Shown in pieces: positions 1-51,275 of a stretch of 51,275 nt of DNA. A program made the translations under genes and the position numbers. The notes beneath the pieces were generated by a model. It had not been told where the DNA came from, ran no database searches, and saw only the letters and a list, made by a program, of their open reading frames with translations. How positions within the stretch are numbered: the stretch's first letter is position 1; each line of letters opens with the position of its first letter. The stretch spans positions 1 through 51,275 of the IMG/VR virus record IMGVR_UViG_3300010397_000016; one strand, written 5' to 3'. The stretch comes from a virus (lineage: Duplodnaviria > Caudoviricetes).

Positions 1-123
1 ACAAATTCAATACCGACAGGAGTATGTGAAGCTGTTCGAGCAGCGTCAGAGCCTTCTGCGTAAGACCGTTACCACCGAAGCAGTCATAAAAGGTAATCAG
101 GCAGTGTTCCTGGTAGCCGGTTC
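1..123. repeat. Terminal direct repeat, copy 1 (assembly overlap of a circular or permuted genome)
   Basis: 1-123 is identical to 51153-51275 and lies inside a continuous ORF (major capsid). Confidence 0.97.
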
Positions 124-814
124 TGGCCACGCAACGGCAGTAACCCGCGGCGTCAACGGCTTGATTGCACCGCGCGCTGACAGCAACACCCAAAATACTG
201 CAACCCTTGTTGAATGGCATGACTTGGTCCGCAAGACCGGCTTCAATGTCTTCGAAAGCCAAGGCGATCAGCGTAAGATCATGCAGGAAAGCTCACTGGG
301 CGTGCTCAATCGTAAAATCGACCAGGATATTCTGTCGGCTCTCAGTTCGTCTACCCAGACCACTGGCACCACGCAGACTGCCTCACTGGCACTTGTAGCC
401 CGTGCAAAGACGATTTTAGGTAACAACGAAGTACCGCAGGATGGCAACATTTCCGCTGTCATCTCGCCGGCCTTCCACAATTACCTGATCCAGGCCAAAG
501 AATTCACCAACGTGAATTATATCAACGATAAACCCTTCGAGAGCATGCCCATCATGTTCCGCTGGGCTGGCGTTAACTGGATCGAGCATCCGAATATCGT
601 GGGCAAGGGCACTACTGCTGAGCAGTGCTATATGTACCACAAGGATGCTATTGGTCACGCCGCTAACGTTGGCGAGATCGATACGAAAATCGGCTACGAT
701 GACGAGCAGGATTACTCCTTCGCGCGCGCTACCATGTTCATGGGCGGTAAAATGCTCCAGAGCGCTGGTATCGTGACGATGGTGCATGACGGCTCTGCAT
801 ACGTAAGCTCGTAA
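1..814 (+). CDS. Major capsid protein, 3' part (true start is ATG 51136, across the junction; 276 aa)
   Basis: Frame is continuous across the overlap (MANNAPQIQYRQEYVKLFEQRQSLLRKTV...). It sits after the scaffold gene and has podovirus capsid-like segments (LNRKIDQDILSAL, FRWAGVNWIEH, YHKDAIGHA). Confidence 0.9.
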   Translation, partial: QIQYRQEYVKLFEQRQSLLRKTVTTEAVIKGNQAVFLVAGSGHATAVTRGVNGLIAPRADSNTQNTATLVEWHDLVRKTGFNVFESQGDQRKIMQESSLGVLNRKIDQDILSALSSSTQTTGTTQTASLALVARAKTILGNNEVPQDGNISAVISPAFHNYLIQAKEFTNVNYINDKPFESMPIMFRWAGVNWIEHPNIVGKGTTAEQCYMYHKDAIGHAANVGEIDTKIGYDDEQDYSFARATMFMGGKMLQSAGIVTMVHDGSAYVSS

Positions 815-830
815 GCAGGCGACTGTGAAG

Positions 831-857
831 GTGAGCCGGTGGCATTATCCGGCTCAC
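831..857 (+). other. Stable intergenic hairpin between the capsid and cement genes
   Basis: GTGAGCCGG-N9-CCGGCTCAC, a perfect 9-bp stem with no U-tract; more likely a stability or processing element than a terminator. Confidence 0.6.
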
Positions 858-887
858 TAACCCAAAATAAAATAAGGATGAATTACC

Positions 888-1172
888 ATGGCTTATAATA
901 CCGCACTTCCTCCCCGCAGAATTTCGCAGGGAAGCATTGATAATAGCCAGCAGGGCGCTGCTCTGTGGGCTTATACTTCCGCTGACGCAGCCGCTACGGT
1001 TGCCGGCGCAAACTATTTCAGCAATGGTCAGGACCTTGGCCTTGCCCTCAATGACCTTGTATTTGTCATTGATACGGCAACCCCGCTGATTACTTCTCAC
1101 CGTGTGAAAACGCTGGATACAGCAACACGTGGTGTCACGCTTAGTGCCGGTACCACCGTAGGCGCAACCTAA
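888..1172 (+). CDS. Probable capsid cement/decoration protein
   Basis: 94 aa, small-residue-rich and beta-like, directly after the capsid gene and before a terminator; AAGGA RBS. Confidence 0.6.
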   Translation: MAYNTALPPRRISQGSIDNSQQGAALWAYTSADAAATVAGANYFSNGQDLGLALNDLVFVIDTATPLITSHRVKTLDTATRGVTLSAGTTVGAT

Positions 1173-1205
1173 TGGTGCTTGGCACAACGTAACCCTCCTC
1201 GGGTG

Positions 1206-1243
1206 GCTTCCTGGCGGCGCGACACCGTCAGGAAGTCTTTCTT
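1206..1243 (+). terminator. Rho-independent terminator after capsid and cement genes
   Basis: CTTCCTGGCGG/CCGTCAGGAAG stem followed by TCTTTCTT. Confidence 0.7.
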
Positions 1244-1313
1244 CCATAAGAAAGGTTTTGGTGTTATGTTTCAGATACGGCAATAAAGCCGCTAACCCTT
1301 AGAGGAGAAACAG

Positions 1314-1949
1314 ATGAAAAGCGCCACTCAACCTAAATCCGAAACTTCCGATGCTGCCGCAATCCATGCCAAATCACCATTGGATGCAGCCTTGCAACTT
1401 AGTCAGCAGGAAGGCGAAAAAAAACAACCAGCCAAAACTCAGGATGCCGCACCGAAAGAAGAAGCGAAGAAAGGCTCTACCGGTGAAGCGGGCAAAGTAG
1501 CGCCGGCGCGCGCAGTGCCGCCCTGCTCTCCGAACCGTATCAAGCTCACGGGGTATCTCCATAATGACTGGGATGTCACGCCCCCGCGCGGTACAGAAGT
1601 CGACGACCTGAAGAACCCGGACTGGTGGAAACATATAGCTTCAAGTTTCAAGCCGCATGATCACATTGAAGCCATTTGTGAAGACGGAAGCTGGTATGCT
1701 CGTTTCCTTGTTGTCAGTTGTGATCGCACTTGGGCAAATGTCCACCTGCTCGAGCATCATGATCTGGCGGCCGCCAAATTCAAGACACGTAATTCTGAGT
1801 TTGAGGATTACAAAGTGGAATGGACCACGCTTGGCCAATGGACAATTATCAAAAAAGGCAATGAAGGCATGCCGCCGCTGAAGGATGGCTTTACAACTCG
1901 CATTGACGCTCTGACCTGGCTGGATGAGCATCTGCGTACTCGTGGGTAG
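1314..1949 (+). CDS. Hypothetical protein (low-complexity N-terminus, globular C-terminus)
   Basis: Strong GAGGAG RBS; 211 aa between head and tail genes. Confidence 0.7.
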   Translation: MKSATQPKSETSDAAAIHAKSPLDAALQLSQQEGEKKQPAKTQDAAPKEEAKKGSTGEAGKVAPARAVPPCSPNRIKLTGYLHNDWDVTPPRGTEVDDLKNPDWWKHIASSFKPHDHIEAICEDGSWYARFLVVSCDRTWANVHLLEHHDLAAAKFKTRNSEFEDYKVEWTTLGQWTIIKKGNEGMPPLKDGFTTRIDALTWLDEHLRTRG

Positions 1950-1954
1950 AAATT

Positions 1955-2596
1955 ATGACGGTATCACAGTTAAGTATTTACAATGATGCACTGCTTCTCT
2001 GTGAAGACCGTCAGCTTGCCACGGTAACTGATAACGTTAAATCCCGCCGTCTTCTGGACAGTGTCTGGAATGATGGCGGGGTTAAAGCCTGCCTCGAAGA
2101 AGCTATGTGGACATTCGCTATCCGTACTGTAGCGATCCAGTTTGATCCCTCTATCCAGCCTACATACGGCTATCAGCATGCCTTCGCCAAACCAGCTGAT
2201 TATATACGCACCTCTGCTTTATCATCAGAACCATACTTTCAGGCTGCACTTACTCAGGTAAATGACGAGGCCAGTTACTGGTGGGCAGACCTTGCAACGC
2301 TCTATGTTAAGTATGTTTCCAGCGATCCCATGTACGGCAACAATATGAATGCGTGGCCGGAGACTTTCAAGCAATTCGTTGCCGCACATTTCGCCAATAA
2401 GATTGTGGGTGACCTCTCCAAAGATGAAAAAATACGAGATAAGGTGGAGAAGGCGCGCCGCGATCGCTTGATATCTGCCCGCTCTAAAGATGCAATGAAC
2501 GAACCTCCTGGCTTCTTCCCCCGTGGTCAGCTTTCGCGTGCACGGCAAGGGATGTATTTTGGGAGGCCAAATAGAACAGGGCAAGGATTTTATTAG
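1955..2596 (+). CDS. Tail tubular protein A / adaptor (T7 gp11-like)
   Basis: LSIYNDALL...WTFA...Y.HAFAKPADYIR...YVS motif pattern; size and synteny fit. Confidence 0.8.
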   Translation: MTVSQLSIYNDALLLCEDRQLATVTDNVKSRRLLDSVWNDGGVKACLEEAMWTFAIRTVAIQFDPSIQPTYGYQHAFAKPADYIRTSALSSEPYFQAALTQVNDEASYWWADLATLYVKYVSSDPMYGNNMNAWPETFKQFVAAHFANKIVGDLSKDEKIRDKVEKARRDRLISARSKDAMNEPPGFFPRGQLSRARQGMYFGRPNRTGQGFY

Positions 2597-2599
2597 GAA

Positions 2600-3082
2600 T
2601 TATTTATGCGTAGTATTTTTCTTCCCAGTGCAATTATAACTGCGATTAGCAGCTTGTTCTTTTCGAGTAGACCATTTGCAGTTTTCTCGATAATAGCCCT
2701 TATCATTATCTATGCGGTCTATTGTAAGACCTTGGGGCTTTATACCCATATCAGATACAAAGTTCTCAAAAGTATTCCATCGTTCACAAACCTTTATTCC
2801 ACGACCACCATAACAATTATACATTTTATCTCTTGGATTATTGCACCTGCGAAGCATATTTTTCCAGCATGTATAAATAGTGCTTTTAGTAAGTCTATGC
2901 GTTCCTCTACATTTACCGCACGCTTTAGTGTGGCCACTAACAAGACTTCTTCCCCACGCATTAGAAGTTTGCCCACACTCGCATTTGCATATCCAGGTAG
3001 CATTTCCGCTTTTATTTTTACCTCTCTCTATAACAGTGAGTTTTCCAAACTTTTTCCCGGTAAGTTCGTAAAATTTTGGCAT
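2600..3082 (-). CDS. Free-standing HNH-type homing endonuclease
   Basis: LTGKKFGKLTV..WICKCECG N-terminal motif; YGGRGIKVCERW..F.NF..DMG...TIDRIDNDKGY..ENCKW...EQ..NR catalytic motif; AT-rich and antisense to the tail operon. Confidence 0.9.
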   Translation of the reverse strand: MPKFYELTGKKFGKLTVIERGKNKSGNATWICKCECGQTSNAWGRSLVSGHTKACGKCRGTHRLTKSTIYTCWKNMLRRCNNPRDKMYNCYGGRGIKVCERWNTFENFVSDMGIKPQGLTIDRIDNDKGYYRENCKWSTRKEQAANRSYNCTGKKNTTHK

Positions 3083-3104
3083 AATGAAATCCTTTCCCGG
3101 TACT

Positions 3105-3132
3105 ATAATAATGACAAGAAATATATTGTCAA
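3105..3132 (-). promoter_or_regulatory. Candidate sigma70 promoter for the HNH gene
   Basis: Minus strand TTGACA-N16-TATTAT about 20 nt upstream of the ATG at 3082. Confidence 0.5.
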
Positions 3133-3147
3133 ATTTGGATATTTATA

Positions 3148-5928
3148 ATGGGAATTCGCACTAAAATCCTTGCCTACGCTTTTAACCGTGGACTGATAAG
3201 CCCGCTTGCACTCGCGCGCTTTGACCTGAAGCGTCTTGCGCTTTCCTCGAGCCTCTGCACCAATTGGATGTTCCGCACGCTGGGCAGCATGATGCTGCGG
3301 CCCGGCCTGGCATATGTTGATGGCGTCTTCGGTAATTCCACCGTAGTGCATATTCCTTTCGTCAGGAAAATCACTGACACGGCCATTATAGAGCTCACAA
3401 ATAATCTGATGCGTGTGCGCGTTAATGAGCAAATTATAAGCCGGGTTTCTGTTTCAACTGCCGTAACGAATGGTAGTTTTTCTGGTAGTTTAAGCGGCTG
3501 GACGCAAGGTGACGATCCCGGCGGTTTATCTACTTACGTTGCCGGCGATTATATGGGGCTGACCGGCAATGGTACCGCGCGCGGCCTGCGCTATCAAACG
3601 GTAATGGTAGCCGGCGGTGACCTGAATAAAGAGCACGCTCTGCGCATTGTCGTTAGCAAGGGCTATGTCGTCTTAAGGGTCGGCACCTCAAATGGCGATG
3701 ATAATTATATCAACGTAACAACTCTCGCAGTTGGCATACATTCTCTTGCCTTCACGCCGTCTGGTAATTTCACTATACAGTTCTCGAGCGCCACCAAATA
3801 TATGACGCTCATTAAGCAGTGTACGGTAGAGGCTGCAGGTGCCATGACTATCGCCACAACATGGAACTCTGCCATGTTGCAACATCTGCGCTGGGATGAG
3901 AGTGTTGATGTATTATTCATTGCCACAGATGGAACGCTGCCTCAGATGAAGATAGAGCGCCGCGGCATACGCTCATGGTCATTGGTAAATTACTTCGCCG
4001 ATGATGGTCCCTTCCTCAACGGAAATGTCGATCAGAGTATTTTGCTAAGTGGTTCCGCTTTGAATGGTGATATTACGGTCACCAGCAATATTCCTTTTTT
4101 CAAAGCTGGACATGTGGGAAGTCTATTTTCATTGACGTCACAGTCCGGTCAACAGGTAGATGCTGATGTTGCAGGAGTTGGCCAGTTCAGCGATCCTGTC
4201 GAGGTAACAGGTATATCGGCAAATGGTGGCCGCAATCTAATTATTAATACTAGCGGAACGTGGACCGGAACTTTGAGATTGCAGTTTAGCGTCGGCGCGC
4301 CAGGCTCGTGGGTTGATACTGGGGTTACTTTTACCGCTAATCCAGTGAATTATGTTTATAATGACGGTTTCGACAATCAGGTAATTTTTTATCGCCTTGG
4401 TGTAGAGGTAGGTCCGTGGACTGGCAGCGCTCACATAACCCTCAATTTTGCTCAATCTAGCGGTATTGCTGGTATTGTCCGTATTGATGGCTACAATAAT
4501 TCAACATCTGTCAGCGCGCACGTCCTTAAACCATTGGGCAGTATTAATGCAACCTCGCAATGGTCACAAGGTATATGGTCATCAATAAGAGGTTTCCCGG
4601 ATGTACCGCTTCTCTATGAAGGCAGGCTATGGTGGTTCGGGCAAGATTACATTATAGGCTCTGTATCTGATGCCTATGCCAGCTATGATCAGACTGTCAC
4701 CGGAGATAGCGCGCCGATTATTCGTACTTTCGGACAAGGTCCGGTCAGTGACATTCAATGGGCACTCGGCCTGCAGCGGCTGCTGGTGGGATGTGATGGT
4801 TCTGAGAAATCTGTCCGCTCTTCGGCGCTTGATGAGCCGCTTACGCCAACCGATTTCAATATCAAGACACCTTCCACACGCGGTTCAGCTGCAGTAGCAG
4901 CGGTGCAGGTAGATACAAATGGCATATTCGTACAACGCGGCGATCCAGACAATGGCAATAACAATCTGTATGGAACCCGTCTTATCGAGATAGCCTACCA
5001 GGGCAGCTATGCAATCGTAGATTATACCACATCTGATCTGAGTGAATTCTGCCCGGAAATATTTGAAATAGGCATTAGCAAAATAACAGTTCAGCGTAAG
5101 ATTGATACCCGTGTCCACATCTTATTGCGGGATGGTACTGTTATCGTCTGCGTTTACGATCCTATCCAGAAGGAACGCGGTTTCCTGAAAGTTGTGACCG
5201 CTGGTATTGTCACAGATATATTCTGCATGCCTGGCGGTGTTGAAGATAAGGTTTATTATGCCGTGCAGCGCACGATCAACAGTTCCACCGTTGTGTATCT
5301 CGAGCGCTGGGCATTGGAAAGCGAATGCACTGGACAACCGGTGGCAAAGCTGTCTGATAGCCATATTAATTATGTCGGTGCTGAAACAACCACTATCACC
5401 GGCCTGACGTCACAAATCGGTGCCAGTGTGGTTGTCTGGGGATGGAACACCATAAATCCTTTCACCGTCACCATGCCGGATGGTAGCACTAAAACCGTAG
5501 GCCGCGATATGGGAACCTATACTGTGGATGGCGCCGGTACTATCACCGGCCTGCCAGCAGCGGTGACGAATGCCTGTATCGGTATTTCGTATACTGCGCA
5601 GTGGCAATCAGTGAAATTGACGCAGACGGTACAGGATGGCACTTCTCTTGGCTTTGCAAAGATCATTGACGAGTTGCACCTGGTGCTGGCAAATACACAT
5701 TATAGAGGCCTGCAATTCGGTACTGACTTCACGCATATGGATAACCTGCCAACCACAGAAGAGGGAATGGCAGTGCAGGCGGATACCGTATGGGCTGAAT
5801 ATGATAAATCTCCTGTAAAGGTAGATGCCACCTGGGATCCGAATACACGGCTCTGTCTGCAGGCTTCTTCACCTCGCCCGTGCACTATCCTTGCCGCTAA
5901 CATAGGAGTTTCCACCAGTGAGCGGTAA
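3148..5928 (+). CDS. Tail tubular protein B / nozzle (T7 gp12-like)
   Basis: AFNRGLISP..LAR.D...N.....G...RPG N-terminus; GFP....YEGRLWW; 926 aa; synteny fits. Confidence 0.85.
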   Translation: MGIRTKILAYAFNRGLISPLALARFDLKRLALSSSLCTNWMFRTLGSMMLRPGLAYVDGVFGNSTVVHIPFVRKITDTAIIELTNNLMRVRVNEQIISRVSVSTAVTNGSFSGSLSGWTQGDDPGGLSTYVAGDYMGLTGNGTARGLRYQTVMVAGGDLNKEHALRIVVSKGYVVLRVGTSNGDDNYINVTTLAVGIHSLAFTPSGNFTIQFSSATKYMTLIKQCTVEAAGAMTIATTWNSAMLQHLRWDESVDVLFIATDGTLPQMKIERRGIRSWSLVNYFADDGPFLNGNVDQSILLSGSALNGDITVTSNIPFFKAGHVGSLFSLTSQSGQQVDADVAGVGQFSDPVEVTGISANGGRNLIINTSGTWTGTLRLQFSVGAPGSWVDTGVTFTANPVNYVYNDGFDNQVIFYRLGVEVGPWTGSAHITLNFAQSSGIAGIVRIDGYNNSTSVSAHVLKPLGSINATSQWSQGIWSSIRGFPDVPLLYEGRLWWFGQDYIIGSVSDAYASYDQTVTGDSAPIIRTFGQGPVSDIQWALGLQRLLVGCDGSEKSVRSSALDEPLTPTDFNIKTPSTRGSAAVAAVQVDTNGIFVQRGDPDNGNNNLYGTRLIEIAYQGSYAIVDYTTSDLSEFCPEIFEIGISKITVQRKIDTRVHILLRDGTVIVCVYDPIQKERGFLKVVTAGIVTDIFCMPGGVEDKVYYAVQRTINSSTVVYLERWALESECTGQPVAKLSDSHINYVGAETTTITGLTSQIGASVVVWGWNTINPFTVTMPDGSTKTVGRDMGTYTVDGAGTITGLPAAVTNACIGISYTAQWQSVKLTQTVQDGTSLGFAKIIDELHLVLANTHYRGLQFGTDFTHMDNLPTTEEGMAVQADTVWAEYDKSPVKVDATWDPNTRLCLQASSPRPCTILAANIGVSTSER

Positions 5929-6295
5929 AATAAAGGATGTGGAAATACGCAAGGCTACCATTGAGGATATCCGCGTGTTCTATCCTGATGGTCCGCCGCG
6001 CACCGGTTATTTCTGGGTAGCTTTGTACAAAGGTGAGGTAGCCTGTCTTGCCGGCTTAATGCAAACCCGTTACGGCTGCATGGCTTTCTCTGATGTTAAA
6101 CCGGGTATCAATGCACCGAAGCGAACCATATGGGAAACAGCAAAAGCACTTCTGGAACATATAAAGTCATTGAATTTGCCGATGTACACTTGTTGCTATT
6201 TATCGCATAATATGGCAAATAAGTTTGTTAATCGCCTTGGTTTCAATCATTTACGTGAATATCAAGGAAAGGAATTATACGCATGGCCACGTTAG
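5918..6295 (+). CDS. Acetyltransferase-fold tail assembly protein (T7 gp13-like)
   Basis: IRKATIED...KFVNRLGF GNAT-like pattern, located between nozzle and ejection proteins. Confidence 0.65.
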   Translation: MSGKIKDVEIRKATIEDIRVFYPDGPPRTGYFWVALYKGEVACLAGLMQTRYGCMAFSDVKPGINAPKRTIWETAKALLEHIKSLNLPMYTCCYLSHNMANKFVNRLGFNHLREYQGKELYAWPR

Positions 6296-6876
6296 CTGCA
6301 ACTGCTGCGATTTCATCAGCTATAGCTGCAGGCGCTTCAACAGCAGCCACAATCATGCAGATAACTGGCACTATGCGTGCCGCAAATGCCGCCAAGGCTG
6401 CAGGCATTGCACAGCAGAATGAAGCCAATTATGAAGCCGCTCAGTTAAGGCAGAATGCCGATCAGCAGCAGGCGGCCGCCGAACAGAAGATGATAGCGGA
6501 CAACAAGAAAACTGACCTTGTATTGTCCAATGCGCGGGCGGCGGCGGCGGCTGGCGGTGGAAGCGCCACCGATCCCACTGTCGTCACCAACATGCAGACT
6601 ATTGCCGGTGAAGGTAAGTACCGTGCCCTGACCGATATGTACCAAGGAAATGCAGCTGCACAGAGCCTTAACAATCAGGCCACTGCCAAAGAATACAGCG
6701 GCAACATTGCCGCTGATGCCGGTAGGACTAAAGCCACTTCTACCATCTTGAGTGGTGCCAGTTCGCTTTTCAATAAATACGCCAATATATCAACGCCTGG
6801 AAGCCCGAGCGGTGCCAGCGGCACCATGGACCAAGATGAGTTTGATGAAGGCATGGCAAGCATGGGAGCACCATAA
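6283..6876 (+). CDS. Internal virion/ejection protein (gp14-like)
   Basis: Ala/Gln-rich helical protein with ARAAAAAGGG segment; synteny fits. Confidence 0.7.
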   Translation: MATLAATAAISSAIAAGASTAATIMQITGTMRAANAAKAAGIAQQNEANYEAAQLRQNADQQQAAAEQKMIADNKKTDLVLSNARAAAAAGGGSATDPTVVTNMQTIAGEGKYRALTDMYQGNAAAQSLNNQATAKEYSGNIAADAGRTKATSTILSGASSLFNKYANISTPGSPSGASGTMDQDEFDEGMASMGAP

Positions 6877-8855
6877 TGGTAAAGCTTCCCGATTATACAG
6901 CTCTTGGTACGCGTGAAATTCCCCAGCCGACCACTTCCGTTGCAAGGGTAGACAACCCTGCTGCGGGCGCCGAAGCGCAGGAAGGCCTTGGACAGACAGA
7001 ACAGAAAGTCGGTATTGCCACACAGGACATGGTCAACATCGCTGATGTTAACACGGCTATGGCCACTGATTTCGAGCCGAAATTGCGTGACCTCGCGCAG
7101 AATTATTATTCACTTCAGGGTAAGGCGGCGCTCGATGCTGGGCCGCAATACCGCGAGAGGGTAACGCAGGCAATGAATGAAGCTGCTGGCAGCCTTAATG
7201 GCGAAGCCCGTACTATGTTCATGAAGATGGCGCAGCCGTCCGTTGACAGCGAGTTGTACCGTGCCAGCCAACATGCTGGTGCGCAGGCAAAGACATATTA
7301 CGCTCAGTCGAATGATGCTGCGCTCAGTAACTATGTTATCAATTACCAGGATGCCGTGCTCAATGATCCCAAGGTTGCGCAGGACAGTTATGATCTCGCC
7401 TATCATCAATTGAGCAATTACCACAAAAGCATCGGCTTGAGTGAGGATGATCCCATAGCCATTGACCAGCAGAATTTGCTGGAGGGCAAGTTTGATACTG
7501 CAAAGAAAACCGCCATATGGAATGCCTTCCTTGCGCTACCGCCAGAGAAGCAGGCAAATCATGTGCTGGGCAGTGGCTGGCCAATGGGTGAAGCGCCTCC
7601 TGATAGTTCTGCGCTGCCGGCCGGTGGCCATGCATCAAATGCGCCGTACAATCTCGGGAATGTGAAAACGAAGGAAGGTGCCAAGAATAATACAATGGAC
7701 TTCCTTAATCCTGCCACGCCAGTGGATGGTGTAATTCTCACCGCTAATACGCTGCGCAATGGTTATCAGGATATGACACTTCAGCAGATTGCAAAAAAGT
7801 GGACAGGAGAAAGTCCGGCCAAGGTTTCTGCTTGGGTGAATAATGTTAGTTCCTCTTCCGGCATTGCGCCGGGCGATAAGCCGGATATGAATGATCCGCA
7901 GGTGCTGGCGGCGCTTCTGAAAGGTATCGGTACCGCTGAGAAATCGCCAGCTGATCGGAAGATATTTACACAGGATGTAATATCCCAGGGTGTAACCGCT
8001 TCCATGAATGGGCAGCAGGCTCAGGTTGCACAGAATGACAATATCATGACGGATGCGGCGCCGGAGCAAGGAGCTAAATCTGAAGGTGCCAAACCTATGT
8101 TCATGGGGCAGGAAGTTGATCCGGAGATGGCGCATAAGATGACGGATGCTGCGTTATCAAACACCGAACGCCAGAACCGCCTGCAGAAGCTTGCCAATGA
8201 AGGCGAATTCAATAAGACGCAGAATGACTTCTTCGAGAAGGAACACGGCAATCAGTTAACCTGGGCGGATATCAATGCTGCCAATCTGCCGGTGCAGGGT
8301 CCTGGCGGCAAAGAATGGTGGCAGGAACGCCTGAATAAAGGCACTGAGAAAACCGATCCGGCAGTGTTCAATGATCTGTTCCGCCGCGTAAACCTGCCAG
8401 ATGGCGATCCGGAAAAGATCACCGACCCGAAAGCATTGCTTGGATATGTCGGCAAGGGTATCACCCCGCAGAATAAATCATTGCTGGAAAAGAGCATGGA
8501 GGATCCAGCTGAATTGAAATCATTCCTTAAGATGGGACATGATCAGCTCTCCAGTTCGAACATGATGAATATCGACGGCGAAGGCGAACAGCGCGCCTAT
8601 AACTGGCAGGTTGCCATGCGTCAGAAAATTGCGGATGGTAATGCGAAAGGCATTTCCACGCAGGATTTGATTAACCCCCAAAGCAAGAATTACATCGGCA
8701 ACGATATCCAGAGCTATCAGGCCGATCTTCCTACCCAGCAGGCCAATATGGCCAACCGCATGCGCCAAAGCCTACCCGCTGCACCATTGCCAGCAGAGAA
8801 ATTAAGGCGTAAAGGTGAAACAGCAGACGAATACGTTAAAAGGCTGGGATTATGA
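6876..8855 (+). CDS. Internal virion/ejection protein (gp15-like) with a probable lysozyme-like muralytic domain
   Basis: Central NLGNVK...DG..L...Y...TLQQIAKKW...AWVNNVS..G...D..L...I..E resembles the NNPGN(I/L)-type virion muramidase domain. Confidence 0.6.
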   Translation: MVKLPDYTALGTREIPQPTTSVARVDNPAAGAEAQEGLGQTEQKVGIATQDMVNIADVNTAMATDFEPKLRDLAQNYYSLQGKAALDAGPQYRERVTQAMNEAAGSLNGEARTMFMKMAQPSVDSELYRASQHAGAQAKTYYAQSNDAALSNYVINYQDAVLNDPKVAQDSYDLAYHQLSNYHKSIGLSEDDPIAIDQQNLLEGKFDTAKKTAIWNAFLALPPEKQANHVLGSGWPMGEAPPDSSALPAGGHASNAPYNLGNVKTKEGAKNNTMDFLNPATPVDGVILTANTLRNGYQDMTLQQIAKKWTGESPAKVSAWVNNVSSSSGIAPGDKPDMNDPQVLAALLKGIGTAEKSPADRKIFTQDVISQGVTASMNGQQAQVAQNDNIMTDAAPEQGAKSEGAKPMFMGQEVDPEMAHKMTDAALSNTERQNRLQKLANEGEFNKTQNDFFEKEHGNQLTWADINAANLPVQGPGGKEWWQERLNKGTEKTDPAVFNDLFRRVNLPDGDPEKITDPKALLGYVGKGITPQNKSLLEKSMEDPAELKSFLKMGHDQLSSSNMMNIDGEGEQRAYNWQVAMRQKIADGNAKGISTQDLINPQSKNYIGNDIQSYQADLPTQQANMANRMRQSLPAAPLPAEKLRRKGETADEYVKRLGL

Positions 8856-11800
8856 CAGATGCAGAAGAACAAACAGCCGATATAGCCCCTGGGGTTGCTC
8901 GGCTGAATGCTTTATCGCAGGGTGGTTTCAATACGGATGAAGTGAATGAATACCGCACGCGGGTATCCGGGCAGATGGCTGGCGCCGGATTTAACGATGA
9001 CGAAATCAATAAATATTGGGGTGTGAAGACGCCGAATACAGACAAGGTGAAGGATATTGTCAGCCAGACAGGCGATGCTTCACCAGGCAATCCCCAGATG
9101 CGCAGTGAGTTAATGAATTCCTATGAGCGTGGGGAAACCAGAAACCCCAGCGAATTTACCAAGAGCGCCACAACCACGCTGCAGGATGTGCTGAAGACCA
9201 CGGGAAGCACGCTGGCAAAAGATGAAGCCTATCTGCTCACGTCGACACCGGCTTCGCTGGTTAGTGATCTGGTACAGGGAACCGTCAATCTGCCGGTGCA
9301 GGGTGCCACCAGGCTTGCCGGTAAGGCATACGAAGCAGCCGGCGGCGAACTCAGCCAGCCAGCGGCAGAAGCGCTGACACAGGGCATACCGGAATTCGGA
9401 CAATCACCTGCTCACACAGCGCTGCGTGAGGTAGCGGATAAGGCACTTGATTATCAGCCAGAGACCGTTGCCGGAAAAGTCACAGAAAGCAGCTTAAAGG
9501 CTGCTCCCTTTATTGCCGGTGGCGAAGGCACAGCAATCCGTAAGGCTATAGGTACACTAGCATCAGGCGGCGGCGCGGTAGCAGCCAGTGAGACCGCCAA
9601 GGCGCTTGGACTGGATGAGCGTGCGCAGGAAGCGGCGGCAGCGGTAGGCGGCGCACCAGGTATGATATTCGGCGCTACCACGGGCGGCGAAGGCGCTACA
9701 AAGCGAGGCTGGGAAGAACAGCCAAAAGCACAGGACTTTGTTGATGCCGCGGCGGTTACGAATGGTAAGGATGCTGAAGCTGAAGTTTCGCAGGTATTGC
9801 GTAACATCTACCGTGAAACGGGAATTACCCCTACGCAGGTAGTGGCGGAAGCAAAGATCAATCCTACCGTGGCGCAGGACTTGGCGGCCGGCCATATACC
9901 GGAAATATTTCAGCCTGCAAAGCCTGCTGAAAATCCTGCACCGGAACCCGTAGCACAAGCCGGCAATGAAGCCGTGGCACCGAAAGTGGGAAACTCTGCC
10001 TTCGAAATGCTTAACCCTACCGACCTGAAACTCGATCCGAAACGCTTCCAGTATAAGGAAGCCGATGAGAAAGGCGTTACCGGCGCGCTGCAGGGAACCG
10101 ATATATGGGAGCCGACACTGGCTAACCCGATCACCGCCTGGCGGGATAATAATGGCGATACGTTCGTTGTGAATGGTCACCAGCGCACTGACCTCGCAAA
10201 CCGTGCAGTGTCTGCGGGTCAGGAAGGCGTGCAGGTGCCAGCCCGTGTATTCAATGAAGCTGATGGCTATACGCCGGAATATATGCGCGTGCTCGGAGCG
10301 CGCCAGAATATCGCGGAAGGCTCCGGTACCGCCATTGATGCCGCTAAGATCATGCGCGGACCGGCCATACCCGATAGCATGCGCCTTCCAGAACTTCCCC
10401 CAAAGAGCCAGCTTGTCCAGCAGGCCAATGGTCTTGCGGCGCTGGGTGATGATAGCTTTGGCATGGTGGTCAATGGCGTGGTGCCTTCCGGTTATGCCGC
10501 CGAGGTAGGCAGGGCAATATCCGATCCCAAGGAGCAGCTGGCTGCCATGGATGTGCTGGCAAAGACCCAGCCGGATAATGTTGAGCAGGCACGCAGCATT
10601 GTGCAGGATGTGAAGAACTCAGGCTTCCTTCACGGTGACCAGACCAGTTTATTCGGAGATGAACACATCGCACAGACGGTTTTCGCAGAGCGCGCGCGGG
10701 TTCTGGACAATTCCCTCAAGCAGTTGCGCAAGCTGAAGTCCACCTTCAATACCGCCGTCACGCAGGAAGGCGCTTTGACTGAAGCCGGAAATGTGCTATC
10801 AAAAGAAAAAAATGTAACGGCAAAGGCTCAAAATGAAGACCTCCTCACGGCTATCCAAAATGACGCCACGCGCAAAGGGCCCATCTCCGATGCCCTCAGT
10901 GACGCCGCCCGACAACTCAAGGACGGCCAATCCATCGCCGCTGTCACCAAGCAGTTCATCGCCCGAGCCCGCGAGCTTAACGCCGGAGAAGGACGTGGAC
11001 AATTACAACCAGGCGCTGCTGCTGGCAGCCATGAACCTGCGGCAGAAGGCAGCGCAGTAGAAGCTAAATTTCAAAAGCCTAAAATTGCTGATATTACTAC
11101 ACCAGAATTCAATAAATGGTTTGGAGACAGCAAAGTAGTAGATGAAAGCGGGAAACCTCAGGTTGTCTATCATGGTACAGATAAAAATTTCCAAGCCTTT
11201 AATCCAAAAAAAGGCGCGCAGCAAATAATATGGTTCACTTCGGATAGAGCAGCCATAGAGAATGGTGAAGTCGGTGCTGCTGGTAAAGGCAGAATAATAG
11301 AGATGTACGCCGCTCTTAAAAATCCAGCAGGATGGAAAGAATATGAAAAATTCGGACTTTCCGAACTTGAAGCGCGTGGCTATGATGGCGCTATATTGCC
11401 AGAAAAAGATGGTACATTTGTAGGTTTTGCTTTCGAACCAAATCAATTGAAATCTATCTATAATCATGGAACTTTCGATGCGGAAAACAAAAAGTTGATG
11501 TTTTCTCGCCAAGGTGAAGCCACAACTTCAATTCCCGATGATGCAATCCATGTAGCGCCTGGGCTTGCCGGTGTTCCCACGGAAGCCTATACCGCCAAAG
11601 AAGCCGAAATTGTGAAAGCGGTAAATGCCGAACTTACAAAGCTGCTGGGCGGCAAAGGTGATGTTGGCGTCTTCAAGAAATTGTTCTCTACCGGTGAAGC
11701 GGGCAAGCCCGGCGAAGTGGAAGGCTATGCCAACCGTCGGCGCCTCTCCAACGGTGAAGTCCGCTATGTTGTCAATTACGCTCTGTCTGCCGGTGATGTC

Positions 11801-14800
11801 AAAGAAACCGCTCGTCATGAGGTCGTGCATGCGCTGCGCAAGACGCTGACGCCCGATGAATGGTCTACGCTTGAGCAGGCTGCCAAGGATGGCGACTGGA
11901 TAGGCAAGCATAATGTGGAGAGCCGCTGGGATGACTTGAACAAGGTACAGCAGCTGGAAGAAGCCATTGCCGAAGAATTCTCGCGCGGGCGCGCGGACAA
12001 ATTCCAGTCACTGCCGGCTATCATCCGACCCATATTTGAGAAAATGCAGCAGTTTATTGATACTGTTGCAGATAAGGCACGCAAGATATTCGGCGGCGCG
12101 GTGACGGCAAAGGATGTATTTTCCCGCATTGAGAGCGGTGAAGTTGGCGGCCGCCCGGTACCGGGAAGCGCCGAAGCAGAAGCATCTGGCAAGTTTGCCT
12201 TCCCGAAGGATACCATCCTCGGCAAGATCAGCATCGGCGGCAATGAAGCACCGAAGGAAAAGCTATCATGGAATGACTTCTATAAAGCCGCGGTAGATCG
12301 CCTCGATCCTGTCCGACGCGTGGTAGATAGCATGAAGAATGGCAATAATGCCACCGCTATGGAAAATGCCTATAAGCTGCTGCGCAATCTTGCCGGCAAC
12401 TATGGCCGCGCCCAACAGTTCATTGAAGGTCATACCTTTGACTTCGACACGTACAAAAACACGGGGAAGTCACTGAAGGAAATCCTGAAGCCGGTTGCCA
12501 AGGATATGAACGGCCTGCGGGAATATGCAGTATCCCGCCGTGCGCTGGAATTGGAAGCGCGCCAGATAAAACCTTTCGGTGATGATCCGAACGCCGCCAA
12601 ACTGATGGCAGATGCAAAGCAGGTTATTGCCAAGGGCGCTGCGAAGTATGAGCCGATATTCAAGGAGCTCAATACCTATCAGGCGTCATTGCTGAAATAC
12701 ATGAAGGATGCAGGTATCCTGACCGATGAGCAGGTGAAATCCATGAGCGGGGCCAATAGCGCTTATGTACCTTTCTACCGTGTCATGGATGATGATGCCA
12801 GTGTGGGGCTTGCAGGTGGCCAGGTGAAGAACCCGATCAAGCGTATCAGAGGATCTGAACGTGACATTATCGATCCGATTGAAAGCATCGTGAAGAACAC
12901 TTTTTCTTATATCTCCATTGCCGAGCGCAACGCCGCGGTAAAGTCATTCTTTGACCGGGCCAGCAAGGAAGCAAACCCTGCCGATTATTTCGAGAAGCAG
13001 GCACCGCGCATTACCCCTACGAAGGTGAGCGAAGCGGAGATGGACAAATTCCTTGCCAGCCAGGGTATCACCGGAGTGCCACAGGATACACTGACGGTAT
13101 TCCGCGCCATGCGCACGCCGCTTGCCAAAGACGAGGTAGGCTTCTTCGATAAAGGGAAGTGGACGGTGCTGAAGGTAGACCCGGATATTGCCGAAGCATT
13201 CAATGCGATCCCGCGCGGCGCGCATGGTGCGCTGTTCAAGATGCTGCAGGTGCCGACAAAGATGCTACGCTATGGTATTGTGTCGCCGGAATTCATCCTG
13301 CGCCATCTGGAGCGTAATACCCTTTCCGCCACGGTCATCGGGGAAAAGGGTATGGTGCCATTCGAGAACCTGTATAAAGGTCTGTTCTCCTATCTGAAGA
13401 AGGATGCATGGTACGAAGACTGGCTGAAGTCCGGTGGCAAGGTATCGTCATTATCTGGCTTGAGCCGTGATGACGTGGTGGACCAGGTGCGCCGCCTGAC
13501 AAAGGAAGAACCGGCCACAAATTATCTGGGCAAAGCATGGAATGTGGTACGCTCACCCTTTGAGGCAATTCATGCCTTTCAGCAGAACCTTGAGAATATC
13601 CAGCGCCTCGGTGCCTACAAGCGCGCTATCGATGGCTTGAACATCAATAAGGAAAGCATCATCAATTCCGGCCACTATGCCAGAAATGTGGCACCCGACC
13701 CTTCCCGCATCGGTAGCCAAACCCGCTCATGGAACTCTCTCACTGCGCTGGCAAATGCAGAAATACAACATACTGCGCAGCTGGTGGACGCGCTGCGCTC
13801 ACGCCCGCTTCCGACCTTGGCAAAGGGTTTTGCTCTTATCACCTTGCCGACCATGTTAAACTGGGCGTTAAATCACAATAATCCGGCCTATCAGGAAAGC
13901 CCGGCATGGGAACGTGATGCCTTCTGGATTGTGCCGGCAGGGCAATACACGCTACGTGTTCCCAAGCCATTCTTGATGGGCTTCATGTTTGGCACTGTGC
14001 CAGAACGCCTGCTCGATCTGGTATCGGGAAATGATAAGCACGGCAAAGGAGTTGCCGAAGGTATCAAGGATATGTTTGAGCAGGCGCTGCCTAACGTGAT
14101 ACCGAACGCACTTATGCCGGTGATGGAGCAGATGACGAATTACAGCATGTTCCGGGCAAAGCCTTTGGTACCTAATCACCTGATGCAGGAGCTTCCAGAA
14201 TACCGCTACAGTGAATATACCAGCGAGTTGACCAAGGCGGCCGGACACCTTCTGGGGAAAGTTCCTTATCTGAAGGATACCTCTATGGCTTCCCCGATGG
14301 TTATTGATAATTACCTGAGACAGTGGACCGGCGCGCTTGGCGGTTATGTGATGACTGCCGCTGACGCCTCGCTGCGCAAGGCCGGCGTATTGCCGGATCC
14401 TGTTCTGCCCACGAAGTCACTGGCGGACATACCCTTCATAAAGGCCTTTGTTTCCCGCTATCCGTCCGCCCAGGCACAGAGCATTCAGGAATTCCAGAAT
14501 AGCTACAATCAGATGAAGCAGTATCAGAATACCTTCAAAGACTTGATAAAGCAGGGTGAGATGCAGCAGGCGCAGGACTTGATGACCAATAACCCCACCC
14601 AGTTTTACAAGCTGGATAGCATAAATAAAACCATCAGTGAGCAGAATAAATTCATCCGCCTGATTTACAAAAACCCGCAAATCGGCGGAGATGAGAAGCG
14701 CCAGATCATCGATGCCACCTATTATCAGATGATAAGCCTTGCGAAGCAGGGTAATGAAATGCTCGATCAGTTGCATCAGGACAAGGGTGCAACCAAGCAC

Positions 14801-14803
14801 TGA
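8852..14803 (+). CDS. Large internal virion (gp16-like) polyvalent protein: ParB-like, ART-PolyVal, zincin metallopeptidase-like and LPD38-like domains
   Basis: DPKRFQYK...FVVNGHQR...NIAEG (about 10030-10620); FNKWFGDSKVVDESGKPQVVYHGT...LKNP...GYDG...F.PNQLKS (about 11100-11510); RHEVVHA...EEAIAEEF (about 11810-11980); YQESPAWERDAFWI...RVPKPF (about 13890-14000). Confidence 0.8.
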   Translation: MTDAEEQTADIAPGVARLNALSQGGFNTDEVNEYRTRVSGQMAGAGFNDDEINKYWGVKTPNTDKVKDIVSQTGDASPGNPQMRSELMNSYERGETRNPSEFTKSATTTLQDVLKTTGSTLAKDEAYLLTSTPASLVSDLVQGTVNLPVQGATRLAGKAYEAAGGELSQPAAEALTQGIPEFGQSPAHTALREVADKALDYQPETVAGKVTESSLKAAPFIAGGEGTAIRKAIGTLASGGGAVAASETAKALGLDERAQEAAAAVGGAPGMIFGATTGGEGATKRGWEEQPKAQDFVDAAAVTNGKDAEAEVSQVLRNIYRETGITPTQVVAEAKINPTVAQDLAAGHIPEIFQPAKPAENPAPEPVAQAGNEAVAPKVGNSAFEMLNPTDLKLDPKRFQYKEADEKGVTGALQGTDIWEPTLANPITAWRDNNGDTFVVNGHQRTDLANRAVSAGQEGVQVPARVFNEADGYTPEYMRVLGARQNIAEGSGTAIDAAKIMRGPAIPDSMRLPELPPKSQLVQQANGLAALGDDSFGMVVNGVVPSGYAAEVGRAISDPKEQLAAMDVLAKTQPDNVEQARSIVQDVKNSGFLHGDQTSLFGDEHIAQTVFAERARVLDNSLKQLRKLKSTFNTAVTQEGALTEAGNVLSKEKNVTAKAQNEDLLTAIQNDATRKGPISDALSDAARQLKDGQSIAAVTKQFIARARELNAGEGRGQLQPGAAAGSHEPAAEGSAVEAKFQKPKIADITTPEFNKWFGDSKVVDESGKPQVVYHGTDKNFQAFNPKKGAQQIIWFTSDRAAIENGEVGAAGKGRIIEMYAALKNPAGWKEYEKFGLSELEARGYDGAILPEKDGTFVGFAFEPNQLKSIYNHGTFDAENKKLMFSRQGEATTSIPDDAIHVAPGLAGVPTEAYTAKEAEIVKAVNAELTKLLGGKGDVGVFKKLFSTGEAGKPGEVEGYANRRRLSNGEVRYVVNYALSAGDVKETARHEVVHALRKTLTPDEWSTLEQAAKDGDWIGKHNVESRWDDLNKVQQLEEAIAEEFSRGRADKFQSLPAIIRPIFEKMQQFIDTVADKARKIFGGAVTAKDVFSRIESGEVGGRPVPGSAEAEASGKFAFPKDTILGKISIGGNEAPKEKLSWNDFYKAAVDRLDPVRRVVDSMKNGNNATAMENAYKLLRNLAGNYGRAQQFIEGHTFDFDTYKNTGKSLKEILKPVAKDMNGLREYAVSRRALELEARQIKPFGDDPNAAKLMADAKQVIAKGAAKYEPIFKELNTYQASLLKYMKDAGILTDEQVKSMSGANSAYVPFYRVMDDDASVGLAGGQVKNPIKRIRGSERDIIDPIESIVKNTFSYISIAERNAAVKSFFDRASKEANPADYFEKQAPRITPTKVSEAEMDKFLASQGITGVPQDTLTVFRAMRTPLAKDEVGFFDKGKWTVLKVDPDIAEAFNAIPRGAHGALFKMLQVPTKMLRYGIVSPEFILRHLERNTLSATVIGEKGMVPFENLYKGLFSYLKKDAWYEDWLKSGGKVSSLSGLSRDDVVDQVRRLTKEEPATNYLGKAWNVVRSPFEAIHAFQQNLENIQRLGAYKRAIDGLNINKESIINSGHYARNVAPDPSRIGSQTRSWNSLTALANAEIQHTAQLVDALRSRPLPTLAKGFALITLPTMLNWALNHNNPAYQESPAWERDAFWIVPAGQYTLRVPKPFLMGFMFGTVPERLLDLVSGNDKHGKGVAEGIKDMFEQALPNVIPNALMPVMEQMTNYSMFRAKPLVPNHLMQELPEYRYSEYTSELTKAAGHLLGKVPYLKDTSMASPMVIDNYLRQWTGALGGYVMTAADASLRKAGVLPDPVLPTKSLADIPFIKAFVSRYPSAQAQSIQEFQNSYNQMKQYQNTFKDLIKQGEMQQAQDLMTNNPTQFYKLDSINKTISEQNKFIRLIYKNPQIGGDEKRQIIDATYYQMISLAKQGNEMLDQLHQDKGATKH

Positions 14804-14885
14804 TTAAAAAAATATACCCAAAAAGATTTATATGCTATAAAACATCTGCATATACCCTTGCTCCCGAGGAGGGCAAGAGGACTGG

Positions 14886-16517
14886 ATGTTAAGCAAAATA
14901 TTGGGAAACCATTTACGCAAAGCAGCGGCTTTCCTCGCTTCTCTCTGTATTCTCTTCGCCTGCACCGAGCCAGCCTATTCGCAAACAAACTATCTGGATC
15001 GCTTCGCCGGTGCTGTTCTTGCTTCATTCGGTAAGCAGCCAGTAGACGCTGCCACCACCACCAACATCACACTATCTGGATATCAGACTGTTGATGGCGT
15101 AAACCTGAACGCCGATTATTTACGCATATTGGTTAAAAATCAGACCGACCCCACCACAAACGGCATATATACAGTATTTTCCGGTGCATGGATCCGCTCG
15201 AGCGATTTTTCTGGACCCAGCGGCACTGTTAAGGGACAGGCCATTTATGTTACCGGTGGCACGCAGGCGGGCCTATGGACGGTAAGCACGGCAAACCCGA
15301 TACAGATTGATCATACGGGTGGCCAGTCAACGAGCCCCAGCAATATAACTTTCACGTATAATCCCTTTCTCATAAATTCAGTTACTTCATCCACCTCAAA
15401 TACAGTTGGCACGGGAAGTAAGACATTTTCTACAAACAGCGTATTGCCTGTAACAGTCGGGCAATATGTGCTTGTCACAGAAACTTCTGCACCATCGAAT
15501 TATGTATTCGGGCAGGTGACAAGTTATTCAGTCCCCTCGCTGGTGCTCAACGTCACCGTGACCGGCGGTTCAGGTACCCATTCTGATTGGACATTAAGCA
15601 TTTCCGGACCACCAGGACAGGCCGGCGCTACCGGTGCAACCGGTCCTGCCGGACCGACTGGACCGGCAGGTTCTATGGGAACGACAGGATCGCCCGCCAG
15701 CGGTAATCTGACAAAATTCTCCGGCGCGACCACAGTTACAAATGCGGATCTTACCGGTGACATTACTACCTCGGGTACAGTGGCAACGACATTGGCAACT
15801 GTGAATTCGAATGTCGGTTCCTTCACCAACGCCAATATCACGGTCAATGGAAAAGGGCTTATTACCGCCGCGAGTAACGGCGGTGCTGCTGGTGTAGTAA
15901 CTGTAAAATCCCAAGTATTTACCTCTTCCGGTACTTATACGCCATCCACTGGAATGCTCTATGCCGTGGTAGAGGTGCAAGGTGCCGGCGGTGGCGGCGG
16001 CGGTACTGCTGTAAGCAATTCAGTTGGCAGCGGCGGCGGCGCTGGCGGTTATTCACGAAAAACATTATCAGCAGCAACTATAGGTGGGTCACAATCTGTC
16101 ACAGTTGGTAACGGCGGTGCTGGTTGCGCAACGAGTGTGACCTGTACAGGTGGCACGGGTGGCAGCAGTTCTTTCGGAGCACTTCTATCAGCAACAGGTG
16201 GCGCCGGTGGTACTGCAAATTCTCCAGTACCTGTGGCACCGGCAACGGTAGCCGGAGGCAATCCTGGCACCGGCTCTAGTGGAAATGTCAATGTAACAGG
16301 CGGCCCTGGGGGCAGTGGATTATGGTTGTCATCGGGTGCTCAAAAAGGTGGAGATGGCGGGACTTCATATTTTGGCGGCGGCGGCGTAGGCGGTAATACT
16401 GGTGCAGGCGGCGGCGGAAATGCCTATGGCTCCGGCGGTGGAGGCGGTAGTCAGACATTGAATGGCGGCGATGGTGCTGGTGGTATCGTAATTGTTAGAG
16501 AATTCTGCTCACAGTAG
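14886..16517 (+). CDS. Tail fibre-like protein with collagen-like Gly-X-Y stretch, Gly-rich C-terminal domain and N-terminal signal-like sequence
   Basis: ATTTNITLSG.QTVDGV...RILVKNQT...NGIY module; TSSTSNTVGTGSKTF...DWTLS module; GPPGQAGATGATGPAGPTGPAG; VFTSSGTYTP...GAGGGGGG domain. Confidence 0.75.
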   Translation: MLSKILGNHLRKAAAFLASLCILFACTEPAYSQTNYLDRFAGAVLASFGKQPVDAATTTNITLSGYQTVDGVNLNADYLRILVKNQTDPTTNGIYTVFSGAWIRSSDFSGPSGTVKGQAIYVTGGTQAGLWTVSTANPIQIDHTGGQSTSPSNITFTYNPFLINSVTSSTSNTVGTGSKTFSTNSVLPVTVGQYVLVTETSAPSNYVFGQVTSYSVPSLVLNVTVTGGSGTHSDWTLSISGPPGQAGATGATGPAGPTGPAGSMGTTGSPASGNLTKFSGATTVTNADLTGDITTSGTVATTLATVNSNVGSFTNANITVNGKGLITAASNGGAAGVVTVKSQVFTSSGTYTPSTGMLYAVVEVQGAGGGGGGTAVSNSVGSGGGAGGYSRKTLSAATIGGSQSVTVGNGGAGCATSVTCTGGTGGSSSFGALLSATGGAGGTANSPVPVAPATVAGGNPGTGSSGNVNVTGGPGGSGLWLSSGAQKGGDGGTSYFGGGGVGGNTGAGGGGNAYGSGGGGGSQTLNGGDGAGGIVIVREFCSQ

Positions 16518-16530
16518 ACGAGAAAGTAAG

Positions 16531-16962
16531 ATGGAACAGACTTCAGATGTAATTACGGTAGGGCAGGTACTTGGTTTGGCTGTGACGTTAGGTGGCACCA
16601 TACTTGGATTGGCCGGCGGACTGTTGCTTTATATGCTTAAGAAACGCGACGATCGTATCGATGAAAACGATAAAGAAATCGATGCGCTCGAAAAACGAGT
16701 TAACGAAGGCGAGAAAAAGGTGCTGGAAGACAAACTGCAAGCTGCAAAGGAATATGCCACCAAAGACAATGTGAGGATGTTGTTTCAGGAAAGCCAGCAA
16801 GCAAACCGCGATATGGGACAACGTCTGGAAAAGCAGATTGATGAGACGAAGAAAGAAGTGAAGGACACTCAGACAAAGATAGAGAGCCAGATAAACGACA
16901 CAAAAAATAAGATCGAAGCAATGCAAACCGCCGTTCTTACCGAACTGGCAAAAAAAACCTGA
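16531..16962 (+). CDS. Single-pass membrane protein with long coiled coil (holin- or spanin-like candidate)
   Basis: N-terminal hydrophobic helix (VLGLAVTLGGTILGLAGGLLLYML) followed by KKR and a heptad-rich charged region; start reassigned to ATG 16531. Confidence 0.6.
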   Translation: MEQTSDVITVGQVLGLAVTLGGTILGLAGGLLLYMLKKRDDRIDENDKEIDALEKRVNEGEKKVLEDKLQAAKEYATKDNVRMLFQESQQANRDMGQRLEKQIDETKKEVKDTQTKIESQINDTKNKIEAMQTAVLTELAKKT

Positions 16963-16974
16963 TAGGGGAAAATT

Positions 16975-19900
16975 ATGCGCAACTATAACCGTATATTCCG
17001 GAGTTTATTTTTAACACTGCTCCTTGTGATATTGTTCACTGTGCACCGTGATGAAGCACTGGCGTGGCCTCCCAATGTAGGTGGTCCATATAACGCCAAT
17101 GGCGGTGCCAGTGGCAGCAGCGGTGGTACCAGTACCACGGGTGCTAACAGTGTTATGCTCGATCCGCGCAATTACGGCGCAAAATGTACCGGTGCCTATG
17201 GTGCTTCAGGCGTTGTGCTATTCAATGGTGGTGGCAGTGGCTGGAATGTTGGTGATAAATTTATGCTGCAGGATCAGCAACTCGAAGCCCATATGCGTGG
17301 TGGTGCCAATGCTATAGGCCGTGTTACTGGTGTAAGTTCTGGCGCGATCACTACTTTCGTCATGGAAAAACCTGGCAGCGGATATTATTTTAATGCTCTG
17401 TGGGGTACCCCGATAACTGGTACCGGTTCTGGTGCATCCTTTAATGTCAATGGCCTCTCCACGCCACCTTCAGCACCTTCAACCACCTTGGCTGTGGGTG
17501 GTGCGGCTACCTGTAGCACCTCCGGTTCTACCATCTGCGGTGGCGCTTATCAGGTTAATGATCTGTTCGCAGTTCCCAATCCAGCCCGGGACGGAAATTA
17601 TATGGTTGGGAGGGTAACTGGAGTTAGCGGTGGCCGTGTCACTACGTATACCATTCTTAATCCGGGTGGAAATTATGCCATTGTCAGTGCCGTACCAGCC
17701 ACTACGATTACCGGTTATGGCAAGGGGCTTACCATCAATGTGACCTCCACCACCAGTGCTAATGGCACGTGGGATGATACCTATGGTATTACCGCTGCGG
17801 AAGCCGCCGCATCTGCTCAAGGGCAGGGCGCTGCTGTCATAATGCCGGATAATTGCTGGGCAGCGAACCTGCCGGCTGTATCTGGTACATCGCTTATCGG
17901 TCAGCTTGAAGCGCCTAATTACGGTTACGGAAATGTACCATCGACCTTGCAGCCTTCTGGTGGCCCGCATCTTTTCATTATCGGAACGCCGAGTTTCGGT
18001 ATCGATCTTAATAATGCTGGTGATTTTGCAATGCGCGGATTTGAGGTGCGCGGTTATACCGGCGGTAATTTCGGTGCCAGTACGACCTGGGATAGTACCG
18101 CCTGCATAGGTACATTTGCCGGCGCGGGTACCGGAGGACTTTCCATTATCCAGGCGGAGCATATGAGCGCCAAAAGTTGCAAAGCGGGTATTGGTTCACC
18201 GGATGGTACTGGTGCGTTTATCTTCGCCAAATTCTTCAGTAATGATTGGGGTGCTAATCAGGTAGGTATTTATGGTCCTTTTTCCGATCTTCTGAGTGCT
18301 GGTGATACCATTCCCTCTACCGGTACAGCGATATGGCTATCGAGCAGTGCTGGGGGTTTAGCGCGCATTGAGCATCCACGTATCGAATATGCCACCGATT
18401 ATGGTATTCGTCTCGATGGTTTCGGTTCGCTGCAGGCGTCGATGACAGATGTGCAGGTTGACCGAGTAGGGCGCTGCGCAGTGTATGGTAACGGAACCCA
18501 GCAAATCAATATTGAGGGCGGTTCGCTAAAAGGTGCTGGCTTGGCCGGAACACTTACTGTGACGGGTGCGGCTTCAGGCACGGCAGGTGTGGTACGCCTT
18601 ACTGTTACCGGGTTCGGGTTTAATCCCAGCGGCGGATCTTCCGCTACATCAGGCCTAACCACTGGTGATATCGCCAATGTATCTGGCGTGGGCGGCACGA
18701 CAGAAGCCAATGGTAATCAGCGCACCATCACCGTTGTGGATAATACGCATATAGAATTGCAAGGGACTACTTTCGTCAATGCCTATACCAGTGGCGGATT
18801 GGTTGCTGTTAACGGCAAGGATGCGTATATCTGCCTTAATAACACATCGGATTTTCATAGCGACAATGTAGGCTTTTATGGTTATAGCGCTGGCACACCG
18901 CTGGCGGCCGCCACCGTGATTGATGCAACAGGATCGACACTGATATCGATGGATAACGGTGCTGCCAATACTGGCAATGGAAATTCAGGCGGTTGGCAGC
19001 AGGCGGTTGCTAACTGGCATAATAGCGGTAATACGGCACCAGCGAATACGCTTATCACTATTCCCGGTACGAATACGCTTACTGCTGTTGATTATGGTAA
19101 TTTCACCACTTCACTGACTTTGCCAAAAGGCACGACGGGTCAGGAACCGACATGCAACACGGCGGCCGCTGGTTCTATTCGTTATAATACCACTGTGCCG
19201 CAGACGGAAGTATGTAGCGCTGGCAGCTGGACGGCTCTGTCATCGGGCGGCGGTACCGTCAATGCCGGCACCATTAACCAGGTCGCCTATTATGCCGCGA
19301 CAGGCACAACGGTAGGCGGTGACGCGGATCTACTCTTTGATGGCAGCAATCTGACGCTTGGTGCCACTACGGCCGCAACCGGCGCGATGACGATCAACAG
19401 TAACGGCGGTGCCGGGCTTACCGTCATATCGAGCAATGCGACCCAGGCAGGCATTAACATCGATGCTGGCCCTGGCGGTGGTCATAAGTTCAGCTTCTTT
19501 GCCAGTGCCAATAATCCTGGCCTGTTTGGCTTTTACGATACTACGAGCGCTGCCTTTGTCTTTGGCGCAAGCACAAGCACGGTACAGCTGGGATCTGGCA
19601 ACACCTTCAGCTGGAACTCGACTGTCAATCCTACCACGGCACCCGATCTGGCTATATCACGTAGCGCCGGCGGTGTATTGGCGGTAGGAACAGGTACGGC
19701 TGGCAATACCACAGGTAAGATAAAAACCGCCGCCTATATGTCTGTCGGCACCAAATTCACCGCCTCAGGATGCAGTAATTCTGGTACGGTTGGTGGTGCT
19801 ACTGCAGGCCGGTTTACCTCTGGTACTACCGGTGCCTGTACAGTTACCATCACCATGGGCGATACTGCTACCGCACCCAATGGCTGGTCATGTACGGCAA

Positions 19901-20022
19901 GCGATCAGACAACGCCGGCTAATATTTATGATCAGACAACGGGAGGCTCAACAACCACCGCCGTGTTGACAGGTACGACTGTCACAAATGACGTTATAAG
20001 CTTCTCTTGCATCGGGTATTAA
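16975..20022 (+). CDS. Tail spike/fibre-like protein with probable beta-helix domain and N-terminal signal peptide
   Basis: DPRNYGAKC...WDDTYGITAA beta-helix entry motif; two GRVTGVS.G repeat modules; LPKGTTGQEP...GSIRYNT module; C-terminal APNGWSC...FSCIGY module. Confidence 0.7.
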   Translation: MRNYNRIFRSLFLTLLLVILFTVHRDEALAWPPNVGGPYNANGGASGSSGGTSTTGANSVMLDPRNYGAKCTGAYGASGVVLFNGGGSGWNVGDKFMLQDQQLEAHMRGGANAIGRVTGVSSGAITTFVMEKPGSGYYFNALWGTPITGTGSGASFNVNGLSTPPSAPSTTLAVGGAATCSTSGSTICGGAYQVNDLFAVPNPARDGNYMVGRVTGVSGGRVTTYTILNPGGNYAIVSAVPATTITGYGKGLTINVTSTTSANGTWDDTYGITAAEAAASAQGQGAAVIMPDNCWAANLPAVSGTSLIGQLEAPNYGYGNVPSTLQPSGGPHLFIIGTPSFGIDLNNAGDFAMRGFEVRGYTGGNFGASTTWDSTACIGTFAGAGTGGLSIIQAEHMSAKSCKAGIGSPDGTGAFIFAKFFSNDWGANQVGIYGPFSDLLSAGDTIPSTGTAIWLSSSAGGLARIEHPRIEYATDYGIRLDGFGSLQASMTDVQVDRVGRCAVYGNGTQQINIEGGSLKGAGLAGTLTVTGAASGTAGVVRLTVTGFGFNPSGGSSATSGLTTGDIANVSGVGGTTEANGNQRTITVVDNTHIELQGTTFVNAYTSGGLVAVNGKDAYICLNNTSDFHSDNVGFYGYSAGTPLAAATVIDATGSTLISMDNGAANTGNGNSGGWQQAVANWHNSGNTAPANTLITIPGTNTLTAVDYGNFTTSLTLPKGTTGQEPTCNTAAAGSIRYNTTVPQTEVCSAGSWTALSSGGGTVNAGTINQVAYYAATGTTVGGDADLLFDGSNLTLGATTAATGAMTINSNGGAGLTVISSNATQAGINIDAGPGGGHKFSFFASANNPGLFGFYDTTSAAFVFGASTSTVQLGSGNTFSWNSTVNPTTAPDLAISRSAGGVLAVGTGTAGNTTGKIKTAAYMSVGTKFTASGCSNSGTVGGATAGRFTSGTTGACTVTITMGDTATAPNGWSCTASDQTTPANIYDQTTGGSTTTAVLTGTTVTNDVISFSCIGY

Positions 20023-20030
20023 ATCCTGGC

Positions 20031-20060
20031 TTGCTGAAATAATGTTGCAAGTGATATAAT
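20031..20060 (+). promoter_or_regulatory. Sigma70 promoter upstream of the lysis cassette
   Basis: TTGCTG-N18-TATAAT with a perfect extended -10 (TGA TATAAT) in the intergenic gap. Confidence 0.65.
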
Positions 20061-20117
20061 ACCACTATATGGTTCAGTGGCTTGTATCACTGCAGCAGAA
20101 TTTTAGGAGCTTGAAAC

Positions 20118-20432
20118 ATGGGCAAACTCGTAATATCCGGCACGCTTAATCTCTTCCTCGTCTTGCTGTTGATTGTTGTATCCCTCGATATAAAGGAAAG
20201 CTATAAGATCATCGACAGCCTGAAGGCGCAGTTGGTCACTACCGGCGACAACAGCATAAAATATTATAACGAAGCGAAGAACAAGGATATCGAGCTTCAG
20301 AAATGCAAGGGCACGTACGATCCTAATAAACCGGTTACTACGGGTATAGACAGGACGGCACCCGATGACGGTGAAATCACTCCTGCAGAACCTCCTTCTT
20401 CCTCTGCGCCAATGCCAGTGCCGGGCTCATGA
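20118..20432 (+). CDS. Membrane-anchored coiled-coil protein (i-spanin-like candidate)
   Basis: N-terminal TM, helical middle with one Cys, Pro-rich tail; first gene of the lysis cassette; AGGAG RBS. Confidence 0.45.
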   Translation: MGKLVISGTLNLFLVLLLIVVSLDIKESYKIIDSLKAQLVTTGDNSIKYYNEAKNKDIELQKCKGTYDPNKPVTTGIDRTAPDDGEITPAEPPSSSAPMPVPGS

Positions 20433-20620
20433 TGGAACGCTGCGCAGATTGTAAGTTCGCTTTAGCCTTCGACAATAACAAAGTCCATTGCCGGCGCTTT
20501 CCGCCAGCAACATCTTTGGTAAGGATTAATGAGGAAGGTCATGCCACTATCTCCTGCAACTTCCCTGTCATGGCAGATCATGGCTGGTGCGGAGAGTTCC
20601 AGCTCAAGGTGTTAAACTGA
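20429..20620 (+). CDS. Small Cys-rich (putative Zn-binding) phage protein
   Basis: CADC...CRRFPP...FPVM...WCGEF pattern; translationally coupled at both ends. Confidence 0.7.
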   Translation: MMERCADCKFALAFDNNKVHCRRFPPATSLVRINEEGHATISCNFPVMADHGWCGEFQLKVLN

Positions 20621-21090
20621 TGGTTACCTCACCCAGATCAATCAATGATACTGGGCTTAACATTATCAAGAAACGTGAGAGTTGCCGCCTAATACCATAC
20701 CAGGATCAGAAGGGTATCTGGAGCGTGGGTTATGGTCATACTAAGGGAATAACTTCTACCACAAAGCCATGGACACAGCAGCAAGCCGATGCTGCTCTCA
20801 AACAGGACGTACAAGATGCGTGCGATGCTATTACCCATAACATTCGGGTGAAGCTTACCGATAACCAATTCTCAGCACTGGCCAGCCTTGTTTATAACAC
20901 TGGACCAGGTGTGCTCTACCAGACGCTGGGTGACCTGATTGATGCACAGCGGTGGCAGGCGGCCGCCGATGAATTTCTGAAGTGGGATCATGTGCGTATC
21001 AAAGGTGTTTTGGTAGAAAGCAATGGCCTGCTCGAGCGTCGGAAGGAAGAACGCGCTCTGTTTCTGACGCCGGATAATACCACCGCATAA
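20620..21090 (+). CDS. Endolysin, GH24 (T4/P22-type) lysozyme
   Basis: RESCRLIPYQDQKGIWSVGYGHT (E-x8-D-x5-S/T); LTDNQFSAL.S..YN.G; GLLERRKEERALF; start reassigned to ATG 20620. Confidence 0.92.
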   Translation: MVTSPRSINDTGLNIIKKRESCRLIPYQDQKGIWSVGYGHTKGITSTTKPWTQQQADAALKQDVQDACDAITHNIRVKLTDNQFSALASLVYNTGPGVLYQTLGDLIDAQRWQAAADEFLKWDHVRIKGVLVESNGLLERRKEERALFLTPDNTTA

Positions 21091-21115
21091 TTTTATTATG
21101 CAAAGTGCTTCAGGT

Positions 21116-21129
21116 ATGATTTAATTCAT
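21116..21129. promoter_or_regulatory. Operator-like palindrome (ATGATTWWAATCAT family, one mismatch)
   Basis: ATGATTTAATTCAT in the intergenic gap after the endolysin gene. Confidence 0.45.
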
Positions 21130-21181
21130 GTACTCGCTGAATGCGAAGTTTCACTTTAACCATTATCCGAAGGAGAATTTT

Positions 21182-21571
21182 ATGAATGACAAAACCGATA
21201 AATCCGCTGCTGATGCTGGGGGCGATCTGAAGAACCTGACGGCTACTATTCACCAGCAGATACAGCATGCGCTGAAACTGCCGCTTCTGACTTATCTGAA
21301 GGCCATAAAGGCTAACCCAACCCTCGCAACTATCCAGGCTGGCGTGCCTGCGATTGCTGCCGAAGGTCTAGCCGCGGCACCGGCTCTGCAGAGCGAGATC
21401 ATCACTGATGTGGCTGATCTGCTTATCCAGCATCTGGAAACGCCTACTGCGGAAACCAGTGCCGTTGTTTCTGCTATGCCTGCCGCCGTTGGCGCAGACG
21501 CAGAGGATAAAGCCGCTGTGGGTAACGCCAACACTGCCGCTGCCGGCAATGCTGGCCCGGCAAAGGCATAA
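21182..21571 (+). CDS. Hypothetical Ala-rich protein
   Basis: AAGGAG RBS before ATG 21182. Confidence 0.7.
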   Translation: MNDKTDKSAADAGGDLKNLTATIHQQIQHALKLPLLTYLKAIKANPTLATIQAGVPAIAAEGLAAAPALQSEIITDVADLLIQHLETPTAETSAVVSAMPAAVGADAEDKAAVGNANTAAAGNAGPAKA

Positions 21572-21695
21572 CCGCCATTGCCTGAAGCTTCTCGCCGCAT
21601 GCCTGATTTTATCTGGTTGCGGCGGGAATGCTTATTATGTACACTGTGCTACTAACATGCCTTGCATTGTTCATGTGTCCATATCATTAAATTGA
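21549..21695 (+). CDS. Small lipoprotein (o-spanin-like candidate)
   Basis: MLARQRHNRHCLKLLAACLILSG/C has a basic n-region, h-region and canonical LSGC lipobox; overlaps the end of the upstream gene. Confidence 0.5.
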   Translation: MLARQRHNRHCLKLLAACLILSGCGGNAYYVHCATNMPCIVHVSISLN

Positions 21696-21702
21696 GGCTA
21701 CC

Positions 21703-22365
21703 ATGGGACTGACCGACCTCGATTGTGCAATCCTCCTCCAGCAGCAGTATGATGGCGCGCTGGGTATCTTCGATAAACAATATAGCATCCGTGGCGTTGA
21801 CTTCGCAGTGAAGACGTATAAGGACTGCGTGGTCTTTGCGTTCGAGGGAAGCCATAATCTTGCCGACTGGCTGAGCAACTTTGAAGCCGCCATGATCCGG
21901 CCGGCGAAGTTCGGCGGCGTAGAGCTCGGCTTCTATACCGGTATTCCAGAATGCTCAGAAGTGGCCAAGGAATGGCTAGAGCCTGGCAAGAAGGTCTGGT
22001 GCATAGGACATAGCCGCGGTGCTGCCCATGCGCATATATTTGCCCGAGCGCTTATTATAGATGGCGTCCCGGGTCCGGACGTACACCGTGTGGTCTTCGG
22101 CTCCCCAAATCCGGGTGACACTATCTTCGCCGCCGGGCTGGTTGAAAGTCCGGTTCGGTCATATCGCAATTATCGCAATATACTCGAGCAGGATTTTGTC
22201 TGTGCAGTGCCGGAGCCGCTGCCGGTGGTTGCTCCTTATTGCCACCCGGGCGAACGTATCATCATCGATGTGCCAGGGCCACTCAGCGATCCGTGGGGAC
22301 CGCTGCGGCGCCACCATCTATACCTCTATCATAACTACCTTGTCAGGGAGAAAGACAATGGCTAA
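21703..22365 (+). CDS. Class-3 lipase (alpha/beta hydrolase)
   Basis: FEGS...DW..N oxyanion/lid region; GHSRG nucleophile elbow; FGSP; DFVCAVP; C-terminal His. Confidence 0.85.
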   Translation: MGLTDLDCAILLQQQYDGALGIFDKQYSIRGVDFAVKTYKDCVVFAFEGSHNLADWLSNFEAAMIRPAKFGGVELGFYTGIPECSEVAKEWLEPGKKVWCIGHSRGAAHAHIFARALIIDGVPGPDVHRVVFGSPNPGDTIFAAGLVESPVRSYRNYRNILEQDFVCAVPEPLPVVAPYCHPGERIIIDVPGPLSDPWGPLRRHHLYLYHNYLVREKDNG

Positions 22366-22624
22366 CGACACTCCGAGCCCGTTTAAGCCGCATAACAATA
22401 TGACCACGGGCGGAGCGGTAGGAGTGATTGTTTATTGTGCGCTGAAGGTGATGATTGCCTATGGAGCACGGATTGATGACGAAGTGCTGCATGAGTTACC
22501 ATTTGCCGTGGCCTATCTGGCGGCTTATCTTCATGACTGTGTGGTGGCGCATGTTAACCCACAGACGCCGCAGAATGTGCAGTCATCGCAAAGCGGATTA
22601 CCTGGTCCCGGAAACTCTATATAA
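22358..22624 (+). CDS. Putative holin (two hydrophobic segments)
   Basis: GGAVGVIVYCALKVMIAYG and LPFAVAYLAAYL; GGGAG RBS; last gene of the lysis cassette; start reassigned to ATG 22358. Confidence 0.5.
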   Translation: MANDTPSPFKPHNNMTTGGAVGVIVYCALKVMIAYGARIDDEVLHELPFAVAYLAAYLHDCVVAHVNPQTPQNVQSSQSGLPGPGNSI

Positions 22625-22954
22625 ACCAGTCAAATTGTGATCGTAAGGTGCCCAATGCCATAATGGCGTGCCAGGAACAAAGTATATAACCATGCTGCGG
22701 GTACAATAGTGCACTGTTCCCTTGGATAAATCGTATCTATCATAAGTGGCAAAGTCTATACAATCCCAGCCTTTTTCTTCTCCTTTACTCCACATTTTGT
22801 CTGGAGAACTTACTAATTTTGTTGGCCCTTCTTCCATATTTTGTAAGGTAGGGCGGGAAGAAATAAGACGTGAATTACATTCATCATAAGTGGGATGAAG
22901 AAGGCCGAGCGCCATACATATTTTTAGGCCCGCAGCAGTTAAAGCAAAATTCAT
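22598..22954 (-). CDS. Hypothetical protein with hydrophobic N-terminus
   Basis: GAGGAGG RBS; last gene of the leftward operon. Confidence 0.6.
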   Translation of the reverse strand: MNFALTAAGLKICMALGLLHPTYDECNSRLISSRPTLQNMEEGPTKLVSSPDKMWSKGEEKGWDCIDFATYDRYDLSKGTVHYCTRSMVIYFVPGTPLWHWAPYDHNLTGLYRVSGTR

Positions 22955-22990
22955 AAAACCTCCTCAGATTTTTATTAAAGTAAATAGCTG

Positions 22991-23281
22991 TTAATTGCTG
23001 ATTTGAAAACCATTGTTATCTAGATCAACTTGTGATCCTTTTCCAACATCTATGAGGTAACTTCTATTTTCATCACAATCTATGCCTTTGATATACTTTC
23101 CATCACAACGAGCACCGTGCTTATCATCATAATGAAACTTGATGCATCCCTTGCTTTCGAAGCATTTATTGTCGATCTTTATTTGGGTTGTATCGTAATG
23201 ACCATTTGTACTTATATGTTCTTCGGCTCTTATTGCAGTGGCCATAAATATGGTGATCAGAATTATTAATTTTACCATCAT
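22991..23281 (-). CDS. Putative exported small protein
   Basis: MMVKLIILITIFMATAIRA/EE Sec signal; four Cys; AT-rich. Confidence 0.6.
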   Translation of the reverse strand: MMVKLIILITIFMATAIRAEEHISTNGHYDTTQIKIDNKCFESKGCIKFHYDDKHGARCDGKYIKGIDCDENRSYLIDVGKGSQVDLDNNGFQISN

Positions 23282-23304
23282 GCTATTGCCTTTCTCTGAT
23301 TTAA

Positions 23305-23415
23305 TTATTTAGCAAGCCTACTAGCGATTAAAGCTAGATCGAAATGCATAAATATCATTATTACGGCTATATAAACTAATGCACATATTATAAATCCCGC
23401 TTGTTTTTCTGTCAT
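23305..23415 (-). CDS. 36-aa single-TM microprotein (not in ORF track)
   Basis: MTEKQAGFIICALVYIAVIMIFMHFDLALIASRLAK; GGAGGAGG RBS; ATGA coupling to the upstream ORF. Confidence 0.6.
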   Translation of the reverse strand: MTEKQAGFIICALVYIAVIMIFMHFDLALIASRLAK

Positions 23416-23555
23416 GCTATAGCCCTCCTCCGGCTCAGCCATTTGTTAATTTCGGAGTGATTGATATTCGGCAACGGTAATGTTTTGAAGATATTCTCTA
23501 CTGTCTCCCTACAATGACCGCATGCCCATGAAGAATATTCAACATGATCGCGCAT
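23412..23555 (-). CDS. 47-aa protein with CxxC (not in ORF track)
   Basis: MRDHVEYSSWACGHCRETV...; TGATG and ATGA coupling on both sides. Confidence 0.5.
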   Translation of the reverse strand: MRDHVEYSSWACGHCRETVENIFKTLPLPNINHSEINKWLSRRRAIA

Positions 23556-23740
23556 CACATGGTGATAGCTTCGAGTTTTGCAATATTGTGCAGGATAGCC
23601 TGTTTTATTAATTCCAGCTTCCAGTCGTAGATAGCGAATTTCGGGGAATAGAAGCTACTGCCATCTTCCTTTGGTGCGCGCACCCAGGAATTCAGATGAT
23701 CGATCGCATCATAGGCTTCTATGGGATACAGGTCAGCCAT
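23555..23740 (-). CDS. Hypothetical protein
   Basis: 61 aa with GGAG RBS, tiled in the operon. Confidence 0.55.
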   Translation of the reverse strand: MADLYPIEAYDAIDHLNSWVRAPKEDGSSFYSPKFAIYDWKLELIKQAILHNIAKLEAITM

Positions 23741-23825
23741 GACTGATACTCCACATCCATCCGGCCGCCATAATTACGGTGGCAACAAATATTCCTAATA
23801 GAAAACCTTCTGAAAAATTACTCAT
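23733..23825 (-). CDS. 30-aa single-TM microprotein (not in ORF track)
   Basis: MSNFSEGFLLGIFVATVIMAAGWMWSISHG; overlaps both neighbours by 8 nt. Confidence 0.5.
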   Translation of the reverse strand: MSNFSEGFLLGIFVATVIMAAGWMWSISHG

Positions 23826-25236
23826 GGCTACCATCTTCTATTTGGGTTAAGGCCTGCCTAGCATCCTTTGCCCAACCATCTAGTTGGTCTGCTGCGGCGA
23901 TCATGTTATTAAGCCTTACCGGTTCGCTGCAATGATCTTCAAGTTCCACGATTGCTTCGCGCCAGCCACCCTTTAATTCAAGGCCGCGCTTTATAACTCC
24001 CGCTAACAATTTCGTATGATCAACGGATTCCCGCTTCAGATAAGGACGAAGAATTTCAATGATGGTACGAAACAATACGTCTCTATTCATAAGCCCCGCT
24101 TGTCTATTAAGACTATGTTCTTTTTCGGCTTCATGAAAAGCATTGCAATTTAGAGCGCGGACAAGTTCGTCATCAATGGCCGTAGACTTCTGATTGGTAG
24201 AATTTAATATTTTATTTCTAGCTTCCTGTGGATCCCAACGTTCATGACACAAAGGACAAATCCTATCTTTATCTGCGTCTTCACCATATTCCCGCATCGT
24301 TTTAGCATTTTCATATGCGCCTATAAGCTCAGAAGCAGCAATTTGTGATATTCCAAATTCAGGCAACTTATCGACTATTTTTACAAAAGCGTTAAAATCA
24401 AACTTATTCTCTGCAACCTCACTTGGGAACATCTTATCGGTGATTTCGCAACCAACCATGTGACCAGCTTTCCATCCTTTTTCAAATACAACGTATGTTC
24501 TTTGCTGTGCTGTATTAATATATTCGCCATCTTTATATTTTGCGTAGTCTCCATTCCAATCATTATAAGCAGTCTCGAATGCTTTCTGTATCAATGTATC
24601 GGTGGCGGGGGATGGCCGTAAAGCACTGGCCGAGGTTGCTGAGCCGGTTGTTCCAGTGCACTCCTCATCCTTACGGGTAGAGGCATCCCCCATAGCTGCG
24701 ATGGCATAATCAAGGCCATCTATTTTCCCCAGTGCATATTCCCGAGGTGTGTATTTCGCTAATGCGAGTTTCTTCTCTGCTTCAAGTTTATCGATAATGC
24801 GGCAAATCGGCGGTGCATCCATTTGTGCCAGGCGCTCGATAGCTTTTCTTTCTTTTCGCTTTGAGAAGTGACCTGTGGCGAATGCTCCTATATTCGCATC
24901 GTAGCCGCCGATATAACCATCAATTACTTTGCCATCAAGAAGATGTGCAGCAACATCAGGATGTAATGTGAAACAGCCAATTTCCCGACCATTATAAATT
25001 ATTGATATTTTTAGTTCGTCGCGGGGGCATGTATGCGGTCCACCCCGGAGAGATAGGCCACAATCAGAACAGGTGCGTGGATCATTCCGTTCAGCGATAT
25101 TTTCACCCGGAATAACGTCTTCCGGTACTATTACCTTCATCACGGACTTGGTCAGCATTTCTACAAATTCATCTGAATTATGCTGCATGTGATAGTGGAG
25201 TGCCCATTTTATCTTCTCGAATATAGTGTTGCTCAT
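23818..25236 (-). CDS. Mosaic hypothetical protein with CxxC motifs
   Basis: 472 aa, GAGGAGG RBS; CSDC..HTC and CPLC motifs; patchwork of short segments. Confidence 0.7.
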   Translation of the reverse strand: MSNTIFEKIKWALHYHMQHNSDEFVEMLTKSVMKVIVPEDVIPGENIAERNDPRTCSDCGLSLRGGPHTCPRDELKISIIYNGREIGCFTLHPDVAAHLLDGKVIDGYIGGYDANIGAFATGHFSKRKERKAIERLAQMDAPPICRIIDKLEAEKKLALAKYTPREYALGKIDGLDYAIAAMGDASTRKDEECTGTTGSATSASALRPSPATDTLIQKAFETAYNDWNGDYAKYKDGEYINTAQQRTYVVFEKGWKAGHMVGCEITDKMFPSEVAENKFDFNAFVKIVDKLPEFGISQIAASELIGAYENAKTMREYGEDADKDRICPLCHERWDPQEARNKILNSTNQKSTAIDDELVRALNCNAFHEAEKEHSLNRQAGLMNRDVLFRTIIEILRPYLKRESVDHTKLLAGVIKRGLELKGGWREAIVELEDHCSEPVRLNNMIAAADQLDGWAKDARQALTQIEDGSHE

Positions 25237-25316
25237 ATGTCCTCCTCGTTAATTATTTTATGAATGACTGGCAAGTTTGGCAGCAATCTCTTTCTGTACA
25301 TTTTCGGTCATGGTTG

Positions 25317-25550
25317 TCATACCCTCTGGTATATTTTTCCGTCGATTTCCTCGAAAGAAGGGAAAGTGCTTTTTATCTTTTCCCCGATTTTAATCAGCGC
25401 TTCATCCAAGGCATTTTCCATCGTAGTTTTGGTATCTAACTGGTGCAGATTTGTATCATTCAAATCCTCACTTTTTAACGAATAGAATAGAGACTGTTTT
25501 TTGCGGTTACAGATTATATGTATCTTAAATTTCGTCATGGCTTCTTCCAC
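25317..25550 (-). CDS. Hypothetical protein
   Basis: Tiled in the operon; the ATG at 25538 is a likely start. Confidence 0.5.
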   Translation of the reverse strand: MEEAMTKFKIHIICNRKKQSLFYSLKSEDLNDTNLHQLDTKTTMENALDEALIKIGEKIKSTFPSFEEIDGKIYQRV

Positions 25551-25744
25551 CAGTATTGTTTGGTGCTATCTATAGAAATGTTCTTTATAAAAAATCCTGG
25601 AAGTAGGAAGAAAATAATTACGAACCAGAAAAGGAATGCACAGGATTGACAATGGTTACGTTGCTCAAGAATGACAAATTCCACCGCCACTCCAACTATG
25701 CCCATGGAAGCATAGAATATTAAAAAGTCCCAGATCATCAACAT
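25535..25744 (-). CDS. Small two-TM membrane protein
   Basis: Two hydrophobic segments flanking CQSC. Confidence 0.5.
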   Translation of the reverse strand: MLMIWDFLIFYASMGIVGVAVEFVILEQRNHCQSCAFLFWFVIIFFLLPGFFIKNISIDSTKQYWWKKP

Positions 25745-26190
25745 GTCTCCTTCAGTGAGTGTTTCCGGATGAAGTCTTCGCTCGGGTGCCAGGTCTCTTC
25801 CCGGTCATGGAAGTTGGTGCCAGTCAGCTTCTGTTTCCATCCCCAGCGCTTCATGGTATCGCGCATTTCGTGCACCGGAGTGACGATTACCGGTACCATG
25901 CCGGCCTGGATGATGGCGGTTATCAGTCGACGGAAGGCACCATTGCCGGGGCGCTTGGCATAGATCGCCACTATGCGTATTTCCTTGCCCTTCTGGGTGA
26001 TGACAATGTCATTCGGCCAGTCAGCTGCCGGCAACCATGGCACACTGCCTGTCTCGACTATCTCGAAGCCCCGTTCCTTCTCACACTGCAGCAGCATGTT
26101 GTATGGTCCAAGTTCGAATACCTGTTCGAGGATAGTAAGCAGTTCGATACCAGTGGGCATGTTCGTTTTCCTTTGGCTTAGTATTTTCAT
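25738..26190 (-). CDS. GNAT-like acetyltransferase candidate
   Basis: IRIVAIYAKRPGNGAFRRLI resembles acetyl-CoA binding motif A; ...MKRWGW resembles motif B. Confidence 0.5.
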   Translation of the reverse strand: MKILSQRKTNMPTGIELLTILEQVFELGPYNMLLQCEKERGFEIVETGSVPWLPAADWPNDIVITQKGKEIRIVAIYAKRPGNGAFRRLITAIIQAGMVPVIVTPVHEMRDTMKRWGWKQKLTGTNFHDREETWHPSEDFIRKHSLKETC

Positions 26191-26202
26191 TATATTCTTT
26201 CC

Positions 26203-27051
26203 TCAAAATGACATTGCAAGCTGATCTTTGTCACAAGCTGCCGTCGGCAATTCTTTCTTTTCCTTCACCGGATTATTCCTCTTATCAACAGCATGATGGC
26301 GCACTACGCCAAGATTGCCATGCTGGGAATTTATGGTTCTTCTGAAGGCTTCAACTGTAGAGAAGCCACCGCCTTCCAGTATGGTAGCAAACTGATCGAT
26401 AACCGGTATTCCTTCTGGCGTTACCATGGTGGCAATGCCTGGGACATTCTCAAATACCATCGTCTTCGGCGCTATTTCCACGATCATACGGGCAAAATCA
26501 AATACCAGACTATTCCTCGGGTCCATGACATTTCTACGTCCAGCATGACTATAGCCCTGGCACGGCGGTCCTCCCATTACACAACCAACCTCTCCCCTAT
26601 CAAGGCCGATGGTATCGAGGATATATTTGCCGGTCATTTTCCTTATGTCGCCAAAGAAGAAATGCTTTACGCCAGGAATATTTGATGGCTGGTGGCTAAT
26701 CCAGCCGGTGCCAGCCATCGGCGGTGGCGAAAGGTCATTTTTTTTCTTCTTGGTATATTGCTTGGTGAGATACTCTTCCATGCGTTTTTCTTCCTCTTCA
26801 TCAGGAAAATGCATCTGGACGTCGTTATAACGTGAGAGATTACACATATATGTTATTGCCGCTTCAGGCGCGTATTCAACTGCTGCAATAACATTCCAAC
26901 CAGCATTGATGTAGCCGAGGCTGAAGCCGCCACATCCCGCAAATAAATCAATGGCTATGGGCAGCGGTTTGTACATATCCGCTATAACGTAATCAGGCAG
27001 GATAAGGCCTGATGGCGCCTGAATATATTCTCTTTCTAAATTTGTGCTCAT
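26203..27051 (-). CDS. C5-cytosine DNA methyltransferase, motifs I-VI only
   Basis: DLFAGCGG (I), GDI (III), GGPPCQGYS (IV), ENVPG (VI); no QxRxR (VIII), TRD, IX or X before the stop. Confidence 0.85.
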
Positions 27052-27061
27052 TTTACTTTTC

Positions 27062-28315
27062 TCACTCTCTGACTATATTTATTAATAGGCCGGCGTCCTT
27101 TCGTAAGCGGCGTTCGGTAATGTTAATATACTCCTGGCTTAATTCTATGCCGATGCAGTCGCGCTGTAGGCGATCTGCCACAAGGCCAGTGGTACCAGCA
27201 CCAAAAAAAGGATCGAGAACAATGCATCTTTTCTTTGGAATTGTATCATCACCGCATTCACATGAAGCGTCCCAATTCAAGGTAGAAACAACAGACATAT
27301 ATTCTTCACCTTGTGCACGCGCTTTCTGTCTAAGCTTTGCCAATCTCTCTGCTGTGCTACCTTTTGGATAAGAAGTTTTAGTTTCTACTTCATCCCGGTC
27401 CCAAATTTCTCTTTCCATAATTCTTTTAATGGGAGCGCCACATTTATTGCAGCACCCTTTTTCGCTGGTTCCTGCTTTAATGCAAGGCTCTATTAACTGG
27501 GGGGGGAACGTTGCAAAATGCGCTTCTGAAAACGGCTGAGTAGCCACCTCCCAGACACTACGTTTATTGCGTTTTTCTATGCGCAAACATACGCTCTCAG
27601 CGAAAGAAGTGTTCTGCTTTGAACCAGGCGCATTGGCAAAGGCCTTCGTGCTGCCTTTTACTACTGCCTTTAAGTTGCCATTTGTTTTTCCACCGGCATT
27701 TGCTCTTGCTGATCCGATCTGCTTTTCAACGTCTTGCGCCATGCGTGCATGGGTATTGGGCGAAACTGCTTCCGCTATGGCGTCAACATCGAAATAATAT
27801 CGGCTGGACTTGGAGAGCAGGAAGATTTGCTCATGCGATTTTGTGCATCTATCCTTTACGCTTTCTGGCATGGGGTTTGGCTTTGACCAGATGATCTCTT
27901 GCCTCAGATACCAGCCGTCATCTTGCAGGGCAAAGGCAAGTCGCCATGGCATACCCATGAGATTTTTTGATTTTATTCCTATATTGTTTTTTCTGCGCCC
28001 AATACTGGTATTTCCATGCAGTGACTTTACATGCTTTCCTCCAGTGCTTCCTCCCCATTTTCCCTCATTGGAATAACTATCACCGATATTGACCCAGACA
28101 GTTCCGTCATCACGCAGCACGCGCCGTACTTCGCGGAATACTTCAACCATCTTCTGTACCCATTGCATAGGGGATGCTTCCAAGCCGATCTGACCATCAA
28201 CGCCATAGTCGCGTAATCCCCAATACGGCGGAGAGGTGACAACGCAGTGAACGGATTTATCCGGCAGTGTCCTCATCATCTCGATACAGTCGCCATGTAG
28301 GATGCGGATTGTCAT
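27062..28315 (-). CDS. Amino (N4-C/N6-A) DNA methyltransferase, beta class
   Basis: [12 protein letters not shown] catalytic motif, [19 protein letters not shown]-terminal [14 protein letters not shown] motif; Cys-rich insert (CCNKC...CECG); start reassigned to ATG 28315. Confidence 0.93.
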
Positions 28316-28707
28316 TGTACGGTTCCTCCTGCAGGCCAATGCCGGGAAATCTTAATCAGTCTGCCCTTCAGTTCCCGCTTACTGTGTACCTTGCTGATGC
28401 CCTCGATATAGTAATTCCATGCAAGGTTCTTCACTGCGTCTTCCTCTTCCTGCGTAAGGCTGAAGCTGGTACCGGTCAGTGCCTTGCGCAGCGCCTGGTC
28501 AATGTACATATTGAAAGTGGCTGTACCTTCCATCAGGCCTTCGGGGAAAGGGTTCTCCACGAAGTCCCGCAGCAACTCCACCACCAGCGCCTGGATGCAC
28601 TGCTCGGTCAGCATATCGCTGCCATGCATCTGCACTGACTGGACAGGTTCCCCCAGATCCCAGCGGGCAATATATTCAGAGCACTCTCTTATGCGGTTGA
28701 TAGTCAT
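28312..28707 (-). CDS. Hypothetical protein
   Basis: ATGA-coupled on both sides. Confidence 0.65.
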   Translation of the reverse strand: MTINRIRECSEYIARWDLGEPVQSVQMHGSDMLTEQCIQALVVELLRDFVENPFPEGLMEGTATFNMYIDQALRKALTGTSFSLTQEEEDAVKNLAWNYYIEGISKVHSKRELKGRLIKISRHWPAGGTVQ

Positions 28708-29123
28708 GATTTCTTTCGCGCTTTCTTTTTTGGTTGTTTGGCAGGAAGCAGACCGGCTTCAACGAGCAAATCGCAAACCAATTCACCAGCTTTGCTCAGT
28801 ACAATTAACTTCTTCCCGTTCCATATCTGATGGCCATCTTTATTAAGATCAGGAGCATGGCGAATAATTAAACCCCTTCGCAATAAACCTTCCATCATTT
28901 TATAAAACTGACAGGCACCATTTGTGGAACGTCCTAAAGTATTCCATGGTGATGGTCTGCCGCCGCCGATATTGGGAAATCCCCAATCGCGCGCAGCCTG
29001 CAGCGCCTCAATCATATTCCTGCTGAGTGTCAAGTTAAAAGCAATGCTTTGAACATGCCCAGAAAATAATCTTTTAGCTTCATCTTCTTTATTTACCATC
29101 TGGATCACTTTGGAATTTTTCAT
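28704..29123 (-). CDS. Hypothetical protein, possibly winged-helix
   Basis: GLLRRGLI...LSKAGELV wing-like motif. Confidence 0.55.
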   Translation of the reverse strand: MKNSKVIQMVNKEDEAKRLFSGHVQSIAFNLTLSRNMIEALQAARDWGFPNIGGGRPSPWNTLGRSTNGACQFYKMMEGLLRRGLIIRHAPDLNKDGHQIWNGKKLIVLSKAGELVCDLLVEAGLLPAKQPKKKARKKS

Positions 29124-29422
29124 AATTTATCCTCCTTATTAGCTGCTTCTTTCCTGTCTTCACCGTGCCATCCTTCTTTATCTTCCAGATGTTCGGCTAG
29201 TTTTCTGCCGAGGCGTTGGCATTCCTGCCCAAAAACATCTTTGCGCAGCGTGCGCGCCTTCAATATTTCCACCACTGTATCGAATGTTGCGAAATCGTAT
29301 TCGGAAGGTGGACGGAGTGGAAACACTGGCCTACTGCCTGAAATGGTGTGGCCAATGTCAATGGCAGTATGATAGTTTTCCCCTCTATCATTCTTCAGTG
29401 TAAGCTGTAGTGTCCACTTCAT
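29120..29422 (-). CDS. Hypothetical protein
   Basis: Tiled in the operon. Confidence 0.6.
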   Translation of the reverse strand: MKWTLQLTLKNDRGENYHTAIDIGHTISGSRPVFPLRPPSEYDFATFDTVVEILKARTLRKDVFGQECQRLGRKLAEHLEDKEGWHGEDRKEAANKEDKL

Positions 29423-29423
29423 A

Positions 29424-29639
29424 TTAATCCTGTTTCTTCAGCAATTCGTTTATATCCTTGCCCAGTATCTGCGCCACATCATGCAGGAGCGTAGCCGGCC
29501 AGCGTGCTCCCTTCTCGTAATGATGCAGCTGTTGATGCGATATTTTATCCGGCAGGGCACCGACCACCTGCTTCAGTGTCTTGCCCTGCCGTTTGCGTAT
29601 CGCCTGCACGCGTGCGCCGATGATGACGTTACGATCCAT
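29424..29639 (-). CDS. XRE-family HTH protein
   Basis: IGARVQAIRKRQGKTLKQV...ISHQQLHHYEKG...L..VA.ILG..I.EL. Confidence 0.85.
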   Translation of the reverse strand: MDRNVIIGARVQAIRKRQGKTLKQVVGALPDKISHQQLHHYEKGARWPATLLHDVAQILGKDINELLKKQD

Positions 29640-29641
29640 AA

Positions 29642-29842
29642 TTACCCTACAACGTCTTTGGCCATGGACTTCCGGCCGGCAGCAAAGGCTTCATTCAGCG
29701 CTGTGCATATCTCTTCAGCAAGCCCTGCTCTTTCAAAGGTCATTACAACATGGCCATTGCTATTAACGATTGTGCTGTAGCTTTTGGCACCACAATAATG
29801 GCAACCAAAATGAGAATTAGATTTTACGGTATATTCTGCCAT
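29642..29842 (-). CDS. Small CxxC protein
   Basis: CHYC motif; AAGGAG RBS. Confidence 0.55.
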   Translation of the reverse strand: MAEYTVKSNSHFGCHYCGAKSYSTIVNSNGHVVMTFERAGLAEEICTALNEAFAAGRKSMAKDVVG

Positions 29843-29845
29843 GGC

Positions 29846-30664
29846 TTATTCTCCTTCCCAGCCTATTTGCATTTTGAAGCCAGCAGCGTTTCTGTGACCG
29901 CCACCGCCATAGCGCTTGGCTATCTCGGACACGTCAATGCCGCCGTCCTGAGATGAGCGCAGGCTGAATGCCCTGCCATCCTTGGTGTCCATATAGGTGG
30001 CAGCGAATGGTACGCCTTCGCCCAGCCGGTGCCCTGCGTCTGAAGCAAAGAAGTGCGGTATGTTTGCCACCGGAACGCGGTGACCGCCGATGACCATATG
30101 CCTGCTGTTTGCGATCAGAAGTTCTTCCAGGTCTTTGAAGTGCTTCCGCTCAATCGCCTTTCCCTCCTTGCGCAGGTCTTTCGTGAGCGTATTCATCAGC
30201 CCATCCCATACTTCGAATTCATAGGGATAGGAAAACAGAGCTGCGATGATCTCGCGTGTCTCCGGAAAGGCGAATGTCCACAAATCCCTATCCTGGATGT
30301 GCACTATCAGTGCGGGCGTATAATCGTCAGGAAAGAAATAATCCCACGCCAGCATAGCACCGCTGCGCTTCAGGTCGAAATAAAGATCGAAATTCAGGGT
30401 ACCAACTAGACTTTGCAGTTCTTCCTTGGCGGTCTTGTGATGATCGATCACCAGCACATGTTTGGCGCCCGCCAGTATTTCCTGCATCACCAGAAGCTTA
30501 TAGCTGAAGTCTACCAGTATCACTTCCCTGCCGGTGCAATCCGGCGGCGGACTGCCATAATAGCCGGCATGAAATTCCACTTGGTCTCCGAACATCCGGC
30601 GCACTACCCAGGCGGCGCCAAAGCCATCGATACATCCGCCATGGTAGATACATAGTTTCTTCAT
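29846..30664 (-). CDS. DHH/DHHA1 phosphoesterase
   Basis: YH..C.DG, VDFS, IDHH, SGA, DRDLW, SLRS, GGGGHRNAAGF. Confidence 0.92.
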   Translation of the reverse strand: MKKLCIYHGGCIDGFGAAWVVRRMFGDQVEFHAGYYGSPPPDCTGREVILVDFSYKLLVMQEILAGAKHVLVIDHHKTAKEELQSLVGTLNFDLYFDLKRSGAMLAWDYFFPDDYTPALIVHIQDRDLWTFAFPETREIIAALFSYPYEFEVWDGLMNTLTKDLRKEGKAIERKHFKDLEELLIANSRHMVIGGHRVPVANIPHFFASDAGHRLGEGVPFAATYMDTKDGRAFSLRSSQDGGIDVSEIAKRYGGGGHRNAAGFKMQIGWEGE

Positions 30665-30684
30665 AGTAATACCCTCCTCTTTGG

Positions 30685-31224
30685 TTAATATAACGGCTGT
30701 GTAAGGCTCATATTTGCCTCACGTAACACCATGAGAGCCCTCTGGAATAAACCCTGATGACCGTGTGTTAATACCTTTAGAAGTAACTCTTTCTCCTTCA
30801 GATAAACAACTGCGAAGTCAGGATCATATTTTACGATGGTTCTGGTATTATCGATAAGGTCAGCCAGCTTGATAGTGGCACCTGCGGGTGATGACCTTGC
30901 CAGATGTGCGCGGTCAACAGCTTTCCGCGCTTCCCGATTGCCATCGGCCAATGTTGATGCATCGGTTACTTCGAGTACCAGGCGCGCTACCCGTTCCCCG
31001 AATGTTTCCACCAGTTCATCATAGGTGACGTCGGTATCCTCGATCACATCATGCAGCAAGCCAGCCTGCATGATCTCTATGTCATCGGTATATTCCGATA
31101 GGAGCCCCATAACAGCTACAGGATGGTTGATATAAGGCTCACCCGTATATTTGCGTTTTTGTTTGCGATGCGCGCATGTAGCGAAGCCAGTAGCGGCATA
31201 GATAAGGTTATTTATGTCTATCAT
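30685..31224 (-). CDS. HD-domain (p)ppGpp hydrolase-like protein (small alarmone hydrolase, Mesh1/SpoT-HD type)
   Basis: AH.KQKRKYTGEPYINHP, LLHDVIEDT, LV.EVTD, IKLADLIDN. Confidence 0.9.
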   Translation of the reverse strand: MIDINNLIYAATGFATCAHRKQKRKYTGEPYINHPVAVMGLLSEYTDDIEIMQAGLLHDVIEDTDVTYDELVETFGERVARLVLEVTDASTLADGNREARKAVDRAHLARSSPAGATIKLADLIDNTRTIVKYDPDFAVVYLKEKELLLKVLTHGHQGLFQRALMVLREANMSLTQPLY

Positions 31225-32444
31225 GGCCTTTCTTCCTCTTCAAAATCAGCATCAGATATCTGCGTGTAGTTTCCTTCCTCAGCAGGTGGAGAGGCCGGTG
31301 CCTGTTGTTCTGGCTGCGGCCCGGCCTCTGTTGTGGTAACCCCCGAGGAGACGGGTGCAGTCCCGTTGCCATCTGCATCTGCCGCTCCTCGGGGAGTGTC
31401 GGCAGTGACATCTGAGGTGGTCGGCGTTAGCGGCGCATTCACCTCGCCAGCACCATCAGATTTTTTACCGGTCTCATCCTTAACCGGTTCGTTTTCTTCA
31501 TCCAGTATCTTGCTCTGGCTTTCCATAAGTGCCTTCAGGCGATCCTTGCCGCCCGAGGTGCCATCTTCCAGCTGGTAATGCCGGTTATCAATCTCGCGCG
31601 GATCGAGCTCGTCCTCGTCAAAGTCGATCTGGGCAAAGGGTAACTTCGCTGCCCGGCGGATGGTAGACTTGATAGTCTGCTCTCCCCAGAAGTCGCTCCA
31701 CACATATCCTTGCTTTGCTTTGGAGCGTATCATCTCAATGCCGGCCTTATCAATCACCACCAGGCGGGATACCTTTTCCTTGTTTTCCCGCAGCGTATAG
31801 GAAAAGAAGCAATAGGATCCAATCAGCTTGTCCCAGGTCTGCGAGAAAAGGTTTTCCTCGCTGGGTTCATGTTCAAAGCTGGCGTTATTATCGGTGATTT
31901 TGCTCTTGAATTTATCACCCTTGAATACTAGCCCGGGCTGCACATAGGCATTATCGAAATGGCGGTTAAGCGCATTCACAAAGCCTTTGTAGCTTATCTC
32001 CAGGTCTGCCTCGTGGTTATACACCACCACATAGACCAGATCGCGGCCGCCACCTATATCCAGACCCAACTGGAAAGCTTCAAGGAAACAGCGGAATAGG
32101 CTGGGAAAGGAAGCCTCGCAGATATATTTCTTGTTCGGTTTCCCACTGCCTTCGTCATTGGCAATATGTGTGGTGAAGCTGTTTACCGCCCGCATGATCT
32201 TGCTATCATCGCCGCGGGCTATCTTGCGCAGGCGTTCCATCCAGATAGGCTCCATGCAGCGCTTTTGGATTAAGGCGACTATCTGCAGCTTCCGCTGTTT
32301 TATGCGGTCACTTTCCGACTGAGGCGGCGGTGCGCTGGGCTTGCTGCCAGTCTGCTGCTTATCTTCCGGCGGGATAGTTTCCTGCTGCGGACGGCGTGCG
32401 TTCTTCTTCGCGCCCGGCGGCTTATTCTGCTGTTCCTGTGCCAT
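31221..32444 (-). CDS. recT: RecT-family single-strand annealing protein
   Basis: A.QLGL...VYVVVY...EISYKG...VFKGDKF...W...KSTIRRAAK; disordered acidic tail; downstream of the RecE-like gene; start reassigned to ATG 32444 (GGAG RBS). Confidence 0.8.
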   Translation of the reverse strand: MAQEQQNKPPGAKKNARRPQQETIPPEDKQQTGSKPSAPPPQSESDRIKQRKLQIVALIQKRCMEPIWMERLRKIARGDDSKIMRAVNSFTTHIANDEGSGKPNKKYICEASFPSLFRCFLEAFQLGLDIGGGRDLVYVVVYNHEADLEISYKGFVNALNRHFDNAYVQPGLVFKGDKFKSKITDNNASFEHEPSEENLFSQTWDKLIGSYCFFSYTLRENKEKVSRLVVIDKAGIEMIRSKAKQGYVWSDFWGEQTIKSTIRRAAKLPFAQIDFDEDELDPREIDNRHYQLEDGTSGGKDRLKALMESQSKILDEENEPVKDETGKKSDGAGEVNAPLTPTTSDVTADTPRGAADADGNGTAPVSSGVTTTEAGPQPEQQAPASPPAEEGNYTQISDADFEEEERP

Positions 32445-32694
32445 CGTACTTTGCTCCTGTGGGTTGTGGGGTGCAGGCTCTGAGTTCGCTTTCCAATTTC
32501 TGGATATGATCCTTCTGGTGGGCAATCAGATCGTCTTGTGCTTGCATTACTTTTCGGCTGGCAACCATTGTTTGCTCAGCTCTTTCTACTGCCGTAAAAG
32601 CTTCCGTATCAATCTTCCTGACCTCGCGCAGTTCAATCTGGTCTATCGTCACGATGACCGCCAATAGCGCGGACAGTATATAGGCCTTGTGCAT
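32422..32694 (-). CDS. Membrane-anchored coiled-coil protein
   Basis: MHKAYILSALLAVIVTI TM then heptad repeats; GAGGAG RBS at ATG 32694. Confidence 0.55.
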   Translation of the reverse strand: MHKAYILSALLAVIVTIDQIELREVRKIDTEAFTAVERAEQTMVASRKVMQAQDDLIAHQKDHIQKLESELRACTPQPTGAKYDGTGTAE

Positions 32695-32738
32695 TGTATC
32701 CTCCTCAAAATTAGTTTCATTTAGTCGAAAGGCTAAAT

Positions 32739-33614
32739 TTACTCTCCGTCTATAATTCCGTAGCGCATAGAGAAGCGCTTCACCTTGCCCTCGCTCACCG
32801 GCCATGGCCTGCCAGTACCGTAATATTCCATATACTGTAGATATATGCGCCTGGTCTTCTCAATATCATCGAAGCCATCATCGTAGGTATCGGCTTCCGG
32901 CATCAGCGGCAGGTAGGGGAAAGGCTCCGTCTTGCGCTGGAATATGAAGATAAAATCATTCAGTTCCTGCTCGAGAAATTTGTGGAACCACTTCTTGTCC
33001 ACCTGCCCGTACACCGCCGCCTCGCCGGCAGCGTACTGCTCTTTGAAGCGCTGGCGGGAGCGGACATACAGCGCGTACTGCACATGCAGGCCTCGGCGCC
33101 GGAATTCATTCTTCAGGTGCCATTCGTCTATCGACATGCTGGTCTTGAATTCAGTGGTCAGCGGTACGCACAGGTAATCGTGCCTGGTCCGGTAGCGCAC
33201 GCCGCCATCATCGAATACAATGGTCACTTCCGGCATGCCGCCGCGCAGGAACATATTGGCCTCCTTGCCGGCGCGCAGAACCTTTATAGAGCGCTGCAGC
33301 TGATCAAATTGCGTACTGGTCAGCATGTACTTATTCCGCTGGAATTGCTCCGGCGGCATGATAAAGAAATGGTTCGAAAAGTCCTTCGGTTCGAATAACA
33401 GCTTGTGAAAGGCAGAACCGAAGATCATCTCTTCCTTCTTTTCCTTCACCTGCTTGGCCGGGTTCATCCAGCTTTGCTGCCAGAAGGTATTTGGCGTATC
33501 GAGGAGCGCCATAATATCCGAGCGGGATATCGCCGTGTCAGCGAAGTATATATCCTCCGGCAAGCCGAAATAGATACCTGGTTCAAGTCCTTTCTTTATG
33601 ATGCTGCCGCTCAT
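32739..33614 (-). CDS. RecE-like PD-(D/E)XK exonuclease (DUF3799 type)
   Basis: PGIYFGL.ED.Y...ISRS; FGSAFH.LL.EP; PEVT...R.R.DYL...EFKT; Q.A.Y. Confidence 0.8.
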   Translation of the reverse strand: MSGSIIKKGLEPGIYFGLPEDIYFADTAISRSDIMALLDTPNTFWQQSWMNPAKQVKEKKEEMIFGSAFHKLLFEPKDFSNHFFIMPPEQFQRNKYMLTSTQFDQLQRSIKVLRAGKEANMFLRGGMPEVTIVFDDGGVRYRTRHDYLCVPLTTEFKTSMSIDEWHLKNEFRRRGLHVQYALYVRSRQRFKEQYAAGEAAVYGQVDKKWFHKFLEQELNDFIFIFQRKTEPFPYLPLMPEADTYDDGFDDIEKTRRIYLQYMEYYGTGRPWPVSEGKVKRFSMRYGIIDGE

Positions 33615-34177
33615 TTTTTGCGTGCCTCCAGCATAGCGTCAGCCATCTCATAACTTATAGTCGCAGTATCTTTGAAAGCGTGCCGCAGTTCTTCTCCGGA
33701 TATTTCGTGGATACGGCTGCAGGCGAGGAACCCCTGAAGCGCCGCCTTGGCGAATTCATCGCGCAAGGTTTTCATGTCACGCTCTACTTGAGCAGCTGGT
33801 GATATTGGTGGTGTGAAAGGCGGAGGGAATATATTTATGTCAGCTTCCTCCGCGAATGCTTGCGCCTCCTCTGAGAAGATGATGGTGGTGCTGTCAGATG
33901 CGGATGGCAATTCAGGTAAGGAAAATATGATTTCTTTTTCATTGCGAAGCACCTGAGGGGCAAGTGGTGCTGCAGTTAGCAAATGTGTCATGAGATCAAA
34001 TTCATGGTCGCCATGATCGCTTGATTTTCCTTCTGCACTCCAAAAATGGCGTTTCTTCTCGCCATCAATGATAATATACCCAACCGCAGGCCATGGTAAA
34101 TCACCTTGGCCTGGCATTATATAATCCACCACGCCTTCCTTGCCATTGCGCATTCTGTAAGTTCCAACTTCAATCAT
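33611..34177 (-). CDS. Two-module hypothetical protein
   Basis: N-terminal GTYRMRNG...WP.VG...W...DL module and C-terminal TLRDEFAKAALQG...YEMADAMLEAR module, both of recurring phage type; GGAGG RBS at ATG 34177. Confidence 0.65.
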   Translation of the reverse strand: MIEVGTYRMRNGKEGVVDYIMPGQGDLPWPAVGYIIIDGEKKRHFWSAEGKSSDHGDHEFDLMTHLLTAAPLAPQVLRNEKEIIFSLPELPSASDSTTIIFSEEAQAFAEEADINIFPPPFTPPISPAAQVERDMKTLRDEFAKAALQGFLACSRIHEISGEELRHAFKDTATISYEMADAMLEARKK

Positions 34178-34392
34178 TTCCATCCTCCATGGCGAATAAA
34201 TACATACGCTGCCACTGGCCAGCACAGGCCTTCCATCATGCAATGGAATATCGAAACATCATTCATATCGCTGGCAAACATTGCTTCAGCAGTTATCACT
34301 AAAAATGTATATACCATCCAGGCAAATGCTATCAGGAGGTATATCAGTACCAACGCCGCAATAAGCGATACAATGATGCAGGGGCAAGTCAT
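34174..34392 (-). CDS. Small membrane protein
   Basis: Long hydrophobic N-terminus and a second hydrophobic segment (GLCWPVAAYVFI). Confidence 0.55.
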   Translation of the reverse strand: MTCPCIIVSLIAALVLIYLLIAFAWMVYTFLVITAEAMFASDMNDVSIFHCMMEGLCWPVAAYVFIRHGGWK

Positions 34393-34685
34393 TATATTCT
34401 GCTCCTGAATACTTCGCGCTGATATTCCTTTCCCTGCAGTATCCAGCTTAACCCCTCTGGGGGCTGTTCTCCTACTTGCGGGCAGCAGTACACATACCCT
34501 GCATGCTTATACAGTTTGGTGACCATCATCTTCGTACGATCCACCACCTTCAGGTCACCGCGGCGCAGTTTGCATACCATGGCGATGATATACGAGCCGG
34601 CATATTTATTGGGATTGATCTGTTCCGCTGGAATATGCATGTCCGGTTTGCCTTCCACTTTAATAATTTTCTGCGCTTTGCTCAT
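34392..34685 (-). CDS. Hypothetical protein
   Basis: AAGGAG RBS; tiled. Confidence 0.6.
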   Translation of the reverse strand: MSKAQKIIKVEGKPDMHIPAEQINPNKYAGSYIIAMVCKLRRGDLKVVDRTKMMVTKLYKHAGYVYCCPQVGEQPPEGLSWILQGKEYQREVFRSRI

Positions 34686-34705
34686 TATTTTCTCCTTTTT
34701 TTGTA

Positions 34706-34903
34706 TCAGTTGTCTGGTTGTGTTCGTGGATTGGTTCTCAGTATTAAATCACTTAAATCTTGGAGTAGATAGGCCACTTCTTCCCGTGTCATGCCCTTCC
34801 TAAGTTTTAGGGCACAATGCCAATTATTGTTGAAGTCAAATATAATCTCGTTTGGCAGCCATTCTCGTATTCCAACACTTTCAAATGCACCTTTTATAGT
34901 CAT
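34706..34903 (-). CDS. Hypothetical protein
   Basis: 65 aa, tiled. Confidence 0.5.
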   Translation of the reverse strand: MTIKGAFESVGIREWLPNEIIFDFNNNWHCALKLRKGMTREEVAYLLQDLSDLILRTNPRTQPDN

Positions 34904-34908
34904 ATAAA

Positions 34909-35100
34909 TTACATATTAGCTCTGATTGAGCGCACTATTTTTATACTCTCTAGCCATTCTTGCCCCATATTTTTCAACTCTCTTTCTGCACCACAATGAG
35001 TACATGCATTGCGTTCTTTAGGTTCGCAAGTACCGTGCGGCATATCTAATTGCGTTACTAGAAGCATTGCCCGATCATATTTCTCTTTGAAAACATCCAT
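34909..35100 (-). CDS. Small putative Zn-binding protein
   Basis: H..C......C..C motif. Confidence 0.55.
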   Translation of the reverse strand: MDVFKEKYDRAMLLVTQLDMPHGTCEPKERNACTHCGAERELKNMGQEWLESIKIVRSIRANM

Positions 35101-35121
35101 TTCCTGATCCAGTTATTTAGT

Positions 35122-35358
35122 TTACCAACGATTTCCGTAGCCGTCTGCCCATTCAGGCTCTTTCTTTGCCTCTGGGAGTTCTTCCAGAATATCTTCCAAA
35201 ACCTCCCGAAGCTTTCGACCTTCTTTCTGCGTTTTACATATTACTTCGCCTCTAGCGCCATTATGGCTTGTTACGGCTAGTGCAAAAGCGGTAAGAGAGC
35301 CAGACTGAAAATCTGCGGCCATTCTCTCAAGTAGTATTGTACCTTCTTTTTTTCTCAT
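35122..35358 (-). CDS. Hypothetical protein
   Basis: 78 aa, tiled. Confidence 0.55.
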   Translation of the reverse strand: MRKKEGTILLERMAADFQSGSLTAFALAVTSHNGARGEVICKTQKEGRKLREVLEDILEELPEAKKEPEWADGYGNRW

Positions 35359-35382
35359 AACTTCACCGTTCAGTTGCTCCAG

Positions 35383-35571
35383 TTACCATTTACTGCGGTC
35401 TTTATCTGGGTTCATCGAGCAGCCTACCGCCAGCGCCCGCTTCATCCTTGCATCGTCCACCACGTCAAAGAGGATCATAGCATTAAGCGCCTGCCGAAGT
35501 TCACTCTCGTCCATTGTTCGGAGCGTATTAAACAACTCCTTCTTGGATTTGGGTAAATCCGTCTTACTCAC
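35383..35571 (-). CDS. Hypothetical protein
   Basis: GTG start at 35571 with AAGGAAG RBS, overlapping the upstream stop. Confidence 0.5.
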   Translation of the reverse strand: MSKTDLPKSKKELFNTLRTMDESELRQALNAMILFDVVDDARMKRALAVGCSMNPDKDRSKW

Positions 35572-35842
35572 AGGCCACTTCCTTCCTTGGGCGCTTCGCC
35601 ACCGGTATCGGAGTGACAATGAAACATACCAGCCAGTTACCTTTTCCCATGTTCTGGGCACGCTCGAATTCCAGTTTATGGCCGGTCTTAATGCACAGGC
35701 GCTGGAATGATTGCATCTCCTCGCGGTACAGCGCCGCATCCATTACGATAGGTTCACTGCGCCCGTGGTGCTTATCGCGCAGTGTTGCCTGCTCAACGTC
35801 AACTTCGTCTACCATGATTTCTACCGAGCCTTGGATTTTCAT
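35564..35842 (-). CDS. First gene of the leftward early operon, hypothetical
   Basis: GGAGGG RBS before ATG 35842; no HTH or peptidase motifs. Confidence 0.65.
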   Translation of the reverse strand: MKIQGSVEIMVDEVDVEQATLRDKHHGRSEPIVMDAALYREEMQSFQRLCIKTGHKLEFERAQNMGKGNWLVCFIVTPIPVAKRPRKEVACE

Positions 35843-35857
35843 AAGTCCCTCCGTTGT

Positions 35858-35954
35858 TATGATTAAAATCATATATCGAACATACACAGTCATATTCAAG
35901 TGTAAAGAGAAAAGTATGATTAAAATCACTTGCTATTATTTCCCATGATATTAC
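35858..35954. promoter_or_regulatory. Divergent control region with two operator palindromes
   Basis: ATGATTAAAATCAT 35859-35872 and ATGATTAAAATCAC 35916-35929; leftward TTTACA-N16-TATGTT lies between them; gene orientation switches here. Confidence 0.75.
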
Positions 35955-35981
35955 AAATATTAAACACCGAGTGAGGAGCAT

Positions 35982-36236
35982 ATGACAGACGTAACAAACA
36001 ACATTCAGGATATTGTGAAGAAGACAGCATTGCCAAAGAAATGGCGTGACCGTCTTCAACTCCACATCCAAACATTCCTTGATACTACAGGGATGAAAGC
36101 AAGCACCTTCGGCCATAAATCCATAGACAACCAACGTTTCTGGAAAAACTTTCTGGCTGGTGGTACTGTCACCGTGGACAAAGCCGATGAAATTTACAAA
36201 TTCATGGCTTCCCAGGGTTTTAACTTCAAACGATAA
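35982..36236 (+). CDS. Cro-like HTH regulator (alphaproteobacterial phage type)
   Basis: IQTFLDTTGMKASTFGHKSIDNQRF...L.GG..T...ADEIYKFM pattern; first rightward gene; GAGGAG RBS. Confidence 0.7.
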   Translation: MTDVTNNIQDIVKKTALPKKWRDRLQLHIQTFLDTTGMKASTFGHKSIDNQRFWKNFLAGGTVTVDKADEIYKFMASQGFNFKR

Positions 36237-36248
36237 AGGAGAGTGACT

Positions 36249-36857
36249 ATGGCTAGAGGAAAGAAAAAAGCAGCACCGCTGGATAACACCGATGAGGGGC
36301 AGGCTAAAAAGATCGCGGAGAGCAAAAAGAATTCCCGCGCCGCCGACAAGAAGAAAGCCAAGGAGGAGTTGAAACGTACCTCAAATAAGCTTCTTATGGA
36401 CATGGCAGCAAAGCTTCCCGCCGGTCCTGGCAAGAAGTTCATCAACGATAATATCATCCTTGATGACCTCGAAGCGCAGCGCCGCAAGATCAGCCAGGCT
36501 ATCTCCGCCAAGCGTAAGGAGATGAAGTCTGATAAAATCGATCTGAAGGCCATGGACGTGGTGCGCAAGCTGCGTGACATGGAACCGGAGGATCGTGCTG
36601 CCCATAAGACCACCGTGTCGCTATATGAGCAGCAGCTGGATCTTCCGTTGTCAGAAGAACAGCAGACGCTCATTAACGCCATGCGCAAGCGTCAGGATGA
36701 TACCAAGGCCAGCATCATTGCTTCCCATGGTGGCGATGCCGGCGAGGAAGTGGGTAGCGGCAATGGTAGCCGTATCCCTGAACGCAACGAAGAAGTGGGT
36801 GATGTTCCGCCAGTCGCTGCAGAAGCAGCTGCAGGCGAGAACGTAGTGCGCCACTAA
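36249..36857 (+). CDS. GapR-like (DUF2312) DNA-binding protein with long extensions
   Basis: DDLEAQRRKISQAISAKRKEMKSDKIDLKAMDVVRKLRDMEPEDRAAHKTTVSLYEQQL matches the GapR helix pattern (LE.E...I...I......K..G.D.K....I.LR.....R......LY...L). Confidence 0.7.
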   Translation: MARGKKKAAPLDNTDEGQAKKIAESKKNSRAADKKKAKEELKRTSNKLLMDMAAKLPAGPGKKFINDNIILDDLEAQRRKISQAISAKRKEMKSDKIDLKAMDVVRKLRDMEPEDRAAHKTTVSLYEQQLDLPLSEEQQTLINAMRKRQDDTKASIIASHGGDAGEEVGSGNGSRIPERNEEVGDVPPVAAEAAAGENVVRH

Positions 36858-36865
36858 AGCAGGGG

Positions 36866-37372
36866 ATGACTATGTCGCGCGCTCTTACCATCATCGGTCT
36901 GGATATAGGAACACGCACCGGCTGGGCAATCAGCCAGGGCGATAAGATTATCTCCAGCGGAGTGCGCGACTTTTCCCTGAAAGCGAATGAGCATAAAGGC
37001 AAGCGCGGAATTCGCTTTTATAACTTCCTGATGACGCTGCCGCACCCGGACGTCATCTTCTATGAAAAGGTGCAGTTCTCCATGAATAAATACAGCAGTG
37101 AAGGCGGTGAGCTCTATAAAGGCCTCCTGATGCTGGTGAATATGTTTGCTGCCGGCTTTGATGTGAATACCATCGGCGTGCATCCTTCCACACTCAAGAA
37201 GCAATTCACGGGCAATGGCCGGGCAGAAAAGCTGGAGATGTGCAACACTGCCCGCAAATACGGCTGGCAAGGCGGCGCTGAAGGCACGGACCTGCTTAAT
37301 GATGAAGCGGACGCCGGTGCGGTCATCATCACTCAGGCGCGTGAATTATACGGCTTAGACGTCACCTGGTAA
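36866..37372 (+). CDS. RuvC-like Holliday junction resolvase
   Basis: IIGLDIGTRTGWA, FYE, LKKQFTGNGRA.K, DEADA acidic tetrad. Confidence 0.85.
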   Translation: MTMSRALTIIGLDIGTRTGWAISQGDKIISSGVRDFSLKANEHKGKRGIRFYNFLMTLPHPDVIFYEKVQFSMNKYSSEGGELYKGLLMLVNMFAAGFDVNTIGVHPSTLKKQFTGNGRAEKLEMCNTARKYGWQGGAEGTDLLNDEADAGAVIITQARELYGLDVTW

Positions 37373-37468
37373 TTTCATTGTATAAATATCACATAAAGTC
37401 GCAGCGGTTCATGTAATGAATTCGTGCTCTTTTGATTTTTCTATATAAAATATTCATCAGAAAATAAT

Positions 37469-37607
37469 TTGCCCAAAGCAAAATCCTTTGTATGCTTTCC
37501 TTCTAACCACTTTTGAAGGAAGTGACTATAATGAAAAAATCCCACAATAAATTCTAAATTATGGCCCGGCGGTATGCTTGGCCTTCAAACTCGCATGCCG
37601 TCGTGGT
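37469..37607 (+). promoter_or_regulatory. Promoter plus structured leader (leader peptide and candidate pseudoknot) of the initiator gene
   Basis: TTGCCC-N16-TATGCT; uORF MKKSHNKF at 37531-37557; 11-bp stem 37567-37577/37593-37603; loop CCTTCAAA complementary to TTTGAAGG at 37512-37519. Confidence 0.55.
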
Positions 37608-37624
37608 CTCCAATGGGATGGACT

Positions 37625-38452
37625 ATGTCAGGTTATTTTTCTCTCTCCAGAACCCTATTAAATGATCCTTTATGGCTGACTTCTGTATTCAGCCCAGCCC
37701 AAGCATTTATCGATCTCGTAGGGCTTGCGCAATGGAAAGATAGTTATATCAGAATTGCTGGCCAGAAAGTGGAAATAAAGAGGGGACAATGCGGGTGGTC
37801 AGAGGTGAATTTAGCACAGAGATGGAAGTGGAGCAGAGGGAAAGTTCGGCGCTTTCTTGACGAGATTTCGTCTACTGGAAAGATAATACAACAGACGAAC
37901 ACAAGAACTTCTATAATAACTATATGTAATTATGATAATTATTGCCATTCAGGAAATGATGATGATTTGGAAATGGTACATCAAACAGAACAACAGACGG
38001 TACATCAAACAGAACAACAGACGGTACACATAAGAAGAAAGGAAAATAAAGAAAATAAAGAAAAGAATACTAACCCTACCCTTTTTGGCGATGCACCGCC
38101 GGAGGTGGTGAAGCAGGATGTTGATTATTTTCCTCAAGCATGGGATTTATGGCCGAAGAAGGAAGGCAAGAAAGAGGCGCAGAAAGCATGGAAAACAGCC
38201 ATTACCAAGGAAAAACCAGAAGCAATTATCGCTGCACTCCAGCGCTACCGGGAGGCCTACGATGAGGATCGCCGGGACGAGAAACAGAAATACCAATACA
38301 CACCGCGGTTTTCCACGTGGTTGAACGGGGAAAGATGGAATGATTTACCCCCTCCGGATGACGATGATGACCGCCCAGACATGGATTTCACCGGCATGGA
38401 CAAAACCGAAAAGGCAGAAGCCATTCTCCGGCTGGCAGGGATAGGGTACTAA
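37625..38452 (+). CDS. Replication initiator / replisome organiser (lambda O-like)
   Basis: GYFSLSR.L...W, RGQ..S...LA.RWKWSR.KVRRFL, IITICNYD.Y N-terminal domain; F..AW.LWPKK.GK..A.KAW...STWLNGERW C-terminal domain; internal tandem repeats. Confidence 0.8.
   Translation: MSGYFSLSRTLLNDPLWLTSVFSPAQAFIDLVGLAQWKDSYIRIAGQKVEIKRGQCGWSEVNLAQRWKWSRGKVRRFLDEISSTGKIIQQTNTRTSIITICNYDNYCHSGNDDDLEMVHQTEQQTVHQTEQQTVHIRRKENKENKEKNTNPTLFGDAPPEVVKQDVDYFPQAWDLWPKKEGKKEAQKAWKTAITKEKPEAIIAALQRYREAYDEDRRDEKQKYQYTPRFSTWLNGERWNDLPPPDDDDDRPDMDFTGMDKTEKAEAILRLAGIGY
37975..38028 (+). repeat. 24-bp tandem repeats (2.25 copies), candidate origin iterons
   Basis: GGTACATCAAACAGAACAACAGAC x2 plus GGTACA, followed by an A-rich tract (38030-38070), inside the initiator linker. 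Confidence 0.7.
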
Positions 38453-38454
38453 CC

Positions 38455-38766
38455 ATGTCAGAACTCACCGAAAAACTTCACCACCTTGGCATACGACTGA
38501 AAAACTACGGGGTGGGTGAACACACCACCACCTGCCCAAAATGTTCCCACCTACGCCGAAAAAAGCGCGTGCCGTGCCTATCCGTGAAGATCGAGCCAAA
38601 CCTGATTTTATATTTTTGCCATCACTGTGGTGACCATGGAGGACTGAATGAGCGAGGAACGACGACTAACACCACTTACCGACCATCAAGCGGAACTGCT
38701 GGAAGCGCGCGGCATAAACAGGGAAACAGCCGTAAATCTTGGCTGGCAAAGCTGCGAGGGGCGTAA
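38455..38766 (+). CDS. Stand-alone primase zinc-binding domain
   Basis: TTCPKCSH.R.KK..PCLSV.I......FCHHCG is a T7 gp4/Twinkle-type Zn ribbon. Confidence 0.8.
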   Translation: MSELTEKLHHLGIRLKNYGVGEHTTTCPKCSHLRRKKRVPCLSVKIEPNLILYFCHHCGDHGGLNERGTTTNTTYRPSSGTAGSARHKQGNSRKSWLAKLRGA

Positions 38767-40249
38767 GGACTGGATTGCCATACCGTTCATCAAAAACGGC
38801 GTGGTGGTCAACCGGAAGTACCGCACTCTTGCCGGCGAAAAGAAATTCAGCCAGGACAAGGGCGGAGAGCAGTGCCTGTACAACGTGGATATCCTCAAGT
38901 GGCCGGAGAAAATGAAACCAGAGGATCGTCGCGCGCAGCAGGTGATCATCGTTGAGGGGGAGATGGATTGCGCCATTGCCATCCAGTGTGGCTACATGGC
39001 AGTATCGGTACCGTCGGGTGCCAATGAGAAACCGGTGGAGGCGGAAGACAGCGCCAAGTTTGAATTCCTGAAGGATTTCCCCCGCCTGTGCATCGCCGTG
39101 CTGGCGGTGGATGACGACATTGCCGGCCACACGCTACGGCAGGATTTGGCATTACGGCTTGGCTGGCACCGCTGCAAGTGGGTGAAATATCCCAAGGGCT
39201 GCAAAGACCTCAATGACGTCTTCCGCAAATACGGGCAAAAGGGTGTCGACAAGGTCCTGAAGGAAAAAACCAACTTCATGAACCAAGGCGGCTTGTTCAA
39301 GCTGGATGAATTGGCAGATGAGCCATTCGTGGAGGGTATCGATCCTCAGATTGAAAGCATCTCCGATCTGTGGACCGTCAGGCGCGGTGACCTGGTGGTG
39401 GTGACCGGCATACCGAACATGGGCAAGAGCACGCTTGTGAACGCTGTATCGGCCAATATCGCCAATGTTTACGCATGGAACGTGGCTATCGCCAGTTTCG
39501 AGACACACCCGCGCCGCGGCCTGCTGAAGTTCCTGCGCACCTACTTCCTCGAAAAACCACCGGTGAGCAAGGAAGGCTTCGCCCTATGGACGCCGGAAGA
39601 GATTGCCGAAGCGGATGAATGGATAAATCGCCGGTTTTACTTCATCGTGCCGGATGTCATGTCGGATGAGATGACAAGCCTCGGCTGGCTTATCGAGCGC
39701 ATCAAGGCTGCCATCACGCAGCACGGTGTGAACATGATTATCATCGATCCTTGGAATGAAATTGATCATGACCGTCCCCAAGGCATGAGCCTCACGGAAT
39801 ACGTGGGATTTGCCATTAAGGAGCTTAAACGTCTCTGCTGGCGGTACATGGTCAGCATCATCATAGTGGCACATCCTGCGAAGCTGGAGAAGAACAAGGA
39901 CGGGGATTTTGACATGCCCAGCCTTTACGATATTTCCGATAGTTCGCACTGGAAAAATAAATGCGATGTAGGCATAGTGGTACACATGCTGCACGGGGAA
40001 GATAAAACCATCGCCACCATGTTCAAAACAGAGAAAATCCGCGAGTGGGGTGTAATGGGAACCGTAGGAAAGAGGTTGTTGAAATTCAATCCTGCCACTT
40101 CCCGGTATAGCGGTTATGAAGATTTTGTGCCGCTGTTACCGCCAACGAAAAAGAAAAAAGAACCTGCCGAAAAGAAGGCGGACAGCAAGATACCTGACAA
40201 GCAGGACATGGGAACAGCGCAACTTCCGCTTGCCTATAAGGATGATTAA
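38648..40249 (+). CDS. TOPRIM primase plus SF4 (DnaB/Twinkle-like) helicase, lacking the Zn domain
   Basis: RGI, VNRKYR, IVEGEMD, DDD, KDLND; Walker A GIPNMGKS; IIIDP; VAHP; GGAGG RBS. Confidence 0.92.
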   Translation: MSEERRLTPLTDHQAELLEARGINRETAVNLGWQSCEGRKDWIAIPFIKNGVVVNRKYRTLAGEKKFSQDKGGEQCLYNVDILKWPEKMKPEDRRAQQVIIVEGEMDCAIAIQCGYMAVSVPSGANEKPVEAEDSAKFEFLKDFPRLCIAVLAVDDDIAGHTLRQDLALRLGWHRCKWVKYPKGCKDLNDVFRKYGQKGVDKVLKEKTNFMNQGGLFKLDELADEPFVEGIDPQIESISDLWTVRRGDLVVVTGIPNMGKSTLVNAVSANIANVYAWNVAIASFETHPRRGLLKFLRTYFLEKPPVSKEGFALWTPEEIAEADEWINRRFYFIVPDVMSDEMTSLGWLIERIKAAITQHGVNMIIIDPWNEIDHDRPQGMSLTEYVGFAIKELKRLCWRYMVSIIIVAHPAKLEKNKDGDFDMPSLYDISDSSHWKNKCDVGIVVHMLHGEDKTIATMFKTEKIREWGVMGTVGKRLLKFNPATSRYSGYEDFVPLLPPTKKKKEPAEKKADSKIPDKQDMGTAQLPLAYKDD

Positions 40250-40255
40250 AATCAT
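40242..40255. promoter_or_regulatory. Operator palindrome ATGATTAAAATCAT
   Basis: Exact copy of the switch-region site; overlaps the helicase stop codon upstream of the Tad2-like gene. Confidence 0.65.
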
Positions 40256-40337
40256 ATTTGGTAGTGACATGAAGAAAAACTTGTTTATTATGGCTTGCCT
40301 ACCCATCCTGTGGGTATTCACAGCAAAAGGAGGTTTT

Positions 40338-40925
40338 ATGTTTAAGAAAAAAGAAAACATGAGTTTCGGCCAGGCGCTTGCGCTGCTCAAAGAAGGCAAG
40401 CGTGTAGGACGTGAAGGCTGGAATGGGAAAGGCATGTTCATTGCGCTGATGCCGGCGCTGAAGCTTCCGCCTTTCAGTTCTCAGGAACCCGGCGCCAAGG
40501 TCAATGACCGTACCGCAAAATTCATCGGCAACGACACCCCGCTCGATAGCCAGCCATATTTCGCTATGCGTACCGCTACAGGTCAATGGCAACCGGGCTG
40601 GCTTGCTTCTCAGTCCGATCTGCTCAGCGAAGACTGGTTCCTTGTGGCTGATGCTGATGTGGCGGCCGCCGATGAAAAGAAAAAAGAAGACAGCGGTGAA
40701 ACAAAGCTCACTGTGATTGTTCCAGATAATGTAGCTGCCGGTTCTGAAAAAGTGCTCAAGTTCCTCGACAAGTATCCGCATACCGGTGCTCACCGTGATG
40801 CTGCAGAGGCGCGTCAGCACATGCATTTCACCGTACCTGCAGCAGACGCAGATGAGTTGGTGATCCGGCTTGGCAATATGGGCTTCCATGCGGAGTATGC
40901 CCAAAGTGAAAAACAGGCCGCGTAG
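40338..40925 (+). CDS. DUF2829 / Tad2-like anti-defence sponge protein with C-terminal extension
   Basis: MSFGQAL..LKEGKRVGREGWNGKGMFI...QPYFAMRTATGQWQPGWLASQSDLLSEDW; AGGAGG RBS at ATG 40338. Confidence 0.85.
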   Translation: MFKKKENMSFGQALALLKEGKRVGREGWNGKGMFIALMPALKLPPFSSQEPGAKVNDRTAKFIGNDTPLDSQPYFAMRTATGQWQPGWLASQSDLLSEDWFLVADADVAAADEKKKEDSGETKLTVIVPDNVAAGSEKVLKFLDKYPHTGAHRDAAEARQHMHFTVPAADADELVIRLGNMGFHAEYAQSEKQAA

Positions 40926-40954
40926 TTAGGAACATCTACGCATGCGCTTGTTTT

Positions 40955-40994
40955 GCGCCGGGTAGTTACGCTCATTTCTACCCGGCGTTTTATT
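40955..40994 (+). terminator. Rho-independent terminator
   Basis: GCGCCGGGTAG/CTACCCGGCGT stem followed by TTTATT. Confidence 0.75.
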
Positions 40995-41013
40995 AACCCA
41001 CTACTGAGGAGGA

Positions 41014-41403
41014 GTGTTTATGCATGAAGGGACTAAAATCAATGTGACGAAGTTGGCCAATGGCTATCTCGTCAGCACTGAAACGCCAAATGGTGGCATA
41101 ACGATGAAGCAGAGCGCCGGCTTTGACGGTATGACCAGGATATTGCGCGATGTGTTCAATGAACCGTTTCCAGAATTTAGCGATACCGATCTGACGAAGC
41201 CACCATTGCAAGTACAGCTTGAGCGCACACAAAAGGCCAATGAGTGGTTATCAGGTCAAGTTGGAACTTTATCTGATAAGGTGGCGCAGCTAAACAAACA
41301 ATTTCTTGAGGTCTATGAGGATTATGTATACCGAAAGAAAAGGAATGCATCTGCGGCGCAGTCAAAAGCAAAATCTCGCACAAAAGCAAAAGGCAAGAAA
41401 TAA
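41014..41403 (+). CDS. Hypothetical coiled-coil protein with basic tail
   Basis: GAGGAGGAG RBS; start may be ATG 41020. Confidence 0.65.
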   Translation: MFMHEGTKINVTKLANGYLVSTETPNGGITMKQSAGFDGMTRILRDVFNEPFPEFSDTDLTKPPLQVQLERTQKANEWLSGQVGTLSDKVAQLNKQFLEVYEDYVYRKKRNASAAQSKAKSRTKAKGKK

Positions 41404-41444
41404 CGGAATACCGGCGCTGAAGGTTTGGCAGTAGCTGGTATAGT

Positions 41445-41542
41445 TGGGTGGTAGCTCAGCTGGTAGAGCACAGGGTCGAGGCCGGTAATGTAAGTTGCAC
41501 GGTACAGCCGTGAGGCCGATGGTTCAAGTCCATCCCACCCGA
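41445..41542 (+). tRNA. tRNA-like RNA with canonical acceptor, D and T arms but an aberrant anticodon domain (25 nt too long); identity not assignable
   Basis: TGGGTGG/CCACCCG acceptor; TA; GCTC-AGCTGGTA-GAGC D arm; AGGCC variable loop; GATGG-TTCAAGT-CCATC T arm; discriminator A; no encoded CCA. Confidence 0.7.
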
Positions 41543-41569
41543 TTTTAATCATATACGAGGAGAAAGAAC

Positions 41570-41974
41570 ATGAACGCTAAAAAAGAAGATAATTTCGCCA
41601 CTGATAATGAGAATTCACAGGCGATTGCATTACAGAATAACATTGCAGCTAAAAGTGAGCTCGATGACGTGCCACCTGAAGTGCTAAAGAATTTGACCAA
41701 TCGGGATGATCTGGTGGCAGAAGAACGTATCAAGGCGGTGCTGCATGCTAACCCAGGATATCAGTCCGTGGATAAAATCATTCTCGGCCTATGGCACAAG
41801 TTTAAGCATAGCGAACACCGCCAGAAGATCATCTCGCGCCTCAATCGTCTTACGAAACGTCAGGAGATAAATAAAGATCAACATCATCGTAGCCATTATG
41901 GCATTTCTGTTTTAGAAGCCGCTGATAGTGGCGTGCCTGCTCCGGCGGAAGCTGAAACCGCCAAGAGTATATAA
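41570..41974 (+). CDS. Hypothetical protein, possibly winged-helix
   Basis: GAGGAG RBS; ISRLNRLTKRQEI...HYGI wing-like end. Confidence 0.6.
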   Translation: MNAKKEDNFATDNENSQAIALQNNIAAKSELDDVPPEVLKNLTNRDDLVAEERIKAVLHANPGYQSVDKIILGLWHKFKHSEHRQKIISRLNRLTKRQEINKDQHHRSHYGISVLEAADSGVPAPAEAETAKSI

Positions 41975-42119
41975 TCAGCAATAGCGTGCCCGTATAAAAA
42001 AGAAATCCCAAGGTGCATGTGGCAATAGCCCAGAATGGTTTATCGATAAAAAGAAACGATGAAATCATTATTGCCACACCACTGCACATCCCACCTATTC
42101 CACAAATTTGCTTTAACAT
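41850..42119 (-). CDS. Small two-TM membrane protein (3' end overlaps the opposite gene)
   Basis: Two hydrophobic segments in the first 50 aa; GGAGGG upstream. Confidence 0.4.
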   Translation of the reverse strand: MLKQICGIGGMCSGVAIMISSFLFIDKPFWAIATCTLGFLFYTGTLLLIIYSWRFQLPPEQARHYQRLLKQKCHNGYDDVDLYLSPDVS

Positions 42120-42298
42120 ATTCCGGCCCTCCTAATTGTGAAGCCAGCGTCATACGCTTCCTTGACGGTGACCTCGGTTAAAGATTTACCAAGTCGGCAC
42201 GCAATCACTCGAAAAAGCACGCTCATATCCGTAGAGGCCAGCTTCCTGTGGTCATTGTGTGATAGCCACCACACCAATGAGTTTTTATTCTTTTCCAT
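42113..42298 (-). CDS. Hypothetical protein
   Basis: 61 aa, divergent from the operator at 42320. Confidence 0.5.
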   Translation of the reverse strand: MEKNKNSLVWWLSHNDHRKLASTDMSVLFRVIACRLGKSLTEVTVKEAYDAGFTIRRAGIC

Positions 42299-42318
42299 GA
42301 AGATGCTGCCTTTACATT

Positions 42319-42334
42319 TATGATTATAATCATA
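42319..42334. promoter_or_regulatory. Perfect 16-bp operator palindrome TATGATTATAATCATA
   Basis: Lies between divergent genes, within a TTTACA-N16-TATCAT promoter candidate. Confidence 0.65.
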
Positions 42335-42359
42335 TCATGCTATTAAGCGCAATTCAAGT

Positions 42360-42578
42360 GTGGAGAGAAAAATGATCCCCGATGAAGAAATGCCCCTGCC
42401 AGTTGCTGATGTGCCACAGGAAAGCAAGCAGCAGATATATCGCCGGCTGGTCATGCAGGGCGTGAATTACGGCGGAGATAATGCGTATCCAGATGCATTT
42501 CCTTACAACCAATCGGACAAAGGCGGAGCATCTTGCAGTGGTGCATGGGGGCTTCGAACTGACCGAACTATCTGGTAA
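42360..42578 (+). CDS. Hypothetical protein
   Basis: GGAG RBS before ATG 42372; fills the gap before TerS. Confidence 0.5.
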   Translation: MERKMIPDEEMPLPVADVPQESKQQIYRRLVMQGVNYGGDNAYPDAFPYNQSDKGGASCSGAWGLRTDRTIW

Positions 42579-42599
42579 ATATTGCAAATCAGATGGATT

Positions 42600-42614
42600 T
42601 GGATTAAAATCATA
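42600..42614. promoter_or_regulatory. Operator-like site upstream of TerS
   Basis: TGGATTAAAATCATA shares the GATTAAAATCATA core. Confidence 0.5.
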
Positions 42615-42644
42615 TCGAATAATAACTTAAATTGAGAGATCACA

Positions 42645-43058
42645 ATGCCTAAAGGTGTAAGCAATAATCCAGGTGGCCGGCCACATCATAAGCCCATAAG
42701 CGATGGTCTTCGTATGTTACTTGGCAGGTATGTTTCTGAGATGACAGAACAGACAAAATCCGCAGAAGAGAAGGGCGAGCAGGTCTTACAATTCCGCAAG
42801 AAGCCTGGACAAAGGATGACTGTGCGTGATGCATTGTGTATGGCTATCATGAATGATGCCTTGCGCGGCAAAGGAGATGCCCGCCAAATTGTTCTCGAGC
42901 GTACAGAAGGCAAAGTTGCGGTGCCTATCAAGGGCAGCGATGACCCTGATGATGCTCCTATCAAGATTGAGCAGCAGACAAGCCTGAAGGAGCTTGCGCG
43001 CGTCTGTGCCTTTATGCTGGTAGAGGGCGCGCCGGATGAAAAAGGAAAGAAGGGATGA
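42645..43058 (+). CDS. terS: Terminase small subunit (DUF5681-like)
   Basis: PKGVSNNPGGRP N-terminal motif; A..GKG.A...VLERTEGKV. Confidence 0.75.
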   Translation: MPKGVSNNPGGRPHHKPISDGLRMLLGRYVSEMTEQTKSAEEKGEQVLQFRKKPGQRMTVRDALCMAIMNDALRGKGDARQIVLERTEGKVAVPIKGSDDPDDAPIKIEQQTSLKELARVCAFMLVEGAPDEKGKKG

Positions 43059-43363
43059 GTGATTTTCCCTTACCACCTAGTCCACCAAAACCTTGGAGAA
43101 ATCCATTCATAAGGCATAAGCCTATAGCCGGAGAAGTCGCCGGCAATCTTCTAAAATGCAAACCGCCTCACATCCAAATCACCCAGCATGATGCGAAGAT
43201 TATCGCCAGTATGCTACGTAGTTATGCCAATATCGTAAAGGAAAGCCCGCTGAATAATTCAGAGGACGCCGGCATACGGCTGCTGCTCATAGACGAACAT
43301 AATCAGGCCGTGGAAATGCGTGGCCACTTATTGAGCAAGATAGCCGCCCTGACCTCCTCATAA
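43055..43363 (+). CDS. Hypothetical protein
   Basis: ATGA-coupled to TerS. Confidence 0.55.
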   Translation: MSDFPLPPSPPKPWRNPFIRHKPIAGEVAGNLLKCKPPHIQITQHDAKIIASMLRSYANIVKESPLNNSEDAGIRLLLIDEHNQAVEMRGHLLSKIAALTSS

Positions 43364-43372
43364 TCAAAACTG

Positions 43373-43401
43373 TTGCGATAAATCATAGAGGTGTGTATAT
43401 T
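43373..43401 (+). promoter_or_regulatory. Sigma70 promoter
   Basis: TTGCGA-N17-TATATT in an intergenic gap. Confidence 0.6.
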
Positions 43402-43447
43402 ACCACAATCCGAGGGGATGAATTCAATCAGTTAAGAGTTTATCCAG

Positions 43448-43816
43448 ATGTCATTTTCGCCATCAGTCGTTAAGCAGAATGTCCTTCAGCAAGGCGGCCA
43501 GGTATTCCCTTATGTTTCCCGCTGGAATGATGTAATATCTCTCGCTGCCGGCGTTGCACAATCCTATGATTTAACCGCTATGCGCGCTGCTGCTGGCCTC
43601 GTAGCTGGTCAATCGGTATTCATTGTATTCGCAGCTGATGCTCCCTTCTGGGCAAACTTCAGCGGCAATGCTGCTGCTATCCCAGCTGCCAACGTGACAG
43701 ACGGGTCAGCTTCTGAATTCTGCCCGAACCAGCGCTACATCGATACCGCTGATACTTCCATCAGCCTAATATCATCCACCGCTTGCAATGTTTCATTGCA
43801 GGTCACACGCCCATAA
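43448..43816 (+). CDS. Probable beta-rich virion accessory protein
   Basis: Ala/Ser/Val-rich with codon usage resembling the capsid gene. Confidence 0.5.
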   Translation: MSFSPSVVKQNVLQQGGQVFPYVSRWNDVISLAAGVAQSYDLTAMRAAAGLVAGQSVFIVFAADAPFWANFSGNAAAIPAANVTDGSASEFCPNQRYIDTADTSISLISSTACNVSLQVTRP

Positions 43817-43831
43817 CGAAAGGAAATCAAC

Positions 43832-44716
43832 ATGGCCGGCACACCAGTTATTTATAACATCGTCAAATCCCTCGAAGGTAATCTCTGCGGCCTTGATGGT
43901 AGTAATGCTCCAAGCAAACTTATTGGAGGGGGCAGCAGTTCGCCTGGAGACTATGCACCTTATATCACTGGCCGCAATCTGCGTGGCCTGCGCCTATTCG
44001 ATATTAATAAATATGGTTTGCAGGGTAGCGATTACAAGCTATCTGCGCCTGTATTCCACAACGATATCTTTGATGACTTCCTCGGTGCTGCTATCAGCAA
44101 CTTCTGGAACAACGTCAAAGGCTCTGATGGTGCCACTGCCGTGGCAATCAACGTACAGACCAACGGTGCTGTCCGTCTGACTACCGGTGCAAATGCCACT
44201 CATACCATGGCTGCCAATGGTGCTCAGTTGGTGGGTGCGCTTAACCTTCTGATATCAGATGCTGGCACGCGCTTTGAAACGCGCCTCGGTGCCTTGTCAG
44301 CTGCTACCGGCCAGAGTATCTGCTTCGGCCTGATCGATAGTTCTTCGCTCAGTGCACCTTTTACCATTACGGGTGCAACTGTCACAGCGAATGCTACCAA
44401 CGCTGCTGCCTTTGTGCAGGATGCTGCAGGTACCAATACCAATCTCACCGCATGCGCTGTTAACGCCGGCGGATCGCCGCAGTCAGTTAACCTGACGCAG
44501 GCTGTACCGTTGTCAGGCTTCAGCATTTACCGCATCGATATTGATGCTGCAGGTAATGCCAACTTCTTTATCGACGGCGCCCTCGTTGCAACGATTGCTC
44601 TTGCGGTAGCCACTACTGCGCGCCTAGCACCATCAGTTGGTGCCTTCTCTGAAGTCACCAGCGGTTCGCAGACCCTCGATATCGATTACATCCTGGCTTC
44701 GAATAACCGCGTCTAA
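43832..44716 (+). CDS. Probable virion protein with a ConA/LamG-like beta-sandwich
   Basis: FDDFLG...GAVRLTTG...FETR...FGL...YRIDID...FFIDGALVAT...LDIDYI pattern. Confidence 0.55.
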   Translation: MAGTPVIYNIVKSLEGNLCGLDGSNAPSKLIGGGSSSPGDYAPYITGRNLRGLRLFDINKYGLQGSDYKLSAPVFHNDIFDDFLGAAISNFWNNVKGSDGATAVAINVQTNGAVRLTTGANATHTMAANGAQLVGALNLLISDAGTRFETRLGALSAATGQSICFGLIDSSSLSAPFTITGATVTANATNAAAFVQDAAGTNTNLTACAVNAGGSPQSVNLTQAVPLSGFSIYRIDIDAAGNANFFIDGALVATIALAVATTARLAPSVGAFSEVTSGSQTLDIDYILASNNRV

Positions 44717-44732
44717 AACATAGGCAGCGAAT

Positions 44733-46382
44733 GTGCAAGGTACACCTGAAATTGTTGATGATCTTCTGAGCAGGTTTGGAAAGCTTCCCGCTACCAAGCT
44801 CAAGAAACTTGCCAAGACCATCAATGATTTCAAGGAGACAATGGCCTTCGTACCTTCCCTTGGACCGCAATACGATGCATGGAAATCAGAAGCAGATATT
44901 CTCCTTTTCGGTGGTTCAGGCGGCGGCGGCAAGACCGCATTAGGCGTAGGGCTGGCGCTTATAGGCCACAAACGCAGCTTGCTCATGCGTCGGCAGGGCA
45001 CCGAACTTCACGGGCTTACGGATGAGGCTATCCGGTTCAATGGCACGAAGGTAGGCTTCAACGGTTCATATCCCCAGAAGCTGCGCACGCGCGATGGCCG
45101 CCTGCTCGAGTTCGGTTCTGCACAATACCCGGATGATGAATTGAAATGGCGTGGTATTCCTCACGATTACCTCTACATCGATGAAGCTGGCGAATGGCTC
45201 GGCGGGATGGTGAGGAACCTTATTGGCTGGGTTCGAAGCAGTGTGGAGGGGCAACGGTGCCGCGTTGTCCTCGGTTCGAACCCGCCAACATCAGCCGATG
45301 GTGAGTGGATGGTGAAGATGTTCGCTCCATGGCTCGATCCGCAGAATGCCCGGCCAGCCGCCCCCGGTGAGTTGCGCTGGTTCGTCATGGACGATGAAAA
45401 CGATATGGAAGTGCCTGGGCCCGGTGAATACACCGCGCAAGGTGTCCTGATAGAAGATCGTGAGGCATATCACAAGGAGCATGGCACCTATGGCCTGCGC
45501 GCTATGTCGCGTACCTTCATCCGCTCCAAGCTTGAGAACAATCCCTTCCTCGCCAATACCGATTACGGTGCCCGCCTAGACATGCTGCCAGAGCCGCTGC
45601 GCTCCGCCGTGCGTGATGGTAACTTCCTCATCTCCCGCCGTGATGCTGACTTCCAGGTTATTCCCACCGATTGGATACGCCAAGCGCAGGCACGCTGGCA
45701 GGACATGCCCCCAGAAGGTGTACCGATGTGCGGCATGGGCGTGGACATTGCGCAGGGCGGCGCCGATAAGACGATCATCGCCACGCGCTATGATGGCTGG
45801 TTCAGCCGGTTCATTGAAGAAGAAGGACACAAGACGCCGACGGGTAACGAGGTTGCCGGCCTAATTGTCGCTAATCGTCGTGACAAAGCCACCATCACCA
45901 TCGACATGGGCGGTGGCTATGGCGGTGCTACTTATCTGCGTCTGAAGGACAACGGGCTCGAGGAGGACGTCGTCGGCTTCAAAGGTGCAGGCGCTACCAC
46001 ACGGCGCTCACAAGACAGCAAGCTGCGCTTCAATAACTGCCGCATCGCTGCTTATTGGAAACTGAGAGAAGCACTTGATCCAGCCCAGCCTGGCGGTTCA
46101 CGCGTGTATCTGCCGCCCGATCCGGAACTGGTCAGCGATCTCACCGCCGTGCGTTTCAAAGAGGATCGCGGTGGTATCGCATGCGCCACCGATAGCACGA
46201 AAGAAATGATAACAAAACGCTTGGGACGCTCTCCGGACAAAGGAGATGCTGTTGTAATGTGCTGGTGGGGTGGTATAAATATCTCGAATATTGAGCATGG
46301 TTGGGGTAAGAATAATAACCACCGCGGCAGTACAAGGCTCAAAGTTAACGTAGGTCACGCCGATAAGAAACGCCGACATTAA
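44733..46382 (+). CDS. terL: Terminase large subunit
   Basis: Walker A GGSGGGGKT; Walker B LYIDEA; GSNPP; nuclease GVDIAQGGAD and SPDKGDA. Confidence 0.95.
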   Translation: MQGTPEIVDDLLSRFGKLPATKLKKLAKTINDFKETMAFVPSLGPQYDAWKSEADILLFGGSGGGGKTALGVGLALIGHKRSLLMRRQGTELHGLTDEAIRFNGTKVGFNGSYPQKLRTRDGRLLEFGSAQYPDDELKWRGIPHDYLYIDEAGEWLGGMVRNLIGWVRSSVEGQRCRVVLGSNPPTSADGEWMVKMFAPWLDPQNARPAAPGELRWFVMDDENDMEVPGPGEYTAQGVLIEDREAYHKEHGTYGLRAMSRTFIRSKLENNPFLANTDYGARLDMLPEPLRSAVRDGNFLISRRDADFQVIPTDWIRQAQARWQDMPPEGVPMCGMGVDIAQGGADKTIIATRYDGWFSRFIEEEGHKTPTGNEVAGLIVANRRDKATITIDMGGGYGGATYLRLKDNGLEEDVVGFKGAGATTRRSQDSKLRFNNCRIAAYWKLREALDPAQPGGSRVYLPPDPELVSDLTAVRFKEDRGGIACATDSTKEMITKRLGRSPDKGDAVVMCWWGGINISNIEHGWGKNNNHRGSTRLKVNVGHADKKRRH

Positions 46383-46394
46383 GAAAGGGACAAT

Positions 46395-46607
46395 ATGACC
46401 AGTCTATTTGATACCAGCGCACCGCCAGTACAGGCTGCTCCGATTATTCCTTCACCGGTAGTGATGCCGACTGAGAACAGCGCCGCTATTCAGGAAGCAA
46501 AGCAGAAGCAGCTGCAGGCGGCCGCCACATCCTCCGGGCGTTCCTCAACCATTCTGAGTATGAACAATAACCAGAATGCCATCGATAAGACGGATACATT
46601 GGGATAG
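46395..46607 (+). CDS. Small head-associated protein preceding the portal
   Basis: Pro-rich N-terminus and GRSSTIL...TLG C-terminus typical of the pre-portal gene in this podovirus type. Confidence 0.6.
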   Translation: MTSLFDTSAPPVQAAPIIPSPVVMPTENSAAIQEAKQKQLQAAATSSGRSSTILSMNNNQNAIDKTDTLG

Positions 46608-46610
46608 GTC

Positions 46611-46913
46611 ATGTATACTAATGCCGTAGATATAGAGCAGAAGTTGAGCATTGAAGCCATCAGTAAGGCAATTTCCGCGCTTGAGAGGAATACGGAAAAC
46701 TATCTTGCTAACGAGCTCGATCACATAAAGGTAAGCGATGCAACGGCACTTCGTCTAAAGAATGCCGCCAAAATGATCGAAACAGCCGAAACAAGGAATA
46801 TGATGGCTATGTTCAATGGCGTTAAGGTGGTTACATCAAAATTCTGTCCCGATAATAAGGCGGTGCTGACGGATAGGCATGGCCACGTTATTGGCATATT
46901 GGAGCTTGAATAA
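46611..46913 (+). CDS. Hypothetical protein
   Basis: 100 aa, TAATG-coupled to the portal gene. Confidence 0.55.
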   Translation: MYTNAVDIEQKLSIEAISKAISALERNTENYLANELDHIKVSDATALRLKNAAKMIETAETRNMMAMFNGVKVVTSKFCPDNKAVLTDRHGHVIGILELE

Positions 46914-48613
46914 TGCAACAGCGCGCCAAGGATTTAATAGAATACGGAGACATGCTATTCTCCAAGCGCATCGCATTGATGAGCCTATGGCAAGAAATTA
47001 GTGACAATTTTTACAGCGAGCGTGCCGATTTCACCGTGCTGCGTTCCCTTGGCCTCGACTTCGCCTCGATCCTTTCCAGCAGCTTCCCGCTCTTATGTCG
47101 ACGTGAGCTCGGCAACCAGGTTAGCCAGATGCTTCGCCCGCGTGACAAGGACTGGTTCGAGGTCAGCATCTTCCGGGAGGACAAGCTGGACAGCGCCGGC
47201 AAGGCATGGCTGCAGGATAAATCAGAAGTCATGCGCCGTGCGATGTATGACCGTATATCGATGTTCCACCGTGCTGTGGCTGAAGCCGATAATGACTTCG
47301 TCACCTTTGGCCAGTCGGTCAAGACTATCGAGCTCGCGCGTGACAAGCAGAGCCTGCTCTATCGTTGCTGGCACTTGCGTGATACTGCATGGGCTGAGAA
47401 TTACAAAGGCGAAGTGGATATCATACATCGCAAGTCAAACCCGATGGTCACCCAGTTCTGCAAGGAATTCCCCAAATACTGTGCCAGCGGCCCGGCGCAG
47501 CAAAAAATAAAGGAACGCCTTGATAAGGATCCGTTCGGCACCATCGAGTACCGCCATATTGTCATGCCGGCAGATGAATACGACTTCAAGAGCAATGAAT
47601 TTTATAAAGGCATTCGTCTGCGCCATCCCTATGTTTCTATCTACATCGACGTAGAGAACCAGGAGGTTATCGGTGAAGCGGGTATCTGGAACAAGCGTTA
47701 TGTCATCCCTCGCTGGCAAACTGTCAGCGGTTCGCAGTATGCATATTCTCCCGCCACCGTATGTGCCCTCCCTGATGCACGTCTTATACAGGCACTTACG
47801 CTTATATTGCTGGAAGCGGGTGAGAAAGCCGTTACGCCGCCCATGGTTACCCCTGGTGGTGTTATACGTTCTGATGTCAATCTTTATGCGGGTGGGATCA
47901 CCACTTATGACGCTGAATATGATGAAAAGACTGGAGAAGTTCTTCGCATCATCCCGCATGATTATAGTGGTCTCCAGTATGGCGCCAAGCTGCAGGCCGA
48001 CGTCAAAGAAATGATCTACAACGCCTTTTATCTGAATAAGATAGGTCTGCCACCCTTGAACAAAGAGATGACCGCATTCGAGGTAGGCCAGCGTGTCAGC
48101 GAATATGTGCGCAATGCTTTGCCGATCTTTGGGCCCATGGAAGCGGAAGAGAATGGTGCCACCTGCGAGATTACCTTCGATCTCCTCCACCGCTCGGGGA
48201 CATTCGGCGGATTTCACGACATGCCGCAGTCGCTGCGTGGCCAGGATATCCAGTTCAAATTCACTTCACCGCTGCATGGTCTTACTGAAATGCAGAAAGT
48301 TCAGCAGTTCGCTCAGGCCAAGGCAATGCTTGCCGAGGCGGCTGCTATGGATCCGAGTGTGGTCAACATGCTCGATGTCAGGAAAGCAATGCGCGATGCT
48401 CTGGAAGGCGGCGGAACGCCGGAAGCATGGATGCGCACCGATACGCAGATGCGTGATATGGATATTGCCATTAAGAAACAGCAGGAAGTGCAGCAGTTGC
48501 TTGACACCATGAACAAAGGCGCTACCGTTGCCAAGACGATAGGTGACGCCAGCCAGTCATTATCAGGTATGCCTGCGCGCACTTCTGCGCAAGCCGTGCC
48601 ACAGCAGATGTGA
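46913..48613 (+). CDS. Portal (head-tail connector, T7 gp8/BPP-1-like)
   Basis: W..I...F; WF; D.VTFG; PRW....G.YAYSP....LPD; I.NAFY...MTAFEV.QR; F.SPL. Confidence 0.92.
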   Translation: MQQRAKDLIEYGDMLFSKRIALMSLWQEISDNFYSERADFTVLRSLGLDFASILSSSFPLLCRRELGNQVSQMLRPRDKDWFEVSIFREDKLDSAGKAWLQDKSEVMRRAMYDRISMFHRAVAEADNDFVTFGQSVKTIELARDKQSLLYRCWHLRDTAWAENYKGEVDIIHRKSNPMVTQFCKEFPKYCASGPAQQKIKERLDKDPFGTIEYRHIVMPADEYDFKSNEFYKGIRLRHPYVSIYIDVENQEVIGEAGIWNKRYVIPRWQTVSGSQYAYSPATVCALPDARLIQALTLILLEAGEKAVTPPMVTPGGVIRSDVNLYAGGITTYDAEYDEKTGEVLRIIPHDYSGLQYGAKLQADVKEMIYNAFYLNKIGLPPLNKEMTAFEVGQRVSEYVRNALPIFGPMEAEENGATCEITFDLLHRSGTFGGFHDMPQSLRGQDIQFKFTSPLHGLTEMQKVQQFAQAKAMLAEAAAMDPSVVNMLDVRKAMRDALEGGGTPEAWMRTDTQMRDMDIAIKKQQEVQQLLDTMNKGATVAKTIGDASQSLSGMPARTSAQAVPQQM

Positions 48614-48619
48614 GGATTT

Positions 48620-48802
48620 ATGCCATCATCGACACTTAAACAGGCAAAATTCATGCGGGCAGTATCCCATAATCCGAAGTTCGCCAAGAAAGTTGGTGTG
48701 TCACAAAGCGTGGGCAAAGATTTCGAGGCAGCGGATAAAAAAGAAGGAAAGTTTCAAGGCCGCAAGAAACGTAATACCATTGTCAGTGTGAAAGGATATT
48801 GA
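48620..48802 (+). CDS. Small basic protein
   Basis: MPSSTLKQAKFMRAVSHNPKFAKKVGVSQSVGKDF..ADK; GAGG RBS. Confidence 0.7.
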   Translation: MPSSTLKQAKFMRAVSHNPKFAKKVGVSQSVGKDFEAADKKEGKFQGRKKRNTIVSVKGY

Positions 48803-48803
48803 T

Positions 48804-48980
48804 ATGAAAGCTCACTGGATAGCCAAAGCAGTAAGCAAAAACAAAGGCAAATTCTCTGCCAAGGCAAAGAAGGCTGGCAAGAGCACTTCAGAATATGCCC
48901 GCGAAAAGTCCGGCGCTGTCGGCACGCTCGGACGCGAAGCACGCCTTGCTGAAACACTTATCAAGATACACCGCAAATGA
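48804..48980 (+). CDS. Small basic protein, 58 aa (not in ORF track)
   Basis: MKAHWIAKAVSKNKGKFSAKAKKAGKSTSEYAREKSGAVGTLGREARLAETLIKIHRK; AAGGA RBS; ATGA-coupled to the next gene. Confidence 0.75.
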   Translation: MKAHWIAKAVSKNKGKFSAKAKKAGKSTSEYAREKSGAVGTLGREARLAETLIKIHRK

Positions 48981-49192
48981 CCGAAAAACCCCCGAGGAAG
49001 CGTAAGCTCAAAGTCATAAGTATCAATAGGCCTGGAAGGTATATATATAATACGTCCCATGGTTCTGTTAGAGTTTATGGCGAGAATGGCGAAAGCCTGA
49101 CAAATGAGCGCATACTATGGCTCCTTGAGGTAGCGAAGCATGAATTCCTTCAGGAGATAGTCAATGGCACCAGCGAAGACAGTAAATCCTAA
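48977..49192 (+). CDS. Hypothetical protein
   Basis: Coupled; ILWLLEVAKHEFL helix. Confidence 0.55.
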   Translation: MTEKPPRKRKLKVISINRPGRYIYNTSHGSVRVYGENGESLTNERILWLLEVAKHEFLQEIVNGTSEDSKS

Positions 49193-49439
49193 AGCACCAG
49201 TTCCAATTCCATCATGGGAGAAACCTGATGCAGCAGCCATGCAGGCGCTCTCCCGCGGTGAAGCAACGCCCGAACAGCAGCGGCGTGCGCTTAACTGGAT
49301 AATACACAAGGCCTGTGCAACTTATGATTTCTGTGATAAGCCAGAAAGTGATCGTCTATCAGCCATATTCGATGGTAGGCGGTTTGCAGGGCTTCAGATA
49401 GTGAAGCTCGTCAATATTAGTATTTCATCAATTAAATAA
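49164..49439 (+). CDS. Bbp19-like conserved head gene between portal and scaffold
   Basis: GEATPEQQRRAL.WI...C.TYD...F.GRRFAGLQI. Confidence 0.7.
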   Translation: MAPAKTVNPKAPVPIPSWEKPDAAAMQALSRGEATPEQQRRALNWIIHKACATYDFCDKPESDRLSAIFDGRRFAGLQIVKLVNISISSIK

Positions 49440-49453
49440 CCGGGGAGAAAGTT

Positions 49454-50584
49454 ATGTTTATAAAAGATTTCATGGGCAACGTGTTCCGTATGGCGGATGA
49501 AGGCGGCAGCGGTGGATCGGGTTCATCTGGTGCAGGCGCCGTCGGTGGCGGTAGCGCAGCGGCCGGCGGCCAGGGTGGCGATGGGCAGGGTGCCAGCGGT
49601 GGCTCTGATGGCGGACAAAGCGGCAGCGGTTCACAACAGGGACAAGGTGGAGATCAGAATGGTGATAAAGGTTCTGCCGGTCAAGGCACCGGCGCTGGCG
49701 ATAAGAAGGAAACTATCCTCGGTGATGCCAAGAAAGGAACAGGCGCAGACGATAAAGCGGCTTCAACTCCTGCGGACTGGCCAGCGGACTGGCGACAGAA
49801 AGGAATAACCGCTGCCGGCGTTGCTGATGCTGATAAGCCCAAGGTGTTGGCTATGCTCGAGCGTCTGGGTTCGCCGGGCGATCTGGTGAAGAAGGTGATC
49901 GAGCAGGAAAAGCTGATTGCTCAGACACGCAAGGGCGGCACGCTGGCGAAGGATGCTACACCGGAACAGGTAGCGCAATACCGCAAGGATAACGGCATAC
50001 CAGATACTGCGGAAGGATATGACCTCACGAACCTGCCCAATGGTATTACCGTAGGTGAGCAGGATAAGCCGATTGTAGCGGCATTGCTCGGCACCATGCA
50101 TACCAATAATATGACGCCGGCGCAGGTGCGCGACCTGATGACGTCATATTATCAGCAGGAAGCACAGTTTCTTCGGGATCGTGAAGAGAAGATTGCCGCT
50201 AACAAAACCGAACAGGAAGATGCTCTGCGCAGGGACTGGGGTGATGAATTCCGCAGCAATGTGAATGTCATCTCTAACCTTTCAAATACCTGGTCACAGG
50301 CCACGCAGGAAGCGCTTGCCGGCGCATTGGATAGCAATGGCTTTCCACTGCTTAACAATAAGGACTTCCTCAAAGATATGGCAGTGATCGCCCGTACCAT
50401 AAATCCCATCGACACGGTACCAAGTTCCGGCGCTGGCAATACCATGAATGGTGTCACCGAACGCATTGCAGAGATCGAGAAAAGGATGGTTGATGATCGT
50501 GACGGCTACTTCAAAGATGAAAAGATGCAGGATGAGTATCGTAAGTTGCTTGACTTCAGGGAAAGAAACACGCAAAAGAAGTAG
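49454..50584 (+). CDS. Capsid scaffolding protein
   Basis: Gly-rich N-terminus; WPADWR; GIPDTAEGY; L.RDWG.EF..N; located before the capsid gene. Confidence 0.8.
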   Translation: MFIKDFMGNVFRMADEGGSGGSGSSGAGAVGGGSAAAGGQGGDGQGASGGSDGGQSGSGSQQGQGGDQNGDKGSAGQGTGAGDKKETILGDAKKGTGADDKAASTPADWPADWRQKGITAAGVADADKPKVLAMLERLGSPGDLVKKVIEQEKLIAQTRKGGTLAKDATPEQVAQYRKDNGIPDTAEGYDLTNLPNGITVGEQDKPIVAALLGTMHTNNMTPAQVRDLMTSYYQQEAQFLRDREEKIAANKTEQEDALRRDWGDEFRSNVNVISNLSNTWSQATQEALAGALDSNGFPLLNNKDFLKDMAVIARTINPIDTVPSSGAGNTMNGVTERIAEIEKRMVDDRDGYFKDEKMQDEYRKLLDFRERNTQKK

Positions 50585-50606
50585 GTTCGTTACAGTACAG
50601 CACCTT

Positions 50607-50641
50607 GGGCGGAAGGCATAAAAACCTTCCGCCTCTTTTTT
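50607..50641 (+). terminator. Rho-independent terminator after the scaffold gene
   Basis: GGGCGGAAGG-N8-CCTTCCGCCT followed by CTTTTTT. Confidence 0.85.
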
Positions 50642-50648
50642 GCCAATT

Positions 50649-50825
50649 TTACCAGCGCTGTTTCTTCTTTCTACCGATGTGAAAACAATGACAATGCGGG
50701 CATTTATAGACACACATCGGGTCAGAGAAGTTTGTTTTTTTCATAGCAATGAAGGCTATTTGTGCGCTCGAATGTTTTTTCTTACTGCCACACTGTAGCC
50801 TTCTGATACGCCGTTTGCTTGCCAT
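50649..50825 (-). CDS. 58-aa basic Zn-finger protein (not in ORF track)
   Basis: MASKRRIRRLQCGSKKKHSS...VYKCPHCHCFHIGRKKKQRW; C...YxCPxCxxFH pattern. Confidence 0.7.
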   Translation of the reverse strand: MASKRRIRRLQCGSKKKHSSAQIAFIAMKKTNFSDPMCVYKCPHCHCFHIGRKKKQRW

Positions 50826-50856
50826 TAATTCGGTGATTTTATTACTCGGTTAGCGT

Positions 50857-50902
50857 ATGATTATAATCCCATATTGACGTTTATCAATAAAAATGAGATT
50901 AT
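50857..50902 (+). promoter_or_regulatory. Capsid promoter with adjacent operator-like site
   Basis: ATGATTATAATCCC (50857-50870) followed by TTGACG-N17-GATTAT with TGn extension. Confidence 0.6.
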
Positions 50903-50908
50903 TAGCGT

Positions 50909-51135
50909 GTTCAGAAGACATGGTCACCCTCGTAAGAGCACCGTAAATCTGAAAGCCAAAAGCGTAAGGCGCTTGCAAAGAGCAAGTCTCGGCTCCCCTC
51001 AAAGGACACCCCGAGCCCTCCAAGCCGGTCACCCCTGAAGCGATGGATGAAGTATTCCATAACTTAGACGGTACCCGCCCGACGGTGCATAGTGCACATG
51101 ATTAGGCTGCCCGTCGGATTAAAGGGGCCACCACA
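50909..51135 (+). ncRNA. Candidate structured 5' leader RNA of the capsid gene
   Basis: About 225 nt without a credible ORF and with several hairpins, including CTC-GTAA-GAG, CTTGC/GCAAG, CTCGG/CCGAG, ATGGA/TCCAT and CCGACGG/CCGTCGG abutting the RBS. Confidence 0.5.
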
Positions 51136-51275
51136 ATGGCAAATAACGCACCACAAATTCAATACCGACAGGAGTATGTGAAGCTGTTCGAGCAGCGTCA
51201 GAGCCTTCTGCGTAAGACCGTTACCACCGAAGCAGTCATAAAAGGTAATCAGGCAGTGTTCCTGGTAGCCGGTTC
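51136..51275 (+). CDS. Major capsid protein, 5' part (continues at window start)
   Basis: AAAGGGG RBS, ATG 51136, open frame to the window end. Confidence 0.9.
   Translation, partial: MANNAPQIQYRQEYVKLFEQRQSLLRKTVTTEAVIKGNQAVFLVAG
51153..51275. repeat. Terminal direct repeat, copy 2
   Basis: Identical to 1-123. Confidence 0.97.

Follow-up and report, generated by a model that had tools for sequence, protein, structure and literature searches.

Where would the fibres of a tailed phage fold and join the particle if they were made with export signals? Tailed phages finish their virions in the cytoplasm, and canonical podovirus receptor-binding proteins such as T7 gp17, the tailspikes of P22, Sf6 and CBA120, and the Pam3 fibre have no signal peptide and assemble there. 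Here we examine two fibre- or spike-like proteins, gpA and gpB, which begin with hydrophobic leaders. The window, by which we mean the whole stretch of DNA analysed (51,275 nucleotides), is a complete podophage of 51 kb. It comes from an uncultured phage whose sequence is present in metagenome runs of soil, possibly its source, and of groundwater (2 studies), with no RNA run among those listed.

gpA and gpB begin with predicted Sec-type leaders

The start of gpA reads MLSKILGNHLRK, AAAFLASLCILFA and CTEPAYS/Q in turn (slash, predicted cut), with n-region charges at K4, R11 and K12, a 13-residue h-region (AAAFLASLCILFA) and a c-region ending in AYS. That of gpB reads MRNYNRIFRS, LFLTLLLVILFTV and HRDEALA/W, with charges at R2, R6 and R9, a 13-residue h-region (LFLTLLLVILFTV) and HRDEALA as the c-region; the homologue P0006 has MKYLLFFLLLTICSPAFA at this position. 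The leader is the most hydrophobic 15-residue stretch of each protein, and the models place a helix followed by disorder there (residues 2-23 and 23-45 in the AF2 model of gpA, 4-22 and 24-58 in gpB). By inspection and a crude script, both leaders have the charge, the h-region and the small residues at -3 and -1 of Sec-type substrates of signal peptidase I (SPase I), and neither has the twin arginine (RR) of a Tat signal. The n-region is positive and the stretch after the h-region net negative, and the predicted topology is therefore N-in, C-out. The classifier behind all leader calls in this study is a crude rule combining hydrophobicity, charge and AxA, not a signal-peptide predictor, and we consider the leaders to be more than chance because they are conserved among homologues.

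The leaders and the AYS/Q and ALA/W sites that an earlier note had read from this sequence were borne out, as were the ribosome-binding sites of both genes, which are purine-rich stretches (Table 1), and the annotated starts are the only plausible ones. gpA has no in-frame ATG, GTG or TTG between codons 6 and 82, and the next in-frame ATG of gpB is codon 61, with no Shine-Dalgarno sequence before it; leader-skipping alternative starts were rejected for both genes because no canonical in-frame start that bypasses the leader has a ribosome-binding site. The lipobox-like LFAC that had been pointed out in gpA proved not to be conserved. We found L-F-A-C in only 1 of 10 leader-bearing orthologues (gpA itself), P0020 has F-T-I-C, which is no lipobox, and the other 8 lack a Cys there, so gpA was rejected as an SPase II lipoprotein.

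Table 1. Features of the gpA-gpB region and the adjoining lysis genes (positions in the window).
Feature	Position	Strand	Basis or remark
gpA RBS-like purine stretch (GAGGAGGG ... AAGAGGA)	14866..14881	+	direct reading
gpA, whole ORF, 543 aa	14886..16517	+	
gpA leader, residues 1-32	14886..14981	+	n/h/c layout; SPase I predicted to cleave ahead of Q33
gpA conserved N-terminal beta-rich domain, residues 33-165	14982..15380	+	pLDDT >90; invariant columns
gpA second small beta-barrel domain, residues ~165-240	15381..15605	+	AF2
gpA G-x-T / collagen-like linker, low confidence, residues ~244-333	15615..15884	+	AF2
gpA glycine-rich C-terminal tip, Pam3-fibre type, residues 339-543	15900..16517	+	Pfam, Foldseek, VIA
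Small protein, N-terminal TM and charged coiled-coil tail	16531..16962	+	ORF list; between gpA and gpB
gpB RBS-like AGGGGA	16964..16969	+	direct reading
gpB, whole ORF, 1015 aa	16975..20022	+	
gpB leader, residues 1-30	16975..17064	+	n/h/c layout; predicted cut before W31
gpB Gly/Ser-rich linker without anchor domain, residues 31-61	17065..17157	+	alignment A1; pLDDT <50
gpB body, two small beta domains then right-handed beta-helix, residues ~62-700	17158..19074	+	tailspike-like
gpB C-terminal fibre and tip module, residues 750-1015; last ~95 = four-cysteine tip	19222..20022	+	invariant Cys/Gly columns
Lysis region: 104-aa N-terminal TM protein, 63-aa Cys-rich ORF, GH24-type endolysin without leader	20118..21090	+	

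The gpA leader precedes a conserved fibre domain

Leaders were found in 9 of the 11 closest gpA-type proteins. They are 26-37 aa long and unrelated in sequence, and all 9 stop just before (T/N/S)Y-x-DRF, in which the residue before DRF is L, M, V or I; eight have Q at the site and P0012 reads AIS/D. The gpA leader aligns with the AxA/Q-ending leaders of P0008, P0009, P0015, P0018, P0020, P0113, L203 and L206, and the predicted AxA/Q cut site is conserved, at a fixed distance from the N-domain. The two leaderless proteins begin MTTTYLDRY and MATTYLDRF, that is, at the predicted mature end.

In 18 related IMG/VR loci we also located the gpA N-domain, at a distance of 8-10 kb downstream from the nozzle gene; 16 of these slot fibres are leaderless and 2 have leaders (ASA/Q and AYS/Q). 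Because gpA has the same N-domain in the same slot, it is an orthologue of the family's canonical virion fibre, and since this domain heads the leaderless fibre in 16 of those 18 loci, residues ~33-165 are likely to be the virion-anchor domain of the phage family. PHROG matches of the domain are to tail-fibre and virion-protein entries, and its sequence also matches a capsid decoration protein (PDB 9nx3_A, E 2.3e-6). It occurs within larger proteins as well as in that decoration protein and need not, then, serve as a tail anchor in every case. The earlier view that both proteins lack a recognisable tail anchor stands in a narrow sense only: neither gpA nor gpB has a Pfam match (E<=0.01) to the T7 gp17-type Phage_T7_tail N-terminal domain, which we take to be PF03906, and mature gpB lacks the N-terminal extension of its four closest leaderless homologues, but for gpA the view is wrong, since the conserved N-domain is its likely anchor. 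A complex prediction for the adaptor (2 copies, A7) with gpA 33-170 (3 copies, A8) gave a score of 0.02, to be set against a mark of 0.32, which is no verdict either way.

In a tree of 32 N-domains (midpoint root only, bootstrap not settled), a single clade of 12 (support 86/87; inner node 100/96) takes in all 10 leader-bearing rows, and its 2 leaderless rows are nested within it as a pair (100/93). The leader trait needs 2 label changes on this tree, and as few were obtained in 0 of 500 shuffles. The leader thus appears to have been gained once, retained for long across the clade and then cleanly lost in the nested pair. One gain that was kept and one clean loss imply that the mature gpA-type protein does the same job either way.

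The remainder of gpA is built from fibre modules, as the earlier note had proposed. The small barrel at ~165-240 has weak VIA matches (Z ~6) to barrels of phage depolymerases and baseplates, and the tip matches Pfam PF21722 (E 1.6e-11, 45.1 bits, cutoff 24.3), the Pam3 fibre 7ypx_A (Foldseek E 1.5e-8; VIA Z 23.6, rmsd 2.0 over 191 residues, 34% identity) and the Bxb1 tail tip (VIA Z 17.7). Both the Pam3 and the Bxb1 matches are fibres seen in solved virions.

gpB has a tailspike-like beta-helix and a four-cysteine tip

The spike assignment of gpB likewise held. Its conserved body begins at DPRNYGAKC, is mostly modelled with pLDDT >85 for residues 270-660, and has Foldseek matches to CBA120 TSP3 and TSP2, Kp9 gp42, the Sf6 tailspike and AlgE4. 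For CBA120 TSP3/TSP2 and Kp9 gp42 the Foldseek probability is 1.00 (E 1e-5 to 1e-3), with low TM-scores (0.15-0.23). The model of the C-terminal module is poor (pLDDT <50). We read gpB as a beta-helix tailspike carrying a four-cysteine tip domain.

Homologues of gpB number 1545 at E<=1e-3, and among the 150 listed most match the C-terminal part only. Hydrophobic signal-like leaders were found in 108 of 147 representative homologues, and the family is overwhelmingly leader-bearing. Many relatives of the tip are 175-450 aa, which is small for fibres, and many of these short proteins bear leaders. The four closest leaderless homologues have 40-110 extra N-terminal residues that are absent from mature gpB. 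All 74 sequences with the tip motif have exactly 4 Cys, one of which is relocated in 4 of the 74 (P0221, P0241, P0246 and P0260), as disulfide partners do. Unusual Cys content of the whole proteins was not seen (gpA and gpB are unremarkable at 0.9% and 1.4%); only the tip domain is distinctive.

The tip domain was found in viral contigs and in 0 of 602 sampled bacterial genomes. PHROGs returned nothing for gpB, tblastn against 50,697 cultured-phage records gave no match, a cluster look-up of 10 homologues yielded neither names nor accessions, a scan of JGI metagenomes with gpB alignment A1 yielded two distant tip-domain loci only, and an atlas search with the tip gave best scores of 0.86-0.89, which we treat as a lead only.

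Leaders recur across the receptor-binding module

Relatives of the nozzle protein, which has a large insert, were found at 62 IMG/VR loci (33-50% identical) and define the same phage family, and the C-terminus of the giant internal protein as query had no relatives in IMG/VR. None of the 30 distinct ORFs scanned in the window, other than gpA and gpB, matches a fibre or spike family. A candidate membrane protein (2606-3148, + strand), placed after the adaptor gene and before that of the nozzle or the reverse, was rejected as a shadow of a minus-strand gene (2600-3082), which is endonuclease-like by sequence reading and has no Pfam match. Host assignment through the provirus-labelled relative G614 was also rejected, as its flanks are phage genes.

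Between gpA and gpB lies the transmembrane and coiled-coil gene that the earlier note had described. Its product has weak PHROG matches, including holin and Rz-like spanin, and ORFs of the same build stand after the fibre and before the endolysin in G613 and G616; it is probably a holin-like gene of the lysis cassette, judging by its build and position. When the family loci were searched by BLASTP, neither the TM/coiled-coil and 104-aa TM proteins nor the 63-aa and 147-aa proteins showed similarity.

In the 3 leader genomes inspected, the fibre-like genes adjoining the leader-bearing fibre have leaders as well (gpB in the present phage, G000, 5 more in G610 and 2 more in G611), among them a Peptidase_S74 chaperone fibre and a ConA-lectin/GDSL protein. 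Leaders are absent from the fibre-adjacent genes of 7 leaderless genomes (G001, G612, G613, G615, G616, G618 and G619). The sister phage G001 has a leaderless fibre in the canonical slot and two leader-bearing fibre-like genes elsewhere, so leader-bearing fibre-like proteins can be accessories.

Comparison with known systems

gpA and gpB occupy the same position after the internal-virion genes as canonical podovirus receptor-binding proteins and share their layout of a conserved N-domain with exchangeable C-terminal tips, but differ in their predicted signal peptides from those proteins, which have none and assemble in the cytoplasm. Exported phage proteins of other kinds are known. T5 Llp and Cor are phage-encoded, belong to the envelope and act on the receptor of their own phage, but these small lipoproteins have no relation to fibres and, unlike gpA, are not orthologues of a virion fibre. 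T4 RI is reportedly a Sec-exported or SAR phage lysis protein. Signal-peptide endolysins such as fOg44 Lys44 are made late, exported by Sec and wait outside the membrane until the holin fires (PMC8878798), so Sec-exported late phage proteins that wait outside the membrane have precedent. Endolysins and T4 RI are, however, lysis enzymes or regulators rather than virion components.

Closer in build are two bacterial systems. In Bdellovibrio bacteriovorus, MAT fibres displayed on the surface combine a signal peptide with a conserved N-domain of ~130 aa and with variable tips (PMC10769870). Likened to that family description by layout, gpA shares the order of signal peptide, directly followed by a conserved N-domain and then a fibre with variable tips, and the Peptidase_S74 chaperone is found in some MATs (PMC10769870) and in the G610 neighbour protein. 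MATs are, however, surface-displayed products of chromosomal predator genes, whereas gpA and gpB are phage genes in the fibre slot. WceF of Pantoea stewartii is a Tat-exported, trimeric, tailspike-like beta-helix EPS hydrolase with a P22-type head-binding domain behind a cleavable signal (PMC7949094); unlike phage-encoded gpA and gpB, which lack a twin arginine, it is a bacterial protein of an EPS cluster with a Tat signal. In a survey of soil-prophage CAZymes, signal peptides were present on 5% of enzymes, with tail fibres excluded there. Our search of full-text literature, which lies largely outside subscription journals, returned no report of tail-fibre signal peptides in tailed phages.

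Discussion

The host-recognition proteins of this phage are probably folded outside the cytoplasm, to judge by their leaders and those of their relatives. In the mechanism that we propose, gpA and gpB would be the receptor-binding proteins of the phage, both made as Sec pre-proteins; the leader would carry them over the inner membrane, and signal peptidase I would remove it to expose Q33 and W31. The fibres would fold and trimerise in the periplasm, where disulfides could form in the four-cysteine tip of gpB, and capsid and tail would be built fibreless in the cytoplasm. The compartments would mix late in infection, once the inner membrane is breached by the holin, or at lysis. Mature gpA would then dock on the tail via its conserved N-domain, as its leaderless orthologues would, and gpB would ride on gpA or the tail, or be released free. 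That the receptor-binding module is Sec-exported, folded in the periplasm and joined to particles once the holin opens the inner membrane is quite possible, and we hold it with a confidence somewhat short of even. Docking at lysis only looks inefficient, which counts against late docking, and we know of no tailed phage that adds fibres from the periplasm.

Alternatively, both proteins may be exported and never enter the virion, a reading with a real chance of being right that we would still put well below even. They would be free depolymerases, adhesins or receptor blockers acting from the periplasm, at the surface or after release, and might strip or mask receptors (superinfection exclusion, or protection of progeny from debris) or clear the matrix around neighbours, with adsorption left to the nozzle protein or another unrecognised protein. 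The compartment barrier that such factors would respect is established knowledge, and the large insert in the nozzle protein is in keeping with them. So is much about gpB: its beta-helix resembles depolymerising tailspikes and exported bacterial enzymes such as AlgE4, its mature form lacks the N-terminal extension of the leaderless homologues, it lies past the TM/coiled-coil gene and adjoins the lysis genes, and its tip-domain relatives include many short leader-bearing proteins. G001, with leader-bearing fibre-like genes besides a leaderless canonical fibre, and the analogues WceF (PMC7949094) and the Bdellovibrio MAT fibres (PMC10769870) point the same way. It is gpA that fits poorly: it is orthologous to a canonical fibre and occupies its slot, and a highly conserved N-domain with swapped tips is what a docked fibre would show. 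The nested lineage also dropped the leader with the mature start unchanged, and free factors would leave the phage without a recognisable fibre. The earlier note had listed several fates and chosen none; the data favour a gpA that is exported and yet destined for the virion, and for gpB they fit either way. Its broader claim, that export signals make this a non-standard receptor-binding system, has gained comparative support, with export itself predicted from the leaders.

Two further readings are improbable in our view. There may be two isoforms, a cytoplasmic part, comprising some or most of each protein, built into virions through inefficient export or an internal start and an exported part serving as accessory. 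Some depolymerase genes yield soluble and virion-bound forms from alternative starts, which is a precedent, and the in-frame ATG at codon 61 of gpB falls exactly at the start of the conserved body; in gpA-type proteins, DRF is preceded by L, M, V or I. However, no Shine-Dalgarno sequence precedes that codon, nor does one precede codon 37 of gpA, a CTG; ATG, GTG and TTG are absent between codons 6 and 82 of gpA; and a virion fibre would be handicapped by a hydrophobic leader that stayed uncleaved. It is similarly unlikely that the leaders are a membrane tether on the cytoplasmic face, a handle for assembly or chaperones, or mis-called starts. The h-region of gpA is alanine-rich and somewhat like a signal-arrest-release segment, and the leader calls come from a crude script rather than a predictor or experiment, but the h-region of gpB is strongly hydrophobic, the predicted topology is N-in, C-out, AxA/Q stands at a fixed distance from the domain, alternative starts are absent, and leaderless orthologues begin at the cut site.

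Returning to export with late docking, we tentatively propose that the clade may route its whole receptor-binding module via host Sec, with periplasmic folding and disulfides, and mount it on fibreless particles just after the holin breach. Textbook assembly of tailed phages is wholly cytoplasmic, whereas here a canonical fibre orthologue and its neighbours have long kept secretion signals. If the proposal is true, the last step of tailed-phage assembly would be split between compartments and timed by the holin, which has not been described previously, and, judging by >1000 leader-bearing gpB relatives, it would be common in uncultured soil and freshwater phages. If the fibres never reach the virion, depolymerases, adhesins or receptor blockers derived from fibres would instead be secreted, and these phages would recognise their hosts otherwise. 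Either outcome alters how receptor-binding proteins are called in viromes, and matters for predicting hosts from tail proteins and for engineering fibres that need oxidative folding. Between phage fibres and secreted bacterial adhesins of the fibre type, MAT and WceF among them, the arrangement also points to a possible evolutionary route.

Predicted leaders on the fibre and tailspike proteins

The tail fibre gpA opens with a basic stretch and 13 uncharged hydrophobic residues ahead of CTEPAYS and Q, while the beta-helix tailspike gpB opens with three arginines and LFLTLLLVILFTV ahead of HRDEALA and W, and the leader supplies the top 15-residue hydrophobicity window of either protein. The earlier note had read both as signal peptides, and the n-, h- and c-region pieces at the two starts agree with signal-peptide-like leaders, a status judged by comparison with relatives. 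Its other readings of the locus were also recovered: a purine-rich, RBS-like sequence lies 5' of each gene, and the 143-aa ORF between them, its TM plus coiled-coil gene, encodes a protein with a TM segment at the N-terminus and a tail that is helical and charged. The suggested LFAC 'lipobox' of gpA did not survive comparison, being conserved in 1/10 only, so processing of this leader by SPase I seems likelier than by the lipobox route.

In the AlphaFold2 model of gpA (mean pLDDT 82), the leader forms a helix (2-23) and disorder follows it (23-45); next come a beta-rich domain (~50-165) and a small barrel (165-240), and a G-x-T linker at low confidence leads to the glycine-rich tip (339-543). 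This tip corresponds to Pfam PF21722, matches the cyanophage Pam3 fibre (Foldseek E 1.5e-8; VIA Z 23.6, rmsd 2.0, 191 residues) and superposes on a Bxb1 tail-tip protein (Z 17.7). The gpA N-domain matches PHROG tail-fibre and virion-protein families and also a capsid decoration protein of solved structure (9nx3_A, E 2.3e-6). In the gpB model (mean pLDDT 66; residues 270-660 mostly >85), the leader is again helical, and a Gly/Ser linker of 30 residues joins it to two small beta domains; these precede a right-handed beta-helix, which in structure comparison resembles CBA120 TSP3 and TSP2, Kp9 gp42, the Sf6 tailspike and AlgE4; the C-terminal fibre and tip are modelled poorly. Because of these domain matches to fibres and tailspikes we regard both as receptor-binding-type proteins, and the fibre and spike modules noted earlier reappear in the models as a Pam3-type tip in gpA and a tailspike-like beta-helix in gpB.

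The gpA leader and the canonical fibre of the family

Among the best 126 database relatives of gpA, 11 have the N-domain subtype (Y/F)-x-DR(F/Y)-x-G, and a check for retention of the signal found it in 9 of these 11. The nine leaders (26-37 residues) are mutually without sequence similarity and end just before the N-domain, at AxA/Q or AxS/Q in eight and AIS/D in one. The two leaderless proteins start MTTTYLDRY and MATTYLDRF, which is the expected cut position of the others.

An IMG/VR nozzle-protein scan returned 62 loci from the window's phage family, 18 of which encode the gpA N-domain in the same slot, 8-10 kb 3' of the nozzle gene. Sixteen of the 18 (13 distinct sequences) have a leaderless fibre starting at the N-domain, for instance MPATSTDRL; the other two, in the relatives G610 and G611, have leaders ending ASA/Q and AYS/Q. 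The earlier claim that an anchor domain is missing is therefore wrong for gpA, which has the N-domain of the family's slot fibre, although it stands insofar as no T7 gp17-type domain was detected in gpA.

When 32 N-domains were placed in a maximum-likelihood tree (midpoint root; bootstrap not fully settled), the 10 leader-bearing proteins fell in a single clade of 12 (support 86/87; inner node 100/96), within which the two leaderless YLDRF proteins form a nested pair (100/93). Two changes of leader state suffice on this tree, a result equalled by 0/500 label shuffles, and it is most simply read as a leader gained once, retained for long and then cleanly lost once. These sequence comparisons indicate that gpA is the canonical fibre of its podophage family with a predicted leader added. 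Elsewhere, gpA-type N-domains lie at about residue 770 of ~1100-aa proteins with a pilin-like N-terminal TM segment on three Rhodocyclaceae MAG contigs (L118, L124, L129), and in a Mucilaginibacter MAG (L097) the domain is found at residue 450 of a signal-peptide protein 1304 aa long.

The gpB family and its four-cysteine tip

A word-indexed search with gpB returned five relatives only: P0006, at 43% identity, opens with a textbook leader, whereas in the remaining four, at 54-61% identity, a non-hydrophobic stretch of 40-110 residues comes ahead of the conserved body, which begins DPRNYGAKC. An exhaustive HMMER search returned 1545 representative clusters at E<=1e-3. Among the matches listed (150, less P0001, P0005 and P0006), a hydrophobic N-terminal window exceeded the set threshold in 108 of 147 representatives; by a crude rule, 95 of the 147 are SPase I-like, 13 lipobox-like and 16 hydrophobic but unclassified, 9 have nothing and 14 are start-less fragments. 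An IMG/VR scan with the gpB tip domain found 22 loci, 18 flagged for a leader; the remainder are a 5' fragment, a borderline case, a leader behind a probably mis-called start and one locus without a leader. The tip profile matched 5/5 viral records serving as positive control, 0/301 sampled genomes from the phylum of a Mucilaginibacter MAG and 0/301 from that of a Xanthobacteraceae MAG, and gpB matched nothing among 50,697 cultured-phage records. By these matches gpB belongs to a large, virus-associated family, most of whose members are predicted to bear leaders.

The last 100 residues of gpB-type proteins contain exactly four Cys in 74/74 sequences with the FxxSGC motif; in 4 of the 74, one Cys is gone and another is present ~25 residues earlier. 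This paired shift is the behaviour of disulfide partners, as the tip cysteines probably are, and fits a tip domain that folds outside the cytoplasm.

Leaders across the receptor-binding module

Behind the leader-bearing fibre of G610 come five further leader-bearing ORFs (164, 671, 167, 472 and 89 aa), of which the 472-aa protein has Peptidase_S74 intramolecular chaperone and tail-spike PHROG matches. In G611 two follow the fibre (357 and 582 aa), the larger with a ConA-like lectin domain and a GDSL esterase domain. Leaders were absent from fibre-adjoining ORFs in seven leaderless-fibre genomes (G001, G612, G613, G615, G616, G618, G619); an exception in kind is the sister phage G001, which has a leaderless canonical fibre and a separate leader-bearing fibre-like gene pair elsewhere. 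Across the three leader-bearing genomes inspected for module coherence, the predicted leader is a property of the whole receptor-binding module. Leader-bearing fibre-like genes also occur in G002, G003 and G004, three unrelated phage records that are complete or nearly so; in G002 and G003 they form adjacent pairs.

The 164- and 167-aa leader proteins of G610 (L227, 892-1386 and 4369-4872) are paralogues interleaved with large leader-bearing fibre genes and could be periplasmic fibre chaperones or adaptors. The lysis cassette of G613 includes a lipoprotein, in keeping with a diderm host. In the 58-kb phage G003 (L161), glycosyltransferase-like genes lie ahead of the leader-bearing fibre pair, and a 502-aa ORF in the head-tail block (27346-28854) has an internal start and then a signal-like leader (MKRTLLLLLLANPMFA).

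Genome, relatives and habitat

The window is a single contig of 51,275 bp whose ends overlap by ~123 nt, and IMG/VR-style tables list it with direct terminal repeats and 100% completeness. Its genes run from the portal through a scaffold-like gene, the major capsid, the adaptor (tubular A-like) and the nozzle (tubular B-like, 926 aa) to three internal-virion proteins. Next come gpA and gpB, with the TM/coiled-coil gene between them, and then a TM protein of 104 aa, an ORF of 63 aa and a GH24 endolysin. The adaptor is closest to that of G610 (59% identity), and the closest cultured phages by nozzle protein, at only 23-27% identity, are Ralstonia C22/RpY1, BcepC6B-like and epsilon15-like phages, with Gram-negative hosts in every case. 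Soil and groundwater metagenomes contain DNA near-identical to the window.

Features located in the window
Feature	Coordinates	Strand	Reading
160-aa Cys-rich ORF (MPKFYELTGKKFGKLTVIERG...)	2600-3082	-	Between adaptor and nozzle genes; from sequence reading taken to be endonuclease-like; no Pfam match
Hydrophobic 180-aa ORF	2606-3148	+	Rejected; looks like a shadow ORF over the 160-aa ORF
Polyvalent internal-virion protein	8852-14803		1983 aa; ADP-ribosyltransferase domain ART-PolyVal (E 3e-16), LPD38 (E 4e-38)
gpA	14886-16517	+	543-aa ORF; predicted leader, Q after CTEPAYS
gpB	16975-20022	+	1015-aa ORF; predicted leader, W after HRDEALA
Candidate lipoprotein ORF	21408-21695	+	Out of frame, overlapping the end of 21128-21571; internal Met, then classical lipobox LILSGC
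Class-3 lipase/esterase-like gene	21703-22365		Pfam PF01764, E 2e-12; directly 3' of lysis region
96-aa Cys-rich ORF and small TM ORFs	22991-23281, 23305-23442, 25535-25744	-	Cys-rich protein with its own signal-like leader (MMVKLIILITIFMATAIRA); TM ORFs just beyond late genes

Cysteine is absent from the polyvalent protein and from both other internal-virion proteins. The candidate lipoprotein, with a mature part of only ~24 aa, could be o-spanin-like; apart from it, no clear spanin pair was found in the window. The minus-strand Cys-rich and TM ORFs past the late genes may encode moron-like envelope proteins. This podophage family may have a temperate lifestyle, since its members G614 and G615 carry a provirus label and RecT-like and exonuclease genes occur in the window, which shows no recognisable integrase.

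Export and the fate of the fibres

The leaders, their conservation, the orthology of gpA and the coherence of the module are shown by the comparisons with relatives. We infer from them that gpA and gpB would be exported by Sec, cleaved before Q33 and W31, respectively, and folded in the periplasm. That the exported fibres still end on virions, docking once holin permeabilises the inner membrane, or at lysis, is the reading we tentatively prefer, at somewhat short of an even chance, because gpA is the orthologue of the canonical fibre, its N-domain stays conserved while tips swap, the nested lineage lost the leader alone and no other fibre gene was found among 30 scanned ORFs of the window. The main rival, in which gpA and gpB are accessory exported factors (depolymerase, adhesin or receptor mask), draws on the compartment barrier, the extra leader-bearing pair of G001, the lack of an anchor in gpB and the many short relatives, and strikes us as a serious if doubtful possibility. 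The data also fit a combination of the two, in which gpA docks and gpB stays free.

Dual isoforms of the fibre proteins we consider unlikely. The next ATG of gpB, in frame at codon 61 (window 17155), coincides with the point where the conserved tailspike body begins (M-LDPRNYGAKC) and would, if used, yield a leaderless isoform; no Shine-Dalgarno sequence or obvious RBS was found upstream of it, and ATG, GTG and TTG are all absent from gpA codons 6-82. It is equally improbable, in our judgement, that the leader is something other than an export signal. What the earlier note saw at the two starts is confirmed, and its interpretation of exported, non-standard receptor-binding proteins is supported in part: it gains from leaders that are conserved and module-wide, and loses its missing anchor for gpA.

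Closest in form to gpA and gpB are the MAT fibres of Bdellovibrio, which have a signal peptide, a conserved ~130-aa N-domain, variable tips and cell-surface display, with S74 chaperones in some (PMC10769870); WceF, a bacterial tailspike-like hydrolase that is Tat-exported and retains a P22-type head-binding domain (PMC7949094); and signal-peptide endolysins, late phage proteins exported before holin action (PMC8878798). None of these is a tailed-phage virion fibre. Full-text literature searches yielded no mention of a signal peptide on the fibre of a tailed phage, and a soil-prophage CAZyme survey with SignalP had left out tail fibres (PMC13507307). Receptor-binding proteins routed through the Sec pathway would matter under either outcome: tailed-phage assembly would gain a compartment-split step, or phages would prove to secrete fibre-derived factors that form a widespread class.
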